Part shown: positions 1 through 34,039 of the stretch, piece after piece
Layout of the letters: every line of letters begins with the position of its first letter
How positions within the stretch are numbered: position 1 is the stretch's first letter
Virus record (IMG/VR): IMGVR_UViG_2617270939_000002
DNA: 34,039 nt
Source of the DNA: a virus
Taxonomy: Duplodnaviria > Heunggongvirae > Uroviricota > Caudoviricetes
Reading direction: 5' to 3' (one strand)
Made by a program: the position numbers and the translations under genes
The notes under the pieces: generated by a model
Told to the model about the DNA's origin: nothing
Seen by the model: only the letters and a program-made list of their open reading frames with translations
Databases searched by the model: none

Positions 1-333
1 TCAAAACTGCGCCAATGCCGCCTCAAGAGATATCGCAGCATCAGTGCTGTTGATAAAGTGCGTCACCCGCCTCATAACCTCAGCCTCTTCAGCTGCATCA
101 CCTTCGATCGCTTCGCCGTCATCCGTGATTAACGCTTTCCCCCTAAGCTTCGCAAACTGCGTCCGACCTCCGGACAGAATCAACAGCGCATCACCCTGCT
201 GTGGGCGCGTGACCGGGACGATGATCGCATAACCCGCCGACGTCTCGAGGATGCGACTGTCGGGAGTCATGCAGACACTGGCTGGCGTAACCCGCTGCTC
301 TATATAGTCGGTAGATGGTGAAGGAAAGCCCAT
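1..333 (-). CDS. Hypothetical phage protein, 5' part only (start ATG at 333, continues past window start)
   Basis: Open frame to position 1; ATG at 331-333 preceded by GAGGG Shine-Dalgarno; no family recognised. Confidence 0.35.
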   Translation of the reverse strand: MGFPSPSTDYIEQRVTPASVCMTPDSRILETSAGYAIIVPVTRPQQGDALLILSGGRTQFAKLRGKALITDDGEAIEGDAAEEAEVMRRVTHFINSTDAAISLEAALAQF

Positions 334-376
334 GTTTACGCCCTCTCTTGAATGCTGGATAAAAACACAGTATAAA

Positions 377-396
377 TACTGTATACCCATCCAGTA
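377..396 (+). promoter_or_regulatory. LexA-box-like (SOS box) operator upstream of DinI-like gene
   Basis: TACTGTATACCCATCCAGTA fits CTGT-N8-(A/C)CAG with the CCAG right half as I recall it from E. coli dinI; lies 16 nt upstream of the ATG and just before an AAGGAG RBS. Confidence 0.45.
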
Positions 397-411
397 AAGG
401 AGCAATGAGCA

Positions 412-654
412 ATGTTCGTGGAACTCGTTTATGACAAAAGGAATTTTGATGGTCTGCCCGGTGCAAAAGATATCATTCTGGGCGAGTTGACCAGGAGGGT
501 TCACCGGATCTTCCCGGATGCTGATGTCCGGGTTAAACCGATGATGACACTGCCGGCGATCAACACTGATGCCAGCAAGCATGAGAAAGAGCAGATAAGC
601 CGTACTGTTCAGGAAATGTTTGAAGAGGCTGATATGTGGCTGATTTCAGATTAA
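412..654 (+). CDS. DinI-like DNA-damage-inducible protein
   Basis: 80 aa; translation MFVELVYDK...FPDADVRVKPMMTL...EQISRTVQEMFEEADMWLISD resembles DinI family; RBS AAGGAG. Confidence 0.8.
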   Translation: MFVELVYDKRNFDGLPGAKDIILGELTRRVHRIFPDADVRVKPMMTLPAINTDASKHEKEQISRTVQEMFEEADMWLISD

Positions 655-788
655 ACGCCTTGAACCGTCATATTGCTTAAGTACAATCCGCCGTGACTGG
701 CAATCATTCAATACTCAAACTATCGAACGTTCGTCAGTCGGCCGCAATCATGCTCCTGCATACGGCGTGGTTGCGGCAACCATCATTT

Positions 789-2426
789 TTACTCCTGAGC
801 ATCCTGCTGATTTTGCTGACGCTTATATTCAGCTTTTTCGAACGCTTCACGTGTCTCTTCTTTCTTCTGGTTCCAGATACTGTCTTCAGACATTTCCACA
901 CGCACAGACACAAAAGAATCTGCCGGAATATCGATAGGATAACCGTTCTTGGTGGTTTCAGTGAAGGTGCCGTCATCATTTCTCACGCCAATTAGATTAC
1001 GCGCAAACTCAGGAGCGTCAGGGTGGGTGCGGTGATACGTCTTCACCAGCACAGAACCATCTGGGTTAACTTCATAATCCAGCCAAATGCGCGCCTGTTT
1101 ATTTTTATCCAGAGGGATTTCAAACCCGCCATCAATACCACCCCAGGCAGCGTCAGCATTAAGCCCGTTACAGCCAGATATAAGATAATTGCCCGCAGAA
1201 ATTCGGCTAACCTTACAGCCCTCGGATTCATCATTCATTTCAGCAGTGCCGTCAGCATAAATTTTCACCACTGGTGATGCGCGCTTAATAAAGCCATTGC
1301 TGTCAACGGTTGTATTGATGTCATCCCATAAGGTTCGGGCTGTCTTAATACCCTCACTCCCGCCGCCAAGTATCCTGACCGGAGATTCTGCATTAAAAGG
1401 AAGCGAGAGGATGGCTAAGGTGTCAACGGTTTGCAAAAACAACGACGGAGCGTAATTATATATACCCCAAGTTCCGGGAATATTTTTTTCACTCCGGAAG
1501 GGAACGAGTCCATATTCGCGTAAAGAATTCGCCAGATCCGTGACATTATTTATATTATTTACGCGAATTACACCATTTGGGCGACCAATTCCAAATCCAC
1601 CTACCCCCATGACATCTCCAGCATCCAGACCGACATTTTGGGTTGCGGCACTACCTAAACCTAATTTTGTTCGGGCGCCCGATGCTGTATTTGCTCCGGT
1701 TCCGCCGTCTGCGACAGTAACCGCACCGTTGCTCCCTTTCTGTGCCAGTTTACCGATGCCAGGGATGGTTACGGTGACGGTGATCGCGTTGCCGCTAACG
1801 GTGACCGTTGCTTTTGCCCCGTCTGAGGTTGCCACGCGGAACGAGGTATCTGAGGCGCTGGCAGGGTTAACCGTCACATTGAGCGTTGTGGTTGCGCCGA
1901 CGGCCACGCTTGCCGTGGCTTTGTCGAGAGTAACGCCGGTCACGGGGATATTCGGGGTACCGCTTTCTTCTGCCAGCTCCGGCTTGCCGGTATTGGTGAT
2001 TTTCGCTGTACGGGTAATGACCTCTTTTGCCGGAATGGCTTTACCCAGGCTGCTGCACCAGCCGCGGAAAACGTCGACGGTACCGTTCGGGTATTTGATT
2101 TTGTAATAGCGTACTGAGCCATCAATAAACCATGCGACCAGGTCTTTTTGCCCTTCTTCGCCCGGCTTCCAGGCGAGGGTAAACGAGGTATCGCCAGCAG
2201 ATTTTGCCCCCTGGGCCGTCGCGTTCCAGTCGGCATCCTCGTCGTCGAGGTAAGTGTCGTCATACGATTCGGCGGTCATTTCGCCCGGCGTCAGCTCTTT
2301 GATTTTCGCCAGGCGGTTCCAGTCGATATCAGAGAGTGGGTTAGCGAAAGCGTTGCCCGTTCCGGTGTAAAGCCAGAGCGTCGTACCGGCGCCTTTTACA
2401 GGAGCAAGTGGATTTGGTGTTGGCAT
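789..2426 (-). CDS. Phage major tail tube protein (lambda gpV-like) with Ig-like (Big_2) domain and a roughly 300 aa fibre-like C-terminal extension
   Basis: N-terminus [22 protein letters not shown]...VDVFRGW matches lambda V; C-terminal [18 protein letters not shown] motif typical of tail-fibre shafts. Confidence 0.8.
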
Positions 2427-2433
2427 GTTTTCC

Positions 2434-2832
2434 TCACATTTCGTAAGTGATTGAATATTTCATATCGGCGGAGGGCCACAGCCCCATCGCATCATCGCGC
2501 TGGTAATCGAAGCCTTGTGGAACCATGAGCGTTAACAGTGAATCGAGGCCGGGAACATCAGCGAGGGCCGGATAGATATGGCTTTCCATCCATTCATCCA
2601 GTTCGGAATCTGGTACCTGCGAGGACAGGAAGACCTCGATATGTAGCGTTGCCGCCCACATATCGGCATCAAGTTCTTCGCCGGTATACTCCGCATCGGT
2701 CAGATAGACCGCGACGGCAGGAAAATCCTCCTCCTCAATGACAGCCGGGCGCCCGTCAAAAAACATGACGTCGATCCCGATGGCCTCTTCAAGCACATCA
2801 ATAATTTTCTGGCGAATGAGAGTGTGTTTCAT
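2434..2832 (-). CDS. Phage minor tail protein U (lambda gpU-like)
   Basis: 132 aa; [16 protein letters not shown]...FFDGRPAV...[17 protein letters not shown]...IEVFL matches lambda gpU along its length. Confidence 0.9.
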
Positions 2833-2848
2833 CGTGTCAGATGCAACC

Positions 2849-3268
2849 TCAGTTGTTGCCTGAGGGCATATCCATATCCAGAAGAATGCCGTCTACACCC
2901 GGATCGCTGATTGCCTGCTGGAGGCGGGCGATGATGCCGTTGTACCCCGTCATCCCCGAATACGGCTGGAGTGAGCGGGTTTTACTGACCAGCGTCCCGG
3001 AAACAGGCAGCACCGCGATACCATCAGTAACCTGGTAGCTTCGCGCTGGTTTTGGGCCCATGTCCTCATCATCACCAAAGAGAGCCAGCGGTTCAGCCAT
3101 CTGCTCTGCACCTAGCGTCACGCCCGACACGGTGTCGGTCAGACGGGTGATACCTAACTGACCAGCGAGAGCACAAAAGAAAACCCGCGCATAGGCGGGT
3201 TCAAGTAAAAGCGGCTCATTGAAGGCCATACTGGCAATGTGCGGGAGATTACGCAGCTCTGGCGTCAT
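2849..3268 (-). pseudogene. Truncated S49-family prohead protease (lambda gpC N-terminal about 140 aa only)
   Basis: MTPELRNLPHIASMAFNEPLLLEPAYARVFFCALAGQLGI...YSGMTGYNGIIARLQQAISDPGVDGILLDMD matches gpC N-terminus; ORF stops long before expected length and abuts gpU. Confidence 0.75.
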
Positions 3269-3971
3269 CGGTCCCCTCCTCATTCGATTTTTTCAGTCCA
3301 GACTCAAAGGCCGAAGCCGCCCACGCTGGCGGTTTAAGTCCCGCTGCGCGACGCTCCATCGTTTCGCGAACCTGCTGGGCAAAGATTTCCTGATAATCTT
3401 CCCCCCGTTTGGCGCATTCCTTCTCATAGGTGCTCAGCCCAGCCTCAATGAGCATGACAGCCTCCTGCACCTCCTTCAGACCGTCAATGGCCATTCTCCC
3501 GGAGCCGATCCAGTCTGCATTTCCCCAGGCGCTTCTCGCCTCCTGAAAACTGAATCGGGCTTTAGACGGTAGTGTCACCACCCGGCGAACAATGGCCTCT
3601 TCCAGCCAGCATAAAAACATCTGACAGGCCTGGCGGGAGGCAACAAATTTGCGGCGCCCCATAAAGTACGCCCAGGACTCGTTAGCACTGGCGCGGGCGG
3701 TGGAATAACTCATCTGCGAATAGTTGCGAGAGAGTTGCTCATACGACACACCCAGCCCTGCAGCAATGTAGCGCACCTCCTTCCGTAATTTCTCATTCTC
3801 AATCGCCGCGTCGCGTGCGGAATACCATTCGATAGCCGCGGAAGATTCATAGAGGACCTCATTACCTTTTCCACCGCCACGTGCTACAGGCATTCCCTGA
3901 TCCTGCCAGTTCTGAATGGTTCGCACGCTGACCCCAAATATTTCAGAAAGACGCTTTTTGTTGACCTCCAT
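3249..3971 (-). pseudogene. In-frame fusion of terminase small subunit Nu1 N-terminus (about 66 aa) to portal protein gpB C-terminal region (deletion of terminase large subunit, W and most of B)
   Basis: MEVNKKRLSEIFGVSVRTIQNWQDQGMPVARGGGKGNEVLY is Nu1-like; downstream NYSQMSYSTARASANESWAYFMGRRKFVASRQ... is portal-like. Confidence 0.75.
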
Positions 3972-4148
3972 AGCTCACTCCATACACAAAAACAGAGAAA
4001 GGAAACGCCCTCTGGCTATTTAGCCGTTTTTAAGGCTTATCATTTCCTTTCTTTTCAGGGGGTGTTTACAGTTAAAACAATGAATTAGCGAGAAGAAGAA
4101 CGGAAACGGCAAATGCCTGAAAATTTTCATAAATAGCGAGAATCTGCG

Positions 4149-4160
4149 AGGTCGCCGCCC
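4149..4160 (-). other. Lambda-type cosN cohesive-end sequence (GGGCGGCGACCT on minus strand) with adjacent cosB-like sequence
   Basis: Reverse complement of 4149-4160 is GGGCGGCGACCT followed by TCGC...TCGCTATTTATGAAAATTTTC, about 180 bp upstream of Nu1 start as in lambda. Confidence 0.7.
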
Positions 4161-4218
4161 CGTAACAAGGCGGATCGCCGGAAAGGACCCGCAAACGATA
4201 ATAATTATCAATTGCATA

Positions 4219-4947
4219 CTATCGACGGCACTGCTGCCAGATAACACCACCGGGGAAACATTCCATCATGATGGCCGTGCGGACATAGGAAGCCAGTTCA
4301 TCCATCGCTTTCTTGTCTGCTGCCATTTGCTTTGTGACATCCAGCGCCGCACATTCAGCAGCGTTTTTCAGCGCGTTTTCGATCAACGTTTCAATGTTGG
4401 TATCAACACCAGGTTTAACTTTGAACTTATCGGCACTGACGGTTACCTTGTTCTGCGCTGGCTCATCACGCTGGATACCAAGGCTGATGTTGTAGATATT
4501 GGTCACCGGCTGAGGTGTTTCGATTGCCGCTGCGTGGATAGCACCATTTGCGATAGCGGCGTCCTTGATGAATGACACTCCATTGCGAATAAGTTCGAAG
4601 GAGACGGTGTCACGAATGCGCTGGTCCAGCTCGTCGATTGCCTTTTGTGCAGCAGAGGTATCAATCTCAACGCCAAGCGTCATCGAAGCGCAATATTGCT
4701 GCTCACCAAAACGCGTATTGACCAGGTGTTCAACGGCAAATTTCTGCCCTTCTGATGTCAGAAAGGTAAAGTGATTTTCTTTCTGGTATTCAGTTGCTGT
4801 GTGTCTGGTTTCAGCAAAACCAAGCTCGCGCAATTCGGCTGTGCCAGATTTAGAAGGCAGATCACCAGACAGCAACGCGCCACGGAAAAACAGCGCATAA
4901 AGCACTTCATTAGCAGCGCCAGATAGCGTAATGATTTTGTTACTCAT
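4219..4947 (-). CDS. Hypothetical phage protein (242 aa) between moron region and cos
   Basis: ATG at 4947 with AAGGA RBS; long ORF; no family recognised. Confidence 0.6.
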   Translation of the reverse strand: MSNKIITLSGAANEVLYALFFRGALLSGDLPSKSGTAELRELGFAETRHTATEYQKENHFTFLTSEGQKFAVEHLVNTRFGEQQYCASMTLGVEIDTSAAQKAIDELDQRIRDTVSFELIRNGVSFIKDAAIANGAIHAAAIETPQPVTNIYNISLGIQRDEPAQNKVTVSADKFKVKPGVDTNIETLIENALKNAAECAALDVTKQMAADKKAMDELASYVRTAIMMECFPGGVIWQQCRR

Positions 4948-5332
4948 GGAATATTTCCTTTTAGGCGTGAGCCTGTCGCACGGCAATGCCGCCCGAGAGG
5001 TAAACGCAACCTAACGGCATCACCCAGGCTCACTACTGAAAGACTCTCTTTGATGTGCGCGTGCGATGCGCGTAGAAGACTGATTTATCAACCTGTCTTT
5101 ATATCAGGATTCATTACCTGACTATTTGTGGGTAAAGTTCGTAGTGCGCTGATCGTGCAAAATGATTTTAGTTGGGAACAGTTCGCAACTCTGTCCCATA
5201 AAAATCAGCATATTCCCATCTATCCCATATCCAGCGCATTGACCATCGGGATACTGAAGGGAGATTCCATCATCTCTTAGAAAGATCACCATCTCTTTTG
5301 TTTCAATTTGCATATAGCTACCTGGAGGATTT

Positions 5333-5947
5333 ATGAATGCAAGGATTTTCATGGACTATTACCATGAGATTGATTTTCCATCTTTATTCGCGAGAGCAGT
5401 GGAAAGCGATGACGATGTGGGTACTACATTGCGCATTCACCTACTTTGTGAGCGCATGGTCGAAGCATGGATATGCGCATGCTGTGACTGCCAAGATCTC
5501 TTTGGAAGAGATAAAAACAAACTTTTAATCGAATGTAATACTAAAATATCCATGGCGGGAAACCTGGGAATCCCCCCGGAACTTATGAAATCACTTAAAA
5601 CCATCAACTCAATGCGTAATGACCTTGCACACAATCCATCAATACAAAGCATTGCTGATTCAAGGATCCAGAGCCTGAAGGATACTCTGACTGAATACTT
5701 TAAACAGCATCCAACGGAACCCAGCATGGAAGAATCAAAACTGGGTATTTTTAACGCCGAGAATCAATTAACCGAAGAAGTTTCCTTAGATAGTGACAGT
5801 TCAAAAAACAGACTTAAGTTAATCTTGCTGTTCAGCAAGTTAATGCAGGCGTTAATGCAATTAGTTGCAGCTAATCATAATGGGCGCTGGGATAACCAAT
5901 TTAGCCAATTCGTTTACCATGTGACCATGAACGCAACAAAGAGATAA
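5333..5947 (+). CDS. HEPN-like (Rx4H motif) protein, candidate abortive-infection/toxin RNase moron; alternative start at 5351
   Basis: Motif SMRNDLAHN (R-x4-H) in a predicted helical protein; opposite strand to surrounding phage genes; AT-rich; followed by hairpin terminators. Confidence 0.6.
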   Translation: MNARIFMDYYHEIDFPSLFARAVESDDDVGTTLRIHLLCERMVEAWICACCDCQDLFGRDKNKLLIECNTKISMAGNLGIPPELMKSLKTINSMRNDLAHNPSIQSIADSRIQSLKDTLTEYFKQHPTEPSMEESKLGIFNAENQLTEEVSLDSDSSKNRLKLILLFSKLMQALMQLVAANHNGRWDNQFSQFVYHVTMNATKR

Positions 5948-5983
5948 ATCCAAGCCCGTTTTGTACGGGCTGTTGCATTATCA

Positions 5984-6014
5984 CAGGCACTCAGTGAATG
6001 CCTGCTGTAATGCC
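5984..6014. repeat. 31-bp direct repeat copy 1 (contains hairpin CAGGCA-N9-TGCCTG)
   Basis: caggcactcagtgaatgcctgctgtaatgcc; second copy at 6371-6401 with one mismatch. Confidence 0.6.
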
Positions 6015-6030
6015 CGTCGTGATGACCATT

Positions 6031-6092
6031 AAAAAAGCCACTCGAAAGTGGCCTTTGTGATGGCAATAAAAAACCGCCCGTAGGCGGTTATA
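6031..6092. terminator. Two tandem hairpins flanked by A/T runs (bidirectional rho-independent terminators)
   Basis: gccact-cgaa-agtggc (6037-6052) and ccgcc-cgta-ggcgg (6074-6087), each with A-run upstream and T-rich downstream. Confidence 0.5.
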
Positions 6093-6108
6093 TTCAGCAG
6101 GTCGCATG

Positions 6109-6273
6109 TTATCTGTGAATGACAAACAGCGATTTACATTTAGGGCAAAGTAACGCCTGTTGTTGGCGTACTTTCGTGGTCGAGTGTGTGGATTTATGTC
6201 CGCATATCGGGCACATGACAGTCGTATTGGCTGCAAGCCCAACACGCTGCATTGCATAATCGAAAAATGACAT
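6109..6273 (-). CDS. Small zinc-ribbon protein (54 aa, two CxxC pairs)
   Basis: Own translation MSFFDYAMQRVGLAANTTVMCPICGHKSTHSTTKVRQQQALLCPKCKSLFVIHR; ATG at 6273; terminators immediately downstream; below the 60 aa ORF-track cutoff. Confidence 0.45.
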   Translation of the reverse strand: MSFFDYAMQRVGLAANTTVMCPICGHKSTHSTTKVRQQQALLCPKCKSLFVIHR

Positions 6274-6370
6274 GGTGGTTAACCTTTCAATGAATGGGGC
6301 TTATTATACCATGCATAGCTCAATTATTAATCAATCATCATCGCATGCTTGATGCCATTTAACTTTGTCG

Positions 6371-6401
6371 CAGGCACTCAGTGAATGTCTGCTGTAATGC
6401 C
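6371..6401. repeat. 31-bp direct repeat copy 2
   Basis: caggcactcagtgaatgtctgctgtaatgcc. Confidence 0.6.
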
Positions 6402-6714
6402 TGCTCAGCCAAGTTGAAGCACACCGTGTTCTTTTGAATCAGAGAATGCAACAAACCCAGTGTATTCGGGGATAGTGTTCCGTCATCAGCATCAAATGCT
6501 GAAATGGTTGCGTGAAGAATCAAAAATGCTCCAAATCCCGCGCCGCTGCTGCCCCTCGATGGTCAGAATCGTCAAGGAGGACCCGTTAAAAGGTAAGCAG
6601 AAAATCTGTGGTTAGAAGTGAAGGCTTTGACAACGTTCTAAATTTTATGACAGAAATAAAAAAGCATTACCTTTCAAGATAATGCTTTTTCACTCGAACT
6701 GAGTCTTATAACAA

Positions 6715-6888
6715 TTAGATTAATGTGATTTTAATATCATAGCTTTCAAGCCCAGTCATTTTTTCACGAGCATTAAACTGGATATCGGAAACTTCTTTTC
6801 CTGTCTTTTTTTTGAGTTCAATAATTTTTTTTGTGATGAATTCAGAAATATCCGCTTCAGTTTTTCTTTTTAAATCTTCGACGTTCAT
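6715..6888 (-). CDS. GnsA/GnsB-family small protein (57 aa)
   Basis: Own translation MNVEDLKRKTEADISEFITKKIIELKKKTGKEVSDIQFNAREKMTGLESYDIKITLI closely resembles E. coli GnsA/GnsB; RBS GAGAGGT. Confidence 0.8.
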   Translation of the reverse strand: MNVEDLKRKTEADISEFITKKIIELKKKTGKEVSDIQFNAREKMTGLESYDIKITLI

Positions 6889-7092
6889 TGTTTACCTCTC
6901 TTGATCTCTAACGTATCAACGCCAGGCATGTTACATTCCCCGTAGAGCACTTGTATAAGCGCTGATATGTTTAAAAGATAGAATAGAAAGACTCAATTAT
7001 CAATAGTTTGCAGTACAATCTTCATGCAAAAGAGCTCGCGACCACACAAACCACTGTACTAAAATCCGGGTCGGTCACGAAACAACCAGATC

Positions 7093-7323
7093 TCATTTCA
7101 AAAGCTTCGAGGCTGCCTCGAGGATCTCTTCTGAACTGACATCACGATCAGAGGCTACATAAACTATTTTATGGTCTCCTGTCAGAGATGGAAATCCCGC
7201 TGACATCACGGGTAGGTGTGCTTTTTCCCCATTGGGAAACTCACGCATTATCGTAGTAATACCTTTCATTACGGTTACAACAACTGCTGGTTCTGCATTA
7301 AAAAAAACGATGACTTTTTTCAT
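7093..7323 (-). CDS. Hypothetical small protein (76 aa)
   Basis: ORF with MKK start; weak RBS; no family recognised. Confidence 0.4.
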   Translation of the reverse strand: MKKVIVFFNAEPAVVVTVMKGITTIMREFPNGEKAHLPVMSAGFPSLTGDHKIVYVASDRDVSSEEILEAASKLLK

Positions 7324-7396
7324 AATTTTACCGTGATGTCTCTTACAGAGATTGTCGGTTCAGCATACAAAAAAGGCTCCATAAGGAGCCTGAAAT

Positions 7397-7612
7397 TTAT
7401 TTTCTGAATTCTAACGAAGACTGACCAGAACGAATGTACAGTGCAATATTATCAAATGTAATCATTGTTGATTTGCAAAAAATACATTTTGCTCCGAAAG
7501 GATTTTTTTCAGTAACATCAAAGTTTGACGTTCGGTACTGAGATCCGTGGCAACACGGACATCTGAAGTGAATATTATTAGTAATAACAGTTACCTTATA
7601 CAGCCACGACAT
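7397..7612 (-). CDS. Hypothetical zinc-ribbon-like small protein (71 aa; CPCC...CIFC)
   Basis: ATG at 7612; two Cys pairs about 22 residues apart; overlaps 3' end of csp gene by 17 nt; weak RBS. Confidence 0.3.
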
Positions 7613-7808
7613 TAACTGCCGTGGGGCCTTTAGGTCCCTGTTCAACACTAAATTCAACTTCCTGATTCTCATTCAACGTCTTGAAATCATTACTCTGGAT
7701 AGCAGAGAAGTGAACAAACACATCTTTACTACCATCTTTTGGAGTGATAAAACCAAAACCTTTTTCAGGATTAAACCATTTAACTAAACCAGTCATTTTA
7801 TTAGACAT
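7596..7808 (-). CDS. Cold-shock protein, CspA family (CspB-like)
   Basis: [53 protein letters not shown]... ; long AT-rich upstream leader typical of csp genes. Confidence 0.9.
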
Positions 7809-8240
7809 AAACATTACCTTTATTGAGTAAGCCCTTGGGCAGAATGGTCCGAAAAAAAATTATCAGAGAGAAAAGCTAACAAGGAAATCTCAACAGGAAC
7901 AAGGAATAAAATTATTACAGCGACTGCTTCAGATAAATTCGTTACAAACCAGACATTCATTAACGCATGATTAACCAGACATAGCAAGGTTTAGTTTTGT
8001 AAGTAAATCTCAGTGGGTTTTGATCTTAAAAATTAATTTAAATAGCTTAAATCGAAAATTATGTCATGCTGCGTAAGACCTTTATCTATCACCCTAAGTT
8101 GTCAGGGATTTTGACTCAAGGAAGAGTCGTATTTCCTTCATAGTAAAAATTCACAAATTTATCCACGAAAACCGTCAACATCTTAATTTATAGAGCTATT
8201 ATTTTTCCTCTACGGTTCATTGTTAGTATTTTTACGGACT

Positions 8241-8345
8241 CATAAATCCGCTCACATGTCATTCCTGCTCGGTAGTTTTCATCAGCGCGTTCAGCATGGT
8301 ATCGAGCTTCTTCTGCCAGGCTTCCTGGCATGTCTACGAGCATTG
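8241..8345 (-). pseudogene. Orphan 3' fragment duplicated from the gene at 9196..9669 (about 105 bp, about 80 percent identical to 9237..9341)
   Basis: Direct sequence comparison of the two stretches (ctcaca(t/c)gtcattcctgc...atcgagcttcttctgc...). Confidence 0.55.
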
Positions 8346-8380
8346 TGGTGTCATGGCGGATGGAAAGTTATGTTGATTCG

Positions 8381-8584
8381 TTAGTTATCGAGCTGTAGAA
8401 CGCTATGCTCTAGCGACTCGGAATAGGCAATCAGCCCGGTGTACTCAGGGATAACCTCGCCATCATCCGCTTCGAACTCAGGGATTGTTCCGGTAGTGAT
8501 GGTATATTGTGGCTGGCCATCTTCTTTTGCGAAGGCAGCCAGGTCTTCAATCTGCTTAGCTGTAAGAACTACTGTAATGCTCAT
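8381..8584 (-). CDS. Hypothetical acidic small protein (67 aa)
   Basis: ORF only; SD very close to ATG. Confidence 0.35.
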   Translation of the reverse strand: MSITVVLTAKQIEDLAAFAKEDGQPQYTITTGTIPEFEADDGEVIPEYTGLIAYSESLEHSVLQLDN

Positions 8585-8968
8585 TCCTCAGTTGTTAAAA
8601 AGCCCCGCTATTGCGAGGCTTGATTGATTATGGCTAACGACTACATCGTAACGGTTATAAAAGAAGCTATTAGCCAACATGTGGTGTATGGTTGTTAACC
8701 GCCCACCAGGACAATCAACATGTCGATACTCAAAGATATCAAGATGCGTACTTTACGCCATGTGAAAAGTACTTGTCCTCATTGCTCCCGCCAGTCAAAG
8801 CACAGTCTGTCGAGAATAAAAAACAATATAACGTTAATTTGCCCCTTCTGTGGAAACATCTATCTTCCATCGGAAAGCAAACCAATAAAGTAACTGATTG
8901 ACTACCAAATAAAACTCATACTCTCAGAATGTGGCAAAGCAGACATAACCTTTTATTGTTGTTCTCAT

Positions 8969-9199
8969 TTAAGAGAATGTAACACCCAGAGTGGAGAGGT
9001 TTTTTTTCTTCTCCACAATACGGCGATCAAGTTCAGCCACTGCATGCGGGCGTATGGCATCAAGAAAGGCGTTATCCTGATAGGTAGACTGGATTGTCAC
9101 ACCAAGTCCGGCACCACTTTCCAGTATGCTTTTCTGAAGTTGTAGTTCTTTTATATCGTTATTGAGGTAATACGCTTCACTTAGGTTTTCTGCGTTCAT
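8969..9199 (-). CDS. Hypothetical phage protein (76 aa)
   Basis: ATGA start/stop overlap with upstream gene suggests translational coupling. Confidence 0.5.
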
Positions 9200-9669
9200 C
9201 TTCTAACCCTGTTGTTGTTTGACTGCCTCACTGAGTCGTAAATGCGCTCACACGTCATTCCTGCCCGGTAGCTTTCGTCAGATCGCTCAGCATAATATCG
9301 AGCTTCTTCTGCAAGGCGTCCGAGCATGTCGGCGAGCACTGCGGCGTCGGCTCCGGCTGTTTTGCTTCTGACGGCAGTGGCAAGATCTGCGGTGTGCTTT
9401 GCGGCGTCCAGGCGAGTGGCAAGCTTTGTTGCTTCGGTACGCAGCTGGTTAACAGTGGCAGACAGGCCAGCAGCAGTGGCAGCGGATTTACCGACAATAA
9501 TTGCCCAGTCACTCAGGCTTAACCCTGCAATTCTGTCGGCCAACATCCAGGACACCTCTTTTGCTGTTTTAGCTGTTTCGGCATATGCCTTCGCTGATAC
9601 ACCGCAGCCGGTCAGCGTGGTTCCTGTTCCATATGAAAGTCTGCTGTAAATGGTGCTCATTCTGGTCAT
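9196..9669 (-). CDS. Hypothetical phage protein (157 aa)
   Basis: ATG at 9669 preceded by GGAGGTGAGG; Ala/Thr-rich helical protein. Confidence 0.6.
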
Positions 9670-9912
9670 AGCCTCACCTCCGATTATTCGGATGGCGCTG
9701 TGTGTTTGAAAAGGGTCAGGCTTCACGGGCTGGATTTATCAACAAAGCACGTAGCGGATGATTCCCGTGAGCCTGAAATAGAAAAGGCCACGCAAATGCG
9801 CAGCCTGTAACCAGAAATCAATATTGTCTTTACATCAATTTTTCTTAAGGTTAAATTCTTCTGACAAGTTGATGAAAGACAACTTGAATATTAGCTATTT
9901 GTTCTCTGTTAT

Positions 9913-9939
9913 GCCCGCAACCCAATGCGGGCTTTTTTT
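9913..9939 (+). terminator. Rho-independent terminator (gcccgca-acccaa-tgcgggc followed by T7)
   Basis: Perfect 7-bp GC stem followed by ttttttt on plus strand in an otherwise gene-free interval. Confidence 0.55.
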
Positions 9940-10113
9940 CGCCCTGCTAAAAGTTCCACCGTTGTGAGCCTTTTTGCTATGCAATAATGGATGCGTGGTG
10001 CCGGGTGTCTCCCGGTGATCCTTTGGCTGACAACCCATGCCTCACGAACATTTCACAACGGGATATAGAAAAGGCCATGCATTTGCATAGCCCTGAAAGA
10101 TGTTTATGCTTTA

Positions 10114-10611
10114 TTAATTCGCTGGAATATCTGGCATGGCGCGATCCATAGAAGAGCTAATTAACGCCTTAATAGCGTTGCATACCTGATAAAATCCACC
10201 CAGCTGAGATGAGACAGAAAAACGGGAGACGTCGTCTCCTGAGCCTACTTCAGCATAAAATGATGAGTTCTCATACCAGAGTGAGATGCTTACGCCCTGC
10301 CTGTAGCCACCTGTTAGCGGAGAATCATCAAGAGTGGTTGCAATCACGAAATTCAAGTGGTAACGGCTGTCCATATTGAGTTGGGGGATTAAGACAGGAA
10401 AGAACTTCCCCTCCTCCTCCCAAATACCAATGTCCACATAAGGCCATCTTGTTCCGTCAGAACCAGTCCACTCACGAGATGTAAGATCAAGAGAACCTGA
10501 ATACTCTCGTAGTAGTTCGCTCGCCTTCTCCTGAAGTTTATCCTGTAACTTCCATTGCGCCTCGACCAGTTTAGTGCGTTTTTCTTTCAGATCCTTAAAT
10601 GTTAATTCCAT
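10114..10611 (-). CDS. Hypothetical phage protein (alternative start 10647)
   Basis: ORF; ATG at 10611 with GGAG upstream. Confidence 0.5.
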   Translation of the reverse strand: MELTFKDLKEKRTKLVEAQWKLQDKLQEKASELLREYSGSLDLTSREWTGSDGTRWPYVDIGIWEEEGKFFPVLIPQLNMDSRYHLNFVIATTLDDSPLTGGYRQGVSISLWYENSSFYAEVGSGDDVSRFSVSSQLGGFYQVCNAIKALISSSMDRAMPDIPAN

Positions 10612-10836
10612 GCCACTCTCCAGACAACTTTTGAAAGGAATCTGCATAGTAACTCACCCTGAAAGCACATGGTTATATTTCACTTACACTGAGTGCGAAA
10701 AGCAAAAACCCCGCCGAATGGCAGGGTTCATAATCAGTTTCATTTGGATGCACGTATCCATGATTAGAAGCATACACGACAACTTCGGACAAAATCAAGC
10801 CCTGCGTCACGAAAATGCTAAATATCACGCGTATCG

Positions 10837-11037
10837 TCACACAAACTGGTCATCACCTGGAAGCTGCATTGTGATTTTCACAATGGAGGTCTTAAAGCGC
10901 TGTTTTAGCTTAGTGAACTGTGAGGCCCAATCCATGCCCATGCCGTCAATGATCGGCTTCATTGGGGTATACGGCTCACCATTGCGATTCACAACATAGA
11001 GTGCATTTCCGTGGAACGGGACGGTAATTGTATTCAT
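10837..11037 (-). pseudogene. Antirepressor N-terminal domain fragment (P22 AR N-term/Ant-like), truncated after about 66 aa
   Basis: MNTITVPFHGNALYVVNRNGEPYTPMKPIIDGMGMDWASQFTKLKQRF resembles phage antirepressor N-terminal domains; much shorter than typical. Confidence 0.45.
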
Positions 11038-11318
11038 AGCGTTTTGCCTTACTTTGAGATGAACCTTTGCCGCACAGGAGATCAGCCCGTCGAGGCTCGC
11101 CAGCACTAACTGACTCCTCAACGGCTCATTCCAAAAGGTTGGGTTCGACGTGATTGAATGCGCTGCGGTGCGCGGTGAAATGCAGATACAAAAAAGCCCC
11201 GGTATTAAACCGAGGCTTATAATTCTTTCTCTTTTTCAGAGAATGCGGATTAAAGAACGTGCTTCATTGCTGGTTTCATCACAGCTTGGCACATATTTAC
11301 TACTTTCATTTCTCATTT

Positions 11319-11540
11319 TCAATTTATTTTTTTTGCACAGTTAGCCTGCACTGATTTATTGTGCACCAATATGTCCCGCTTCGTCTGCTTATCCAGCACG
11401 GCAATATCGTGTTCAGTGAGGTAGATAATGTCCACCCAGTCACAGGCTGTGTCCGTTAATTCAGGTTTTGCGGGTAAAGTTTTCGCGCAACTCACGGTCA
11501 ACATCGTCATCAGGAAGATGATTAACAGTTTGCTGTACAT
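11319..11540 (-). CDS. Lipoprotein, putative o-spanin (Rz1-like), overlapping 3' end of upstream gene in another frame
   Basis: Signal peptide MYSKLLIIFLMTMLTVSC with Cys lipobox; overlap architecture typical of spanin pairs; position downstream of endolysin. Confidence 0.45.
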   Translation of the reverse strand: MYSKLLIIFLMTMLTVSCAKTLPAKPELTDTACDWVDIIYLTEHDIAVLDKQTKRDILVHNKSVQANCAKKIN

Positions 11541-11730
11541 CCCTGGCTCCTTTTGTTGTCTCTACCCGGCGTTCAGCAACAGCTTCAGTAGCTGTTGCAC
11601 GTTCTTCAGTGCGCTGCTGATCGGCTTTGGCTTCCGCTTTGCTGGTGCCGCGTGAATGACCAATGCCAAAAGCACCAGCGATAGCTGCCATTATCAGGGC
11701 AGCAATACCGACGATTGTTTCTAATCCCAT
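11461..11730 (-). CDS. Small N-terminally membrane-anchored charged protein, putative i-spanin (Rz-like, short)
   Basis: MGLETIVGIAALIMAAIAGAFGIG TM segment then charged coil; GAGGT RBS; immediately after endolysin. Confidence 0.45.
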   Translation of the reverse strand: MGLETIVGIAALIMAAIAGAFGIGHSRGTSKAEAKADQQRTEERATATEAVAERRVETTKGARDVQQTVNHLPDDDVDRELRENFTRKT

Positions 11731-11737
11731 AGTGACC

Positions 11738-12367
11738 TCACACCAGCACAGACTTCGCCAGGTTAAACAGCGCGCGGCGTTTATCCAGCCCGTTACGTCC
11801 GCCATTGATAAGCAGCGTGACGCGCTCCACATCGCCTGAATGGAGCAGGCATCCGTGCGAGACGTAGAACCATGCGGCGGAGCGCGCAGCGTATTCATCT
11901 CGTTCCAGTAGTTCTGGATACGAAACCAGATCCAGTTTGAGAGCCTGGCCGCAACTGCGATAGTTGCTAAGCCCGGTGATTTGCTTAAGGCCTCGGCCGC
12001 GATATTTCCAGCCATCACCAGCAACCTGGTTGCCCAGGTTCTTTTTGCCCCACTCACCGCCGTAAACCAGATTGGCTATCGCTTTCTGATTTGCCGGTTG
12101 CGTTGCCGTTCTGCCGAGTGCGGCGGCCTGCTGCGCAGTAATGCGATGCTTGCCGAACGTAGGTACCAGGTTTTCTGCCGCATAGTTCAGGTTTTCCACC
12201 AGCCGGGTGAAACCGCCGGACTCATGGCCCATCTGCGCGATAAACATGGCCTGATCGAGCGGCGCGGTTATGCCGAATTCCTTCACTGCAGCATCGATAT
12301 GCGAAAACCAGCGCGAAGCGAGCCCGGCGCTAATGCCAGCCGCCTTTTGAAATTGTGATTGGTTCAC
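11738..12367 (-). CDS. Phage endolysin, glycoside hydrolase family 19 (chitinase-like lysozyme); GTG start (alternative ATG at 12415)
   Basis: MFIAQMGHESGGFTRLVENLNYAAE...GRGLKQITGLSNY motifs; GTGA overlap with upstream gene stop. Confidence 0.8.
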   Translation of the reverse strand: MNQSQFQKAAGISAGLASRWFSHIDAAVKEFGITAPLDQAMFIAQMGHESGGFTRLVENLNYAAENLVPTFGKHRITAQQAAALGRTATQPANQKAIANLVYGGEWGKKNLGNQVAGDGWKYRGRGLKQITGLSNYRSCGQALKLDLVSYPELLERDEYAARSAAWFYVSHGCLLHSGDVERVTLLINGGRNGLDKRRALFNLAKSVLV

Positions 12368-12645
12368 GTTGTGCTTTCCCCTGCTATTCTTGCGATGTTG
12401 CCACGTGCTCGCCATACAGCTATGCAGACAACAAGGTTGACGACCAACTCTCCGTAGTCGACCTGCACGTAATCACCATGCCAGATGCGGAAAGCGGTAA
12501 ACGCTGGAGCGAGGATCAGCCCATAGGCCAGAAACTCCATCAGACGGCGGCGCCGTAAGCTCCGCTTCCTGAAGAACATCAGGCGTATGGTGATGAGGAT
12601 GCATGCAACAGCGTTAATGTTCAGGATCAGTGTTTGCCACGTCAT
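12364..12645 (-). CDS. Small two-TM membrane protein in lysis cassette (holin partner/antiholin candidate)
   Basis: Hydrophobic segments plus RKRSLRRRR basic patch; ATGA coupling to the upstream holin-like gene. Confidence 0.5.
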   Translation of the reverse strand: MTWQTLILNINAVACILITIRLMFFRKRSLRRRRLMEFLAYGLILAPAFTAFRIWHGDYVQVDYGELVVNLVVCIAVWRARGNIARIAGESTT

Positions 12646-13046
12646 TCTTCCCCCTTCAATCCGGGTAAGTCTCCTGTCTTCGACCGTTTGAGGATGCGAG
12701 CCAGGATGGTGACAGAAACCGATGAAGCCAGCAGGGCACCCATAGCTGGAGATACCTTCACGGAAACTGGAGGAGAAAGGTGACTTAATGCCGCATTGAT
12801 TAGCGCAGCGATGATTTCAGATGCTGTTCCGGCGCAGTAGACTCCACCAATGAATGAGATGAGCGCGAACAGTATCTGCTTCCAGATTTTGTGGTCTTCA
12901 CTGCTCAGGACATAAAGAGCAGCCCCGGCAAGTGAGCAAAGCATTACAGCGGGTGTCGCTTCTGGAAACATCGTCGCGAAGGTGATTCCGGTAGTGCCGG
13001 CGGCCACGCCTGCCGTTACCGTTGCAGATATCGGTTCTGCGGACAT
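12642..13046 (-). CDS. Putative holin (134 aa, multi-TM with charged C-terminal tail)
   Basis: ATG at 13046 with GAGGGGG RBS; TM-rich with C-terminal KRSKTGDLPGLKGEE; first large gene of lysis cassette. Confidence 0.55.
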   Translation of the reverse strand: MSAEPISATVTAGVAAGTTGITFATMFPEATPAVMLCSLAGAALYVLSSEDHKIWKQILFALISFIGGVYCAGTASEIIAALINAALSHLSPPVSVKVSPAMGALLASSVSVTILARILKRSKTGDLPGLKGEE

Positions 13047-13156
13047 TTTGCCCCCTCTTATTGCTGTTGATCCTCTCAGAAGGTTGAGGGGAAACAAAAA
13101 AGGCCACCGTGAGGTGGCCTATATATGATTGAAATTTTTGATTTGGTAAGGCTTGA

Positions 13157-13351
13157 TCAGACCGGCAATGCCTTCGGCTTGCCCATGTGATATGTAACAA
13201 GGCTGCTTTTGCTGCCATCTTCCCAGACTGTAGAGCTCTCGGTGATCTTCAAAATCACCCAGCCTTTAGAAAGGCCCAAATTGACTTGCTCCACATCCTC
13301 TACCGTCCGTACTTCCTGAATTTTACTCAACAAGTTTTCATCTGCGCTCAT
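13157..13351 (-). CDS. Hypothetical small protein (64 aa), first ORF downstream of tR'-like terminator
   Basis: ATG at 13351 with GAGGG RBS. Confidence 0.4.
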   Translation of the reverse strand: MSADENLLSKIQEVRTVEDVEQVNLGLSKGWVILKITESSTVWEDGSKSSLVTYHMGKPKALPV

Positions 13352-13413
13352 CAACTGACCCTCAGTTAAAAAACACAACATAACAAACGCATTGAAGAAA
13401 AACCTTGCTGGAA

Positions 13414-13442
13414 ATAAAAAAACCCGCGCTGAGGCGGGTTTG
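13414..13442 (-). terminator. Rho-independent terminator on minus strand upstream of lysis genes (lambda tR'-like position)
   Basis: Minus-strand hairpin aaacccgc-ctcagc-gcgggttt followed by TTTTTTTATTT. Confidence 0.5.
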
Positions 13443-13829
13443 ATGTCGTGTAGGCGTAATATCCCACGATGGAAAGCATACAGGACATTTTTATGCAAAG
13501 TCAACACTAACGTGCAAAAAAGTGTCGCTACCGTAACCCGTACCAGACCCGCCACACATTCGCCACCAGACACATTAGCCAGGGCGTAAACCTTTTCTGG
13601 CTTGCCGGGCAGATGGGGCATAAAGGGCCGGAAATGCTGTTCCGCAATTACGGTAAATACCTGGCTGAATACGACGGGAAAACCGCCATTTCAGCAGCTC
13701 TGTAGCGTCGTGAGTATTTCAAAATGTTGGACGGAATCAGGACGTTAGAGGGACCACGATATGCACGTAAAATGCACTTGAGGCCTTTCAAAAAAGACAA
13801 AACATTAATATTCAATAGGTTAAGCATTA

Positions 13830-13864
13830 TTCGGACACGGGTTCAACTCCCGCCAGCTCCACCA
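13830..13864 (+). other. 3'-terminal fragment of tmRNA (ssrA)-like sequence ending in CCA; att core, not an intact RNA gene
   Basis: TTCGGACACGGGTTCAACTCCCGCCAGCTCCACCA matches the E. coli ssrA 3' end as I recall it (one difference); upstream sequence does not match the ssrA body. Confidence 0.7.
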
Positions 13865-13899
13865 AATATTGATGTACTGAAGTTCAGTAAAGTCTACTA

Positions 13900-13932
13900 A
13901 GCCCGCACAGCACAAGCTCTGCGGGCTTTTTT
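13900..13932 (+). terminator. Rho-independent terminator following the ssrA-like 3' end
   Basis: agcccgca-N12-tgcgggct followed by TTTTTT. Confidence 0.65.
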
Positions 13933-14030
13933 ACGTCTATTGTAGTCTAGTGAGAATTGCTGAGAACTACGAGTTATGGCACCCTGAATGGGACCCACGA
14001 AGATGGGTCCTAAAATCGAGGGTCCCAAAC

Positions 14031-15260
14031 ATGGCCAAAATCGCTAAGAAGCTCACTGACACTGAAATCAAAAGCACCAAACCTGCCGAAAAAGAGGTTA
14101 ACCTTTTTGACGGCGATGGTTTGCTGTTGCGAATCGCTCCCCTGGCGAAGGGAGGGAAGAAAAATTGGTATTTCAGATATGCAGTGCCTGTGACCAAAAA
14201 GCGAACTAAGGTGAGCTTAGGAACCTATCCTCACCTTACACTTGCGAAGGCACGAGCTTTACGTGATGAATACTTGTCGTTGCTTACAAATGGTATAGAC
14301 CCCCAAGTTCATAACAACCAAAAAGCCAATGCACTGAAAGATGCCACGGAACATACATTTCAAGCAGTAGCCAAGAAGTGGCTTGATGAGAAAGTCAAAA
14401 CGTCAGGCATCTCCCAAGATCATGCTAACGACATCTGGCGAAGCCTAGAGAGAAATATCTTTTCCACATTGGGTGATACCCCAATTAAGGAGATTCGCCC
14501 TAAAATGCTTAAACAGCATTTAGAACCCATAGAAAAACGAGGTGTCCTTGAAACACTTCGCCGCATCATATCCCGCCTGAATGAAATTTTCCGCTATGCA
14601 GCAACAGAAGAACTCATAGAATTCAACCCGGCAGACAACCTGGGGCAACGGTTCAGCAAGCCAAAAAAACAGAATATGCCAGCATTACCCCCTTCCGAAC
14701 TCCCTCGCTTCTTGGTTGCTCTAAACAATGCTTCTATCCGTTTGGAAACAAGGCTACTGATTGAGTGGCAACTTCTCACATGGGTTCGCCCAGGTGAAGC
14801 TGTTCGCACAAGATGGTCAGATATTGATATTGAAACTGGCATGTGGAACATCCCGGCGGAGTTTATGAAAATGAAGAAGCCTCACAAAGTTCCACTGAGC
14901 AAAGAAGCTTTGCGAGTTTTGGATTTAATGAAAGTCATCAGCGGGCATAGAGAGTGGGTGTTCCCCAGTATCAAAGCTCCACTCAATCACATGCATGAAC
15001 AAACAGCTAATGCGGCCATAATCCGTATGGGTTTCGGAGGTGAGCTTGTAGCTCACGGTATGCGATCCATTGCTAGAACGGCTGCTGAGGAGTCTGGCAA
15101 GTTTAGGACTGATGTCTTAGAAGCCGCCCTTGCCCACTCGAAGAAAGATGAAATAATTGCAGCCTACAATCGTGCAGAGTATCTCACTGAACGGGTGGTT
15201 CTCATGCAATGGTGGAGTGACTATGTTTCGTCTCAAAAATGCAAAGTTATTGCCGCATAA
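14031..15260 (+). CDS. Tyrosine integrase, P4 family (IntA-like), 409 aa
   Basis: MAKIAKKLTDTEIKSTKPAEKEVNLFDGDGLLL...WYFRY... N-terminus and C-terminal HGMRS...LAHS...Y catalytic region; adjacent to ssrA-type att. Confidence 0.9.
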   Translation: MAKIAKKLTDTEIKSTKPAEKEVNLFDGDGLLLRIAPLAKGGKKNWYFRYAVPVTKKRTKVSLGTYPHLTLAKARALRDEYLSLLTNGIDPQVHNNQKANALKDATEHTFQAVAKKWLDEKVKTSGISQDHANDIWRSLERNIFSTLGDTPIKEIRPKMLKQHLEPIEKRGVLETLRRIISRLNEIFRYAATEELIEFNPADNLGQRFSKPKKQNMPALPPSELPRFLVALNNASIRLETRLLIEWQLLTWVRPGEAVRTRWSDIDIETGMWNIPAEFMKMKKPHKVPLSKEALRVLDLMKVISGHREWVFPSIKAPLNHMHEQTANAAIIRMGFGGELVAHGMRSIARTAAEESGKFRTDVLEAALAHSKKDEIIAAYNRAEYLTERVVLMQWWSDYVSSQKCKVIAA

Positions 15261-15542
15261 CTCTCCCATGATGGATTAACTATCTTGATTTAGTTAAAGA
15301 ATTAATAATCACACCATTAACCTATGTGGACTAAGCATAGCCATTTACAAATGGGGACATTGAGTCCACATAACGAAAGCTGTCGGTCATATCAGCTAAA
15401 TAATTCACATCTCTTCTCGATTATCATACACCTCGAAGATCTACCAAATTCGCTCTAATCAATGATAAAACAGTTGAATTCGGTTAAAATTTGATCAATT
15501 TTATCCTCTACATTGTATTGAATCATCCATGAGGTTTCGTGC

Positions 15543-17099
15543 ATGGCTAGCGAAAATGACAAAAATCATAGAGTTAGGGTCGCGCAGTACTTGAGGATGT
15601 CTACCGACCATCAGCAATATTCTTTACATAATCAGTCCGAATATATCAAAGATTATGCTGAAAAGAACAATATGGAAATCGCTTATACCTACGATGATGC
15701 AGGTAAGAGCGGAGTCAGTATCGTAGGCAGGCATTCTTTGCAGCAGTTACTTAGCGATGTAGAACAAAAGAAAATAGATATACAGGCTGTATTATTTTAT
15801 GATGTGAGCCGTTTTGGTCGTTTTCAAAATAGTGATGAAGCGGCATATTATTCCTTTCTATTTGAGAGAAATGGTGTAGATCTTATATATTGTTCCGAAC
15901 CTATACCCACTAAAGATTTCCCTTTAGAGTCCTCTGTTATACTGAATATAAAAAGATCTAGTGCTGCATATCACAGCAGGAATTTATCTGAAAAGGTATT
16001 TATAGGGCAAGTAAATTTAATAAAGCTTGGTTATCATCAAGGCGGTATGGCTGGTTATGGGCTGAGACGTCTTTTAGTAGACGAAAATGGCATAGCTAAA
16101 GAAATATTGAGTTTCCGCAAAAGAAAGAGTATTCAAACAGATAGGGTAATATTAATTCCGGGACCAAAAAATGAAATAAAAATTGTAAATAGAATATATG
16201 ATCTCTTTATAGATAATAACGTCCCAGAATTCATTATTGCTGAGAGATTAAATGAACAGAACATACCTGCAGAAAATGGAACATTATGGACTCGTGCAAA
16301 AATACATCAAATTTTGACAAATGAAAAATATATTGGAAACAACATATATAACAAAACCTCATCTAAATTAAAAAGTAGGCTTGTAAAAAACCCCAAACAT
16401 GAATGGGTTAGATGTGACAAGGCATATAAACCTATTATTTCAAAGAAAAAATACAATAAAGCTCAAGAAATAATTCAGCTCCGATCCATTCATTTGACTA
16501 ATGAAGATCTATTAGAAAAACTAAAACAAAAATTAGAATCTAATGGAAAACTATCAGGCTTTATCATTGATGAAGATGATACAGGCCCTTCATCTTCTGT
16601 TTATAGAACCCGATTTGGTGGTCTTTTAAGAGCATATACTTTGATTGGTTATAAGCCAGAACATGATTACAGCTATCTCAAAATAAATGAAGCACTAAGA
16701 TCATTTCACTCAGAGATAATTGAGGATTTTAAGGGTGAAATTTTAAAAAGTAACTGTCATATAGACGAGTATAAATATGCCCCAATGCTTTACATCAATG
16801 ATGAGTTTTTAATTTCCGTCCTTGTTACTAAATGCATACATATGAAATCAGGTAAACTTAGATGGAAAGTCCGGTTTGATAACTCACAGAAAGCAGACAT
16901 AACAATTGTTATACGAATGAATTCACAAAATATTTCACCTCTTGATTTTTATATCATACCAAAGATTGAAAACGAATATAATAAAATGTGCATGACGGAA
17001 ACAAACAACATTCGATTAGATCTCTATAGATTTGATAATCTTGATAAACTTCTACAAATTATTACTCGCATGAAAGTGAGGGAACTATATGCTGCCTGA
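15543..17099 (+). CDS. Large serine recombinase (resolvase/invertase catalytic domain plus recombinase and zinc-ribbon domains)
   Basis: VAQYLRMSTDHQ catalytic serine motif near N-terminus; 518 aa; AT-rich. Confidence 0.85.
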   Translation: MASENDKNHRVRVAQYLRMSTDHQQYSLHNQSEYIKDYAEKNNMEIAYTYDDAGKSGVSIVGRHSLQQLLSDVEQKKIDIQAVLFYDVSRFGRFQNSDEAAYYSFLFERNGVDLIYCSEPIPTKDFPLESSVILNIKRSSAAYHSRNLSEKVFIGQVNLIKLGYHQGGMAGYGLRRLLVDENGIAKEILSFRKRKSIQTDRVILIPGPKNEIKIVNRIYDLFIDNNVPEFIIAERLNEQNIPAENGTLWTRAKIHQILTNEKYIGNNIYNKTSSKLKSRLVKNPKHEWVRCDKAYKPIISKKKYNKAQEIIQLRSIHLTNEDLLEKLKQKLESNGKLSGFIIDEDDTGPSSSVYRTRFGGLLRAYTLIGYKPEHDYSYLKINEALRSFHSEIIEDFKGEILKSNCHIDEYKYAPMLYINDEFLISVLVTKCIHMKSGKLRWKVRFDNSQKADITIVIRMNSQNISPLDFYIIPKIENEYNKMCMTETNNIRLDLYRFDNLDKLLQIITRMKVRELYAA

Positions 17100-17985
17100 A
17101 AAAAATGAATTCCCAATAATTCAAATTGAGATTGCAAAAATAAAATTTCTTAACCCACGAACAAGAAATAAGTTAGTGCATGAAGAAATAAAGGAAAGCA
17201 TAAAAAAAAGAGGATTAAGCAAGCCTATAAGCGTAAGAGCTATTGATGAAGGCGATTTCAAATATGCTTTAATTTGTGGTCAAGGGAGAATAGAGGCTCT
17301 CGTTGCATTAGGTGAAACTATTATTCCAGCAATTATAAGAGATGTATCAGAAGAAGATGCTTACGTTATGAGTTTAGTTGAAAACATTGCAAGGAGAAGA
17401 CCACGTTCTAATGAGTTATTACAGGTGATTAAAGACATGAAAATCAGAGGACTTTCAGACTCCGAAATAAGTGAGATTACTGGATATTCATCGAACTGGG
17501 TGAGCAGTATTAATATGCTACTTGATAAGGGAGAGCATAAACTTCTCTCAGCAGTCGAACGGGGTAATTTGCCTCTGTATCTCGCAGTGCAATTTGCAAG
17601 ATGTGAAACTGAGGAAGCACAAGATATTCTTACCGAAGCATATGATAAAAAATTAATAAAAAGTCGGGACATTATAAAGATAAAACACATTCTAAATCAA
17701 AGAACAGTTGGGAATAAAGGTGCAAAAGCAGCCGGATTTTATTATCACAAACCATCAAAAAGGATGACTGCAGAGGAGTTGATTGAGCTTTATGAAAATA
17801 GTATCGCTGAACATAAATCTGTTTATAACAACTCAAAATTCATAAAAACCAACCTACTAATAGTAAATGAGATTTTTAACATCATAATGATGAATAAAAG
17901 CTTTCAACATATACTTGAACAAGAGAATCTTTCAGAACTACCATCTCAGATATTAACCCCAATAAACAAAGAGGTATTAAAATGA
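17089..17985 (+). CDS. ParB-like N-terminal domain protein with HTH (paralog 1)
   Basis: ISVRAIDEGDFKYALICGQGRIEALVALGETIIPAIIRDVSEEDAYVMSLVENIARR matches ParB/Spo0J N-domain pattern; 11-nt overlap with recombinase. Confidence 0.7.
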   Translation: MLPEKNEFPIIQIEIAKIKFLNPRTRNKLVHEEIKESIKKRGLSKPISVRAIDEGDFKYALICGQGRIEALVALGETIIPAIIRDVSEEDAYVMSLVENIARRRPRSNELLQVIKDMKIRGLSDSEISEITGYSSNWVSSINMLLDKGEHKLLSAVERGNLPLYLAVQFARCETEEAQDILTEAYDKKLIKSRDIIKIKHILNQRTVGNKGAKAAGFYYHKPSKRMTAEELIELYENSIAEHKSVYNNSKFIKTNLLIVNEIFNIIMMNKSFQHILEQENLSELPSQILTPINKEVLK

Positions 17986-18878
17986 TTCAGATACGTTTTG
18001 GCGATAATTTTATTTACCTGGAAACTAATAAGTTAATTCCATCTAAGGAATTATTAGAAAACGTAAAGCGAAGCCATAAATATCATCAAATAGTTACCTC
18101 TATCGAAAGCTTAGGTATTATTGAACCAATAATAGTATTCTATGACAAAGATAAAGATGTCACTAAGATACTTGATGGCCATTTAAGGGTTGAGGCTTTA
18201 AAAGACTTAGGTATAGAAAAAGCTCCATGTATACTTTCGAGCATAGATGATGCTTTCACTCCTAACAAACAAGTGAATCATATAAATGTAGTTGAAGAAC
18301 ATAGAATGATAATTAAGTCTCTGGCAAAAGTATCAATTGAAAAACTTAGTGCTGCTTTGGGCATATCTGTTGATGCCATAAAAGATAAAGCGAATGTGAT
18401 GAACGGCATAGATCCAAGTGTAATTGCGAAACTTTCTGATAAACCTATACCTAAGGCTACATTTGACGTTTTGAGGAAAATGAAGCCAATTCGCCAAATT
18501 GAAGCAGTCGGTACAATGATTAATTTTGATAATTATAGTAAAAAATTTGCAATGAGCATCTTGGATGCAACACCGGCATCGATGATAGTAAATAAAGGGA
18601 AAAACACTCCCTATAAAAAGGATATAAAAAAAACCATACTTCGTCTGGAACAAGAAATGGCAACAACTTCGGAAGAAACGAAAAAGCTTCAAACCGAGTA
18701 TGGTTCAGATATGTTGAAATTCGTTATAATCCAGTCATATATTAATAAATTACTTGGCAATTCTAAAGTTCTTCATTGGTTCTTAGAAAACGAGGTTGAT
18801 TATCTTAATGAGTTAAAAAGAATTTCTAGAATAAATTCTTTGGATGATAAGACTCTTACTGAAAACAGCAAGTCATAG
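17982..18878 (+). CDS. ParB-like N-terminal domain protein with HTH (paralog 2)
   Basis: IIEPIIVFYDKDKDVTKILDGHLRVEALKDLGIEKAPCIL...; ATGA overlap with paralog 1. Confidence 0.65.
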   Translation: MIQIRFGDNFIYLETNKLIPSKELLENVKRSHKYHQIVTSIESLGIIEPIIVFYDKDKDVTKILDGHLRVEALKDLGIEKAPCILSSIDDAFTPNKQVNHINVVEEHRMIIKSLAKVSIEKLSAALGISVDAIKDKANVMNGIDPSVIAKLSDKPIPKATFDVLRKMKPIRQIEAVGTMINFDNYSKKFAMSILDATPASMIVNKGKNTPYKKDIKKTILRLEQEMATTSEETKKLQTEYGSDMLKFVIIQSYINKLLGNSKVLHWFLENEVDYLNELKRISRINSLDDKTLTENSKS

Positions 18879-19532
18879 TCATGTTTTATATAGCCTAAAT
18901 AAACCAAGAAGTATACTTACACAACGACCTTCACGCCGAAGAAGCTGTCAGATACGCCAGCAACCAAAGCATTACGTTTAAGTGTCAGTCATTGATACGA
19001 AGGGATAACTGCGTATCAGCAGCCGGACATTGAGTCGAATAAAGGCTGGTAGAGAGGGACAGTTCTGTGTCACCGGGAGATTCGTCAGAAACATCAGCGG
19101 CAGAACAGATGAACCAGCAATTGGTAGTGCACAGAAAACTCTCCAGTATTTAATTATTCAACTTAACACTAAAAAAAATCACATATTTAATATCATAATT
19201 TTTCTTTGGTCTACGTATGCGAGAGTTATTGTGGCTTTAACCGGGTATTAGGAGTCGTTTCAGATAAAAGATGTTCTTCGATTCGACTGGACTTGGTAAT
19301 AGCAATAAGTAATCGTTAATATTGAAGGACGAAAGGCTACTTCAAAACAAAGTAACCTTTCCAATATTCCCATCTATGGGACAAGTGGTACATTAACTGC
19401 ACATAGTGCAGGATACATATGACATAAAACTTTTTATTTATGGCATACATTATAAATAACTTGTATTTTATGAATGTCAATAGGTTCTTGTTTAATACTT
19501 TTAAAATAATTAATTGATTGTTTTTATTATAG

Positions 19533-19552
19533 CTTCGCTTGTACAAGCGAAG
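19533..19552. repeat. Perfect 9-bp inverted repeat around a central TA dinucleotide (CTTCGCTTG-TA-CAAGCGAAG)
   Basis: Read directly; the 2-nt spacer argues for a DNA-level protein-binding or crossover site rather than an RNA hairpin. Confidence 0.6.
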
Positions 19553-19587
19553 ATCCTATTGTTCTTGAATGAATAATGCCAATTATA

Positions 19588-19631
19588 AGAGAAGCAAGGG
19601 CTAACTCTGCGAAGCCGCTGCGCTTGCTTCT
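19588..19631. other. GC-rich stem-loop (10-bp perfect stem gagaagcaag/cttgcttctc, 24-nt structured loop) inside an AT-rich ORF-free gap
   Basis: Read directly; followed on plus strand by a C/T-rich tract. Confidence 0.5.
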
Positions 19632-20612
19632 CCGGTTTCCCCTTGCTTTTCTTCCCTTCGGTTAGAAAAGAAAAACCTGGTCTTTCTCTTTCAATGTCTG
19701 CACATTTACTACAACAGATTAGACAATCGCAACTATTTATTTTATATGGAAAACTAGTGCTTAAATTGCAGCTCTCATTTTTATCAATCATTTTGCATAA
19801 GATAAATTTAAGTTTATATACCAAGGCATCCCGTTAGTTTTTACACGTAGGTAAACTAATAGTCAAAATCGAACTTTGAATTGTAGATTCTTTTAATTTA
19901 ACTCTATCCATCCGGTTAGAGGTAAAGGGAGGTTCATTTCAAGATATCATTGAACACAGTTCCAGATTAATATTATCAAAGAATTGAAAAAGATAATTAT
20001 TATTGCAATCCGTTAATGAGTCCACTTCAATTTTCCGTTCTTCTTACAGCGTTCTGAACAGTTAAACATATGATAGCTATTTAAAACCTTCGGTAATCTT
20101 ATCCAATACGGACTTGTCTGGTTTGATAATTACCAGAATCACACTATGCTCTTCAGTCTAATTTGTCAGTGATAAGGAGATCCGACCTATCGAACTTGCG
20201 TCATTTCCTAAATTTAGTGATTATAAATGTGGTTATCTATGGTCTTGTTGTGAAGATGTAGGCTGGAATTATCATGACGAACTGCAGCCTACATAAGCCG
20301 ACAGTACGGCTTTGATCGAATCATTAACTCTTTTATCATCTCAGGAACTGTGCAGACATTCCAGTTCAATTTTATAACGTTCAGTAAAAATTTAAAAAGG
20401 TGACAGCCCATGATCTCAATTGCAGACAATCAACCGTCTTTGATGATCATGGGTATATAAGTTTAACAAGATGTCTTCATCTCATGTGATTAAAATATAT
20501 AACAACACTAATTTAAAAATCGATTCTTAACTCTTCCAAAATATCACCCTTTATATTTCATTAAATTAATATCATAACTACACATACTAATTAGATAGTG
20601 TGTTAATTAAAT

Positions 20613-22739
20613 TCATCTAACTGACTCAATGATCTTTTGTTCTATAACTCGCCCACCTTGCTTTCCAGACAAAGGACCAATTAGTACTTTAAAGTCGGCA
20701 TAGTCATCTGCCTCAGGCCTATGCTCTATAATAACAATTGCATTGAATAATTTAGATTTTTGATATATAAAATTCAGCACCTTCGAAGCCGTCTCAGAAT
20801 CAAGTCCAGCGACAGGTTCATCAATAAACAATATTTTGTTTGTTTTTCTGGACTTAGATAGTATTTCACATAATTTTATTCTACGCATTTCACCACCTGA
20901 CAGGGACTGCGTTTTTCTATTAAGTTTCAAATGTGATATTCCAAGATAATGGATAGTTTCAAGAATAGTATTAATCTTAGTGTTATTAAAAAAAGAGCTT
21001 AACTCTTTCAACTCAGTATCATATACATCTATTATATTCATACCATTAATCTGAGACTTTACTTCATCTATATTGTGGTCAAACAGTTTACCCTCACATT
21101 TATGACATGATATGTAGATATCCTTTTCAAAACCCCTTTCATATTTTATCACGCCCTTACCTTCACAAACTTTACATCCACCAAGTTTGTTTGGAAGGAA
21201 ATACTCTATATCTAATTTTGTTATATCGGAGAAAAATTCTGCAATTAATTTATTCAAATCCGTGATAGTTGCGACAGTAGAACGTCCTGTATATGATGAC
21301 AATTTTTGGCTTATATAAATCGAATCGGTAAGACTACAAATAGCTTTAGCTAAAGATGATTTCCCCGATCCGGAGATTCCAGAAAAAACAGTAACACACT
21401 CTTTAGGGATACGTATATTTTGATTAATGATGTTATTTTTATTAAGCCCTTCAAAATAATAGTAATCAGATATATTATTTTTGGGATTGAGGTTCCTTTG
21501 CGGCTGAATTTTTTCTTTTTCACAAATTTCCCCACCAGAAGAACCAGCGTATTTACCAACATGGATTTGCTGATCAGCAAGATCTATGAAATACTGCGAG
21601 TGCTCTACTAAAATAACTGTGTTTTTTTCTGATAATTTTTTTAGCTTTTGAAAGATAACTTCAAAATCGACAGGGTTAATTTGGGATGATATTTCATCGA
21701 TAACAATCAGAATACCTGTTGTATTAGATGTTAAAAGCCTGCTGAAAATAAGTTTTTGTATTTCCCCCCCAGAAAGACTGGGAATTGAACGAGACAAATT
21801 TAAATATCCCAATCCCATATTATTTATTGAGGACAACACTCTAATTAATACTGAGTCACCTATAGTTTTTTTCAGGGTATTACATAATTCAGATATAGGA
21901 GATAGTAAAAATTCATCAAATGTAAATCCTAAAACATCAAGTTGGGCTGTTTCTTGGTTAATTCTGCTTCCATTACAAAATGAGCAATTTTCTTCCTTTT
22001 TATACTTTGAATTGTTTTGGCTCCGTCCTATATTCGAATTAGCAAAAGACATTACGCCTTTATAAAAAGCTCTTCTTTGCTTCGTTTTTCCTTTGTGTTT
22101 AAATCTAAAAGATAATTTCTCAGCGCTTTCTCCATATAGTATTAGGTTTTTCTTTTCAAGTGATAGTGAATCAAAAGTATCATCTACTTTTATATTATTT
22201 TTATCACAATAGACCATAAGTAATTGGTGATAATAATCAGATAACTCACCAGTCCGCCAACATAAAAATGGTTTTTGATCTAGTCTACATTTTTCATTAA
22301 TTAATTCAGATTCATCCACACTAACTATCTCGCCAAGGCCTAAGCAGTGTGGACATTCATTTCTATAATTGTTTATTTTTAATTTATCATAATTAGGTAC
22401 TGCTACGTTTCTTTTGATTTTTAAAGATGACAAAGCTTGAGCTATATTCAGATATGAATATATAGTTGAACGAGGGTTGTTATTTGTGTTTCTTTGTGGT
22501 ATCGCAACAGCGGGAATTAACCCACTGAAATTTGCAACTTTATAATCACTTTCATTCAAATAACCGTTTTCTACAGCATCAAACTCATCTTTGCATAATT
22601 GATAAATTGATGAAAATGCTAAAGAACTTTTTCCTGCGCCCGAACGGCCATAAATAGCGGTTATTGTATTAAATGGTATAGTAACATCTAAATTTTTTAA
22701 ATTATGGGTGGCTATTCCCTCAAAAATGATCTTATTCAT
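20613..22739 (-). CDS. UvrA-like double-ABC ATPase with zinc-finger insertions (708 aa)
   Basis: Two Walker A motifs (GRSGAGKSS, GISGSGKSS), two ABC signatures (LSGGEIQKL, LSGGEMRRI), several CxxC pairs; AGAGGA RBS; ATG overlaps upstream stop as ATGAATAA. Confidence 0.85.
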   Translation of the reverse strand: MNKIIFEGIATHNLKNLDVTIPFNTITAIYGRSGAGKSSLAFSSIYQLCKDEFDAVENGYLNESDYKVANFSGLIPAVAIPQRNTNNNPRSTIYSYLNIAQALSSLKIKRNVAVPNYDKLKINNYRNECPHCLGLGEIVSVDESELINEKCRLDQKPFLCWRTGELSDYYHQLLMVYCDKNNIKVDDTFDSLSLEKKNLILYGESAEKLSFRFKHKGKTKQRRAFYKGVMSFANSNIGRSQNNSKYKKEENCSFCNGSRINQETAQLDVLGFTFDEFLLSPISELCNTLKKTIGDSVLIRVLSSINNMGLGYLNLSRSIPSLSGGEIQKLIFSRLLTSNTTGILIVIDEISSQINPVDFEVIFQKLKKLSEKNTVILVEHSQYFIDLADQQIHVGKYAGSSGGEICEKEKIQPQRNLNPKNNISDYYYFEGLNKNNIINQNIRIPKECVTVFSGISGSGKSSLAKAICSLTDSIYISQKLSSYTGRSTVATITDLNKLIAEFFSDITKLDIEYFLPNKLGGCKVCEGKGVIKYERGFEKDIYISCHKCEGKLFDHNIDEVKSQINGMNIIDVYDTELKELSSFFNNTKINTILETIHYLGISHLKLNRKTQSLSGGEMRRIKLCEILSKSRKTNKILFIDEPVAGLDSETASKVLNFIYQKSKLFNAIVIIEHRPEADDYADFKVLIGPLSGKQGGRVIEQKIIESVR

Positions 22740-23814
22740 ACTTTCCTCTACACCAATCACATTCAGGATCACGTGGAACATCTTGGACGTTAAAAGATAA
22801 ACTTCTAAGACTAAATTCGACTCTTTTATTTTCTTGTTGCAAGTGATCTACTTTCCCGGCAAGTAATTTTATAGCGTCCAAGCTTGCAAGGCTTGCAGCC
22901 AGACCTGATAGTGGTGAAAATGAACCTAATTTTCGTTTTACCCGGTGCAATTTCTTCACATTAACAAGGTCTTTGCTATTTATTTTTCCTAAAAATAGGT
23001 TAAAACAATTAAAGCATGCTGACTTAAATGGAATAATTGTCTGACCGATAAGGGTTTGATGAAGATTATATCCCCCGCCAACTATATGTGGGATATTATG
23101 AATCATACTAAAGAGGGCGATTATTTTACTGGTGTAATCCACATTAGGTTCATCAGCGCAGTTTATTATCAAATCTATATCAGAGGGTAGAATATTTCTT
23201 TTAAAAAAATCATCATCGATAATGTCATTGATAATGTCAATCTTAATATCTGGAGATATCTTTTTCAAAGAGTTGAGTAACGCTATATTTTTATCAGAGT
23301 TAATTTCATCCTCGAAATAAAACTGACGATGTAAATTACTTATATCTACATTATCGTGATCTACAAATATTATCGAACCAACATTGCAATGAGCAAGATA
23401 CGTTGCCACATTACTACCGACTGCTCCAATACCTACAATCATTACTTTTGATTTTTTAAGATTAATTATACATTCTAAAACCTCACTGGTGGTATGACAG
23501 TAGTCTTCAAATGTATTGATCATTCTATATTGTTCAGTGACAAGCTCTGCAGGGTATTGGCAATCTTGATCGATAATTATATTGTTTTCATTCAAAAACA
23601 AAGCTAATTTTTCAAGTTGTTGAATATCGATTCCTGAATAATTTGCTACAATTTCTTGAAGAGAAGTTTGCCCATCAAACATCTTTAAGAGTTCAACTAT
23701 ATTTGGAAAGTTGATTTTTATTTTTATACTTTCTCTAATATTGGATTTAAAAAACTCTACAGTATCATCATTTACGACGATACCAATACTTTGTCGCAGT
23801 CTAAAATTATTCAT
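22732..23814 (-). CDS. E1-like adenylyltransferase (ThiF/MoeB/MccB family) with PqqD-like N-terminal peptide-binding domain, paralog B (alternative GTG start at 23832)
   Basis: KVMIVGIGAVGSNVATYLAHCNVGSIIFVDHDNVDISNLHRQ nucleotide-binding motif; N-terminal LLKMFDGQTSLQEIV; C-terminal CFNC...CDWC. Confidence 0.8.
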   Translation of the reverse strand: MNNFRLRQSIGIVVNDDTVEFFKSNIRESIKIKINFPNIVELLKMFDGQTSLQEIVANYSGIDIQQLEKLALFLNENNIIIDQDCQYPAELVTEQYRMINTFEDYCHTTSEVLECIINLKKSKVMIVGIGAVGSNVATYLAHCNVGSIIFVDHDNVDISNLHRQFYFEDEINSDKNIALLNSLKKISPDIKIDIINDIIDDDFFKRNILPSDIDLIINCADEPNVDYTSKIIALFSMIHNIPHIVGGGYNLHQTLIGQTIIPFKSACFNCFNLFLGKINSKDLVNVKKLHRVKRKLGSFSPLSGLAASLASLDAIKLLAGKVDHLQQENKRVEFSLRSLSFNVQDVPRDPECDWCRGKYE

Positions 23815-24931
23815 TACAGATTTTGCATCCACTTTGTTTTACCAATTCAAAATTAGTCATTTTGCCTTCGTTTGGAAGGTATTCATACCGACTATTTACA
23901 TATGAAAATGCTGAATCATCCAACAGGAAGTGAATTAATTTCATGCAACTTAGATTAGCTGAAAAACCATTCATCATTGCTAATCCACCAGGCCCTCCTG
24001 GAATATAATTATCATAGACAGATTTTGAAAGGTCCAGTTGAGGATTATTGACTATACTATATACAGGCTTCCATCCTTTTAATGCCTTTGAAAACGTATT
24101 TTGGGCACAATCTATACAGGGTGTATGTGGAGGGAATATTAATTCTCCTGAACTCATTAAGTGGGCGTCAAATCCACCTGATACATACAGCGGAATAGCT
24201 CTTGCTTGTGCATATCTACCAAGTTTTAAAGAAGTATGACCTATATAAGGCTCATCACAAGTATTAATAATCAGATCTGTATCATCAGAAATGATAGAGG
24301 ATAGATTAGTAGTAGGTATAAGTTTTTCAAAATGTTTTGTTATTATTACTCGACTATCGATCCAACTCAAAAATTCTGACAGGACATCTACCTTTGGTTT
24401 TCCGATTTTCTTATAGTTATAATAACAATGCCTTGCTGCATTTGACTTTGAAAGGGACTTATAATCAACCAAAACTATATTTTTAACACCTGCGCGGACA
24501 AGTATTTCTATAATTTTGGCTCCTACAGCTCCACACCCAAATAAAACAACCTTTTTGCTCTCCAAGATATGTTGAGTTTCTACACCAGGTCGTTCAAGGA
24601 CAAAATCGTCCCAAAATGTAATTTGTCGTGAAAAACGAGGTTCAATATCGCAAATGTTATTTACATCATAAATAAAATGTTGATTTAGTAAAAAAGCAAT
24701 TAGTTTATCGACATCTTTTGAGCGTAGGGACCCCATCTCAGTAACTATATCATTTATAGTTTTTATACCATCAAGGCTGGCAATAAATCGAGCGACATTT
24801 TTATTAGTTTTTATTTCTAATCTATCACGCGTTGTCATCACATGAAATGTGAGTTTGACATTATCAGTATTATCTTCATTCGATATAAAAATATCCACAG
24901 TTTCTTTTATTTTATATTTTTTGGAGTCCAT
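23807..24931 (-). CDS. E1-like adenylyltransferase (ThiF/MoeB/MccB family) with PqqD-like N-terminal peptide-binding domain, paralog A
   Basis: KKVVLFGCGAVGAKIIEILVRAGVKNIVLVDYK motif; N-terminal FIASLDGIKTINDIVTEMG; C-terminal CIDC...CKIC. Confidence 0.8.
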   Translation of the reverse strand: MDSKKYKIKETVDIFISNEDNTDNVKLTFHVMTTRDRLEIKTNKNVARFIASLDGIKTINDIVTEMGSLRSKDVDKLIAFLLNQHFIYDVNNICDIEPRFSRQITFWDDFVLERPGVETQHILESKKVVLFGCGAVGAKIIEILVRAGVKNIVLVDYKSLSKSNAARHCYYNYKKIGKPKVDVLSEFLSWIDSRVIITKHFEKLIPTTNLSSIISDDTDLIINTCDEPYIGHTSLKLGRYAQARAIPLYVSGGFDAHLMSSGELIFPPHTPCIDCAQNTFSKALKGWKPVYSIVNNPQLDLSKSVYDNYIPGGPGGLAMMNGFSANLSCMKLIHFLLDDSAFSYVNSRYEYLPNEGKMTNFELVKQSGCKICNE

Positions 24932-24945
24932 TGTATATTCCCAAT

Positions 24946-24970
24946 AAAATCGCCCATCAAGGGCGATTTT
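24946..24970 (-). terminator. Perfect 10-bp hairpin (aaaatcgccc-atcaa-gggcgatttt) between small ORF and first E1-like gene; candidate attenuator/partial terminator
   Basis: Read directly; placement between a small ORF and enzyme genes is the classic precursor/processing arrangement. Confidence 0.5.
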
Positions 24971-24979
24971 GAATTTAGA

Positions 24980-25180
24980 TTAATATTGGAGAACGCCGGC
25001 GTTAACCTCCAAGTATTTTTCCCAAGCATCTAAATTCGACGCTGAGTTTTGCTCGTCGTTACCAGCTCGCGTGCATACACGAGTACAACAGTCACTACGT
25101 TCTCCAGAGCAACCACCCGTATAGTTGGCGGTAGCATTGGTATTGCTGATGACTTCAAATGTTAAATCTAAACACTGCAT
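24980..25180 (-). CDS. Small Cys-rich protein (66 aa), candidate precursor/substrate peptide of the E1-like operon
   Basis: ATG at 25180 with AAGGA RBS; MQCLDLTFEVISNTNATANYTGGCSGERSDCCTRVCTRAGNDEQ...; GC content higher than the enzyme genes, so assignment is tentative. Confidence 0.4.
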   Translation of the reverse strand: MQCLDLTFEVISNTNATANYTGGCSGERSDCCTRVCTRAGNDEQNSASNLDAWEKYLEVNAGVLQY

Positions 25181-25610
25181 ATCAGGTCCTTTGCAAGTCA
25201 ATTGATTAGCAAGCTAAGCATTCTCTTTGATATAGCTTAATTTTAAGAAAAAACTTACCCTTCATGATGATTAAATCACAAAACTTCTGTTCATGGGAAT
25301 GGTAATTTTTTGTGCGGATTCAATGCCAAATCTCATCAACAGATCGTCCTAAATAGATGCTCGGAATAGTAAAACAGTTTGAGGGAACTCAGCACGCACT
25401 GAGCGAAGCAGATCGTAGCACTTCTTCTCCGTAGCGAACGATGCCCGATACATAAAACGCTTCATAAAACCCATGACAAGACCCACACCCGCAGATTGAT
25501 CACCATGCTGATGTAGCATCGTGGTGACCGTGGCAGAGACACTGCCAAAACGCTCAGCTATGCCCGTTCATCCACTGAGCGTTGGATAAACTGGTTTACA
25601 GTTTCGAGGA

Positions 25611-26156
25611 TTGAAGACCAGAAATCGTTGCCTAAGCGATATTCTTAAAGCGTCGGCGGAACGTTCAGACAAACCCACTGGAGCTGTGCTACAGCATCTT
25701 ATTGGAGCCAAACTCCAATTGCGCTTTCCCAATGTTAAAATCGGCAGTGACAGAGCCAATGCAGCTGACTTACACACTGACCGTGAGGGTGATTTTCAGG
25801 TGGGTACTACTGCATTCCACGTGACCACCGCACCTATGGAGAAATTGATTTCGCGCTGTGTCGAAAACAAACGTGCAGGCTACAGGCCGGTCATCCTAAC
25901 TCTTGAAAGCAAAGTCATTGCAGCACGCCAGATGGCTGATAACGTTGGTATGTCTGAACAGATAGCCGTCCAGGCAGCCGAAACTTTCATCGGTAACAAT
26001 ATTGAAGAGATTGCTATCTATGACGGCGATAAAATCCGTGAGGGTCTCGCAAGACTGATACGTACGTACAACGTCCGTATCAATACTATCGAGATAGATA
26101 AATCCCTTATGATTGATGAGCCTCGTTGGATCGTTAACTTACTGACCGACTCCTGA
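25611..26156 (+). CDS. Hypothetical protein, possibly 5'-truncated gene remnant (TTG start in ORF track), in a segment of E. coli-like GC content
   Basis: 181-aa ORF without a convincing start or RBS; composition differs from flanking AT-rich DNA. Confidence 0.4.
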   Translation: MKTRNRCLSDILKASAERSDKPTGAVLQHLIGAKLQLRFPNVKIGSDRANAADLHTDREGDFQVGTTAFHVTTAPMEKLISRCVENKRAGYRPVILTLESKVIAARQMADNVGMSEQIAVQAAETFIGNNIEEIAIYDGDKIREGLARLIRTYNVRINTIEIDKSLMIDEPRWIVNLLTDS

Positions 26157-26701
26157 AATACATAGAGATCAGCAAGCTTAACGAGTCGCTTTTTTCCACC
26201 ATACCTAATCCCCAGAACTAAAGCACTACGGCTTGGTTGGGCTGGCGTAAGTCTGCACACTGGGCCTTTTGCATTATGATTTACTCAGAATATATAACCA
26301 ATATGTCGGAAAAGGTTTAAAGTGAATGATTCGTTTTGACGGGATACTTACGATTATCATAGCACCATCACATATTGTGTCTCAGACACAAAGTTGAAAA
26401 TTAAACCTGGAGTAAAAGATATAACATTCCCCCGCTACAATAAGATTCGCCTCAAACATAAAATCTTTAATGGAACACATTTCCTCCTAAGCATTGGGAA
26501 ACAAAAACCCACCAATCAACCGCGAAATAAAAAAAAGCACTTTTTGCTAAATATAAATTTATTTATATAAAACATCGCATTAAATTAATCATATAAAAAG
26601 AAAACGTTTACTTATTTTTCATTATTAAAAATAAATTTGATTTTTAATTATTTAATAATATATATTCATTCCATCAATAAAAATAATAAAGGAGAATAAA
26701 A

Positions 26702-27142
26702 ATGAAAAAACAAAACCACTCAACCCTGACAAGTTACCTCTCTAAAACAAAAAAGAATACAGACCTCTACCGCCTGTATAACCCGCACTTCTCAGTATTC
26801 TGTAAAAATAGCACTGAAGATCATGATTTTTATCTTAATTATTTTTCCAGACATATGGTGACGGAAAGAAACATTCTGACCATATTTGCTATCCATACCT
26901 TTTTCTCTTATGGCATGGACAAAAAAGAGACCATAAAAGCCTTTACTCGTTTCCTTAAAGAGGAGAATAACGACGCTTTTTATCAGTCATTTTCTTTTCG
27001 TGGCTGCAATATCATTTACACAAACAAAAAAAGAGAAGTGAAAGAGATCTCATGGTTTTCCTTTTCACGGATCTATGACGAGATCGTTAAGATAAAAGAA
27101 TATGAATACAACAATAATACCTGGCACAAAATGGCCGCTTAA
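26702..27142 (+). CDS. Hypothetical protein (146 aa), AT-rich, preceded by a strongly AT-rich upstream region
   Basis: ATG with AAGGAG RBS. Confidence 0.55.
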   Translation: MKKQNHSTLTSYLSKTKKNTDLYRLYNPHFSVFCKNSTEDHDFYLNYFSRHMVTERNILTIFAIHTFFSYGMDKKETIKAFTRFLKEENNDAFYQSFSFRGCNIIYTNKKREVKEISWFSFSRIYDEIVKIKEYEYNNNTWHKMAA

Positions 27143-27156
27143 AAAAGGAGCCCCCC

Positions 27157-28110
27157 ATGAGTAACTATACAGAAGATAATTTATTTGACAGCATATCTAA
27201 AAAAGACGTCCAGAATTGCATTGCTGCAGGCATTGACATTAACACACTAAATGAACACGGTGAAAACGCCCTTTTCGGTTGCGACAGTATCGGGGCTTTA
27301 AAAGCTATGATTGAAGCAGGCATAGCGCTGAACCATACAGATTGTTATGGTAATAATGCCCTGTTTAGCAGAAAAAGCCCACGAGCACTGGGGCTATTGA
27401 TAAAATCAGGTATTAACGTTCATCACAAAAATAATAAAGGCCTGTCCTGTCTTCACTGGCAGCACTACGACATAGATTGTGCGGAACTCCTCATTAACGC
27501 GGGCGTTGATATCCACAGCACAGATAATGAAGGTCAAACGCTTCTTTACAACCTCCACGATCATGACGTCTTTGATTACTGGGTAAATAAAGGGTGTGAC
27601 ATAAACCACAGAGATTATAATGGCAAAGCGGTGCTGGACCTTCCGACTGACGACGAGTGGTGGATATATGATTTCAGTATTAATGCCCTCAAACGCCATG
27701 TTGACAGAATAGACAGCACACCAGTTTTATTTAAACATATTTCAACTGAGGCGTTGCCTCTGATTGCTTTGCTTCATGAAAAAGGGCGTAATATCCTTAT
27801 CGCTGAACACTGTACCTTCGCATTATATGTCAAAAACATGAAGTCCTTCTTTACCTCACTGAAAAAATATACCGATATCAGTCATGTTCAGTTTTATAAT
27901 TGTTATCATGACAGACATATTGGTGTCTATACTGGTATTGAGACAGTAAAATGGTTTATTCGAAATGGTATCAGAGTGGACGACGATATACTGAGACAGC
28001 GTGCTGACTCTGATAAAATTTTTGACTATATAAGCGGAAGAGAGAAAAAAGATTTTCTCAAAATCATGAAACCAGAAATCACCCATGCGCCGAAGAGAAA
28101 AAGAATGTGA
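27157..28110 (+). CDS. Ankyrin-repeat protein (N-terminal ANK repeats, unknown C-terminal domain)
   Basis: Repeated ...G(I/V)(D/N)(I/V)N..(D/N)..G..AL(F/Y/H)... units (NEHGENALF, DCYGNNALF, NNKGLSCLHW, DNEGQTLLY, DYNGKAVLDL). Confidence 0.75.
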   Translation: MSNYTEDNLFDSISKKDVQNCIAAGIDINTLNEHGENALFGCDSIGALKAMIEAGIALNHTDCYGNNALFSRKSPRALGLLIKSGINVHHKNNKGLSCLHWQHYDIDCAELLINAGVDIHSTDNEGQTLLYNLHDHDVFDYWVNKGCDINHRDYNGKAVLDLPTDDEWWIYDFSINALKRHVDRIDSTPVLFKHISTEALPLIALLHEKGRNILIAEHCTFALYVKNMKSFFTSLKKYTDISHVQFYNCYHDRHIGVYTGIETVKWFIRNGIRVDDDILRQRADSDKIFDYISGREKKDFLKIMKPEITHAPKRKRM

Positions 28111-28174
28111 TAATTTAGCCCTTTATTCAGCCTGAGCAGGTTTCATTTCATGATAACTGACCTGATAAATCCTG

Positions 28175-28207
28175 ATAAGTAAGCCATTCAGCCAATGGCT
28201 TACTTAT
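28175..28207 (+). terminator. 14-bp perfect inverted repeat followed by T-run; terminator after ANK gene and/or oriT-like inverted repeat upstream of mobC
   Basis: ataagtaagccatt-cagcc-aatggcttacttat then ttttatttt. Confidence 0.5.
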
Positions 28208-28307
28208 TTTATTTTCTCTGATTATATGCATTATATTTCACATGACGTATTGACTTATTTACATCATCCGTTATCTGTAGTAATAAACAAACAATACAAG
28301 GATAACT

Positions 28308-28697
28308 ATGAATAATGACATAACAAGACTATCAAGGCGTGGAAAATTCCATACTGACAAACTTCCGCCTGATGAAAGACGAAGCCACTGCGTCAGTGTC
28401 AGATTAAATGAAGAAGAATTAACTATTCTCGACAGTAAAAGAGGCCAGTATAAAAAAGGGGAATGGTTGAGAATGGCTTCCCTGAACAAACTCCCACCGG
28501 TTCTGCCCGAAATAAATCGCGAAGCATGGATTAAACTCGGCAGCCTTTCCCAGGATTTAAATTACCTACTGAATCATCTTGACAAGAAAAGTCCTGACAG
28601 CGAACTAACCCGTACAGAACTCTTTGCCCTGCGCAGACAAATCAAAACGCTTCGGGATCACCTTATTCCCTCAACATTTCTGGAGCAAGACCGATGA
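28308..28697 (+). CDS. MobC-like relaxosome accessory protein (ribbon-helix-helix)
   Basis: RRSHCVSVRLNEEELTILDSKRGQYKKGEWLR pattern; ATGA coupling to relaxase. Confidence 0.65.
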   Translation: MNNDITRLSRRGKFHTDKLPPDERRSHCVSVRLNEEELTILDSKRGQYKKGEWLRMASLNKLPPVLPEINREAWIKLGSLSQDLNYLLNHLDKKSPDSELTRTELFALRRQIKTLRDHLIPSTFLEQDR

Positions 28698-29953
28698 AAG
28701 GCATGCAGAAAATAAAAAGGGGTAAACAGTTTGCAGGAGTGGTGCTTTACAGCCTCAAATCCGGTCCACACCACAACGTTATGCCTTATGTCATCGGTGG
28801 TAATATGATCGGAAGTTCGGTGGCTGAGCTTATCAGTGAGTTTGAAATTTCTAAACAATTGCGTCCCGATGTCGCCAAACCCGTCTGGCATAATTCACTT
28901 CGCCTGCCAAAGGGAGAAACACTGTCAGCCAGACAGTGGGCGGCATTCGCCGACGATTATATGACCCGGATGGGGTTCACTGAAACGCACCTTCGCTGTT
29001 ATATCCTTCACGATGATACCGACGGGCAGCATATCCATATCATTGCAAGTCGCATTAACATGGCCGGTGGAAAGCTGTACCTGGGGAAAAATGAAAATCT
29101 CATCAGCACCCGCATTATCAGCGAACTGGAGCGAATACACGGACTCACTGAAACAACACCTGCAACCAGCAGTCGCCCTCAGGCTAAAAGAAAACCCTCA
29201 CGCAATGAGCTGATGATGGCAGAACGAACAGCAGTTCCCTGCCCTAAGTCTCAGTTGCAGACCCTGATTGATAATGTCTTAACGCATCGTCCCGATTTAC
29301 TGACTTTTATCGACATGCTGGAACAGAAAGGTGTGACCTGTAAACCCAATATCGCGTCGACCGGAAAAATGAATGGATTTTCATTTCAGTACCAGGGTAT
29401 TGCCTTTAAAGCGTCTCAGCTTGGAAAAAAGTATGGCTGGTCTTCTCTGCAAACGCAGATTGATTTTACACCAGAGCACCTGGCCTTACTGAAAAAAGAG
29501 CAACAACAGACTGTACCAGTGCCAGTGCCAGTGCCAGTGCCAGTGCCAGTGCCAGTGCCAGTGCCAGTGCCAGTGCCAGTGCCAGTGCCAGTGCCATCAT
29601 GCGAGCCTGAAGAACAGGTTGCAAACCGGGAAACGATTCTGGAGAAAATCCTTCAGCTTGAAGAAAAAATTCGTCTGGAAAGACAACAGGAAACAGTGGG
29701 TGTCATTCAACTCAGGAGCAAACTGCACAATACAGCTCGTCAGATACCCCGCCAGCGTCGTCTGCATTCGTGGTTTGTATTGCTCGGCCATATTGTGGCA
29801 CTTCTCAGGCGCAGGGGCATGTCTCTGTTACATGCCACTGCACATCCTTTCCACCAAATCCTGCACCTGCATCTTCTGACACCCTGTCATTCCATGACAA
29901 CAAATCCCATTAAAGAACAATTAGTTAAAAATAACCCCCATCCTGCACCATAA
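28694..29953 (+). CDS. Mobilisation relaxase (MobA/VirD2-like) containing a (VP)14 linker
   Basis: HLRCYILHDDTDGQHIHIIASRINMAGGKLY histidine-triad region; follows MobC-like gene. Confidence 0.75.
   Translation: MKGMQKIKRGKQFAGVVLYSLKSGPHHNVMPYVIGGNMIGSSVAELISEFEISKQLRPDVAKPVWHNSLRLPKGETLSARQWAAFADDYMTRMGFTETHLRCYILHDDTDGQHIHIIASRINMAGGKLYLGKNENLISTRIISELERIHGLTETTPATSSRPQAKRKPSRNELMMAERTAVPCPKSQLQTLIDNVLTHRPDLLTFIDMLEQKGVTCKPNIASTGKMNGFSFQYQGIAFKASQLGKKYGWSSLQTQIDFTPEHLALLKKEQQQTVPVPVPVPVPVPVPVPVPVPVPVPVPVPSCEPEEQVANRETILEKILQLEEKIRLERQQETVGVIQLRSKLHNTARQIPRQRRLHSWFVLLGHIVALLRRRGMSLLHATAHPFHQILHLHLLTPCHSMTTNPIKEQLVKNNPHPAP
29514..29597 (+). repeat. Hexanucleotide microsatellite (GTACCA + 13 x GTGCCA) encoding (Val-Pro)14 inside relaxase
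   Basis: Read directly from sequence. Confidence 0.95.
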
Positions 29954-30138
29954 GTTAACTAATCCATATTTTAGTGATAGTCAATAAAATATTGATCGTT
30001 TATATAGATCGATAATCTTGTTATGATAGTTATAACCTATTAACAGAGATCCATCGATCGGTACAAGCAATTTTACTAAAGCGGATCATTCATCGAAAAT
30101 GTTCAAAAATACATCACCTTAAATCAGGCCACGGAGTC

Positions 30139-30414
30139 ATGATGGATAATAAAACGATTAGCTGCCCCTTCTGCTTTACACAAAGCCCGCACGGCGTGCG
30201 GATTTGCAAAGGCTGCCATGCAAAAGTCGCCTACGGTGAGAGTCCGCTCAGTGTGGCATTCCTGTTTCAATTCGTGGCATTAGCTCTCGCCTGGTTAGTA
30301 TTTTCATTGACCGGCAGCACTCCTGTCTCAGTCATTACGTTTTTTGCCAGCGTCATTATTCTTATCTGCATTATTAAAAAGAAATATGCAGACAGAGTTG
30401 TTTTTATACGGTGA
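30139..30414 (+). CDS. Small membrane protein with N-terminal zinc-ribbon (CPFC...CKGC) and two TM segments
   Basis: GGAG RBS; ORF. Confidence 0.5.
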   Translation: MMDNKTISCPFCFTQSPHGVRICKGCHAKVAYGESPLSVAFLFQFVALALAWLVFSLTGSTPVSVITFFASVIILICIIKKKYADRVVFIR

Positions 30415-30463
30415 TATTAATTTCATACCACCGCAAACATAAAAAATTAATATGAGAGAACTT

Positions 30464-30850
30464 ATGAACAGATTCATGATTTCTGTGTTTTTTATTTCTG
30501 CTTTCCTTATTTCTGGTTGTTCAACATCAGGCAACCAGCATCTAAAAAAAGAAACAGCACAAAGTCTGCAGTCGAAAATTATAAAAAATAAAACAACGAA
30601 ATCAGAAATCATTACCGCATTAGGTGAGCCCGAAACCAAAACTACACTTGATAGTGGCAATGAAGAATGGACTTATTCGATGGATAACAATCAGTTTGAT
30701 GCCACCACATTCATTCCAGTGGTCGGGTTGCTGACAGGCGGTTCACAGACGCAGGCCAAAACGCTGGAAATCGAATTTAAAGGCGAAACGGTCAGTAAGT
30801 GGACGATCTCTGAAAACAACAGCAAGATGAAAACCGGCCTTATTCAATAA
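30464..30850 (+). CDS. Lipoprotein (signal peptide with LISGC lipobox)
   Basis: MNRFMISVFFISAFLISGC...; GAGAG RBS before ATG at 30464. Confidence 0.6.
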   Translation: MNRFMISVFFISAFLISGCSTSGNQHLKKETAQSLQSKIIKNKTTKSEIITALGEPETKTTLDSGNEEWTYSMDNNQFDATTFIPVVGLLTGGSQTQAKTLEIEFKGETVSKWTISENNSKMKTGLIQ

Positions 30851-30876
30851 CGTACTCTACAGTCTGGGATTATTTT

Positions 30877-31197
30877 ATGAAAACATATGCATTTACCACA
30901 CTCATTGCGTCCATTTTTTTGCTGAGTGGCTGTACCGGTGAACCGTCTGAGCAGGATATTTACACTGCGATGAATAAGGTCATGGAGCAGACGAATGCCA
31001 TCGTTAAATCCATAGCAGGTAAAGATGTCCCGAAAGACGCACTGCGGGAATTAAAATCTGTCAAAAAGCATGACTGCGAAAAACTATCGGATAAAAGCTA
31101 TAAATGCAATGTAACAGCTGTTGTCGATAACGAAAAACGCACAGCGGCTGTCACGCTGATCAAAACGGATGATGGCTGGCAGGTCATTGATAAGTAA
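30877..31197 (+). CDS. Lipoprotein (signal peptide with LLSGC lipobox)
   Basis: MKTYAFTTLIASIFLLSGC... Confidence 0.6.
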   Translation: MKTYAFTTLIASIFLLSGCTGEPSEQDIYTAMNKVMEQTNAIVKSIAGKDVPKDALRELKSVKKHDCEKLSDKSYKCNVTAVVDNEKRTAAVTLIKTDDGWQVIDK

Positions 31198-31333
31198 GAC
31201 CACAGTAAAACAATCCCGCCAGGCAGGACACCAGACCGGTGGCTCCTGCCTTTTTAATGCCCGGTAATGTCTTGCGGGAAACGACTGCTTTTATGTCACT
31301 CTGCCATCCCCTGTCCAGTACGTATCCGCTGCC

Positions 31334-31759
31334 TCACAGCCTTTTCCTGACCACGGATCCTGGTGGTGTATAAGCCAGAGAACGTGCAATGCGTTTCTTT
31401 TCATACTGTGCCAGTAAATCAGCATAAATGTGCTCTGCTTCATCCAGATTGCCTGAAATATAATTCACGAGCGAATTCAGGCAATGCAGTAATGTGTCAC
31501 TGTTTGCGAGTTGCCTGAGCAGAGGGGCCTTCAGGGTAGAAACGACACCCATAAACATCTGCATGATATTATCAACGTGATAACACGAATTGCGATATTG
31601 CGCCCGTGAATAAAAATACTTCAGATGGTATCCAGCGAAAAGCACATAAAGTTTTCTGTAAAAAATATTGTTATTAACACTGTCGCGATGCTGTGTTATA
31701 TATTTATCAACAACAAATATAAACTTTTCTTCCTGAGAAGAAACACAAATATTACTCAT
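31334..31759 (-). CDS. Hypothetical protein (141 aa)
   Basis: ORF only. Confidence 0.45.
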   Translation of the reverse strand: MSNICVSSQEEKFIFVVDKYITQHRDSVNNNIFYRKLYVLFAGYHLKYFYSRAQYRNSCYHVDNIMQMFMGVVSTLKAPLLRQLANSDTLLHCLNSLVNYISGNLDEAEHIYADLLAQYEKKRIARSLAYTPPGSVVRKRL

Positions 31760-32214
31760 AACCCTCTCCTTTTTTGTTTTTATAATTAAGTACTATCAGC
31801 TTTAAAATTTAAATCAATACAAAATTGAAAATATTTTATTTTAAAATGACAACTATTTATTCTTTTAATACTGGAAACAGCTTACGCTGTTGCAATGTTG
31901 AGTCCGATCGATTGCATTACCACTTCCTTTTTTCAAAAGCCAGGTAGTTTCCAGATTTCAGATAAAACCCCTTCAGGAATTTTTTTGAGAGAGTGCTACG
32001 CACCGGCTCACGCCCCCGACGACAGATATATGTAGATTATTTTTACCCGTCAGATGAAAACCCAACGTTTAATCCCTCTTGCAGCGCCGCTGAGTGCCCA
32101 CAGCACTCACTCGCTGAAGCAGAAAGGATTTTTCCGAAGGGGTTCCGGCGTGAGCCGTATTAAGTTAACGGGTAAATCATGTAGTCGGGTCCACTCTTTC
32201 GCTAAACTCAGCAG

Positions 32215-32305
32215 TCTGAATCTCTGCGCGAAGCGTATTTGTGCTGAGAGCTAAACCCAACTGTCTGAACTCCTGCGCGAAGCGTATTTCTACTGACAGT
32301 TAAAC
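32215..32305. repeat. Two tandem 42-bp direct repeats (period 49 bp, about 80 percent identical)
   Basis: tctgaatctctgcgcgaagcgtatttgtgctgagagctaaac / tctgaactcctgcgcgaagcgtatttctactgacagttaaac. Confidence 0.7.
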
Positions 32306-32466
32306 ACTATAGCAATGTTCTGAAGCCCAGTGGCGCAACATACAGGTGCGCAGGCTTCACTTAAGGAATAATATTACGAAGGAAAATCAGCAATAGCAGT
32401 GTTTATCAAACTGGCTTTGTTGAATAAATCAGATTTCGGGTACCGAAGCAGTCCTCTGCGGAGAAA

Positions 32467-32748
32467 GTGGGTGATACATGGTTAATGCTGGAAGAGCTAC
32501 GTTTTGTCATGGAGCAGTTCGCTCAGGCAACTAACGTTGGGCCGTTGATGCAGCACCTTATCCGCTTCTGCGTTTATGCTGGCGGGCAGCGACCGTTTGA
32601 AATGATTGCCAGCCAATGGAGCGCGATTGACTGGCAGCAAAAGACGTTACTGGTCATAGCCGATGTATCGAAAAACAAACGGGAGCACCTGATCCCATTG
32701 ACTGAATCGGCATTAAGTGAATTAGCCTCAGTGAAAGAACTGATGTAG
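32467..32748 (+). pseudogene. Tyrosine integrase internal fragment (5'-truncated, 3' end interrupted by IS insertion)
   Basis: GGQRPFEMIASQWSAIDWQQKTLLVIADVSKNKREHLIPLTESALSEL resembles start of integrase catalytic domain; stop codon created at IS junction. Confidence 0.55.
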
Positions 32749-32804
32749 CCCCCTGAAACACCGGACAGTAGCTGTATCTCCAGATAAGAGATAGGCTTGA
32801 ATAT

Positions 32805-33200
32805 ATGTCTAACACTAACGCCAATTTTGAGATGACCGGGATCCTGTTAGGGCAAGAAGTCCGTAAACGTAAAACTCCTCAGGAGAAGATCGCCATTATC
32901 CAGCAGACGATGGAGCCGGGTATGAATGTCTCCCATGTCGCCCGCCTGCATGGTATCCAGCCCAGCCTGCTGTTTAAGTGGAAGAAGCAATATCAGGAAG
33001 GCAGCCTCACCGCCGTTGCGGCTGGAGAGGAAGTCGTTCCTGCTTCTGAGCTTACTGCTGCTCTGAAGCAGGTCCGGGAGCTTCAGCGCCTTCTGGGCAA
33101 GAAGACGATGGAAGTTGAGATCCTGAAAGAAGCCGTGGAGTACGGTCAGTCGCGAAAATGGATAGCGCACGCGCCCTTGTTGCCAAAGGACGGGGAATAG
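32805..33200 (+). CDS. IS3-family transposase OrfA (IS2 InsC-like, HTH)
   Basis: [53 protein letters not shown]...[17 protein letters not shown]. Confidence 0.85.
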
Positions 33201-34039
33201 CCATGGTCAGCCGGACCATGGGCGTGTCGCGTGCGCAACTGTCACTGCGGATTAACCGTTCTGCCGACTGGCAGGACAGGCGCTGTAACCGGCGTAATGA
33301 AGAAGCAGACGCAGAAATACTGTCGGCTATCCTCAACATTATCAGCGATATGCCGAGTTATGGTTATCGACGCGTGTGGGGCATCCTGCGCAAGCAACGT
33401 CGCACAGAGGGACAGCCACCTGTGAATGCCAAACGGCTTTACAGGATAATGAGCGAGCATAACCTGTTGTTGTTGCATCACAAACCAGAGCGACCGAAGC
33501 TTGAACATAAGGGCAAGATAGCGGTGGCAGAAAGCGATATGCGCTGGTGTTCAGATGGCTTCGAGTTCGGCTGCGACAACGGCGAAAAACTGCGGGTAAC
33601 GTTCGCGCTGGACTGCTGCGACCGTGAGGCCATAGACTGGGCAGCAAGCACGGGAGGCTATGACAGTTCGACCGTGCAGGATGTGATGCTGAGGTCGGTG
33701 GAAAAGCGCTTCGGCGACAGGTTGCCCGACACAGCGGTGCAGTGGCTGACGGATAACGGTTCAGCGTATACCGCGTATGAAACGCGGAGGTTCGCGAGAG
33801 AGCTGAATCTGGAGCCCTGCACAACAGCGGTGAGCAGCCCGCAGAGTAATGGCATGGCCGAACGGTTCGTGAAAACGATGAAAGAAGACTATATCGCGTT
33901 CATGCCAAAACCGGATGTGAGAACAGCACTGCGAAACCTTGCAGTAGCGTTCACGCATTACAATGAAAACCACCCGCACAGCGCGCTGGGATATCACTCC
34001 CCGAGGGAATACCGGCGGCAGCGGACATCGTTAACTTAA
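33158..34039 (+). CDS. IS3-family transposase OrfB (IS2 InsD-like, DDE catalytic domain)
   Basis: RWCSDGFEF...[18 protein letters not shown]...WLTDNGS...[15 protein letters not shown]...[14 protein letters not shown]. Confidence 0.85.

Follow-up and report, generated by a model that had tools for sequence, protein, structure and literature searches.

MccB from the microcin C7 pathway of E. coli adenylates the C-terminal carboxylate of a ribosomal peptide encoded immediately upstream, and the McC precursors are usually heptapeptides that must end in Asn. PaaA (pantocin A) and the ThiF-like macrocyclases GrcB and IndF are RRE-fused ThiF-like enzymes that adenylate a carboxylate of a precursor peptide, which is then attacked by a nucleophile within the same peptide (PMC12250964, PMC12150305). 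Those clusters have one ThiF-like enzyme plus a peptidase and/or a transporter, and short cores. UvrA paralogues lacking the UvrB-binding domain (class II UvrA/UvrA2) include antibiotic self-resistance proteins such as DrrC and Ecm16, and the known resistance proteins accompany small-molecule DNA binders made by actinomycetes. Here, we describe a compact four-gene cassette in a 34,039-nucleotide stretch of DNA (the window) that encodes a small cysteine-rich peptide, two MccB-type enzymes and a UvrA-like ATPase. All its elements are on the minus strand:

24980..25180, minus strand: small precursor-like gene, 66 aa (MQCLDL...GVLQY), from ATG 25180 to the stop at 24980
24945..24971, minus strand: terminator- or attenuator-like hairpin, AAAATCGCCC-TTGAT-GGGCGATTTT followed by ATT
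23807..24931, minus strand: E1-A, MccB-type enzyme, 374 aa
22732..23814, minus strand: E1-B, MccB-type enzyme, 360 aa
20613..22739, minus strand: UvrA paralogue without the UvrB-binding domain, 708 aa

The arrangement described in the initial annotation was confirmed in every detail. The starts were assigned to ATG 23814 for E1-B (not the GTG at 23832) and to ATG 22739 for the UvrA-like gene. The three large genes are joined by two stop/start overlaps that are both exactly ATGAATAA (23814..23807 and 22739..22732). The octamer alone is not rare in this AT-rich window (6 matches against 2.9 expected), but what matters is where it sits, and the same 8-nt overlaps recur in homologous loci. Folding of the hairpin gave a dG of -19.2 kcal/mol (z = -3.65), with 1 of 200 shuffles folding as well, and the hairpin was also flagged by a terminator scan. 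A stable hairpin, often with a T-run, follows the small ORF in all loci except the two Bacteroidota ones, although the hairpin sequences are unrelated. This attenuator-like position points to peptide being made in excess over the enzymes.

The small gene is preceded by an AAGGA Shine-Dalgarno and has 584 homologues at E<=0.01, all annotated as hypothetical. It is the most conserved gene of the cassette across phyla. The peptide has a leader-like N-terminal strand (LDLTFEVI), the core Y-T-G-G-CSGERSDCCTRVCTR, a variable linker, a C-terminal helix and the terminus GVLQY-COOH. It contains 5 Cys in this copy, of which 4 are conserved in homologues (C24, C31, C32, C36). Across the family the core is near-invariant (CSGxRSDCCTRVCTR), and 114 of 115 homologues end G-[VIL]-[LIVM]-Q-Y at the stop codon, whereas no internal acidic residue is invariant. 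AlphaFold2 predicted the peptide alone to be disordered with a single helix (pLDDT 57.5, pTM 0.21). One natural variant has two tandem cores within an intact cassette.

Profile and structure searches placed both middle genes with the peptide-modifying enzymes MccB and PaaA and not with the ThiF/MoeB sulfur-carrier activators. The Pfam ThiF model (PF00899) hit E1-A at 8.6e-31 and E1-B at 5.1e-36. MccB was the best PDB hit for E1-A (7e-14) and for E1-B (5.6e-23 over residues 75-363), and PaaA was hit as well. Foldseek matched full-length MccB at TM 0.79-0.80 over about 370 columns. The initial annotation had assigned a PqqD-like domain to both proteins, but the Pfam PqqD model itself does not hit either of them, and the assignment of an N-terminal peptide-clamp/RRE domain rests instead on full-length similarity to MccB and PaaA. 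The ..DG..T...[DE]I motif is present in both N-terminal domains, GxGxxG is present in both proteins, and each has two CxxC pairs (C272/275 and C369/372 in E1-A; C267/270 and C352/355 in E1-B) that are invariant in 19 paired loci and correspond to the zinc site shared with MccB. E1-B has a fully canonical and invariant ATP/Mg2+ site (GxGxxG, DxD, SNLHRQ, K, NCADxP). E1-A has a divergent nucleotide pocket, in which R99/R102/Q103, D156, K180 and D226 are invariant but the Asn of SNLxRQ is D/N/S and the Gln is His, and it carries the family-specific invariant motifs DEPYIGHTS and GGFDAHLMSSGE. E1-A falls into 45 clusters at 50% identity among 1.84 billion representatives.

The two enzymes are ancient paralogues, 24% identical over the full length, that strictly co-occur. 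AlphaFold modelled them as one compact heterodimer (fused model pTM 0.81, both halves at pLDDT 85-95). In this model only the N-terminal strand of the peptide was modelled as a strand, at moderate confidence (pLDDT about 66), and the core and the C-terminal tail were not placed in any active site (pLDDT about 30).

The last protein has two Walker A motifs (GRSGAGKS, aa 31-38; GISGSGKS, aa 454-461), two LSGGE signatures (aa 322 and 613), two Walker B DE pairs and four CxxC. Its tandem ABC ATPase modules, the DNA-binding insertion domain flanked by a zinc module, and the C-terminal zinc module are intact. However, it scored 360.9 bits against a cutoff of 729.8 with the UvrA equivalog TIGR00630, and the alignment to B. 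stearothermophilus UvrA (2r6f) skips UvrA residues about 128-287. Pfam found UvrA_DNA-bind (2.6e-11) but no UvrB-interaction domain. PDB hits included D. radiodurans UvrA2 (2vf7) and an 812-aa UvrA-like chain (7sh1) that is probably Ecm16. In sequence the protein is closer to canonical UvrA (8e-83) than to those paralogues (1e-64 and 9e-58), so this is an independent loss of the domain.

The cassette is conserved as a unit far beyond chance. All four genes are present in every complete locus but one, across about 35 loci from Pseudomonadota, Bacteroidota, Bacillota and Fusobacteriota, and no other neighbour is conserved. The exception (Zoogloea) keeps the peptide and both E1 genes but lacks the UvrA-like gene. 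Firmicutes add a RadC-like JAB gene (PF04002), found inside the operon in 8 Firmicutes/Negativicutes loci. No exporter, YcaO, E2, sulfurtransferase or dedicated leader peptidase was found in any of these loci, whereas the nearest single-ThiF relatives sit beside ABC/FtsX transporters or a C39 peptidase. A TOMM-type cyclodehydratase is not indicated, as no YcaO was found in the window or in any homologous locus and the only trace was a weak TIGR03882 hit at 0.01, below cutoff.

The flanks of the cassette are mobile elements and defence islands. The neighbours include RADAR, Gabija and IetS (IetAS), BREX-1, a TerB/BrxC-like/helicase trio, Mrr plus integrase plus relaxase, Tn7-like cargo, a P4-like satellite, and a C5-methylase plus DUF4928 R-M pair next to the near-identical copy. 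This context was established without a matched genomic background, and some of the PADLOC hits are to single generic ATPases or helicases. The cassette was absent from 50,697 phage genomes and from IMG/VR, so prophage carriage, which is common for defence systems, was not seen. The cassette itself matched no system in PADLOC 2023, where only generic E1-E2 and mad3 hits were obtained, and no description was found in NCBIfam 2026, in two 2025 reviews of ThiF-like RiPP enzymes, neither of which mentions UvrA, or in the searchable literature.

The initial annotation proposed a peptide-modifying (RiPP-like) or peptide-nucleotide conjugating system with UvrA-like immunity, or a defence module. This interpretation is supported by our analysis, and the defence alternative gains support from the genomic context. 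However, a microcin-C-type peptide-nucleotide conjugate is unlikely, because the peptide ends in Tyr rather than the obligatory Asn. In contrast to the microcin C7 pathway, there are moreover two paralogous E1 enzymes instead of one homodimer, a peptide of about 60 aa, no MccC/D/E/F-type exporter, tailoring or immunity genes, and a UvrA-like ATPase as partner. None of the PaaA, GrcB and IndF clusters has a UvrA-like gene or a paralogue pair. The known UvrA-like resistance proteins are not associated with a ribosomal peptide operon in Gram-negative or gut bacteria.

Among the alternatives, a microcin-like antibiotic for competition between bacteria remains possible but is unlikely. In that case the E1 pair would mature the peptide into a DNA-targeting toxin released by lysis or by an unlinked host exporter, for example a TolC-dependent pump, with the UvrA-like protein as classical producer self-immunity. 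MccB and PaaA, the closest characterised enzymes, make antibiotics, the gene organisation with an attenuator hairpin is precursor-like, UvrA paralogues without the UvrB-binding domain are known self-resistance determinants for DNA-binding antibiotics, and in Pseudomonas the UvrA-like gene is transcribed divergently, as immunity genes often are. However, no exporter or dedicated leader peptidase was found in about 35 loci, the core is almost invariant across four phyla with no sign of the diversification usual for bacteriocins, and the neighbours are defence systems and not competition loci.

Somewhat more doubtful is a ubiquitin-like tagging system without an E2, in which the heterodimeric E1 would ligate the C-terminus of the peptide to an amine on a protein (possibly the UvrA-like ATPase or a phage protein) or to a nucleic acid. 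The UvrA-like protein would be the DNA sensor or effector, and the RadC-like JAB protein of the Firmicutes versions would reverse or process the tag, as Cap3 does in type II CBASS. The conserved tail at the extreme end of the peptide is reminiscent of how E1 enzymes recognise ubiquitin-like tails, the asymmetric pair, with one canonical and one altered ATP site, resembles the eukaryotic heterodimeric E1s (NAE1-UBA3, SAE1-SAE2), and, as for the bacterial E1-based systems (CBASS Cap2/Cap3, Bil/Bub), the context is defence islands. Both E1 proteins hit PADLOC Cap2 E1-E2 models at up to 2e-18, but these hits cover only the E1 portion. No E2 domain or gene is present, neither E1 has an invariant Cys other than the zinc ligands and the Cys of the NCAD motif, and the peptide is not a beta-grasp fold and lacks a Gly-Gly terminus. 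Further, the JAB gene is absent from all Proteobacteria, Bacteroidota and Fusobacteriota versions, and the attenuator, the tandem-core variant and the RRE-type clamp domains fit RiPP logic better.

A sulfur-carrier or peptide-derived cofactor pathway (as with ThiS and MoaD, or as in PQQ and mycofactocin), with a functionally unrelated UvrA-like gene, is very unlikely: although ThiF/MoeB profiles do hit both enzymes, the extreme conservation of the peptide resembles cofactor precursors and its ...GV-x-x-Y end loosely recalls what is probably the ...GVY end of the mycofactocin precursor, all NCBIfam ThiF/MoeB equivalog scores are far below cutoff (for example 92 against 275), there is no beta-grasp fold or Gly-Gly terminus, no locus has a rhodanese, cysteine desulfurase, radical-SAM or oxidase gene, the distribution is sporadic and mobile-element-borne rather than metabolic, and the UvrA-like gene is translationally coupled and co-inherited.

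Our preferred, but tentative, reading, which is based on computation only, is that the cassette makes and handles a modified ribosomal peptide inside the cell. The leader-like N-terminal strand of the peptide is inferred to dock on a clamp domain, after which the E1 pair, with E1-B as the certain adenylating subunit, would activate with ATP the free C-terminal Tyr, the only invariant carboxylate of the peptide; this site is inferred from conservation only. The acyl-adenylate would then be captured by a Cys, Ser or Thr of the core, giving a large thiolactone or lactone, as GrcB and IndF do on a smaller scale. The mature peptide is proposed to act on DNA, with the UvrA-like ATPase keeping the host's own DNA clear of it. 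The latter role is inferred by analogy only, and the protein could equally be a sensor or the effector. The near-invariant core is atypical for antibiotic RiPPs, and the Zoogloea locus is awkward if the product is lethal without immunity, although that copy has the most divergent core.

The conceptual model for this function, which is entirely hypothetical here, is chemical anti-phage defence by DNA-intercalating secondary metabolites (Kronheim et al., 2018), in which a DNA-directed compound appears to block phage while the producer is protected, in anthracycline producers probably in part by a UvrA-like protein. Those compounds are polyketides made by large clusters and secreted, whereas here the agent would be a ribosomal peptide made by a 5-kb mobile cassette and kept inside the cell. 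As no locus has an exporter and the cassette travels in defence islands and mobile elements, we think that it works inside the cell as a conflict, anti-phage or anti-mobile-element module rather than as a secreted bacteriocin. The cassette is conserved as a unit across four bacterial phyla and rides on mobile DNA next to known anti-phage systems, and as we found no description of it, it is a strong candidate for a new peptide-based conflict or immunity system.

Based on analysis of the minus strand between 20613 and 25180 we found four co-oriented genes and a hairpin, in the following order:
25180 to 24980 (minus strand), a 66-aa ORF running from ATG to the stop, with an AAGGA Shine-Dalgarno
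24971..24945 (minus strand), a 10-bp GC-cored hairpin
24931..23807 (minus strand), E1-A, 374 aa
23814..22732 (minus strand), E1-B, 360 aa
22739..20613 (minus strand), a UvrA-like gene, 708 aa

The hairpin folds at dG -19.2 kcal/mol with z = -3.65, 1 of 200 shuffles folds as well, and it was also flagged by a terminator scan. The three large genes are translationally coupled, and both junctions are the octamer ATGAATAA, in which the stop of one gene overlaps the start of the next. The octamer is not itself unusual in this AT-rich window (6 found, 2.9 expected) and its meaning is simply translational coupling. However, the 8-nt overlaps are conserved in homologous loci. All the motifs listed in the initial annotation, including the nucleotide-binding motifs and CxxC pairs of the two middle proteins and the duplicated Walker A and LSGGE signatures of the last one, are present. 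The block is 31-34% G+C, whereas the window is otherwise mostly 40-55%. Rfam found no known RNA element in the locus and there is no tRNA in the window, the only Rfam match in the window being a full-length cspA thermoregulator at 7537-7953 (minus strand; 141 bits against a gathering score of 78).

Both middle proteins match Pfam ThiF (8.6e-31 and 5.1e-36 for E1-A and E1-B), but all ThiF/MoeB/MoeZ equivalogs in NCBIfam score far below cutoff. Against all PDB sequences the best hit for both was MccB (7e-14 and 5.6e-23), with alignments running into the N-terminal peptide-clamp domain, and PaaA of pantocin A was also hit. An AlphaFold model matched full-length MccB with TM 0.79-0.80. The Pfam PqqD model gave no hit, and the RRE assignment, described as PqqD-like in the initial annotation, rests on the homology to MccB and PaaA. 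E1-A and E1-B are full-length paralogues that are 24% identical. In 19 paired loci E1-B keeps every canonical residue invariant (GxGxxG, DxD, SNLHRQ, Lys and the Mg-binding Asp). E1-A keeps the RxxRQ motif, the Gly loop, D156, K180 and D226, but its Asn is D/N/S, its Gln is His and the second Asp of its DxD is mostly Lys, and it has its own invariant motifs, DEPYIGHTS and GGFDAHLMSSGE. The direct paralogue alignment and the spacing to the GxGxxG loop place the invariant Arg97 of E1-B opposite the finger Arg102 of E1-A, so that it can only be said that E1-B is canonical and the E1-A pocket is altered. Each protein has an invariant CxxC...CxxC zinc site.

We modelled E1-A, E1-B and the peptide as one fused chain with a paired alignment, and the result had a pTM of 0.81 with both enzyme halves at pLDDT 85-95, which requires a confidently placed E1-A:E1-B interface. 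As E1-like enzymes are known to be obligate dimers and the two genes strictly co-occur, a heterodimer is the most economical reading, although this is inferred and not demonstrated. The Foldseek alignment of the fused model to Uba1 was too poor (rmsd 17-20 Å) to support or refute a Uba1-like pseudo-dimer geometry.

The small protein behaves like a precursor peptide and not like a folded carrier. A profile of 17 homologues found 584 proteins at E<=0.01, all of which are annotated as hypothetical. The architecture is constant and consists of a hydrophobic and acidic N-terminal strand (Φ-x-Φ-x-F-E-x-Φ), a core Y-[TS]-x-x-CSGxRSDCCTRVCTR that is identical or nearly so in about 90% of sequences, a variable linker, a helix (W..YLE), and a terminus G-[VIL]-[LIVM]-Q-Y directly before the stop codon in 114 of 115 sequences. 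A minor clade (Pantoea, Cedecea and a Pectobacterium) has the core C(R/K)TNGxSxCCSTYCTA. The invariant residues are therefore F8, C24, S29, C31, C32, C36, W53 and G62, with Q65 and Y66 differing in only 1 of 115 homologues. No internal acidic residue is invariant, so the only invariant carboxylate is the C-terminus. With a 115-sequence alignment AlphaFold predicted no globular fold (pLDDT 57.5, pTM 0.21, a single helix at 46-60). In the fused model only the N-terminal strand of the peptide was modelled as a strand, at pLDDT about 66, and neither the core nor the tail was placed. One natural homologue (protein P0121, at 4467-4727 of L038, one of the retrieved loci) carries two tandem copies of the core unit (DYTADCSGSRSDCCTRVCTRNCNE twice) between the leader and the C-terminal tail, and sits in an otherwise intact cassette. 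A stable hairpin, usually followed by a T-run, comes directly after the small ORF in every locus except the two Bacteroidota ones, and the hairpin sequences are unrelated. This is the classical attenuator arrangement that lets a precursor be made in excess over its enzymes. Unusually for a RiPP, the peptide is the most conserved gene of the cassette, with 48-63% identity across phyla against 32-43% for the enzymes.

The last protein is a UvrA paralogue. It scores 360.9 bits on the UvrA equivalog, against a cutoff of 729.8, and has the Pfam UvrA DNA-binding (insertion) domain. It aligns to B. stearothermophilus UvrA in three blocks that skip UvrA residues about 128-287, the UvrB-binding region, and has the architecture of the UvrB-domain-less paralogues. 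Both Walker A, Walker B and signature motifs are intact, as are the zinc modules flanking the insertion domain and in the second ABC half. However, the protein is closer to canonical UvrA than to D. radiodurans UvrA2 or the 812-aa chain 7sh1.

E1-A homologues number 234 in a collection of 5.8 billion proteins, and at 50% identity there are 45 E1-A-type clusters among 1.84 billion representatives. We retrieved about 35 loci from Pectobacterium, Lelliottia, Aeromonas, Cedecea, Pantoea, Brenneria, Acinetobacter, Moraxella, Neisseria, Zoogloea, Methyloprofundus, Ignatzschineria, Aliivibrio, Shewanella, Pseudomonas, Porphyromonas, Phocaeicola, Leptotrichiaceae, Lachnospiraceae, Blautia, Oscillospiraceae, Trichococcus, Macrococcus and Veillonella, and with a single exception every complete locus has the small ORF, E1-A, E1-B and the UvrA-like gene. 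The exception is Zoogloea oleivorans (locus L014, 9742-12209), which keeps the peptide, E1-A and E1-B but has no UvrA-like gene, and whose peptide core (CTSGGSSGCCTAICSG) and E1-A nucleotide pocket are the most divergent of all. In Pseudomonas the UvrA-like gene is transcribed divergently. Eight Firmicutes/Negativicutes loci (L023, L024, L026-L028 and L030-L032; for example L024 9549-10001) have a fifth gene between the peptide gene and E1-A, encoding a 150-aa RadC-like JAB/MPN protein (HNHPSG motif; PF04002 at 1.5e-30), which is absent from all Gram-negative, Bacteroidota and Fusobacteriota versions and from L038. All-against-all comparison of 259 flanking ORFs found no other gene shared between genera, and no transporter, YcaO, E2, sulfurtransferase or radical-SAM family recurs among the flanking ORFs. 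By contrast, the nearest single-ThiF relatives outside the family sit next to ABC/FtsX exporters or a C39 peptidase, like ordinary secreted RiPP clusters. A chance juxtaposition of housekeeping genes is excluded by the synteny.

In the window the cassette is cargo of an apparent integrative mobilisable element, and the features around the cassette are as follows:
11300-13650 (minus strand), a prophage-type lysis module (glycoside hydrolase 19 endolysin, phage holin) immediately before the integrase, 79-89% identical to phage-plasmid-like records of Enterobacter and Klebsiella
13950-15260, a tyrosine integrase
15543-17099, a large serine recombinase; two tandem ParB/RepB-like genes also lie on this side of the cassette, within 13950-19000
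25611-26156 (plus strand), a 5'-truncated DUF4928 gene
27157-28110 (plus strand), an ankyrin-repeat protein (317 aa) and an upstream 146-aa ORF with no family hit, between the R-M remnant and the mobilisation genes
28308-29953, a NikA-like protein plus a MobA/VirD2 relaxase
28694-29953 (plus strand), the relaxase, with a long perfect Pro-Val dipeptide repeat (about 15 units) between its nuclease domain and its C-terminal part
32700-34039 (plus strand), an IS3-family transposase (HTH_Tnp_1 plus rve), 99.8% identical to copies on about 2,000 Klebsiella, Enterobacter and E. coli plasmids

The DUF4928 gene matches profile positions 142-306 of 306. In L039 (6974-9098), a near-identical metagenomic contig, a C5 DNA methylase and a full-length DUF4928 gene are still found next to the peptide gene, and the pair looks like a probable type II R-M-like system which has decayed in the window, where the methylase is missing. 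The ankyrin-repeat protein and the 146-aa ORF are both conserved in this contig. In other genomes the cassette lies 340 bp from RADAR, 1.4 kb from a complete Gabija and close to IetAS, directly after BREX-1 on an Acinetobacter plasmid, next to a TerB / BrxC-like ATPase / DEAD-helicase trio, next to an Mrr nuclease on an integrase-plus-relaxase element, and inside a Tn7-like transposon. Among 144 ORFs within 4 kb of the cassette in 26 loci, PADLOC also reported Shango, type II REase, PDC-S01/S13/S15, BrxD, DrmD and SoFic hits, and the commonest Pfam families there are integrases, recombinases and transposases. Megablast of the cassette found nothing in 72,556 plasmids, whereas tblastn found 2 plasmids and none of 50,697 phage genomes, and a scan of IMG/VR found nothing. 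In 5,426 complete E. coli genomes the only trace was an IS-truncated remnant on the chromosome of E. coli 23AR0998 (locus L001, 15214-16146), consisting of the last 310 codons of the UvrA-like gene, 99.9% identical to the window and bracketed by IS1 and IS3 inside a P4-like satellite integrated at ssrA.

We infer that the leader strand of the peptide docks on a clamp domain and that the heterodimer, with E1-B certainly and E1-A possibly, adenylates the C-terminal Tyr carboxylate, after which a core Cys, Ser or Thr captures the adenylate to close a large ring. Published ThiF-like RiPP enzymes work in this way, with carboxylate adenylation followed by attack from a peptide nucleophile (PMC12250964; PMC12150305). 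The product is inferred to be directed at DNA, the one target conserved enough to explain a nearly invariant core across four phyla, and the UvrA-like ATPase to protect host DNA, by analogy with the UvrA-like resistance proteins known for DNA-binding antibiotics. Because no export function was found among the flanking ORFs and the neighbours are immune systems, we tentatively favour an intracellular role against phages or other mobile elements. A less likely alternative is a released DNA-targeting microcin with UvrA-like immunity. Slightly weaker still is E2-less tagging of a target, with the UvrA-like protein as sensor or effector and JAB as eraser. A sulfur-carrier or cofactor pathway is very improbable, as there is neither a beta-grasp fold nor a GG terminus.

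The enzymes belong to the RRE-fused ThiF-like family by their fold and clamp. The system is not a microcin C system, as the C-terminal Asn and the exporter and immunity genes are lacking, and it is not a TOMM system (no YcaO) or a Cap2/Cap3- or Bil-type ubiquitin-like system (no E2). PADLOC 2023 gave only generic Cap2 E1-E2 and mad3 (UvrA-like ATPase) hits and no known system, and NCBIfam 2026 has no model for the peptide and no equivalog for any of the genes, which RefSeq annotates as hypothetical, ThiF family or ABC-domain proteins. Two 2025 reviews of ThiF-like RiPP enzymes list only the microcin C, pantocin, GRC, enterofaecin and Ind types and never mention UvrA, and full-text literature searches, including one on the peptide motif, found no description. 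What is new is thus the unprecedented partner set and context of a ThiF-like peptide-modification system, which could prove categorically new if the defence reading is right. In its most far-reaching form, which we regard as doubtful, this would be the first immune or conflict system whose effector is a ribosomally made peptide matured inside the cell by a heterodimeric E1-like enzyme into a DNA-directed agent, with a UvrA-derived ATPase that tells apart or clears self DNA, in other words a 5-kb, horizontally mobile RiPP-based chemical defence against phages or other invading DNA. It would also define a new RiPP class with new E1 chemistry on a C-terminal tyrosine.

The cassette is small, self-contained and widespread, with at least 584 peptide homologues that include gut Bacteroidota and Firmicutes and opportunistic pathogens. 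If the proposed function holds, it links two fields that have so far been separate, ribosomal peptide natural products and prokaryotic immunity. It would add a new reaction to the small repertoire of ThiF/E1-like peptide chemistry, would be a bacterial example of an asymmetric E1 heterodimer, and would show a new use of the UvrA scaffold outside nucleotide excision repair. Even if it proves to be a bacteriocin, it would be a new RiPP family, probably DNA-targeting, with an unusual resistance mechanism.

Follow-up and report, generated by a model that had tools for sequence, protein, structure and literature searches.

A mobile four-gene cassette links a conserved cysteine-rich peptide to two ThiF-like adenylyltransferases and a UvrA-like ATPase

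The analyzed window, a stretch of 34,039 nucleotides from the IMG/VR virus record IMGVR_UViG_2617270939_000002 (Caudoviricetes), carries on its minus strand a gene for a small Cys-rich peptide, two genes for E1-like enzymes (E1-A and E1-B), and a gene for a UvrA-like ATPase. A hairpin separates the peptide gene from E1-A. The features, listed in the direction of transcription and with the type of evidence in parentheses, are the following:

25187..25191, minus strand: Shine-Dalgarno site AAGGA of the peptide gene (direct sequence reading)
24980..25180, minus strand: peptide gene, 66 codons and TAA, encoding the predicted precursor and substrate of both E1-like enzymes (homologues, pN/pS)
25118..25180, minus strand: peptide codons 1-21, leader-like (alignment and column counts for 92 members)
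25067..25117, minus strand: peptide codons 22-38, Cys/Ser/Thr-rich core GGCSGERSDCCTRVCTR (alignment, column counts)
25031..25066, minus strand: peptide codons 39-50, polar linker variable in both sequence and length (alignment, column counts)
24983..25030, minus strand: peptide codons 51-66, conserved tail DAWEKYLEVNAGVLQY (column counts)
24946..24970, minus strand: terminator-like hairpin with loop UUGAU, the 3' arm ending in UUUU and followed by AUU (folding, comparison of seven lineages)
23807..24931, minus strand: E1-A, a 374-aa ThiF-like adenylyltransferase with an N-terminal peptide-binding domain of the RRE or peptide-clamp type (Pfam, PDB, AF2, Foldseek)
22732..23814, minus strand: E1-B, a 360-aa ThiF-like adenylyltransferase, the canonical paralogue (Pfam, PDB match, paralogue alignment)
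20613..22739, minus strand: UvrA-like ABC ATPase, 708 aa from ATG 22739 (TIGR00630, PDB matches, motifs)

The small ORF and its ribosome-binding site had been described in an earlier note on this DNA, and both are found where the note placed them. The 66-codon ORF extends from 25180 to 24980 on the minus strand, has its TAA stop at 24982-24980, and encodes the product MQCLDLTFEVISNTNATANYTGGCSGERSDCCTRVCTRAGNDEQNSASNLDAWEKYLEVNAGVLQY; the AAGGA site is at 25191-25187, and the ATG at 25180 comes 6 nt later. The segment CSGERSDCC follows directly after G22-G23, again in agreement with the note. The promoter scan revealed no consensus sigma-70 promoter upstream of the ORF or within it, and the peptide matched no family in Pfam, NCBIfam, or PADLOC. 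The AF2 model of the peptide, built on a 35-sequence alignment, has no fold (pLDDT 54, pTM 0.19), with a helix at residues 50-59 as the sole predicted secondary structure; the low confidence of this model leaves room for folding on binding.

The homologues of the peptide form 51 clusters. A profile search against 1.84 billion proteins yielded 50 representatives of the family, and 134 relatives come from metagenomes. The exact peptide sequence of the window is present in at least 1000 contigs from Klebsiella, Enterobacter, E. coli, and other Enterobacteriaceae. Comparison with the Pectobacterium copy gives pN of 0.06 and pS of 0.95, and dN/dS is 0.1-0.4 for other pairs of peptide genes. Thus, the peptide sequence is under purifying selection; the synonymous sites are saturated, and the protein sequence is retained. 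Judged by sequence comparison, the small Cys-rich ORF is a genuine, strongly conserved gene, neither a coincidence nor a part of flanking DNA.

Conservation is distributed unevenly along the peptide. In a set of 92 sequences selected for the QY ending, which is found in 91 of 100 hits, the tail has the form G-x-x-Q-Y-stop, with G62, Q65, and Y66 in all 92 sequences. Residues F8, C24, S29, C31, C32, T33, C36, and W53 are each present in at least 89 of these 92 peptides, and most relatives contain the near-invariant core C-x4-S-x-CC-T-x2-C. The leader-like region features a hydrophobic-x-F-E-hydrophobic-hydrophobic motif around the near-invariant Phe8 and a conserved Tyr20, while its remainder is variable. 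The C-terminal carboxyl is the sole invariant carboxyl group in the 92 peptides, all acidic side chains being variable. The invariant -QY-COOH combined with the lack of an invariant acidic side chain fits activation at the C-terminus, the proposed site.

Both enzymes encoded downstream belong to the ThiF-like adenylyltransferases. E1-A (Pfam ThiF, E = 8.6e-31) is the divergent paralogue, marked by the family-specific motifs CDEPYIGHTS and GGFDAHLMSSGEL. Its top sequence matches in PDB are MccB (7e-14) and PaaA. The AF2 model of E1-A (pLDDT 84.9) is matched by Foldseek to MccB over the full length (E = 3e-21) at about 18% identity; the alignments to MccB and PaaA span 370-380 columns and include the N-terminal domain, and the TM-score normalised to PaaA is 0.77 over about 370 columns. 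The earlier note had assigned PqqD-like domains to these enzymes. The full-length fold match of E1-A to MccB and PaaA upholds a domain of this kind at its N-terminus, although the Pfam PqqD model itself gives no match; the N-terminal domain of E1-B aligns in sequence with that of E1-A as a paralogue.

E1-B (Pfam ThiF, E = 5.1e-36) has the motifs GxGxxG, VDxDxVxxSNLHRQ, and CADEP and two CxxC. Its best PDB sequence match is MccB (6e-23, residues 75-363), and PaaA matches too. The mechanical ORF call starts E1-B at GTG 23832; comparison with Neisseria indicates that the start is probably ATG 23814, with an 8-nt overlap with the E1-A stop. Both paralogues retain the Gly loop, ribose Asp, Arg, Lys, Mg-binding Asp, Arg finger, and two CxxC. 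In E1-A, the Gly loop, D156, R167, K180, D226, and the R102-Q103 finger are kept, and the Arg of NLxRQ is not strictly conserved, being absent from Pantoea. E1-type inactive partners are exemplified by SAE1 and APPBP1. The idea that one of the two paralogues is such a partner was rejected, as the Arg finger and the nucleotide- and Mg-binding residues are kept in both.

The third gene on the enzyme side had been left unused in the earlier interpretation; it encodes a UvrA-like protein. The ATPase has two complete ATP-binding modules, zinc modules, and an insertion (DNA-binding) domain, with both Walker A and B motifs, both LSGGE signatures, and the CxxCxGxG modules. It matches TIGR00630 (uvra) at 1.6e-107, below the cut-off (361 bits vs. 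730). In PDB, UvrA (2r6f) is matched at 8e-83, and UvrA2 (2vf7) and Ecm16 (7sh1) reach 1e-64 and 9e-58, respectively. The UvrB-binding domain is absent: residues 103-122 of the ATPase, 20 in number, replace residues 128-287 of 2r6f. Domain scans and hydropathy analysis found no C39 domain and no membrane segment. Self-resistance markers of the UvrA-like type are known for DNA-binding natural products (PMC9328131, PMC10192343, and PMC10413001). By analogy with Ecm16 and DrrC, the cassette ATPase most likely acts on DNA, shielding the DNA of the producer from the product.

The perfect 10-bp hairpin reported upstream of the first E1-like gene is likewise present. It occupies positions 24970-24946 of the minus strand, with the arms AAAATCGCCC and GGGCGATTTT and the loop TTGAT, and begins 9 nt past the stop codon of the peptide gene. 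It is followed by ATTGGGAATATACA, which contains a GGGAA Shine-Dalgarno-like site, and then by the ATG of the first ThiF-like gene at 24931. Because just 14 nt lie between the hairpin and this ATG, there is no room for another small ORF, and no MccA-like heptapeptide ORF is found there, as had been noted. The folding energy is -16 to -17 kcal/mol; 4 of 200 dinucleotide shuffles fold equally well (z = -2.9), and p = 0.002 against mononucleotide shuffles. The window hairpin does not satisfy the U-run rule of a simple terminator scan on the minus strand, because four U residues count as stem; on the plus strand, the stem with its A-run and U-run flanks is flagged as terminator-like.

Hairpins with unrelated stem sequences are observed at the same position in seven lineages (p <= 0.005 in each; Fisher combined p = 4e-12). 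Similarly, 74% of the metagenomic segments downstream of the peptide gene (n = 69) fold significantly better than shuffles. The distance from the hairpin to the E1-A ATG is 10-30 nt in most lineages, and no hairpin was found in one clade, p-H-A-B-U and its relatives. The promoter scan detected no promoter-like site between the peptide gene and E1-A, so that the enzyme genes would depend on read-through. An intrinsic-terminator hairpin is also carried by the mccA-mccB spacer (PMC4231749). The hairpin is a terminator-like element conserved across these lineages, at which transcription may end. The earlier note had left a choice between a precursor-attenuator arrangement and a coincidence. The former gains support and the latter fails, as the small ORF adjoins the enzyme genes across loci and the hairpin is kept in seven lineages.

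The peptide, E1-A, E1-B, and ATPase genes constitute a self-contained, horizontally mobile cassette of ~4.5 kb found in many bacteria. The four genes occur together in unrelated contexts in Neisseria, Vibrio, Moraxella, Pantoea, an Acinetobacter plasmid, and Aeromonas. In 80 metagenomic loci the genes remain linked despite rearrangement, with the orders p-A-B-U, U(-)-p-A-B, B-A-U(-)-p, and p-U-B-A(-). Successive enzyme genes share 8 nt: E1-B begins within the end of E1-A, and the ATPase gene (ATG 22739) within that of E1-B, which resembles a single operon. The earlier note had named related operons without any upstream small ORF as a finding against its reading; instead, every sufficiently long related locus has the peptide gene together with the two ThiF-like genes. 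It was found also at loci seeded with the enzymes (L002, L003, L021, and L020/L035), and in L020/L035 it has been relocated beyond the ATPase gene, beside an IS110 element. The Dickeya loci L016 and L017 and the locus L018 were left out as evidence of decay, because frameshifts occur throughout them and affect neighbouring housekeeping genes too.

The gene content beyond the four constant members varies. In about 29 of the 80 metagenomic loci, a gene for a RadC-like JAB peptidase is located between the peptide gene and E1-A; this gene is absent from the window and from all proteobacterial copies. No E2-like gene was found in the window, its relatives, or the metagenomic loci. The cassette encodes no exporter, and hydropathy analysis predicts membrane segments in none of its four proteins; a product of the cassette would thus stay inside the cell. 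The window encodes no protease either, and the absence of both an exporter and a protease would be atypical of a RiPP with antibiotic function.

The genes next to the cassette differ from locus to locus. BREX pglZ-brxL genes are located near the cassette in Acinetobacter plasmid pXBB1-8, SIR2 and DUF87 genes in Vibrio, and a restriction-enzyme fragment in the window; neighbours in metagenomic loci include AbiEii, T5orf172/DUF4041, and a dCTP-deaminase-like gene. A sample of 20 flanking genes combines housekeeping genes with genes of mobile elements and of defence, which is suggestive. A BLAST search of 5426 E. coli genomes for the cassette retrieved only a 1032-bp remnant of the ATPase gene truncated by an IS element. 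Near-identity searches of plasmids produced no match, and the protein-level search found the cassette in two plasmids and in zero phage genomes.

Taken together, these data make it reasonably probable that the peptide is a RiPP-type precursor and the dedicated substrate of two MccB/PaaA-like adenylyltransferases, with the hairpin acting as a leaky terminator and the ATPase protecting DNA. E1-A, E1-B, or both would hold the disordered peptide by its Phe8-centred leader, using the peptide-binding domain at the enzyme N-terminus, and the variable linker would allow the invariant tail G-V-L-Q-Y-COOH to enter the adenylation site. There, the alpha-carboxylate of Tyr66 would be adenylated with ATP. 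The acyl-adenylate could then be captured by a nucleophile, the likeliest candidates being residues of the peptide itself, Cys24/31/32/36, Ser29/Thr33, or Trp53, to yield a macrocycle. The second E1 paralogue may perform a second ATP-dependent step. Among the points against a precursor is that the core is conserved above the leader, the reverse of what is seen in many RiPP families.

On the RNA level, the hairpin may function both as a leaky intrinsic terminator and as a 3' stabiliser past the stop codon, as at mccA-mccB. Transcription would then produce an abundant short precursor transcript and a minor read-through product for the three translationally coupled enzyme genes, and the leaky terminator would keep the precursor in excess over the enzymes. 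The ATPase would shield the producer's DNA, implying a DNA-directed product retained in the cell.

The closest parallel is provided by microcin C. MccB is the best PDB sequence match of both enzymes, for E1-A also by fold with the peptide clamp included, and in both systems the precursor gene lies directly upstream of the enzyme gene. The precursor-enzyme spacer contains a hairpin in each case, whose function here is assigned by analogy (PMC4231749), and activation of the C-terminal carboxylate is the chemistry expected here. The differences are also considerable. MccA is a heptapeptide ending in Asn, whereas the cassette precursor has 66 residues and ends in Gln-Tyr, with the C-terminal Tyr in all 92 members of the set. 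In microcin C, the Asn of the precursor is converted into an aspartamide-nucleotide phosphoramidate. One enzyme serves microcin C, whereas the cassette has two paralogues and, as the fourth gene, the UvrA-like ATPase; the MccC exporter, MccD, MccE, and MccF are all absent from the cassette.

Another related system is pantocin A (PaaP-PaaA), in which PaaA is a fusion of a peptide-binding domain with ThiF and matches the fold of E1-A. However, the Glu side chain activated by PaaA belongs to a Glu-Glu-Asn motif inside a 30-aa peptide (PMC12596934). The cassette peptide lacks the Glu-Glu-Asn motif, and the PaaB oxidase and the PaaC exporter have no counterpart in the cassette.

The minimal clusters IndA/IndF and EnfA/EnfB comprise a ThiF-like enzyme with a peptide-binding domain that adenylates the C-terminal carboxylate, the nucleophile for ring closure by IndF and EnfB being internal, either the Trp indole nitrogen or a backbone amide (PMC12596934). 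The same review names MccB together with EnfB and IndF among ThiF-like RiPP enzymes that activate this group. The peptide family of the cassette, too, has an unvarying C-terminus, and an invariant Trp precedes it by 13 residues. However, Ind and Enf come from Gram-positive bacteria and combine short precursors with one enzyme and dedicated transporters, whereas the cassette has a long, Cys-rich precursor, two enzymes, a UvrA-like ATPase, and no transporter.

The ATPase has its own set of relatives in the class II UvrA-like proteins Ecm16, DrrC, and UvrA2, with which it shares two ABC modules, zinc modules, the insertion domain, and the absence of the UvrB-binding domain, as well as location inside a biosynthetic-type cluster. 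With 708 aa, it falls ~100 residues short of Ecm16. The known proteins of this class protect against non-ribosomal or polyketide DNA intercalators of actinomycetes, and our literature search found no description of a UvrA-like resistance protein beside a ribosomal peptide and E1-like enzymes.

The conserved combination of a ribosomal peptide, two E1s, and a UvrA-like ATPase points toward a peptide chemistry with DNA as its target, and the cassette possibly carries a new self-protection or immunity logic. A bolder version of the precursor reading, which we put forward only tentatively and regard as rather doubtful, is that the cassette makes a new class of peptide products, closed or ligated via the C-terminal Tyr by the E1 pair (possibly a heterodimer), intracellular and DNA-acting, with an anti-phage or anti-plasmid function. 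If so, the UvrA-like ATPase would keep the host chromosome clear of the DNA-acting product, and the system would be the equivalent, in Gram-negative bacteria and with a ribosomal product, of the anthracycline-type chemical defence that relies on DrrC-type self-protection.

Unusual peptide chemistry comes to a small but increasing extent from ThiF-like enzymes; examples are phosphoramidates, indolizidines, thiolactones, imides, and indolylamides. Two reviews of 2025 consider most of this enzyme family unexplored (PMC12250964; PMC12596934). The literature search yielded no published description of the four-gene cassette; keyword searches found no trace of it in the review PMC12250964 or in the genome-mining paper PMC12150305 (2025), and it is not mentioned in the available text of PMC12596934. 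Without exception, the database copies inspected label the peptide a hypothetical protein, both E1s "ThiF family adenylyltransferases", and the ATPase an "ATP-binding cassette domain-containing protein". More divergent versions occur in Neisseria, Vibrio, Acinetobacter, Moraxella, and gut metagenomes, and since the cassette has just four genes in ~4.5 kb, it is directly testable by heterologous expression.

An alternative to the precursor, which we consider unlikely, is a carrier peptide on whose activated C-terminal Tyr the E1s would build a small molecule, to be freed by the JAB peptidase where present. One E1 might ligate an amino acid or another amine or thiol, and the other might modify or cyclize it. 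Pathways of this type are represented by CysO/Mec+, QbsE/QbsD, LysW, and the PEARL-type systems. A carrier would be consistent with the invariant C-terminus and the very strong conservation of the whole core, with two successive ATP-dependent enzymes, with the lack of an encoded large-peptide exporter, and with the JAB gene that, in about a third of the metagenomic loci, comes next after the peptide gene. However, in the window and in the proteobacterial copies, which lack the JAB gene, release would need a host enzyme, and no cassette gene could supply or tailor the small-molecule moiety. The fusion of a peptide-binding domain with ThiF is, moreover, a hallmark of peptide-modifying enzymes (PMC12596934).

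The same JAB genes invite comparison with ubiquitin-like conjugation. In this scenario, whose probability we also estimate as low, the peptide would be a modifier acting in defence, its C-terminus being conjugated to a phage or host protein or to DNA; the UvrA-like ATPase would be the DNA sensor or the effector, and deconjugation would fall to the JAB peptidase. Known triads of an E1, a JAB peptidase, and a small protein include the sulfur carriers QbsE/QbsC/QbsD and CysO/MoeZ/Mec+ and the Bil/Bub-type ubiquitin-like systems. In these, as is proposed for the cassette, the C-terminus of a small protein (~60-90 aa) is the site at which an E1-like enzyme acts, and the JAB gene is adjacent in about a third of the cassette relatives. 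In favour of a modifier, the E1 domains match the CBASS Cap2-type E1-E2 models of PADLOC at 1e-16 to 1e-18, the sampled surroundings are rich in mobile-element and defence genes, and no exporter is encoded. However, the AF2 model of the peptide shows one short helix at pLDDT 54 and no beta-grasp fold, the C-terminus is Gln-Tyr rather than Gly or Gly-Gly, and an E2-like gene is absent from all loci. The JAB protein of the cassette relatives is of the RadC type, and the window lacks JAB, E2, and sulfur-transfer domains. Finally, the closest relatives of the enzymes are MccB and PaaA with their peptide-binding N-domains, and the system as a whole is matched by no PADLOC model.

A third alternative concerns the hairpin rather than the peptide. 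It could be a plain terminator, a bidirectional terminator, or an mRNA-stability element, with the enzymes transcribed from their own promoter and no attenuator coupling; we find this quite improbable. The A-run and U-run flanks and the terminator-like flag on the plus strand agree with it, and the peptide gene and the enzymes are on opposite strands in some loci. In a Moraxella-like contig, the peptide gene and E1-A are separated by an IS1 insertion, which is tolerated. On the other hand, the hairpin lies only 14 nt from the E1-A ATG in the window and at a similarly short distance in most lineages, the ORF contains no minus-strand promoter-like site, and no plus-strand gene converges on the hairpin. 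The 8-nt overlaps of E1-A, E1-B, and the ATPase gene also conform to a single operon.

Two further readings can be dismissed. A double-glycine-leader bacteriocin of the class II microcin type, whose cleavage after G22-G23 would be the task of a C39 peptidase ABC exporter, is suggested by the GG preceding the Cys-rich segment of the window peptide and by the ABC domains of the third downstream gene (722-aa ABC protein), but has a negligible probability and was excluded by the variability of GG and by the UvrA-like soluble ATPase. The GG pointed out in the earlier note is real in the window but not conserved: homologues have SDG, TKT, TAG, and other variants, so that the pair reads DG, KT, AG, TT, and others, and position 22 is occupied by D in 33, G in 21, A in 15, and K in 10 of the 92 sequences. 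As GG is variable and no C39 peptidase or exporter is encoded, the peptide has no double-glycine leader.

Equally negligible is a chance ORF in flanking DNA of other origin, the explanation prompted by the difference in GC content between the ORF (0.45) and the enzyme genes (0.32-0.33). The difference was correctly noted before, but the ORF belongs to the cassette. The same offset recurs in all five lineages examined and is therefore due to the amino-acid composition of the peptide, marking no boundary. Along with the purifying selection on the protein, the extent of DNA homology rules this explanation out: homology to Pectobacterium covers positions 20653-25181 of the window, bounded by the ATPase stop codon at one end and by the peptide ATG at the other, whereas the flanking DNA common to the window and E. 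coli begins only at 25633.

The small ORF preceding the two E1-like genes is, judged by its sequence conservation, a real gene and part of a four-gene cassette. The earlier note had offered a 66-codon ORF with an AAGGA site, a hairpin, and the first E1-like start as either a precursor-attenuator arrangement or a coincidence. All these elements were found as described, and the cassette is laid out as follows.

25191-25187, minus strand: ribosome-binding site AAGGA, read from the sequence, 6 nt 5' of the ATG at 25180
25180 (ATG) to 24982-24980 (TAA), minus strand: peptide ORF, 66 codons, product MQCLDLTFEVISNTNATANYTGGCSGERSDCCTRVCTRAGNDEQNSASNLDAWEKYLEVNAGVLQY
24970-24946, minus strand: hairpin, perfect 10-bp inverted repeat, arms AAAATCGCCC and GGGCGATTTT, loop TTGAT
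24931-23807, minus strand: E1-A, ThiF-family gene, 374 aa
23814-22732, minus strand: E1-B, 360 aa, start probably ATG 23814
22739-20613, minus strand: UvrA-like ABC ATPase, 708 aa, true start ATG 22739

The hairpin begins 9 nt 3' of the peptide-gene stop and is separated from the E1-A ATG (24931) by 14 nt containing GGGAA. The three enzyme genes lie on one strand, and their successive ends overlap by 8 nt.

Among 5.8 billion protein clusters, 51 homologues of the peptide (57-98 aa) were identified, with Dickeya, Providencia, Pantoea, Neisseria, Vibrio, Moraxella, and many metagenomes as their sources; profile searching against 1.84 billion representatives gave 50 matches, nearly all of 59-90 aa, and a metagenome scan revealed 134 encoded relatives. 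The identical 66-aa sequence is present on at least 1000 contigs of Enterobacter, Klebsiella, and relatives, always annotated as 'hypothetical protein', and no family model for it was found in Pfam, NCBIfam, or PADLOC. When the window is compared with Pectobacterium, non-synonymous divergence of the peptide gene is 0.06 and synonymous divergence is 0.95, which is saturated; for more distant pairs dN/dS is 0.1-0.4. DNA homology of the window to Pectobacterium covers 20653-25181: one limit is the end of the last cassette gene, and the other falls exactly at the small ORF's ATG. The suspicion that the ORF, being richer in GC, belongs to flanking DNA did not survive comparison: the same offset (0.37-0.45 in the peptide ORF vs. 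0.29-0.34 in the enzyme genes) recurs in all five lineages compared, and sequence common to E. coli islands starts only at 25633. The reading of the ORF as a chance occurrence is refuted.

The anatomy of the peptide was derived from 92 family members picked for a QY ending, which 91 of 100 matches possess. The N-terminus is leader-like and variable except for a hydrophobic-x-F-E-hydrophobic-hydrophobic motif (F8 in 90 members) and Tyr20. It is followed by a core, in which C24, S29, C31, C32, T33, and C36 are each retained in at least 89 members, and by a polar linker of varying length. In the tail, W53 is found in 91 members; all 92 of this set, selected for its QY ending, share G62, Q65, and Y66 as the C-terminal residue. 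No Asp or Glu is invariant across the 92 members; therefore, the C-terminal carboxyl is the sole invariant carboxyl group. The GG segment pointed out earlier is not conserved across the family, and the double-glycine bacteriocin reading is refuted. AlphaFold2 with a 35-sequence alignment predicted no fold (pLDDT 54), the sole helix in the model being residues 50-59. A peptide without predicted fold fits a precursor, not a beta-grasp modifier.

Both E1-like proteins match Pfam ThiF. Their closest solved structure is MccB, the ThiF-like enzyme of microcin C (7e-14 for E1-A, 6e-23 for E1-B), and PaaA of pantocin A matches as well. The AlphaFold2 model of E1-A (pLDDT 84.9) matches MccB over approximately 375 columns (E = 3e-21) and PaaA with a TM-score of 0.77, normalised to the target, whereas plain MoeB and ThiF cover just its C-terminal 280 columns. 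Thus, as modelled, E1-A has the two-domain layout of RiPP-type ThiF-like enzymes with a predicted N-terminal peptide-binding domain; the first 95 residues of E1-B can be aligned with the corresponding part of E1-A. In E1-B the canonical motifs are intact (GxGxxG, VDxDxVxxSNLHRQ, CADEP, and two CxxC). E1-A is the more divergent paralogue, with DYKxxxxSNxxRH, a 20-25-aa insert after the first CxxC, and invariant motifs of its own, CDEPYIGHTS and GGFDAHLMSSGEL; it retains the Gly loop, D156, K180, D226, and the R102-Q103 finger. Because of these kept motifs, both paralogues are treated as probably catalytic.

The four genes occur in identical order in very different genomic surroundings. The cassette lies between ssb and plsY in Neisseria, adjoins a resolvase and a SIR2/DUF87 pair in Vibrio parahaemolyticus and an integrase in Pantoea, is plasmid-borne with IS elements on both sides in Moraxella, and immediately follows BREX pglZ-brxL on the Acinetobacter johnsonii plasmid pXBB1-8; Aeromonas also carries it. 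All copies are AT-rich (30-34% GC), which, together with the mobile-element context, points to horizontal spread. Related operons do possess the upstream small ORF: among 80 metagenomic loci sorted by tblastn, the peptide gene is kept with both E1 paralogues and the ATPase, and thus stays linked to them despite rearrangements.

Arrangements of the 80 metagenomic loci (p, peptide gene; A, E1-A; B, E1-B; U, UvrA-like ATPase gene; J and H, inserted genes; (-), opposite strand)
p-A-B-U: 27 complete, 5 truncated
p-J-A-B-U: 16 complete, 13 truncated
U(-)-p-A-B: 6 complete, 3 truncated
p-H-A-B-U: 5 complete, 1 truncated
B-A-U(-)-p: 2 complete
p-U-B-A(-): 1 complete
p alone (orphan): 1 complete

The H gene, inserted between the peptide gene and E1-A, encodes a 1014-aa protein with HD-CE and GHKL-type ATPase domains (8192-11236 in locus L045; also L039, L042, L043, L054, and L059). 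Single broken enzyme genes beside an intact ATPase gene were seen twice (E1-B in L005, E1-A in L014), and in a Moraxella-like metagenomic contig (L011, 692-1393) IS1 sits exactly between the peptide gene and E1-A.

The window hairpin has an energy of approximately -16 to -17 kcal/mol (z = -2.9 vs. dinucleotide shuffles; p = 0.002 vs. mononucleotide shuffles). The precursor-attenuator arrangement gains from comparison: in seven lineages a strong stem-loop, often with a U-run, follows the peptide-gene stop, kept as a structure with unrelated stem sequences.

Hairpin stem arms
Window, Pectobacterium, and Dickeya: AATCGCCC
Neisseria: GCCCTGTT
Vibrio: GGCTAGC
Moraxella: AGCCCTATC
Pantoea: ACCGCCTC
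Acinetobacter: AAGCTACTTC
Aeromonas: TAAGGTCGCC

Against shuffles, p is at most 0.005 in every one of the seven (Fisher's combined p = 4e-12), and of 69 distinct metagenomic segments downstream of the peptide gene, 74% have a better fold than 95% of shuffles (median z -3.4). The exceptions are L012, a divergent contig whose genes abut, and the H-insertion clade with its close relatives, which are without a hairpin. The orphan peptide gene (L067, 8001-8171) is followed by a 16-bp hairpin; the 8 kb upstream and the 2 kb downstream of this gene contain neither an E1 nor a UvrA-like gene. A minus-strand scan of the ORF and of the stretch from the hairpin to E1-A found no promoter-like site; transcription of the enzyme genes must therefore pass through the hairpin. 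A simple scan called no minus-strand terminator in the window, where four hairpin U residues sit in the stem. The same precursor-hairpin-enzyme order is known from mccA-mccB, whose spacer terminator was shown experimentally to yield a short precursor transcript in abundance and, as a minor species, a long transcript (PMC4231749).

The ATPase matches UvrA (2r6f, 8e-83), class II UvrA2 (2vf7, 1e-64), and the echinomycin-resistance protein Ecm16 (7sh1, 9e-58), and scores far under the true-UvrA cut-off. Both Walker A and B motifs are present, as are the two LSGGE signatures, the zinc modules, and the insertion (DNA-binding) domain; the UvrB-binding-domain region (approximately 160 residues in UvrA) is reduced to 20 residues. 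This is the layout of class II UvrA, in which the UvrB-binding domain is missing. Class II UvrA-like proteins are self-resistance factors against DNA-binding natural products, and UvrA-like proteins are used as genome-mining markers for such products.

We lean towards a joint model in which the small ORF encodes a dedicated substrate of the E1 pair. The leader would be bound by a peptide-binding domain and the Tyr66 carboxylate adenylated; a conserved nucleophile within the peptide would then capture the adenylate, and another ATP-dependent step would come next. The hairpin may set precursor-to-enzyme stoichiometry, and the ATPase would work on DNA, probably in self-protection. In its proposed working the cassette resembles pathways of the MccA-MccB and IndA-IndF kind; MccB, EnfB, and IndF are earlier examples of ThiF-like RiPP enzymes that activate a C-terminus (PMC12596934).

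Two other explanations have the adenylation step in common with this model: a scaffold or carrier peptide that serves for the assembly of a small molecule, and a ubiquitin-like modifier of a defence system. Both could draw on the J gene, which encodes a RadC-like JAB peptidase (PF04002, 4e-27; 147-176 aa) between the peptide gene and E1-A in approximately one-third of metagenomic relatives (L099, 8238-8687; L080, 8228-8671; L056, 1782-2288; and some 26 more) and is absent from the window and every proteobacterial copy examined. No conserved exporter or other further gene was found across the cassette loci, nor any membrane-like segment in the four window proteins, and mobile-element and defence genes are neighbours, which would also suit either. 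However, no beta-grasp fold is predicted for the peptide, its C-terminus is Gln-Tyr, there is no E2, and the enzymes are MccB/PaaA-like; on this evidence the scaffold or carrier is improbable, and the modifier has an equally small chance.

The cassette falls outside the microcin C and pantocin families, from which it differs in terminal residue, precursor length, and accessory genes. Our literature search found no paper joining ThiF/E1-like enzymes, a UvrA-like protein, and a precursor peptide. Under the substrate model the cassette would be new as a ThiF-dependent ribosomal-peptide system that combines two enzyme paralogues with a UvrA-like partner.

Known defence systems adjoin the cassette in L015 (the pXBB1-8 locus, 1-6287) and in the Vibrio loci L008/L009 (SIR2 and DUF87 ATPase, 326-3343), and AbiEii, T5orf172/DUF4041, and a dCTP-deaminase-like gene are among the neighbours sampled in metagenomic loci. 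In the case of the window, the setting is an ssrA-associated integrative element adjoining a lambdoid prophage remnant. The remnant (1-13000) contains genes for a tail tube protein with Ig-like domains, tail protein U, and a tail-tip fragment, a Nu1/portal fusion fragment, and DUF2514 (Rz-like) and lysozyme-like genes; it is probably the reason that an identical copy of the stretch carries a provirus label in IMG/VR. At 7537-7953 (minus) the cspA thermoregulator RNA is matched over its full length (RF01766, 141 bits, E = 1.4e-36), and the surrounding 3 kb (5947-9196) contain no ORF of at least 100 aa. Immediately upstream of the cassette, in a region of approximately 50% GC, lies a truncated DUF4928/type II restriction enzyme gene (25611-26156, plus), in which only profile positions 142-306 of 306 remain; at that site, the island's relatives in E. 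coli have two DUF4928 genes. On the other side, some 0.9 kb (19673-20613) separate the ATPase gene from the island backbone common to E. coli, outside the module common to the window and Pectobacterium; a 104-aa ORF there (19510-19824, minus) has no family match. One of 5426 E. coli genomes (23AR0998, NZ_CM132249.1; L001) contains at 10560-13032 a 99.9% identical copy of 19059-21531, comprising the 3' part of the UvrA-like gene and downstream DNA; this remnant is truncated by IS1, flanked by IS3, and adjoins a P4-like satellite.

Follow-up and report, generated by a model that had tools for sequence, protein, structure and literature searches.

The stretch of DNA analysed here, which is 34,039 nt long and is referred to below as the window, carries a chromosomal mobile island next to prophage DNA. 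From left to right it holds prophage DNA (1 to ∼13.8 kb), an integrase region, cargo genes, a pair of genes that we call orfA and ank, the mobilization (mob) genes and finally small ORFs together with an IS3 element. The features at and around the gene pair are collected in Table 1. A preliminary description of this DNA had listed the two ORFs of 146 and 317 aa, and both were found at the coordinates given there; its ∼180 bp of extremely AT-rich DNA upstream of them was likewise recovered, as the segment 26525–26701. The start of the unit had to be corrected, from 26260 to 26525, the segment 26260–26524 not being common to other elements.

Table 1. Positions of the orfA-ank operon, its parts and the adjoining mob genes in the window.
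Feature	Position	Strand	Remarks
Conserved backbone block	26525–32404	+	blastn to loci L008, L010 and L014; per-gene tblastn in 19 loci
AT-rich putative promoter and leader of the orfA-ank operon	26525–26701	+	conserved; 13% GC
orfA	26702–27142	+	146 aa; ATG start
ank	27157–28110	+	317 aa; ATG start
ank residues 1–160	27157–27636	+	N-terminal cap and five 30–31-residue ankyrin repeats
ank residues 161–304	27637–28068	+	linker helix and degenerate ankyrin-like repeats (predicted); no catalytic domain
ank residues 305–317 and stop codon	28069–28110	+	predicted disordered basic C-terminal tail
Hairpin of 14–15 bp followed by a T-run	28174–28208	+	terminator scan; inverted repeat
Conserved intergenic block (TTGACTTATT ... 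GTTATCTGTAGTAATAAAC) upstream of mobC	28209–28307	+	probable mob promoter; presumed oriT region
MobC/NikA-like accessory protein	28308–28697	+	Pfam NikA-like, below cut-off
MobA/VirD2-type relaxase	28694–29953	+	Pfam Relaxase, 2e-23

The operon and the island that carries it

The GC content of the stretch that precedes orfA, 13% as against 42% in the whole window, is the lowest among all 177-bp windows of the 34 kb, of which 0.01% are equally low. An invariant AGCACTTTTTG motif is found close to its left edge, and a promoter scan identified a sigma-70-like site upstream of orfA that consists of TTGATT (26637–26642), 18 nt and a TATATT ending at 26666. The orfA start codon is served by a strong, invariant ribosome-binding site whose Shine-Dalgarno sequence, AAGGAG, lies at 26689–26694. 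The 177-bp upstream region is 80–88% identical in class-II elements, the orfA protein of which is only ∼70% identical. The gap between orfA and ank is 14 nt, and AAGGAG occurs again 7 nt before the ank ATG. At the other end of the unit, the hairpin downstream of ank recurs at the same place but with another sequence in four further loci (L001, L010, L014 and L008), and this retention of position while the sequence differs fits a terminator. The hairpin is likely to be the intrinsic terminator of the operon, and it may also be read as an inverted repeat of an origin of transfer (oriT). Judged from sequence, orfA and ank appear to form a self-contained accessory operon, with its own promoter and terminator, that is part of the transfer module of an integrative mobilizable element (IME).

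An Frpo/ssi-type single-stranded DNA promoter upstream of orfA was considered and rejected, as folding of the template strand gave no single-stranded hairpin signal (z = −0.21 over 211 nt and −1.34 over 551 nt). A search for known RNA families within 25000–28400 returned no match.

The left part of the island encodes a tyrosine integrase, a serine recombinase and two ParB-like proteins, followed by a cargo that comprises a UvrA-like ABC ATPase, two ThiF/E1-like proteins and a truncated type II restriction enzyme. With an integrase, a relaxase and its accessory protein, a chromosomal location and variable cargo, and with no mating-pair-formation genes in the element and no type IV secretion system genes in the 34-kb window, it has the make-up of an IME, and elements of this kind at the tmRNA hotspot are on record (Hochhauser et al., PMC10121019). 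The mobile-element setting suggested in the preliminary description can therefore be specified as an integrative mobilizable island with a MobC-relaxase module. The closest plasmid relaxases are of the IncQ2/MOBP type and are 43% identical. The best nucleotide match of the island is to Enterobacter adelaidei (96–98%), with complete E. coli genomes at 91–92%; the flanking prophage matches E. coli at 99.8%. The PIME family described in a preprint is a different IME family, with trbJ and trbL.

Homology between islands, as traced by blastn, starts exactly at 26525 and ends at 32404 despite differing cargo and integration sites, so that the AT-rich stretch forms the left edge of a conserved block. 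The block holds orfA, ank, mobC, the relaxase gene and three small ORFs, together with a 141-aa ORF (o141) on the minus strand. The cargo to the left of orfA-ank differs from element to element: ThiF/UvrA-like genes here, NACHT and RelA/SpoT genes in E. coli MRE162, where the same island is integrated at ssrA, and, in others, an ars operon or Kiwa with a type I restriction-modification system. The gene pair thus belongs to the backbone of the island and not to its loose cargo.

The genes orfA, ank, mobC and the relaxase gene follow one another on the plus strand, with the conserved intergenic region between ank and mobC. The conserved blocks of this region are invariant in five elements, including one whose Ank protein is only 39% identical, and the region 28209–28307 probably contains the mob promoter and, as we infer, oriT. 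No nic motif was recognised around the ank-mobC region. Two nic candidates, ATCCTG at 28168–28173 and the conserved GTTATCTGTAG, were rejected: neither stands in what we take to be the geometry of the RP4 nic region, and the first of the two lacks conservation. The regions upstream of mobC in the closest IncQ2 plasmids gave no usable similarity to the intergenic region.

The Ank and orfA proteins

The repeats reported in the preliminary description are genuine, with Pfam scores above cut-off for Ank_4 (36.3 bits, cut-off 22.7), Ank_2 (29.4, cut-off 27.3) and Ank (21.3, cut-off 21.1). Tandem repeats above the Pfam gathering thresholds and a helix-loop-helix/beta-hairpin solenoid fold place the protein in the Ankyrin repeat superfamily. 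Beyond the repeats, the predicted model has a linker helix (residues 165–180), an alpha/beta region (190–304) and a disordered tail (305–317) in which pLDDT drops to 57–69. The tail has a pI of 11.1 and, in an alignment of 36 homologues, ends in a conserved P-x-[RK]-[KR]-R-[LMI]; within the protein as a whole, conservation is highest at residues 261–300 (VKWFIRNGIRVDDDIL...).

The C-terminal half, earlier set apart as uncharacterised, is no domain of its own; profile searching indicates divergent ankyrin-like repeats instead. Among 1.84 billion representative proteins, a profile of residues 161–317 built from 13 diverse homologues matched only 32. Seven distant matches outside the Ank family were scanned, and six of these were canonical multi-ankyrin proteins; positions ∼83–132 of the profile matched such proteins in 3–13 separate stretches. 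Because of these matches, and because the C-terminal half has no match among PDB sequences or in Pfam families, we regard it as a degenerate continuation of the ankyrin solenoid and not as an enzyme. No enzymatic domain was found in Ank, only ankyrin folds being matched. A PADLOC match of 82 residues to a type IIG model (E = 1.4e-4), which would make the C-terminal half a restriction-modification fragment, was discarded as uncorroborated: it had no backing from Pfam or from PDB profiles, nor when the N6_Mtase-like proteins encoded beside orfA relatives were compared.

Counted from the glycine of each ankyrin repeat, variability between alleles peaks at offsets −2, −1, +1 and +6 to +12, positions that correspond to the beta-turn and the end of helix 1, which is the classical target-binding face. 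Conservation is found at the framework positions of the repeats and in residues 261–300. Ank can accordingly be described, as far as prediction goes, as a protein-binding solenoid with a variable concave face (residues 1–160), constant repeats (261–300) and a basic tail. This agrees with the protein-binding module of a mobile element that the preliminary description had proposed among its readings, and Ank is not a housekeeping paralogue.

The orfA protein is basic (pI 9.3), has an invariant N-terminus (MKKQN..YLSKTKKNxDLYRLYNP) and is predicted to fold into five helices, a three-stranded sheet and two further helices. Both orfA and Ank are predicted to be soluble, with no signal peptide, transmembrane or hydrophobic segment detected in either. 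Comparison with PADLOC-DB 2.0 gave no match for orfA, and for Ank none to system models beyond the repeats and the weak type IIG match. Relatives of orfA (∼153 aa, 43% identity) occur on 22–34-kb plasmids, at least one of which was deposited as linear with fliC; they are sometimes present in two copies, and downstream of them two 262-aa proteins are encoded in tandem, whose match to N6_Mtase is limited to its first third.

Linkage, allele classes and relatives

The gene pair is closely tied to the mob module. It is intact and directly upstream of the module in 14 of the 16 genome-contig loci that carry the latter, the exceptions being L036, in which a 412-aa Ank variant occupies the slot without orfA, and L031, which has a decayed copy. 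An ank gene is kept in the slot by every examined relative with an intact mob module, across at least ten enterobacterial genera, and four annotated E. coli genomes, including ETEC E24377A, also have the pair beside the module. Among 5426 complete E. coli genomes, the mob module is present in 131 (all 133 matches being chromosomal) and the class-I orfA-ank pair in 63. Three sampled E. coli genomes that have the module and lack the class-I pair, ETEC E24377A among them, have the arrangement Ank328-orfA-Ank314 in that slot.

Both families are absent from 50,697 phage records. Full-length Ank was found in no true plasmid record of PLSDB, the sole full-length match being a 3.6-kb linear fragment that is labelled a plasmid and carries the orfA-ank-mobC-relaxase segment of the island. 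The family is narrow, with ∼78 and ∼65 clusters at 90% identity, and belongs to Enterobacteriaceae wherever the source names an organism. Several genomes and islands have two to four Ank paralogues. Relatives of Ank of 412 aa and ∼300 aa stand singly or in tandem in variable regions, some of them with no mob genes nearby, and one 412-aa relative adjoins a Gabija-like OLD and UvrD pair in a non-mobilizable context. The RefSeq names are ‘ankyrin repeat domain-containing protein’ for ank and ‘hypothetical protein’ for orfA, and our literature search found no publication on the pair or on its RefSeq protein accessions.

Alleles of the two genes fall into discrete classes, three for orfA and four or five for ank. 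Identity between classes is 59–71% for orfA and 38–64% for ank; in the same pairs of elements it is 75–100% for mobC, 77–100% for the relaxase and 84–100% for o141 (63–68% for L022), the backbone genes being mostly 77–99% identical and mosaic. Fast evolution by positive selection was rejected as the cause, with dN/dS at 0.1–0.36 for both orfA and ank and synonymous divergence saturated between classes, as against 0.5–0.7 for the backbone. The signal is better read as that of old, discrete allele classes combined with recombination between conserved flanks on a mosaic backbone. A class-2 orfA is joined to a class-1b ank in L016 and L017 and to a fourth ank class in L022. Class-3 alleles from Kluyvera, Atlantibacter, Citrobacter and E. 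coli are 98–100% identical to one another, a sign of recent spread. The classes do not track host genus, Citrobacter carrying three, and they do not co-vary with mobC or with the relaxase. Discrete, deeply diverged classes between conserved flanks have the pattern of a specificity cassette kept polymorphic. The earlier view of the 146-aa protein as the partner of Ank has to be qualified: the two genes do share an operon, but the partnership is not obligate, given Ank without orfA in L036, the recombinant class combinations, and the other genes that stand downstream of orfA relatives.

Possible roles of the pair

According to the rule used by Samuel et al. 2024, the relaxase gene is part of the lagging region, adjacent to oriT, and the genes of the leading region all have one orientation and are encoded on the T-strand (PMC11541004), which we infer to correspond here to the orientation of the relaxase operon. 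By this rule of thumb, orfA and ank would be the first genes entering the recipient; they do show the uniform orientation expected of leading-region genes, a correspondence that depends on a location of oriT between ank and mobC. A binding scaffold with a variable face, a strong conserved promoter, membership of the transfer module and this leading-region rule are the reasons for which we favour, tentatively, the possibility that orfA-ank is an establishment or counter-defence binder of the leading-region type. The AT-rich promoter would be silenced in the resident state, and upon mobilisation into a new cell the pair would be the first DNA to arrive, provided that oriT has been placed correctly. 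Ank would then bind a variable protein met there and neutralise or redirect it, the likeliest target being a component of the recipient's defence or stress response. Different variants of the target would be recognised by different allele classes, and orfA would act as a cofactor or regulator.

The backbone status of the pair, its linkage to the mob genes, the pure binder character of Ank, the variation on its binding face, the allele classes, the paralogue expansion and the expression signals all suggest such a role. Several observations count against it: a general anti-defence factor might be expected in phage records, where both families are absent, the dN/dS values give no sign of ongoing positive selection, and an Frpo-like promoter structure is lacking. 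Searches of Pfam, NCBIfam, PHROGs and PDB folds likewise showed no homology to anti-defence families (Ard, KlcA, PsiB, Acr, Ocr and others), and the Ank relative beside the Gabija-like pair fits defence as well as counter-defence. A further form of counter-defence, which we consider improbable, would have Ank itself transported by the conjugative type IV secretion system of the helper plasmid; it is kept open by the translocation, in conjugative systems, of proteins with positively charged C-terminal signals (PMC11288057). The tail motif, P-x-[RK][KR]R[LMI], and the constant C-terminal repeats would then be the translocation signal, Ank would reach the recipient by injection, either along with the island DNA or before it, a polymorphic defence of the recipient would be disarmed by its variable ankyrin face, and the allele classes would constitute a balanced repertoire of specificities. 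If true, a non-autonomous island would here encode a counter-defence that is based on ankyrin repeats and delivered as protein.

Nearly as likely as the establishment or counter-defence binder is an adaptor with which the island hijacks its helper plasmid, Ank binding a helper component such as the coupling protein, the relaxosome or a factor of exclusion or fertility inhibition in a way that favours transfer of the island. The allele classes would then match different families of helper plasmid, in keeping with their independence of host genus, but they do not co-vary with mobC or the relaxase. The position of the pair beside the mob genes in the elements examined and the confinement of both families to conjugation-related elements and islands, away from phages, speak for such an adaptor, and IMEs are known to manipulate their helpers, an example being the fertility inhibitor CtiC of SGI1 (PMC13635750). 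On the other side stand the Ank relatives that occur away from mob genes and a search for homology to known relaxosome or coupling accessory proteins that returned none. Less likely, in our estimation, is a defence or exclusion module directed against phages or competing mobile elements, with Ank as sensor and orfA as effector. Defence systems are indeed carried by the island, one Ank relative adjoins the Gabija-like pair, and immunity determinants, too, typically come in discrete specificity classes; however, defence systems fill the variable slot to the left of the pair, whereas the pair itself is backbone, orfA is dispensable in L036, and no effector domain or membrane segment can be recognised in either protein. 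The similarity of Ank to the PADLOC candidate PDC-M72A, which might be taken to favour defence, is weak (E = 5e-8) and limited to the ankyrin repeats (residues 18–128), the rest of the 392-position model being unmatched and no PDC-M72A partner gene being identified here.

Two other explanations rank lower still. An addiction pair of toxin and antitoxin that stabilises the island is highly improbable. Two tightly spaced genes in one operon on a mobile element would suit it, and the basic tail of Ank, which we presume to resemble a MuA-type ClpX motif, could be a protease degron, but the two partners recombine independently, as the combinations in L016, L017 and L022 and the Ank of L036 without orfA illustrate, and this argues against such a pair. 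The protein sizes are moreover atypical, orfA relatives on linear plasmids precede unrelated genes, and no toxin or antitoxin family was matched in Pfam, NCBIfam or PADLOC. We give hardly any credence to an effector aimed at a eukaryotic host, for which the ankyrin repeats, a KRKR-type tail (...PKRKRM) that could be taken for a nuclear localisation signal, and weak matches to models of Legionella Ank effectors might be cited. Like the Dot/Icm effectors of Legionella and Coxiella (AnkH, AnkX and AnkY), Ank is an ankyrin protein linked to type IV systems with a possible C-terminal translocation signal, but the NCBIfam models of Legionella effectors give it only 11–25 bits against cut-offs of 600–1400, and there is neither a Dot/Icm or other associated secretion system nor a signal peptide, transmembrane segment or other secretion signal. 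The Ank family is confined to islands of Enterobacteriaceae, where it is spread through commensal and environmental genera on one island backbone and does not follow pathotypes. The secreted effector that the preliminary description had entertained has no support. The rest of the probability we leave for something else.

In Enterobacteriaceae, defence systems and resistance genes are carried to a large extent by IMEs at the tmRNA and other hotspots, and little is understood of how such minimal hitch-hiker elements establish in new hosts. Conserved but allelically diverse, and closest of all genes to the mob module, orfA-ank is a candidate for a factor of establishment, counter-defence or helper manipulation. 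Were the role in establishment or counter-defence confirmed, a repeat-scaffold binder with exchangeable specificity classes would join the leading-region repertoire, and the leading-region concept would extend from plasmids to chromosomal islands; were the pair neutral for transfer, it would merely be a narrow-range family.

We rate orfA-ank as a variant of a kind already known, namely the accessory or leading-region genes of conjugatively transferred elements. Like the leading-region genes of plasmids (ArdA, KlcA, PsiB, SSB and orphan methylases; PMC11541004), the pair would adjoin oriT, as presumed here, opposite the relaxase; it has the orientation of the relaxase operon, encodes small non-enzymatic proteins and resides on an element moved by conjugation. 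Unlike them, it has no sequence or fold relation to the known members and no single-stranded DNA promoter structure, and its host is a chromosomal IME and not a plasmid.

Among ankyrin proteins of known structure, the inhibitor or immunity protein Bd3460 of Bdellovibrio (PDB 5cea) shares with Ank only a generic likeness of fold at 21% identity; it has 193 residues, is devoid of the degenerate C-terminal repeats and the basic tail, and differs in context and partner. A parallel in architecture is offered by the ANK/PRANC (F-box-like) host-range factors of poxviruses, which combine a variable N-terminal ankyrin region for target recognition with a constant C-terminal module. Ank is bacterial, no ubiquitin system is involved, and no PRANC or F-box domain was detected in it; the likeness, by analogy only, is in the shared architecture and in the occurrence of both as multi-copy families in a mobile genome.

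Left-hand junction and variable cargo

The leftmost part of the window (1-13830) includes prophage genes, among them a terminase small subunit, and matches E. coli at 99.8% over 3774-6000. The features that follow are listed below together with those of the backbone (the conserved island block 26525-32404, which carries orfA and the ankyrin-repeat gene ank). ARAGORN identified no tmRNA gene; prophage and island seem to lie in tandem at the ssrA site. The recombinase-ParB genes are 97% identical at the nucleotide level to those of E. coli MRE162, which carries an island of the same family, whereas the right-hand backbone reaches only 87%.

Features of the island and extra Ank paralogues in related loci (L-numbers; coordinates those of each locus)
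Feature	Coordinates	Strand	Remarks
ssrA-like attachment sequence	13830-13864		last ~35 bp only; precedes integrase
Large serine recombinase (518 aa), then two overlapping ParB/RepB-like proteins (298 aa)	15543-18878	+	
Cargo operon	20613-25201	minus	Cys-rich ORF, two ThiF/MccB-like enzymes, UvrA-like ABC ATPase
73-aa ORF, Cys-rich	24980-25201	minus	GG motif preceding CSGERSDCCTRVC
DUF4928 / type II restriction endonuclease	25611-26156	+	N-terminally truncated; PADLOC model match
Perfect 6-bp tandem repeat, CCAGTG x 13.5	29516-29596	+	within relaxase gene
IS3-family element	after 32404, to 34039		HTH_Tnp_1 32805-33200; rve 33158-34039
Ank paralogue, L008/L042	6042-7028		
Ank paralogue, L042	19049 onward		
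Ank paralogue, L016	19058-20110		
Ank paralogue, L007	8001-9239		

The cargo operon resembles a cluster of RiPP or microcin type: its Cys-rich ORF is followed by two adenylating enzymes of 374 and 366 aa, both N-terminally extended, and by a 722-aa ABC ATPase that could serve as a self-resistance factor. An E1 domain and mad3 were the sole PADLOC matches to this operon, which also occurs in Enterobacter adelaidei (L015) at 97.7% nucleotide identity. The DUF4928 ORF aligns to positions 156-329 of a PADLOC model of 331 positions, has no adjoining methylase, and looks like a decayed restriction-modification remnant; the MRE162 island has this ORF too, under a "partial" annotation.

Relaxase repeat and right end of the backbone

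The repeat within the relaxase gene encodes a (Pro-Val)n linker. Since relaxase sizes differ between related islands, from 409 to 425 aa, the length of this repeat appears to be polymorphic. Further right, 31692-31873 is the only stretch in the window below 20% GC besides one upstream of orfA. It may be a second, putative silenced promoter within the backbone, because the conserved 141-aa ORF (31334-31759, minus strand) has its 5′ end inside this stretch, which reaches further upstream. Homology to the backbone ends at 32404, and the IS3-family element probably cuts the island short of the HTH/AlpA/DUF6387 end found in its relatives.

Relatives of orfA and ank elsewhere

Relatives of orfA (153 aa, 43% identity) are found on a family of small plasmids of 22-34 kb (L003-L006, L039 and L041) encoding ParA, a DUF927 helicase, DotA/TraY, H-NS and RelE/NadS. 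At least one was deposited as linear and carries fliC and a flagellin repressor, resembling pBSSB1. Downstream of these orfA relatives lie two tandem 262-aa proteins, whose match to N6_Mtase covers only its first third. PLSDB record OX345050.1 (L002), a linear 3.6-kb Salmonella sequence labelled as a plasmid, is no more than an orfA-ank-mobC-relaxase fragment of the island family, at 60-75% amino acid identity, and is probably a mis-binned chromosomal contig.

Additional Ank copies are also present: islands of class-3, one of three orfA allele classes, have a 328-aa copy immediately upstream of orfA, and many islands carry another paralogue past DUF6387 at the right end. A 412-aa Ank type has three additional repeats and in one instance adjoins an OLD+UvrD (Gabija-like) pair.

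Follow-up and report, generated by a model that had tools for sequence, protein, structure and literature searches.

The ssrA island

The window, by which we mean the whole 34,039-nucleotide stretch of DNA analysed here (IMG/VR record IMGVR_UViG_2617270939_000002), contains a genomic island at ssrA, framed by the following features:

13840-13864, + strand: attL-type repeat, consisting of the 25-nt 3' end of ssrA (tmRNA), GGTTCAACTCCCGCCAGCTCCACCA, immediately 5' of the integrase gene
13950-15260, + strand: P4-type tyrosine integrase, 436 aa (444 bits on NCBIfam PRK09692, cut-off 434)
32467-32748: integrase remnant on the right side of the island
32805-34039: IS2 on the right side of the island, which it disrupts

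The partial match to the Rfam tmRNA family ends at 13864, and the same ssrA context is also seen in E. coli 23AR0998. The integrase additionally matches the Pfam families Arm-DNA-bind_3, Phage_int_M and Phage_integrase. Within the window there is no second copy of the ssrA 3'-end repeat (attR), nor any tRNA gene. Genes for a type IV secretion system (T4SS) or a coupling protein (T4CP) are absent among the ORFs of at least 90 aa between 13.9 and 32.4 kb, all of which are assigned or small; the island may extend past the window.

An apparently intact two-gene mobilisation module

Towards the right side of the island lie two mobilisation genes and their predicted expression signals:

28250-28277, + strand: candidate promoter of the mobC-relaxase operon, TTGACT (28250-28255), 16 nt, TATCTG (28272-28277)
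28298-28302, + strand: ribosome binding site of the operon, AAGGA
28308-28697, + strand: mobC-like gene, 129 aa, relaxosome accessory protein of the NikA/MobC ribbon-helix-helix type by homology
28694-29953, + strand: relaxase gene, 1260 bp, 419 aa, HUH/PF03432 with an IncP-TraI-like motif III
29516-29596, + strand: perfect hexanucleotide repeat (CCAGTG)13.5, encoding a (Pro-Val)n linker of the relaxase

The two ORFs are coupled by an ATGA overlap, and this overlap (ATGA or GTGA) is kept in nearly all of the 47 related loci that we aligned. The earlier note had described a ribbon-helix-helix MobC-like gene coupled to a relaxase, and both the coordinates and the overlap were confirmed. The MobC label itself is reached by homology. 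The 129-aa protein scores 19.1 bits on Pfam NikA-like, below the cut-off of 27, and neither an NCBIfam search nor a search of solved structures by sequence returned anything meaningful for it. Its gene is adjacent to and co-oriented with the relaxase gene, as in MobC/NikA-like systems, and we assign it as MobC-like because it is 43% identical (E 3e-24) to the MobC protein of plasmid pKA2Q, which itself passes the Pfam thresholds for NikA-like (40.6 bits) and MobC (24.5 bits against a cut-off of 23.2). The candidate promoter at 28250-28277 was not called by a simple consensus scan. It is nonetheless the only block 5' of mobC that is kept across nearly all of 48 aligned sequences, and more distant relatives carry TTGACA-N16-TATAAA at the same position.

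The relaxase matches Pfam PF03432 (MobA/VirD2-like nuclease domain) over residues 34-151, scoring 83.5 bits (cut-off 24.6; E 2.1e-23). This is its sole Pfam family match, and a MobA/MobL domain of the SEN1980 type was not found. It scores 57.5 bits against the NCBIfam TraI/MobA(P) equivalog NF041893, whose cut-off of 250 places it outside that family, although related to it. The histidine-triad region announced by the earlier note reads LHDDTDGQHIHII and contains H106, H113 and H115. With R751 TraI as the IncP reference in the relaxase alignments, these residues align with the histidines of its motif III, VHNDTDNLHIHI, and Tyr19, within FAGVVLYS, pairs with the tyrosine in its FAGLANYIT. The motif I tyrosine is catalytic in RP4 TraI. 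Tyr19 and the three histidines are invariant across 11 diverse sequences including R751 TraI, so the loss of a catalytic tyrosine or histidine motif, which the earlier note had named as grounds for abandoning its reading, is not observed.

The relaxase gene is full length and in frame to its conserved C-terminus. Its family is large, with more than 3000 homologues that are typically 83-94% identical, a pattern that points to purifying selection, and at least 24 contigs encode an identical relaxase. Copy number of the (CCAGTG)n repeat differs among homologues, whose lengths range from 395 to 419 aa, mostly in steps of 2 aa. A search of solved structures by sequence gave no meaningful PDB match for the relaxase, and an AlphaFold2 model of its domain, built with 20 close homologues, reached a mean pLDDT of 45 and was unusable for fold assessment. 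From these sequence comparisons, the MobC-like protein and the MOBP-like HUH relaxase appear to form a genuine and intact mobilisation module.

Candidate sites for the origin of transfer

Two places in the island invite consideration as the origin of transfer (oriT). The nearer one adjoins mobC:

28175-28216, + strand: perfect 14-bp inverted repeat with a T-rich tail; arms 28175-28188 and 28194-28207, 100% complementary, with a 5-nt loop

This is the sole perfect 14-bp hairpin-type repeat in the window, and none of 200 dinucleotide-preserving shuffles produced one. Its RNA form has a folding energy of -18.4 kcal/mol (z = -5.3). The repeat is followed by TTTTATTTT in the DNA, and the corresponding stem, AT-rich and 14-15 bp long with only 4 G-C pairs, by the U-tract UUUUAUUUU. 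It lies 64 nt past the stop codon of an ankyrin-repeat gene in the same orientation (27157-28110).

The second site lies on the far side of the cargo:

19592-19671, + strand: conserved 80-bp element, best oriT candidate, comprising a box and two hairpins, 8.7 kb upstream of mobC
19594-19605, + strand: invariant 12-nt box GCAAGGGCTAAC, within an exact 14/14 motif match
about 19587-19653, + strand: long imperfect hairpin 1
19643-19673, + strand: hairpin 2, with the conserved loop CCCTTCGG
19533-19552, no strand assigned: 20-bp perfect palindrome CTTCGCTTGTACAAGCGAAG, which lies 40 nt 5' of the element and is kept in closer relatives, possibly a site for the accessory protein

The window holds exactly one copy of this element, which is also the only + strand match in the window to its covariance model (81.2 bits, E 2e-16). 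Of the 23 instances folded, 22 adopt the same double-hairpin structure, in which compensatory changes are seen, and 91.5% of cells were paired, against 37-64% in slid controls. The fold comes from folding each sequence separately and from a structure written by hand; in the MAFFT alignment, indels had misaligned the 3' arms, and RNAalifold did not recover the long hairpin there.

Conservation of the element extends well beyond the close relatives of this island. The 12-nt box is invariant from Enterobacterales to Pseudomonas, Methylobacter and Gallionellales, spanning Gamma- and Betaproteobacteria. At 27 of 48 species-level genome loci and in E. coli TB4019 it lies 5' of the relaxase gene and in every case on the mob strand; the count spans 6 kb upstream of the relaxase, so that 20 close relatives fall outside it. 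One of the box-bearing loci has a second, non-homologous box match as well. In 20 of these loci the box stands 441-619 nt before the relaxase start and directly 5' of mobC. A motif-first scan of metagenomes returned 120 loci, 70 of them with a relaxase signature (71 when a third pattern is used). The relaxase was on the same strand as the motif and downstream of it in all 70, at a median distance of 591 nt and within 700 nt in 47. A further 24 motif-bearing loci had at least 3 kb of downstream sequence and no relaxase signature. One of these, L165, the only one whose left side was inspected, shows the architecture of the window with large cargo, and a second, L146, carries cargo genes of the same size.

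In the window, the 8.7 kb between the element and mobC are filled by variable defence-type cargo, including UvrA-like and E1-like genes; elsewhere this interval holds RelA/SpoT-domain genes (E. coli TB4019) or a type I restriction-modification system (L165). Genes on the far side of the element vary as well (ParB-like, ankyrin, ResIII, E1/E2/JAB and ParA-like). Of 5426 complete E. coli genomes, 614 have the element, in every case on the chromosome, and blastn of the element against 72,556 plasmids gave no match. A full-text search of the literature for the box sequence returned unrelated primers only.

Weighing the candidate sites

The earlier note had called the inverted repeat at 28175-28207 oriT-like. 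That a perfect 14-bp repeat with a T-run lies just upstream of mobC is correct, and several observations would suit a hairpin by which the oriT is recognised, with nic close by. The repeat is directly 5' of mobC, a position familiar from many small mobilisable plasmids, and statistically non-random, a hairpin is kept at its position in ankyrin-bearing relatives, and MAFFT placed its right arm, CAATGGCTTACTTAT, against the conserved box, CAAGGGCTAACTCAT, of distant relatives. ColE1-type nic regions, which read TGG/CTTAA, can be counted on the same side. The stem sequence, however, is not conserved: three unrelated stems occupy this position beside relaxases that are 76-95% identical, a poor fit to a site read by those proteins. 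The stem variants at the 5' side of mobC instead change together with the upstream gene, and loci in which that gene is different (L019-L024) have no hairpin. In form and position, this stable stem-loop with a U-tract, downstream of the ankyrin gene and co-oriented with it, matches an intrinsic terminator, and the same island offers a far better conserved oriT candidate at 19592-19671. The MAFFT alignment had also suggested that the hairpin descends from the conserved element by decay. We rejected this idea since the covariance model of the element finds no match at the 28.2-kb hairpin (E <= 1), a result that equally disfavours the hairpin as oriT; moreover, hairpins of the E. coli and Kluyvera types have no sequence in common with the box. 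We therefore regard an oriT at 28175-28207 as very improbable. Because the hairpin lies 64 nt past the ankyrin stop codon, carries a T-run, tracks the upstream gene and is lost when that gene differs, it is most likely the intrinsic terminator of the ankyrin-repeat gene. The cognate oriT is probably the 80-bp element.

The element could also serve another role in cis, as an operator or terminator of an ancestral mob promoter, a partition or recombination site, or a small RNA, with the true oriT elsewhere (for example at 28250-28290) or absent. A T-run follows hairpin 1 itself, so the element could owe part of its conservation to service as a terminator or operator; its position in distant relatives, approximately 30 nt before the -35 box, would suit either. 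Close relatives have in their mob promoter region the highly conserved block GTTATCTGTAG, which would fit an oriT at that position. In window-type islands the element always follows a serine-recombinase/ParB-like block, here with two ParB-like genes, and a role for that module in the lineage of the window is possible. As a general explanation, however, a parS or att site of this block was rejected, since the element is present in islands without those genes: L025 and L041 have neither ParB-like nor serine-recombinase genes, and islands with tyrosine recombinases only also carry it. A box of 12 nt that is invariant from Enterobacterales to Gallionellales while its far-side neighbours vary is hard to explain through termination alone, no Rfam family is found at 19592-19671, and autoregulatory binding by MobC would itself belong to an oriT/relaxosome site. 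A role other than oriT thus seems unlikely to us, if less so than an oriT at the inverted repeat.

Proposed mechanism and the state of the island

We are now able to propose an account of the whole locus, which we hold with moderate confidence and which combines the ssrA island, the mobC-relaxase operon, an oriT at 19592-19671 and a terminator at 28175-28207. Its P4-type integrase would excise the island at ssrA-derived att sites. The ribbon-helix-helix accessory protein would bind beside the origin of transfer, and the relaxase would cut one oriT strand using Tyr19 and a metal held by His106, His113 and His115; these residues are present, and the chemistry is that expected of the family. The covalently bound relaxase would be exported by the coupling protein and T4SS of a co-resident conjugative element. 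Exchangeable defence-type cargo, 8.7 kb in all, would lie between the oriT, predicted to be the 80-bp element, and the mob operon, and the terminator would insulate the mob promoter at 28250-28277 from read-through of the ankyrin gene. A broader proposal is more tentative, and we consider it possible rather than probable: that the element is a previously undescribed oriT of a very large island-borne family of MOBP-like relaxases, and the oriT-mobC interval a dedicated slot for defence cargo. If this is true, the cargo beside the nick site would be the first or last DNA to enter the recipient.

An integrative mobilisable element has its own relaxase and/or oriT without mating-pair-formation or coupling-protein genes, and the island encodes a relaxase and a candidate oriT. 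Such a reading, put forward by the earlier note, is plausible from the sequence; the P4-type integrase, the apparently intact mob genes and the lack of T4SS and T4CP genes agree with it, while the hairpin that the note had offered as oriT does not. The particular copy in the window may nevertheless be immobile, because attR is not in the window and the right side carries IS2 and an integrase remnant. These same observations would fit a mob module that is a non-functional or irrelevant passenger in this copy, the island no longer excising or transferring, or transferring without its own relaxase. Further points in this direction are a neighbouring restriction gene that is truncated and lacks its methylase by comparison with L053-L056, and the relic in E. 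coli 23AR0998, where the element is kept and the relaxase is gone. In ROD21, from the sole neighbouring island family that has been examined by experiment, deletion of the relaxase left transfer unchanged (PMC3976249), but the enzyme in question is a MobA/MobL relaxase (1521-bp gene) and thus of another family than the one in the window. Against a passenger role, neither mob gene is truncated, the catalytic residues are all there and the C-terminus is conserved, the identical relaxase recurs on at least 24 contigs, and the family exceeds 3000 members at 83-94% identity. We consider the passenger explanation rather unlikely.

Relaxase-bearing islands without transfer genes are common. Since mobilisation by helper plasmids has previously been proposed for related enterobacterial islands, the finding of such a module is in itself ordinary. 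The implications concern the site. At this locus the nearest neat hairpin is the wrong rule for calling oriT, and the element provides a concrete oriT candidate for a relaxase family whose wide distribution takes in E. coli, Salmonella, Klebsiella, Enterobacter, Erwinia and Pantoea as well as further taxa. Should this candidate be confirmed, such islands could be identified as mobilisable by their sequence, even where only a relic without a relaxase is left, and the clustering of variable defence cargo between oriT and the mob genes would be explained.

Comparison with known systems

The IncP (RP4/R751) relaxosome is among the closest known systems. FAGxxxY and HxDTDxxHIHI, with H-x6-H-x-H spacing, are common to the window relaxase and R751 TraI, NCBIfam TraI_MobP_relax is among the best matches of the window protein, and in IncP a small accessory gene of ribbon-helix-helix type (TraJ) likewise lies immediately 5' of the relaxase gene. 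The differences are substantial. R751 TraI is only 25% identical over 110 residues and is 747 aa long, against 419 aa here; TraJ has no detectable similarity to the window accessory protein; the candidate oriT has no ATCCTG-type nic sequence and has only the 7-mer GCTAACT in common with the R751 oriT, a match of low weight; and the island, unlike IncP plasmids, has no transfer genes.

Small IncQ-type or cryptic plasmids provide a second comparison. pKA2Q (NZ_MT441555) and pB-8922_6 (CP094373) carry mobC followed by a relaxase gene in the same orientation, with relaxases 43% and 36% identical, respectively, to that of the window; MOB-suite classes the relaxase of the 43%-identical relative as MOBP. 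Both have a similar GCAAGGTGTAAYC box and a hairpin with a CYCTTCG-type loop 5' of mobC, which speaks weakly for the element as oriT; the covariance-model score at this position in pKA2Q is 10 bits, which is not significant. Unlike the island, these are plasmid replicons.

For the ROD21/EARL islands, mobilisation by a helper plasmid through the island relaxase and a still unidentified oriT has been proposed (Pina-Iturbe 2018, PMC6035254; Salazar-Echegarai 2014, PMC3976249). They resemble the window island in their P4-type integrase, excisable-island design and lack of a T4SS. In addition, L001, an E. coli homologue of the window island, has an HTH/RDF-like gene adjoining a DUF6387 gene, and the lipoprotein 3' of the relaxase is named 'SEN1984 family' by PGAP. 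EARL islands, however, are defined by insertion at Asn-tRNA with a shared direct repeat, whereas this island lies at ssrA. SEN1980 of ROD21 is a 1521-bp MobA/MobL-family gene beside a small TraD homologue, as opposed to a 1260-bp PF03432 gene with MobC, and the type IV pilin genes of ROD21/EARL have no counterpart in the window island. Given the different insertion site and relaxase family, we rejected EARL/ROD21 membership.

SGI1 and the Vibrio MGIs similarly combine an integrase and att site with their own mobilisation functions or oriT and depend on a helper T4SS. Their mobilisation proteins and oriT (MpsA/MpsB in SGI1, an oriT mimicking that of SXT in the MGIs) are unrelated to those of the window, and they integrate at trmE and yicC, respectively, rather than at ssrA. 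MOBQ4 plasmids were considered and set aside, as their mobC and mobA are divergent (PMC6856555).

A final likeness is one of architecture alone. The relaxase of the window differs from MobA-type proteins, its motif III being IncP-like in both spacing and sequence. In the MOBQ plasmids RSF1010/R1162, the oriT consists of an inverted repeat followed approximately 12 nt later by a nick site directly after GCGCCCT. In the element, hairpin 1 is followed approximately 11 nt later by the conserved (C/T)(G/T)CCCTTCGG.

The mob operon encodes a full-length relaxase

An earlier note had proposed a mobilisation module in which a MobC-like gene is coupled to a relaxase with a histidine-triad region, preceded by an oriT-like inverted repeat. 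The features concerned are:

28175-28188 and 28194-28207: arms of a perfect inverted repeat, 5-nt loop
28250-28277: promoter-like TTGAC(T/A)-N16-TAT(CTG/AAA), upstream of mobC
28308-28697, plus strand: mobC-like ORF, 129 aa, homologous to pKA2Q MobC
28694-29953, plus strand: relaxase ORF, 419 aa
29516-29596: perfect hexanucleotide repeat (CCAGTG)13.5 in the relaxase gene; codes for a (Pro-Val)n linker

The coupled relaxase is borne out: an ATGA overlap joins the two ORFs, and the 419-aa protein matches the MobA/VirD2-like relaxase nuclease domain (Pfam PF03432, E 2.1e-23). Its top NCBIfam matches are also relaxases (Bacteroides MobB, TraI/MobA(P) and MbpB), every score lying far under the curated cut-off. 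By BLASTP, residues 13-122 align with residues 16-125 of R751 TraI, and Tyr19, His66, His99, His106, His113 and His115 are invariant across 11 aligned sequences (23% to 83% identity). The tyrosine and histidine motifs, whose loss the earlier note had suggested looking for, are both present, and motif III (LHDDTDGQHIHII in the window relaxase, VHNDTDNLHIHI in R751 TraI) has identical spacing. While these motifs resemble those of IncP TraI, the protein falls outside the TraI(P) equivalog; its 43%-identical plasmid relative is typed as MOBP by MOB-suite.

The relaxase is full length, and the 120 C-terminal residues past the Pro-Val repeat are kept in frame in its relatives. Homologues span 395-419 aa, with the window copy among the longest, and differ mostly in 2-aa steps, which suggests that the (CCAGTG)n repeat acts as a VNTR that keeps the reading frame. 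Public contigs with an identical relaxase number at least 24. Of the four places shown, three have this module in an island beside mutS with a different integrase; the mob genes and cargo thus form a modular block.

The 129-aa protein shares 43% identity (E 3e-24) with the protein annotated as MobC on plasmid pKA2Q, which itself clears the NikA-like and MobC thresholds, but it scores 19.1 bits on Pfam NikA-like against a cut-off of 27. The promoter-like sequence is the only block upstream of mobC that is conserved across nearly all aligned relatives.

The inverted repeat at 28.2 kb resembles a terminator

The perfect 14-bp inverted repeat between the ankyrin gene (27157-28110) and mobC is exactly as first described. 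It is the sole one of its kind in the window, and none of 200 shuffles gave one. Its proposed oriT-like role fares differently. We fetched 48 loci with relaxase relatives, one genome per species, and compared them in an alignment of the 750 nt that precede the relaxase start. Ankyrin-bearing loci keep a hairpin at the equivalent place, in three unrelated sequences: a window type (ATAAGTAAGCCATT/AATGGCTTACTTAT with a T-run), an E. coli TB4019 type (GGGTATACYATTT/AAATGGTATACC with a T-run) and a Kluyvera type (GAGCAGATT/AATCTGCTC). Each accompanies its own version of the upstream gene, even though identity in MobC and the relaxase is still 76-95%, a pattern unlike that of a site read by those proteins. 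The hairpin is absent from L019-L024, fetched loci whose upstream gene differs. In the window it begins 64 nt past the ankyrin stop codon, in the same orientation as that gene, with UUUUAUUUU after it; its RNA folding energy is -18.4 kcal/mol (z -5.3). This terminator-like fold and placement, the unrelated stems and the absence from L019-L024 argue against an oriT here; the hairpin behaves as an intrinsic terminator and would be expected to end transcription.

A conserved box and double hairpin form an oriT candidate

In distant relatives (from Erwinia, Pantoea, Yersinia, Klebsiella, Rahnella, Pseudomonas and Gallionellales), a conserved element starting AAGCAAGGGCTAAC lies just upstream of the mobC promoter block, and when the fetched loci were searched, closer relatives proved to have this box too, several kilobases upstream. 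In the window the box is matched exactly (14/14) at 19594-19607, in the non-coding stretch past the ParB-like genes. The 12-mer box pattern was found in 28 loci, each time upstream of the mob genes and on their strand, and once per locus save for one additional non-homologous match in L040; its distance from the relaxase start is 441-619 nt in 20 loci. A common fold was seen in 22 of the 23 folded instances:

Hairpin 1 (long, imperfect), outer stem: box paired with CCCTTGC
Middle stem, varying with compensation: AACTCA/TGAGTT, AACCC/GGGTT, AACTCAG/CTGAGTT
Apical stem: GAAGC/GCTTC
Hairpin 2: TTTTTC-GCCCTTCGGTT-GAAAAA

Across a 15-sequence alignment of the element, 91.5% of cells pair, against 37-64% in slid controls, and four base pairs show changes on both sides. 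A covariance model built from this alignment has a single plus-strand match in the window (19592-19671; 81.2 bits, E 2e-16). It finds nothing at the 28.2-kb hairpin. Nic may lie at CCCT/TCGG, which is conserved, looks single-stranded and comes about 11 nt past hairpin 1 in a placement resembling the RSF1010-type layout, or at the invariant CGAAGC.

In the R751 oriT (L052 21568-21590), GCTAACT stands between the inverted repeat and the nick region at ATCCTG|C. The invariant box of the island element has this 7-mer as its core (window 19600-19606), a match that may be due to chance (a probability of roughly 5% for a single 7-mer there). A perfect 20-bp palindrome (CTTCGCTTGTACAAGCGAAG, 19533-19552), 40 nt upstream of the element, shares a GCGAAG hexamer with the apical stem; relatives from E. 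coli, S. diarizonae and E. ruysiae keep it, and Lelliottia does so in part.

The element is linked to the mob operon

Genes beyond the far side of the element vary by locus (ParB-like, ankyrin-like, ResIII, E1/E2/JAB, ParA-like), and it also occurs in islands using only tyrosine recombinases, which leaves the mobC-relaxase operon as its constant partner. As an independent test, metagenome contigs were scanned by DNA motif alone (AGCAAGGGCTAACYYNNCGAAGC), recovering 120 loci. Relaxase signatures (degenerate DNA for the MKGMQKI start and for GQHIHI) were present in 70, in every case downstream on the same strand (within 700 nt in 47 loci; median distance 591 nt, maximum 7.1 kb), and a third signature was found in one more motif locus. 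Downstream sequence was shorter than 1 kb in 18 of the 50 signature-less loci. Another of them, L165, for which 9 kb was available, reproduces the window's left-hand architecture (integrase, serine recombinase, two ParB-like genes, element) and continues into a type I restriction-modification system, suggesting that its mob genes lie beyond the fetched stretch; a second, L146, has ORFs of matching sizes past the element.

The element is present in 614 of 5426 complete E. coli genomes, always chromosomal and in unannotated DNA, and blastn of the island element against plasmids gave no plasmid match. Upstream of mobC on two small plasmids, whose relaxases are 36-43% identical, stand a comparable box (GCAAGGTGTAAYC) and a hairpin whose loop is of the CYCTTCG type; the covariance-model score there is below significance.

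In E. coli 23AR0998 (L059 18149-22660), a relic of the island sits downstream of ssrA, behind a P4-like satellite and between IS3 and IS1. All that it retains is a fragment of the integrase, a 100% identical copy of the element and a truncated UvrA-like gene, indicating that the element can outlive the relaxase.

A model for island mobilisation

The most economical reading is an ancestral order of oriT-promoter-mobC-relaxase, into which several lineages would have received cargo between oriT and promoter (8.7 kb in the window), the 28175 hairpin being the putative terminator that closes the insert. The window relaxase would then nick the 19.6-kb element, MobC would probably bind there, and the island could excise and leave through a helper. 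The proposal of an integrative mobilisable element thus keeps its module and its plausibility but loses the 14-bp repeat as oriT. As a by-product, a very widespread island relaxase family gains a specific oriT candidate.

Island layout and cargo

The window opens with a lambdoid prophage (1 to ~13.6 kb), close kin of E. coli prophages, and continues as follows:

13840-13864: last 25 nt of ssrA
13950-15260: P4-type integrase gene, as the earlier note had claimed for the island
15543-18878, directly past the integrase: large serine recombinase (518 aa), then two overlapping ParB/Spo0J-like genes (298 aa each)
After the ParB-like genes: 1.7-kb non-coding stretch
20613-24931, minus strand: UvrA-like ABC ATPase (722 aa) and two ThiF/E1-like genes (374 and 366 aa)
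25611-26156: 5'-truncated DUF4928/type II restriction gene (profile positions 142-306 of 306)
Next, in order: 146-aa gene, ankyrin-repeat gene, mob operon
Right of the mob operon: small membrane and lipoprotein genes
32467-34039: P4-type integrase remnant (93 aa, middle of PRK09692), then IS2 to the window end (orfA 32805-33200, orfB 33158-34039)

A partial tmRNA at 13600-13864 (Rfam RF00023 positions 155-374; 32.6 bits, under the gathering score) ends at the exact ssrA 3' end; its position at the junction suggests that prophage and island stand in tandem at ssrA. Within the prophage, the Rfam cspA thermoregulator has a full-length match (141 bits, 7537-7953, minus strand), at a place annotated in E. 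coli relatives as a cold-shock gene of the prophage (cspG). The serine recombinase and ParB-like trio also occurs in E. coli TB4019 and, judged by identical ORF sizes and order, in L165. No tRNA gene was seen in the window, and no T4SS or coupling-protein gene in its island part.

The T4SS-less, integrase-bearing enterobacterial ROD21/EARL islands have already been proposed to be mobilised via their own relaxase and an unidentified oriT (PMC6035254). EARL islands insert at Asn-tRNA genes, whereas ours lies at ssrA, and the ROD21 relaxase SEN1980 (1521 bp) is of the MobA/MobL family, unlike the window relaxase; we therefore reject EARL membership. ROD21 transfer needs the pSLT plasmid and was unchanged by SEN1980 deletion (PMC3976249), which cautions against assuming that island relaxases are required.

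Defence-type cargo gathers between the oriT candidate and the mob genes. The UvrA-like protein corresponds to PADLOC mad3 (E 3e-44) and its neighbours have E1-E2 similarity; no complete known PADLOC system matches the set, which looks like a candidate anti-phage system. At the place of the truncated restriction gene, L053-L056, loci with an identical relaxase, carry an intact DNA methylase and DUF4928 pair, pointing to a ~1.8-kb deletion in the window that removed the methylase. Contents of this slot (19688-26700) differ among the window, L001, L004, L021, L165 and L146: the window has the UvrA-like gene, two E1-like genes and the restriction-gene remnant, E. coli TB4019 a RelA/SpoT-domain gene and two hypothetical genes, L165 its type I restriction-modification system, L146 the ORFs of matching sizes, and Lelliottia and S. 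diarizonae single large genes.

Non-coding DNA right of the island genes holds two tandem copies of a 49-bp unit (32201-32298, 82% identical). The same integrase-remnant junction recurs in L054, followed there by phage terminase fragments and then by island genes again.

Follow-up and report, generated by a model that had tools for sequence, protein, structure and literature searches.

The window analysed here is the whole 34,039-nucleotide stretch of viral DNA (Caudoviricetes; IMG/VR record IMGVR_UViG_2617270939_000002). At its left end it carries lambdoid prophage remnants followed by a P4-type integrase (13950-15260), and then a large serine recombinase with two ParB-like genes. These are succeeded by a UvrA-like ATPase (PADLOC mad3, E 2.8e-44) with two ThiF/E1-like genes, and by a 5'-truncated type II restriction enzyme (DUF4928), an ankyrin-repeat gene and a pair of mobilisation genes. 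Small ORFs, an integrase fragment and an IS3-family element occupy the right end. The second gene of the mobilisation pair contains a hexanucleotide repeat, and the features of that locus are listed below with the evidence for each assignment (coordinates are those of the window).

28175-28207, no strand assigned: perfect inverted repeat of 14 nt around a loop of 5 nt, with a T-rich run after it; intergenic, 5' of the accessory gene
28308-28697, plus strand: upstream accessory gene, 129 aa, weakly NikA/MobC-like (Pfam NikA-like match, E 0.0014, below the cut-off)
28694-29953, plus strand: relaxase gene, 419 aa, a MobA/VirD2-type relaxase, predicted to be of the HUH class, that contains the repeat (Pfam PF03432, invariant residues, dN/dS)
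28694-29158, plus strand: predicted relaxase catalytic core, aa 1-155 (AlphaFold2 pLDDT 76-92, Pfam Relaxase match, HDDTDGQHIH and Y19)
29243-29509, plus strand: second folded domain, aa 184-272, ending just 5' of the repeat (AlphaFold2 pLDDT 80-91, extent of homology)
29513-29596, plus strand: hexanucleotide microsatellite, GTACCA once and GTGCCA 13 times (sequence, TRF, shuffles, polymorphism among homologues)
29612-29812, plus strand: C-terminal long helix, aa 307-373, coiled-coil-like (ETILEKILQLEEKIRLERQQ) and then hydrophobic and basic (W..LL..IVALLRRRG) (AlphaFold2, conservation)
29813-29950, plus strand: extreme C-terminal tail, aa 374-419, with conservation as far as L395 and variability beyond it (pLDDT, conservation)

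Direct reading of the array placed the GTACCA unit at 29513-29518 and the 13 perfect GTGCCA units at 29519-29596; TRF returned 29516-29596 with a period of 6, 13.5 copies, 100% matches and a score of 162. An in-frame hexanucleotide microsatellite of this composition, encoding (Val-Pro)14 within the relaxase, had been described in an earlier note on this DNA, and both the sequence and TRF confirm it, although the coordinates given there (29514-29597) were shifted by +1 nt. The array opens at codon 274 of the ORF at 28694-29953 (29513 - 28694 = 819 = 273 x 3) and its GTA/GTG and CCA codons give (Val-Pro)14 at relaxase residues 274-301. Runs of at least three consecutive units gave 12 overlapping matches in the window, against 0.00 expected from 100 dinucleotide-preserving shuffles. 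The single-stranded repeat is without hairpin potential and folds worse than shuffled sequences (z +2.55); hairpin-driven slippage was rejected on this basis, and simple misalignment therefore suffices for a change in length. On the opposite strand, a (Leu-Ala)n ORF at 29466-29624 is a by-product of the repeat.

The gene was assigned as a relaxase from a Pfam Relaxase match (PF03432, MobA/VirD2-like nuclease) over aa 34-151 (E 2.1e-23; 83.5 bits against a cut-off of 24.6). The core has a three-histidine motif, HDDTDGQHIH (pattern H..D....H.H), and a conserved N-terminal tyrosine; Y19, H106, D108, H113 and H115 do not vary among 68 sequences of 53-96% identity, and a catalytic role is predicted for them. 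An AlphaFold2 model was built on the 68 sequences (mean pLDDT 68.7), and its best Foldseek match was the minimal relaxase domain of R1162 MobA (2NS6; probability 0.96, E 0.06, TM 0.49), below which came other HUH domains, including MobM and the origin-binding domains of AAV Rep. The NCBIfam models for narrower families scored below their cut-offs: the TraI/MobA(P) relaxase NF041893 gave 57.5 bits (equivalog cut-off 250), MobB 64 (cut-off 400) and MbpB 50 (cut-off 400). A phmmer search of PDB sequences with the protein matched no relaxase and produced chance matches only, such as the IgA1 hinge on the Val-Pro tract, and the exact 419-aa protein was absent from a collection of 15 billion proteins. 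The gene is under purifying selection, with a dN/dS of 0.12-0.18 over codons 1-273 among E. coli alleles, and every allele read has an intact ORF.

In its layout the protein resembles MobA of R1162/RSF1010 (2NS6) and the PF03432 relaxases, as it has an N-terminal relaxase domain, predicted to be of the HUH type, with a tyrosine and three histidines, a linker, a different C-terminal module and an accessory gene on its 5' side. It differs from the MobA/VirD2 relaxases in that sequence likeness to solved relaxases is undetectable by phmmer, and in that its C-terminal module is a helical segment of ~110 aa.

The stop codon of the accessory gene overlaps the start codon of the relaxase (ATGA). In E. 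coli records this accessory gene always lies directly 5' of the relaxase and is annotated as hypothetical. The inverted repeat upstream of the pair (28175-28207) is a candidate terminator of the ankyrin gene or, alternatively, a candidate oriT-type hairpin; the intergenic region that contains it is 39-97% conserved among loci. The window resembles Escherichia DNA. Positions 13600-19670 of it are 98.8-99.9% identical to an island that adjoins ssrA, for example in E24377A, and in E300010 the homologous relaxase is found within the smpB-ssrA...ypjA island. A tRNA/tmRNA scan of the window was negative, and the association with ssrA was deduced from the E. coli records. No gene for a coupling protein or a type IV secretion system (T4SS) was seen in the window or in E300010. 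An island with a relaxase and an accessory gene and neither of these must therefore rely on foreign machinery, and on its gene content the element looks like a helper-dependent mobilisable defence island. A literature search on the relaxase of the ssrA island returned no description of this element.

The gene is carried by about 134-135 of 5426 complete E. coli genomes (~2.5%) and is chromosomal in every carrier; a search of a plasmid collection gave a single match, a 3.6-kb Salmonella contig. Copy number was compared across isolates, as had been proposed in the earlier note, in a census that combined about 20 directly read complete genomes with inference from match spans. It varied from 4 to 18 units in complete E. 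coli genomes. The 16 E. coli loci that were read directly contained 4, 6, 7, 7, 7, 8, 8, 9, 9, 10, 11, 12, 13, 13, 14 and 18 pure GTGCCA units, and the spans of 60 more rows, among the matches listed, differed in steps that were multiples of 6 and were consistent with 6-14 units.

These differences in length occur on identical backgrounds. Loci L004 and L005, with 8 and 14 units respectively, have 0 mismatches over 1750 nt of flank, and the same is true of L009, L011 and L012, with 11, 10 and 9 units (0 mismatches over 1750 flanking nt). The window (14 units) and E300010 (7 units) are 98-100% identical from 28900 to 32000. At the array, length changes far faster than substitutions accumulate. 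In E24377A the array is short and interrupted (GTGCCA ATGCCA GTGCCA ATGCCA), and in MB06101 the ATGCCA variant has grown to 10 pure units that encode (Met-Pro)n; that interrupted arrays are short and pure arrays long is the behaviour expected of a microsatellite. Because near-identical re-isolates share the same span (Z217-2 and Z217-4; CX04, CX07 and CX21; ABW_A32 and ABW_A33), the array is hypervariable between strains and not unstable at the scale of re-isolation, and its rate of change is not extreme. All alleles read share one stop position, and the frame is open to the same stop in every homologue examined, in agreement with the earlier suggestion that a change in copy number alters the spacer and causes no frameshift.

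A database of 5.8 billion proteins was dropped as a quantitative source of copy numbers. An X-Pro count of exactly 5 is sharply over-represented in it (40 of 120 representatives in one set and 64 of 120 in another), and among the Salmonella entries there are many ‘partial’ proteins, 273-285 aa long, whose sequence stops at the repeat. Both features point to collapse of the array or breakage of contigs in k-mer assemblies, which would produce this pattern. Counts from short-read or k-mer assemblies are unreliable, and therefore only complete genomes were counted. The array is in this respect a documented trap for short-read assemblies: it breaks contigs or collapses to ~5 units, and so gives rise to ‘partial’ relaxase annotations and to wrong allele lengths in databases.

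Many genera of the Enterobacteriaceae carry the gene. In a cross-species scan of one genome per species, the same architecture, with 2-18 GTGCCA or ATGCCA units, was found in Citrobacter, Enterobacter, Lelliottia, Kluyvera, Phytobacter, Pseudocitrobacter, Leclercia, Superficieibacter and Atlantibacter, and in a single Citrobacter genome three paralogues had X-Pro tracts of 11, 18 and 18 units. A sister lineage of 47-54% identity (Kluyvera, Erwinia, Citrobacter amalonaticus, Rahnella) has (Ala-Pro) arrays at the homologous position, comprised of 10-22 pure units (GCTCCT x11-22, GCACCA x10). Erwinia tracheiphila has (Val-Pro)5 made from GTCCCT x5, and Salmonella diarizonae and E. ruysiae have Ala-Pro-Ala-Pro only. 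The gene is intact in loci with two units (L027, VPVP; L035 and L036, APAP). Distant relatives (Pantoea, Xenorhabdus, Yersinia and others) are without the repeat and their C-termini are unrelated. The array is thus polymorphic and has X-Pro counterparts in homologues, the opposite on both counts of the invariant copy number and absence from homologues that the earlier note had set against its own proposal. As different hexamers (GTGCCA, ATGCCA, GCTCCT, GCACCA and GTCCCT) are found at the same site, it is the X-Pro pattern and the site that are conserved, and not the DNA word. Conservation of the X-Pro reading without that of the nucleotide word argues for a constraint at the protein level and against a role specific to the DNA sequence.

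In the AlphaFold2 model the Val-Pro tract (aa 273-308) lies between folded regions and has no secondary structure; its pLDDT is 33-44, a value that, for a repeat, may stem from too little information and not from genuine disorder. The core (aa 1-155) and the second domain (aa 184-272) are themselves separated by a flexible stretch at aa 156-182. In a search of 1.84 billion 50%-identity representatives, homology to distant relaxases nearly always stopped at query aa ~252-265, and the second folded domain is still within the module common to these relaxases. The next 60 residues in 146 distant representatives are low-complexity, with (XP) tracts of at least 3 units in 7 of the 146. The array lies at a domain boundary, where homology to distant relaxases ends (~aa 262). 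The proposal that the tract is a linker is supported by this position, where the conserved N-terminal module gives out, in an unstructured segment of low pLDDT.

Beyond the tract, the model has a helix at aa 307-373 (pLDDT 50-75) and then a tail of low confidence (<50 for aa 376-419). Across the 68 sequences there are 15 invariant positions from E313 to L395, comprised of E313, I315, K318, I319, E323, I338, L344, W360, L370 and L371 in the helix and G375, S377, L379, H380 and L395 in the tail. The motif ETILEKI.QLEEKIR...W..fL..l..LLR..G.SLLH...F is recognisable in the Val-Pro, Met-Pro and Ala-Pro lineages, and the C-terminal architecture is alike in lineages of only 47-54% identity. The last ~25 residues (396-419) differ between lineages and are near-identical among E. 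coli alleles. When E. coli alleles are compared, no part of the gene is better conserved at the DNA level than the segment 3' of the repeat, with a dS of 0.01-0.13 against 0.6-0.74 upstream; for the C-tail these alleles give a dN/dS of 0.4-0.9, a figure drawn from few substitutions. The description of the region after the repeat as a variable or degenerate tail is for the most part not upheld by these data: the C-terminal module is whole, and conservation reaches residue 395, with invariant positions and a low dS. The word ‘atypical’ suits only the ~25 last residues, which overlap the stretch quoted in that description, are poorly conserved between lineages and have a pLDDT below 50. By analogy with the C-terminal regions of other relaxases, reasonable guesses are that the module may dock to a helper coupling protein, or that it may oligomerise.

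The locus is a mosaic, and the repeat coincides with some of its breakpoints. In a sliding window, loci L022, L023, L025 and L032 go from ~80% identity before the repeat to ~94-96% beyond it. In the Salmonella contig L015 the change is in the opposite sense, as megablast homology stops exactly at the end of the repeat and the C-terminal module is a diverged homologue. Other breakpoints lie off the repeat, at ~28900 in L001 and ~29100 in L019, and the conserved 3' segment takes in the intergenic region as well as the small ORFs further downstream. An overlapping gene, or another constraint at the nucleotide level, was considered as the cause of the low dS after the repeat and was set aside: conservation that continues downstream and breakpoints that vary from locus to locus are more simply explained by mosaic recombination. 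Judged from these alignments, the repeat may be a preferred recombination junction. It has also to be weighed whether this is what the array mainly is, namely a hotspot or module boundary at which N-terminal alleles are reshuffled with C-terminal and downstream modules between islands. The drop in dS across the repeat, the jumps in identity and the abrupt end of homology in L015 would all fit; however, the breakpoints elsewhere in the gene extend the mosaic to the whole locus, and a domain boundary is simply the place where chimeras stay viable. As the principal explanation for the array, this reading is considered rather unlikely.

The explanation that best accommodates these observations, and that is probably correct, is that the array is a slippage-prone perfect microsatellite encoding a length-tolerant, proline-rich X-Pro spacer between domains of the relaxase. 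The spacer, unstructured or extended, would tether the N-terminal module (aa 1-272) to the lineage-specific C-terminal helical module (aa 307-395). In an extended conformation like polyproline II, with about 3.1 A for each residue, (Val-Pro)14 would be some 85-90 A long. Replication slippage would add or remove whole GTGCCA units, such that alleles would differ by Val-Pro dipeptides and the frame would never be shifted. Spacer lengths would be tolerated widely, from 2 to ~23 X-Pro units across the family and from 4 to 18 in E. coli; with such tolerance, selection would therefore act on the alternating X-Pro composition and on the frame, and only loosely on length. We infer that slippage is the mutational mechanism, that the tract serves as a spacer, and that variation in its length is largely tolerated and not finely tuned.

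A different role for length is conceivable, in which the array is a contingency-type locus whose mutability is itself selected, and the length of the spacer optimises the reach of the relaxase to a helper coupling protein or secretion channel. The presumed reliance of the island on foreign machinery, for want of its own coupling protein or T4SS, is in keeping with this, as are the broad spectrum of alleles and the long pure arrays kept at one site by lineages with different hexamers. There is also a precedent in tolA, for which a published study (PMC3477136) describes stress-dependent effects of in-frame repeat number on E. coli phenotypes. Against it, the genes with only 2 units stay intact, and a broad, flat distribution of lengths fits weak constraint equally well; the broad allele spectrum taken together with the intact two-unit genes argues for a loose constraint on length. 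Fine tuning of this kind is therefore judged unlikely. Its most specific version, that the X-Pro microsatellite is a selected evolvability device that would re-tune mobilisable defence islands to the coupling proteins of different helper plasmids, through the reach to a C-terminal docking helix, is improbable as well. If true, it would explain why pure long arrays have been regenerated at one site with different codons in lineages down to 47% identity. Should spacer length affect mobilisation at all, the array would offer a simple, naturally variable handle on how helper-dependent islands dock to foreign conjugation machines.

Two further readings would deprive the tract of a role as a variable spacer. 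The island is partly degraded in the window, with a truncated DUF4928 enzyme, an integrase fragment and an IS3 element at the right end, and this, along with the raised dN/dS of the C-tail, would fit a neutral microsatellite in a decaying, non-functional mobilisation gene. Such decay is very improbable in view of the intact ORFs, the low dN/dS over the first 273 codons, the invariant residues predicted to be catalytic, the wide distribution of the gene in Enterobacteriaceae genera and the X-Pro reading kept across different hexamers. Perfect tandem repeats are also the classical substrate of on/off phase variation by frameshift, but a 6-nt unit excludes this; lengths differ between alleles only in multiples of 6, and in all of them the frame stays open to one and the same stop. 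A DNA-level element that overlaps the gene, such as iterons or an array of binding sites, sits badly with related lineages that keep the X-Pro pattern and not the nucleotide word, and switching or DNA-level function of either kind is scarcely credible.

The interdomain spacer that is preferred here has a counterpart in TonB, in which a (Glu-Pro)n/(Lys-Pro)n tract forms an extended, periplasm-spanning spacer between the N- and C-terminal functional domains. Both are alternating X-Pro tracts between domains of an enterobacterial protein. They differ in that the TonB spacer spans the periplasm, whereas the relaxase is a cytoplasmic DNA-processing enzyme; to our knowledge the TonB spacer is neither a perfect DNA microsatellite nor a strain-level VNTR. 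The contingency loci of Haemophilus and Neisseria are simple-sequence repeats that switch genes on and off by frameshift or by promoter spacing. The relaxase array is like them a perfect simple-sequence repeat in a gene, presumably hypermutable and changed by slippage, but its unit length is a multiple of 3, and a change in copy number affects protein length only.

The tolA gene provides the comparison within E. coli. Zhou, Michiels & Aertsen (2012, PMC3477136) describe an in-frame repeat in it whose copy number differs widely from one E. coli strain to another and shifts spontaneously within clonal populations; they also put synthetic variants of 2 to 39 copies to experimental test, and they report that every length gave a protein that was at least partly functional. 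Both tolA and the relaxase gene have an in-frame, strain-variable repeat tract inside an E. coli protein-coding gene. The tolA gene is a core envelope gene, whereas the relaxase array has a perfect 6-nt X-Pro unit and belongs to an accessory mobilisation gene. A literature search on relaxase VNTRs and proline-rich relaxase linkers returned nothing relevant, and no microsatellite linker in any relaxase was found in it. In-frame variable repeats (tolA) and X-Pro spacers (TonB) are already known, and a microsatellite linker in a relaxase is without description in the literature searched. The relaxase array is a genuine but fairly ordinary hypervariable in-frame microsatellite.

The possibility that the array is a known MLVA locus was rejected. 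None of the primer pairs of the GECM-10 scheme for E. coli (CVN001-CVN017 and CCR001; primers from PMC8143711) matches the window with up to 4 mismatches, and there was one stray single-primer match. In the MLVA papers, GTGCCA occurs only in the ms09 primer. As with the GECM-10 loci, the array is a short-unit polymorphic repeat, and its 6-nt steps could separate otherwise identical alleles; it is a high-resolution VNTR marker for the strains of E. coli, Salmonella and Enterobacter that carry the island.

A comparison of E. coli alleles of the relaxase locus revealed an abrupt shift in divergence across the Val-Pro array, between window positions 28700-29500 on one side and 29600-30500 on the other. 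The dS between alleles was 0.6-0.74 5' of the array and 0.01-0.13 3' of it, and the relaxase locus is therefore mosaic. Several of its breakpoints lie at or near the array.

The copy number of X-Pro dipeptide units in related database proteins peaked sharply at five, a value found in 40/120 representatives in one set (P0001-P0120) and 64/120 in another (P0271-P0390). Many Salmonella relaxase entries (the cluster of P0040) are labeled 'partial', are 273-285 amino acids long and have a C-terminal end that falls exactly at the array. The five-unit peak and the partial relaxases probably reflect collapse of the perfect period-6 array, or contig breakage at it, in short-read or k-mer assemblies, and for this reason public allele lengths of the relaxase gene are unreliable. 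Three relaxase paralogues (loci L016, L033 and L034) were observed in the single genome of Citrobacter meridianamericanus BR102; they carry 11, 18 and 18 X-Pro units, and two of the three are located on short contigs of 5-8 kb.

The region 5' of the mobilization module contains the following features:
26702-28110, ankyrin-repeat protein gene
28175-28207, inverted repeat, perfect over 14 nt, 5-nt loop, then a T-rich run
L001 (a homologous locus in another genome) 17029-19772, ankyrin-repeat protein genes

Every E. coli version of the island encodes ankyrin-repeat proteins, which are unusual in bacteria, directly 5' of the module; strain E300010 does so with three genes. The inverted repeat lies between the ankyrin gene and the mobilization accessory gene, where it may serve as a terminator or as the hairpin of an oriT.

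Further from the module, the island carries recombination genes and cargo:
13950-15260, P4-type tyrosine integrase, directly before the recombinase-ParB/RepB block
15543-18878, + strand, large serine recombinase, then two ParB/RepB-like genes
20613-24931, - strand, UvrA-like ATPase and two ThiF/E1-like genes
25611-26156, + strand, 181-aa ORF, DUF4928/PADLOC type II restriction enzyme remnant

A 13600-20600 query, which contains the recombinase-ParB/RepB block, was covered to at least 80% by 425 complete E. coli genomes, and the matches adjoin ssrA in the two strains checked (E24377A and E300010). The UvrA-like double-ABC ATPase (722 aa) matches PADLOC mad3 (E 2.8e-44), and the two ThiF/E1-like genes that follow it match PADLOC E1-E2 models (E ~1e-16 to 1e-18), with a weak NCBIfam match to 6A-MBL cap2_3; this cargo resembles an anti-phage defence cassette. 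The 181-aa ORF is a 5'-truncated restriction-enzyme remnant, matching the C-terminal half of DUF4928 only (profile positions 142-306/306, E 5e-102).

Other features were found in the remainder of the window:
7537-7953, - strand, cspA thermoregulator, full-length Rfam match (141 bits)
32201-32305, tandem repeat, 49-nt unit, 2.1 copies, 84% matches
32467-32748, integrase fragment
32805-34039, IS3-family element

The thermoregulator match lies inside the prophage-remnant part, at a site where E. coli records annotate cspG. The tandem repeat occupies a non-coding stretch 5' of the integrase fragment and the IS3-family element.

Follow-up and report, generated by a model that had tools for sequence, protein, structure and literature searches.

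Tandem 49-bp repeats in a conserved non-coding region of integrative mobilizable islands, left at an IS-scarred junction between two islands

The right end of a 34,039-nucleotide stretch of DNA, filed as a virus record (IMG/VR IMGVR_UViG_2617270939_000002) and called the window throughout this text, raises a simple question. Two related repeats lie there a short distance upstream of a broken integrase gene, and an insertion sequence (IS) runs from the broken gene to the edge of the window. Do the repeats belong with the integrase, as a sequence-only reading of the window had proposed, or are they part of something else, and what might they do?

The right end of the window is, with good confidence, an IS-scarred junction between two genomic islands. 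Island 1 is mobilizable; it was probably severed within its plasmid-like replication and transfer control region and fused to the broken integrase of a second island. The junction itself is a case of routine IS-driven decay, ordinary mobile-DNA wreckage. The repeats, however, sit in about 1 kb of conserved and previously undescribed DNA that appears to be a non-coding control region of integrative mobilizable islands. The features discussed below are collected in Table 1.

Table 1. Features of island 1, the junction and the IS, in window coordinates
Feature	Position	Strand	Remarks
Island 1 integrase, intact, P4-type	13950-15260		
Island 1 NikA-like protein and MOBP-type relaxase	28308-29953		
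141-aa conserved hypothetical gene	31334-31759	-	ORF; left boundary of the non-coding region
Block (i), GTGCTACGCACCGGCTCACGCC	31993-32014	+	small GTGC/GCAC hairpin, then nic-like octamer (32003-32010)
Block (ii)	32077-32157	+	hairpin 32090-32119; CCGAAGG mini-hairpin; GGCGTGAGCCG at 32147-32157
Two tandem 49-bp units and partial third start	32201-32305	+	units 32201-32249 and 32250-32298
Invariant cores TGCGCGAAGCGTATTT	32225-32240 and 32274-32289	+	each with CGC-GAA-GCG mini-hairpin
Hairpin (iii), CTGAAGCC...GGCTTCA, enclosing GCGCAAC/GGTGCGC	32320-32359	+	
IS903/IS903B-type terminal 30 bp (IS5 family), GGCTTTGTTGAATAAATCAGATTTCGGGTA	32413-32442	+	solo remnant marking the break
P4-type tyrosine integrase fragment	32441-32743	+	codons ~219-319 of 438; start of catalytic domain
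Left copy of 15-bp target-site duplication, CCTCAGTGAAAGAAC	32726-32740	+	
IS2-group IS3-family IS, first 1299 of 1336 bp	32741-34039	+	IRL TGATGTAGCCCCC
orfA	32805 (or 32832)-33200		HTH_Tnp_1
orfB	33158-34039		rve

The junction between the two islands

From 31780 to 32413 the window is 100% identical to an island in E. coli E24377A, and the homology stops at 32413. The next stretch, overlooked in the sequence-only reading, is the end of an IS903-type element: all 30 bases equal the ends of annotated IS903 and IS903B copies, beginning with the terminal inverted repeat GGCTTTGTTGAATAAATC... More than 5000 plasmid records match 32405-32442, and in two records the match is the end adjoining the IS903/IS903B transposase gene. 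Unlike an intact IS903 or IS903B, the remnant has neither a transposase gene nor a second end, and the sequence switches to integrase at 32441-32443. At its edges, G32413 is common to the remnant and the island, and TA at 32441-32442 is common to the remnant and the integrase. The IS903 end separates the repeats from the integrase fragment, and the two belong to different elements.

The fragment beyond the scar is related to tyrosine recombinases, as had been suggested: it matches nt 656-958 of intact tyrosine-recombinase genes of 1317 nt at 97% identity and scores 27.9 bits against Pfam Phage_integrase (PF00589; cutoff 27.1). The intact homologue carries Arm-DNA-bind_3, Phage_int_M and Phage_integrase domains. 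In comparison with the P4-type integrases of E. coli islands (aer-nfeR-nfeF, AlpA + YfjI, CP4-57-like), the fragment is missing the arm-binding and core-binding domains, and of the catalytic set it keeps only the first conserved arginine (GGQRPFE). The integrase is thus incomplete in the window, and the part with the R..H..Y residues lies beyond the IS in a related contig, L009. The earlier description of the fragment as doubly truncated applies inside the window only. In L009 the IS is followed by the 3' part of the gene, so that the gene is truncated at its 5' end but just interrupted at its 3' end. Since the gene is split by the IS, it is a pseudogene. Its reading frame does end in a stop supplied by the left end of the IS: homology to the intact genes ends at 32743, and the TAG at 32746-32748 is inside the IS end.

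Intact copies of this integrase head an island that adjoins aer-nfeR-nfeF and carries Fic, AlpA and YfjI genes, and in L009 the 3' part of the integrase is followed, after the IS, by a Fic gene. The suggestion that the right end holds the remains of a further integrative element disrupted by an IS is therefore borne out.

The IS begins at 32741 (TGATGTAG...) rather than at the TAG, and its last 37 bp, including the right inverted repeat (...GGGTCAAGATCA), lie beyond the window. Its assignment to the IS3 family stands: the two overlapping reading frames carry HTH_Tnp_1 and rve domains, the ends are TG...CA, the NCBIfam IS3 model scores 197 bits (cutoff 160), and the best NCBIfam matches are the TnpA and TnpB of IS2. 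E. coli carries near-identical copies (99.8-99.9%) in many different contexts; their annotation is that of an IS3 family transposase made by programmed frameshift. The element thus resembles IS2 in its overlapping orfA/orfB with the annotated frameshift, in its domains and ends and in its length of about 1.3 kb, but it falls below the NCBIfam IS2 cutoffs (TnpA 201 against 229 bits; TnpB 413 against 597) and is without an ISfinder name in RefSeq.

Extending the sequence past 34039, as the sequence-only reading had advised, is possible in L009, which contains the right end of the 1336-bp IS with the 15-bp duplication on both of its sides; intact integrase genes have one copy of these 15 bp. A target duplication of 15 bp is unusual for an IS3-family element. 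That of IS2 is 5 bp, and the family makes duplications of 3-5 bp. Here the duplication is 15 bp at five independent sites and 15 or 16 bp at a sixth, with none at one plasmid copy.

The structural steps of the junction are documented by these comparisons. First, an IS903-type element inserted about 38 bp upstream of CR, a short conserved block of the intact island described below. A later illegitimate join at the TA microhomology left just 30 bp of that element, removing on one side CR, the rep gene and the distal part of island 1, and on the other side the first 655 nt of the second island's integrase gene. Before or after the join, the integrase was split by the 1336-bp IS2-group element with its 15-bp target duplication, and the 3' part of the integrase and the body of the second island continue past the window. 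A deletion, an inversion or a tandem arrangement may have brought the two islands together. The identical junction was found in at least 24 independent contigs, and a scan of species-representative genomes gave no match to the exact junction. A tRNA search of the window found none, and the sole Rfam match in the whole window at the gathering threshold was a cspA thermoregulator in the prophage part.

The repeats and the conserved region around them

The sequence-only reading had noticed two related 42-bp units. The best-conserved stretches of about 42 nt do start at 32215 and 32264, and the period is 49 bp. Tandem Repeats Finder reports 32201-32305 with period 49, 2.1 copies, 84% matches and a score of 145, and the two full copies align without gaps at 82% identity. 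Each contains a 16-nt core, TGCGCGAAGCGTATTT, with a GCGAAGC mini-hairpin. The exact 16-mer occurs in the window at 32225 and 32274 only; with up to three mismatches there are 3 matches against 0.30 expected, a number that no shuffled sequence reached. Folding of each 49-bp unit into a large conserved hairpin was considered and dropped, as such a hairpin is present in the window's lineage only and just the mini-hairpin is kept elsewhere.

Related loci place the repeats firmly in island 1. Two or three copies at exactly 49 bp are present in 14 species genomes and in 42 of 42 metagenome contigs, with three copies in E. coli H1; in three related loci, which form one subclade, the spacing is 39-40 bp, and one clade (AH65) is without repeats. 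These loci bear directly on the proposal that the repeats are arm-type or att-associated sites of the element whose integrase fragment lies 140 bp downstream. Proximity within the window, and nothing more, speaks for it. The repeats lie in the other island, in DNA 100% identical to E24377A and to the left of the IS903 scar; the sequences flanking this scar stem from two separate islands. At 58 other loci, the relaxase module and the 141-aa gene are on one side of the repeats and the Rep-like gene is on the other, and any att region is at least 18 kb away. Where the truncated integrase is intact, nfeF is upstream of it, and a search around these copies for the core 16-mer, of the kind that had been recommended, found none within 6 kb. 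Arm-type sites are thus very improbable.

In intact relatives the island has a backbone like that of a small plasmid, which consists of the relaxase module, a divergent 141-aa gene, about 650 bp of GC-rich, hairpin-rich non-coding DNA that holds the repeats, a short T-rich CR-like block, an AT-rich promoter region and a gene for a 187-aa winged-helix Rep homologue. The region of about 1 kb is found in islands of at least 12 enterobacterial genera, with a conserved order: relaxase, nic-like block, 232 nt, two or three cores at 49 bp, about 180-230 nt, CR, about 300 nt, rep. This count covers 16 species genomes from at least 12 genera and 42 metagenome contigs. The 141-aa gene, the divergent neighbour of the control region, keeps its place in 20 of 21 genome loci and in the majority of metagenome contigs; it has no match in Pfam, NCBIfam, PHROGs or PADLOC. 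A 66-aa ORF at 32054-32254 was rejected as a small gene because relatives differ there by single-base indels. The central non-coding region has no BLAST match among plasmids, and no free plasmid with the region was found. A search for perfect DnaA boxes, the IHF consensus and GATC clusters found no perfect DnaA box and no IHF consensus.

Three further blocks are conserved alongside the repeats. Block (i) hardly varies among 21 genome loci and 38 metagenome contigs, and in all of them the first core follows about 232 nt downstream; its octamer is CTGGCTTA in most relatives and CCGGCTCA in the window. Block (ii), the only part that still matches in the most distant islands (82-84%), contains the hairpin CTGAGTGC-N5-GCACTCA and, in GGCGTGAGCCG, a complement to block (i). 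RNAalifold keeps both this hairpin and the long-range helix, with one variable pair that appears as CG, UG or UA and is broken in some sequences. Hairpin (iii) has one compensatory change from C-G to T-A in a distant clade, while its other pairs are mostly invariant with few breaks.

Could the GC-rich block, repeats included, be a structured plus-strand non-coding RNA that regulates the Rep-like or the 141-aa gene? Such an RNA would account for the strong conservation and the hairpins, for the changes that are tolerated as G-U on the plus strand only, and for a fold z-score of -3.7 on that strand (-2.6 on the minus strand, both from DNA folding); each core also resembles a weak mini-terminator. 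But true compensatory changes affect just 2 of 35 pairs, there is no suitably placed promoter-like site and no proper terminator, and an E-value search of the intact intergenic region against Rfam returned no family even at E <=1. Furthermore, GAA triloop hairpins are known as DNA rather than RNA motifs. A regulatory RNA is therefore improbable.

One neighbour of the region is a gene that the window has lost. In intact islands the control region precedes a homologue of the Rep proteins of the pHW126 plasmid family. The 187-aa protein (Rep homologue WP_000072654.1) shares 47% identity over 171 aa (E 2e-59) with the Rep of a 2675-bp plasmid on which no other gene is annotated, and 40% (E 1e-32) with RepM of pIGMS31; it also gives weak matches to the phage O N-terminal domain and to HTH_36. 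Across plasmids of 2.6-2.8 kb the identity to Rep is 44-47%, and in both settings Rep is a MarR-like winged-helix protein of about 190 aa. The family layout in the literature is ssi (single-strand initiation), CR, four 20-bp iterons and rep; the direct repeats and CR make up the minimal origin and are bound by Rep, whereas ssi is non-essential, and Rep-dependent replication and Rep nicking have been assayed by two-plasmid origin tests and nicking assays (bioRxiv 10.1101/2022.12.05.519187).

The island resembles this layout in several respects. It has a T-rich conserved block about 300 bp upstream of rep, in which GGTTTCTTATTTCTT aligns in register with the plasmid CR at 15 of 16 positions, a short and AT-rich match that by itself falls short of significance (E ~0.5). 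Upstream of CR, on the rep-coding strand, there is hairpin-rich DNA with a GCGAAGC-type mini-hairpin, and the replication module is coupled to a mobilization module. There are also differences. Unlike pHW126, pIGRK and pIGMS31, the island module is chromosomal and belongs to an island that has an integrase and some 18 kb of cargo; its structured upstream region is much longer, at about 650 bp; and its relaxase is of MOBP type with a NikA-like partner, rather than MOBV or MobK. A search for 20-bp iterons between CR and rep found none in three island types, nor was there a match in the island to a plasmid-type iteron; instead, the island has its two or three 49-bp units upstream of CR. Two Salmonella "plasmids" with a close relaxase and Rep turned out to be linear assembly fragments. 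In the window, a search for the rep gene and CR found both absent, and the repeats are orphaned there because these two are gone.

Possible roles of the repeats

The function of the repeats we infer, from their context and conservation: they would act in cis within the region where replication and transfer of the island originate. The reading that we prefer, at somewhat less than even confidence, is that they are tandem ssi-type hairpin signals. On the displaced or transferred plus strand they would start complementary-strand synthesis, much as the ssi of pHW126-like plasmids does just upstream of CR. Ranked next, and somewhat more tentative, is the possibility that they are iteron-like sites for the Rep homologue or for a relaxosome accessory protein. 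How do these possibilities fare against the evidence?

In favour of the ssi reading, the repeats are upstream of CR on the rep-coding strand, which is the place of the plasmid ssi. The core also contains GCGAAGCG, the octamer of the pIGMS31 ssi core hairpin, and the pIGMS31 ssi is itself 88-90% identical to phiX174 nt 2320-2372. The island element shares several traits with phiX174-type ssi or primosome assembly sites (the phiX174 F-G spacer, pIGMS31): it precedes the origin core, it is on the displaced strand, and it has the octamer and a small hairpin whose GAA loop is closed by C-G. Clades with a Rep and a relaxase that have diverged by 15-25% still have an identical core, which fits a host-factor site, and wobble changes in the hairpins are, as noted above, restricted to the plus strand. 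However, unlike the phiX174-type sites, the island element is tandemly repeated and has other flanking sequence. The ssi sites known so far are not in tandem; each is one structured element of about 70 nt. Beyond the octamer, the repeat region shows no significant similarity to the ssi of pIGMS31 or of phiX174 (p values from local alignment were 0.1-0.9, with one of ~0.01 among 12 tests), and the larger hairpin of the unit gives way to the mini-hairpin in other lineages.

If the repeats were strict iterons, they would be double-stranded sites for a pHW126-type Rep, moved in this island to the other side of CR, and together with CR they would form the origin and set copy number and incompatibility. 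This is a possible reading, which we hold at well under even confidence. Because the island is without 20-bp iterons between CR and rep, the 49-bp units are the only direct repeats available as iterons in the origin region, and it is direct repeats with CR that Rep binds in the plasmids. Their number (two or three) varies as that of iterons does, and the invariance of the 16-nt core runs past the hairpin (TATTT), which fits a sequence-specific protein site and counts against the ssi reading. Against iterons, the recognition helix of Rep in the 2.7-kb plasmids is almost the same (SNVSRAFKELFEKK), and yet these plasmids use different iterons, AT-rich palindromic 17-mers (ATTATGAAAATCATAAT) without an island counterpart, and the core lacks the dyad symmetry seen in plasmid iterons. 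The spacings of 49 bp and, in one subclade, 39-40 bp are out of helical phase, and the AH65 clade is without repeats but has kept CR and a Rep with the same recognition helix; the latter parallels the non-essential ssi of the plasmids, and both observations favour the ssi reading. Finally, plasmid iterons are downstream of CR. The suggestion in the sequence-only reading that the repeats are iteron-like therefore survives in part: no other direct repeats occur in the non-coding DNA that precedes the pHW126-family Rep homologue, but they are on the ssi side of CR rather than the iteron side. Taken together, ssi signals are slightly more likely than Rep iterons.

The repeats might instead belong to an origin of transfer. 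The NikA-like ribbon-helix-helix protein, or a different accessory factor of the relaxosome, would bind them and so place the MOBP relaxase at the nic-like block, some 230 bp farther upstream. A candidate for the oriT nick region is block (i), which is conserved more strongly than any other non-coding block. In most related islands CTGGCTTA follows directly 3' of its small hairpin, as in the ColE1-type oriT nick region (CTGG/CTTA), and this octamer contains the ColE1 relaxase cleavage site (PMC5703827). The repeat region is always linked to the relaxase module. The usual place for oriT, upstream of the nikA-like gene, is not conserved and resembles a terminator and promoter: an ATCCTG motif and a hairpin are present there, but the motif is not conserved and the hairpin varies like a terminator, and this candidate was set aside. 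On the other hand, the window itself has CCGGCTCA, the chance of an 8-mer match in about 1 kb is ~3%, and the candidate site follows the relaxase gene at a distance of 2 kb. The relaxase of the island is a MOBP enzyme with three histidines, of a different clade from that of ColE1, which is of the HEN type, and a search of plasmids with the nearest relaxases (42-52% identity) found no convincing nic-like motif. Accessory sites 135-230 bp from nic would be unusual, and the AH65 clade has block (i) and no repeats. A role as relaxosome sites is thus rather unlikely.

The ssi reading can be extended to the whole region, at the price of more speculation. The 650-bp GC-rich block might be an undescribed composite origin of widespread enterobacterial integrative mobilizable islands, spanning the nic-like hairpin block, the conserved hairpin, two or three 49-bp units with GCGAAGC and the second hairpin, with the 49-bp units as a new, tandem kind of ssi. 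The islands would excise, replicate by means of the pHW126-type Rep and be mobilized by the MOBP relaxase, and the 49-bp units would work on whichever strand is transferred or displaced. We regard this proposal as doubtful.

Implications for the islands and the IS element

With its long target duplication the IS may depart from the short duplications that are the rule in the IS3 family, and this bears on how these transposases hold target DNA. The context of the repeats has a wider reach. It ties the poorly understood pHW126-like replicons, so far only cryptic plasmids of 2.5-3 kb, to a family of chromosomal islands with an integrase, a relaxase and defence-type cargo in Escherichia, Salmonella, Citrobacter, Enterobacter, Kluyvera, Lelliottia and other genera. 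If these islands replicate after excision, their stability, copy number and transfer would all be affected, and the region that bears the repeats would gain a testable role.

Junctions at the right end of the window

The right end carries two related ~42-bp units, an integrase fragment and an insertion sequence (IS), as a sequence-only reading had observed, and the observation is confirmed (see table). The units are the best-kept parts of a single array (Tandem Repeats Finder on the window: period 49, 2.1 copies, 84% matches, score 145), the in-register copies of which are 82% identical when measured on the identical sequence of E. coli E24377A. The exact 16-mer core occurs only twice in the whole window; at up to 3 mismatches the window holds 3 matches, compared to 0.30 expected by chance.

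Island 1, the integrative mobilizable island bearing these repeats, is matched here by the E24377A chromosome and ~150 other complete genomes, and in all of them the match breaks off at the same base. There begin the terminal 30 bp of IS903 or IS903B, which are all that is left of that element in the window. This end is matched by more than 5000 plasmid records, and in the two examined it adjoins an annotated IS903 or IS903B transposase gene. The switch from remnant to integrase occurs at a TA common to both sides, which points to an illegitimate join. In all, three junctions exist, and the earlier reading had missed the one at the IS903 remnant; the junction region as a whole is ordinary.

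The integrase fragment aligns at 97% identity with nt 656-958 of intact E. coli tyrosine-recombinase genes, 1317 nt long, and passes the Pfam Phage_integrase model (27.9 bits, threshold 27.1), so that its description as a catalytic-domain fragment holds. The exact 93-aa product of the truncated frame was found on at least 24 public contigs examined, and by the index it is present in 51 blocks of the collection. Its in-frame TAG belongs to the IS, given where the left end of that element lies, and so the stop was indeed made by the IS. Of the proposed double truncation, the 5' part stands and the 3' part does not: in L009, a contig with the same junction that extends past the window edge, the IS right end is followed by 15 bp, the remaining 123 integrase codons with their R...H...Y residues, and a Fic gene, arranged as in the intact island of E. 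coli ET350. The 3' side is thus interrupted rather than truncated, and the idea of an integrative element disrupted by an IS is right for the integrase. The intact copy of this second island adjoins aer-nfeR-nfeF and carries Fic or hypothetical genes, AlpA and YfjI. A second contig with the junction, L008, differs from L009, likewise from a metagenome assembly, in the right flank of the IS (position 11611 onward), which it joins to a phage terminase and not to the integrase 3' part. Because strain AREA_C483 has an identical flank at a true IS insertion, bordered by a duplication of its own, the likeliest explanation of L008 is a second IS copy together with assembly ambiguity; the disagreement implies that such a copy lies in a prophage terminase, either in the same genome or in a related one.

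The IS3-family orfA (HTH_Tnp_1) and orfB (rve) do extend to the very end of the window. The left end of the element was placed by comparison with copies in ydeE and a phage terminase gene, and extension beyond the window, as had been advised, located both the right end and the target duplication; the whole IS is 1336 bp. Copies with 99.8-99.9% identity lie in many chromosomal and plasmid contexts, labelled 'IS3 family transposase, programmed frameshift' in RefSeq and without an ISfinder name there. The IS2-group label is fair, since IS2 TnpA and TnpB are the closest NCBIfam models, both matched under their cutoffs, and the generic IS3 model is passed. IS3-family elements normally duplicate 3-5 bp of target, and IS2 itself 5 bp. 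Here, however, the 15 bp after the right end in L009 equal those before the left end, and a tally across nine IS copies gave no duplication for one plasmid copy, 15 bp at each of five independent sites and, at one more site, 15 or 16 bp. No report of a 15-bp IS3-family duplication was found in the literature searched, and the observation is modestly novel. Three of the six distinct sites (window 32726-34039; L006, L007, L009, L039-L042) lie within integrase genes.

Features of the window and their coordinates
Feature	Position	Sequence or remark
Lambdoid prophage, late and lysis region	1-13900	terminase, portal, lysozyme, holin
cspA-type thermoregulator, in prophage part	7537-7953 (-)	Rfam RF01766, 141 bits
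P4-type integrase, intact	13950-15260	island 1
Cargo	15543-26156	island 1
NikA-like gene and MOBP-type relaxase	28308-29953	island 1
Relaxase	28694-29953	
(Pro-Val)15 tract	~29540-29630	within relaxase
E24377A match	31780-32413	100% identity
Block (i)	31993-32014	hairpin GTGC/GCAC
Block (ii)	32077-32157	
11-mer complementary to block (i)	32147-32157	GGCGTGAGCCG
Repeat array	32201-32305	
In-register copies	32201-32249, 32250-32298	
Best-kept ~42 nt of each unit	starts 32215, 32264	
Core 16-mer	32225, 32274	TGCGCGAAGCGTATTT
Hairpin (iii)	32320-32359	
IS903/IS903B end	32413-32442	GGCTTTGTTGAATAAATCAGATTTCGGGTA
Common TA	32441-32442	
Integrase fragment	32441-32743	likeness to intact gene stops at 32743
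Target duplication	32726-32740	CCTCAGTGAAAGAAC
IS left end	32741	TGATGTAGCCCCC
In-frame TAG	32746-32748	
IS right end	37 bp beyond window edge	...GGGTCAAGATCA

The conserved spacer of island 1

The repeats and the truncated integrase derive from different islands. Island 1 has its own intact integrase, to the left of which lies the lambdoid prophage, with no tRNA between the two. The proposal that the repeats are arm-type sites of the truncated integrase is unsupported, since the core 16-mer is absent within 6 kb around intact copies of that gene, and the repeats are unrelated to it.

In E24377A and relatives, the repeats lie within a ~1-kb unannotated spacer between a 141-aa gene (- strand) and a 187-aa 'helix-turn-helix' gene (+ strand). 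The entire spacer is alignable among island lineages at 71-77% identity. Its most conserved hairpin motif, used as a probe, uncovered 16 further loci (in Lelliottia, Superficieibacter, Citrobacter, Enterobacter, Phytobacter, Escherichia ruysiae, Atlantibacter, Kluyvera, Salmonella diarizonae, Leclercia and Pseudocitrobacter), and a scan with two repeat cores yielded 42 metagenome contigs. Related islands share a fixed order: the relaxase, ~3.3 kb upstream; the 141-aa gene; block (i), GTGCTACGCAC-YGGCTYACGCC; hairpin block (ii), ~95 nt after block (i); two or three cores, 135 nt after block (ii) and exactly 49 bp apart (39-40 bp in three loci); hairpin (iii); a T-rich block, GGTTTCTTATTTCTTTATCACTCTTTTATCTTGCA; an AT-rich stretch of ~300 bp that holds a promoter; and the 187-aa gene. 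The core is essentially invariant across these loci, unlike its diverging flanks. The repeats are missing from one clade (E. coli AH65, E. ruysiae and S. diarizonae), which keeps all the blocks.

The relaxase Pro-Val tract varies in length among otherwise identical contigs (relaxases of 419, 403 and 409 aa) and is a point at which several assemblies break. Encoded in the cargo are a serine recombinase, two ParB_N+RepB proteins, a UvrA-like ABC ATPase (PADLOC mad3, 150 bits) adjoining two ThiF/E1-like proteins, and a DUF4928 type II restriction enzyme of which a C-terminal remnant is left; an intact methylase and DUF4928 pair occurs in related contigs, and the cargo of the AH65 copy includes a retron Eco8 effector.

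A probable plasmid-like replication module

Family searches with the 187-aa protein gave only weak matches (Cro, HTH_36 and the phage O N-terminal domain). A translated plasmid search was more telling: in cryptic plasmids of 2.6-2.8 kb from Klebsiella, E. coli, Enterobacter, Citrobacter and Serratia, the sole or second gene matches 91% of the length of the protein at 44-47% identity, and RepM of pIGMS31 is 40% identical to it. According to three sources (bioRxiv 10.1101/2022.12.05.519187; PMC6854812; PMC2831885), pIGMS31, pIGRK and pHW126 define the pHW126-like family, whose REP module consists of an ssi-like palindrome (ssi, single-strand initiation site), a ~20-bp 'conserved region' (CR), iteron-like repeats (four, of 20 bp each), operator repeats and rep, the product of which is a winged-helix protein, MarR-like and able to nick; CR and iterons are essential, and the ssi has a stabilising effect without being required. 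The passages searched in these sources contain no mention of chromosomal homologues of these replicons.

The island T-rich block aligns with the plasmid CR (GGTTTCTTATTTCTT versus GGTTTCTTCTTTCTT) in register relative to rep, although the match is short. Unlike the plasmids, the island has no 20-bp iterons between CR and rep, nor any match to the plasmid iteron. Given the Rep homology and the short CR alignment, the module is treated as a variant pHW126-like replicon within an integrative mobilizable island. Two of the cryptic plasmids (L044, NZ_CP041107.1, 2675 bp; and L045), with the Rep homologue as only or second gene, have four palindromic 17-bp iterons (ATTATGAAAATCATAAT) after CR and no replicon type in PLSDB. 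The AH65-type clade (L017, L024, L030), a divergent one, has the nic-like block, both hairpins, CR and a Rep homologue (68% identity), without 49-bp repeats.

Island 1 homology stops ~38 bp short of CR, and both CR and the Rep homologue are absent from the entire window. The window thus retains only the upstream, hairpin-rich part of the module, and its repeats are orphans, cut off by an IS903-associated rearrangement.

Possible roles of the repeats

What might the repeats do? A tentative answer, to which we give somewhat less than an even chance, is that they are ssi-type signals. Like the plasmid ssi, they sit upstream of CR on the rep-coding strand. Each core holds CGC-GAA-GCG, and the octamer GCGAAGCG is common to the core and the heart of the pIGMS31 ssi, an element 88-90% identical with nt 2320-2372 of phiX174; these lie in the F-G intergenic spacer, which holds the phage's primosome assembly site. 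The core is unchanged across lineages differing 15-25% in Rep and relaxase, which suits a host-factor site and favours ssi. The loss of the repeats from one clade matches the non-essential plasmid ssi, and the spacings of 49 and 39-40 bp are out of helical phase. Strand asymmetry argues the same way: in the hairpins nearby, only the + strand accommodates base changes as G-T, and folding against shuffled sequence gives z = -3.7 for the + strand and -2.6 for the - strand. On the other side, similarity to known ssi sites is not significant outside the octamer, the larger hairpin of each unit is limited to the lineage of the window, the 16-nt invariance reaches outside the hairpin, and known ssi sites are not tandem repeats, whereas the island units are. 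That the island lacks any other candidate iterons speaks for iteron or protein-binding repeats, a reading we consider slightly less likely than the ssi one.

A candidate for oriT is block (i), the most conserved non-coding block; where oriT would usually be expected, upstream of the nikA-like gene, conservation is lacking. Block (i) consists of a small hairpin and, behind it, an octamer that in most relatives is CTGGCTTA, which contains the ColE1 nick site (PMC5703827); in the window the octamer is CCGGCTCA. Block (i) is also complementary to the 11-mer 140 nt downstream, the one variable pair occurring as C-G, U-G or U-A, and several sequences break the helix. Block (i) is a possible oriT of the island, a lead and not a finding. 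A role for the repeats as relaxosome accessory sites is improbable, and other roles take up the remainder. Whether as ssi-type signals or otherwise, the repeats would be a conserved cis element of the plasmid-like replication and transfer backbone of island 1, and the conserved region that bears them is modestly novel.
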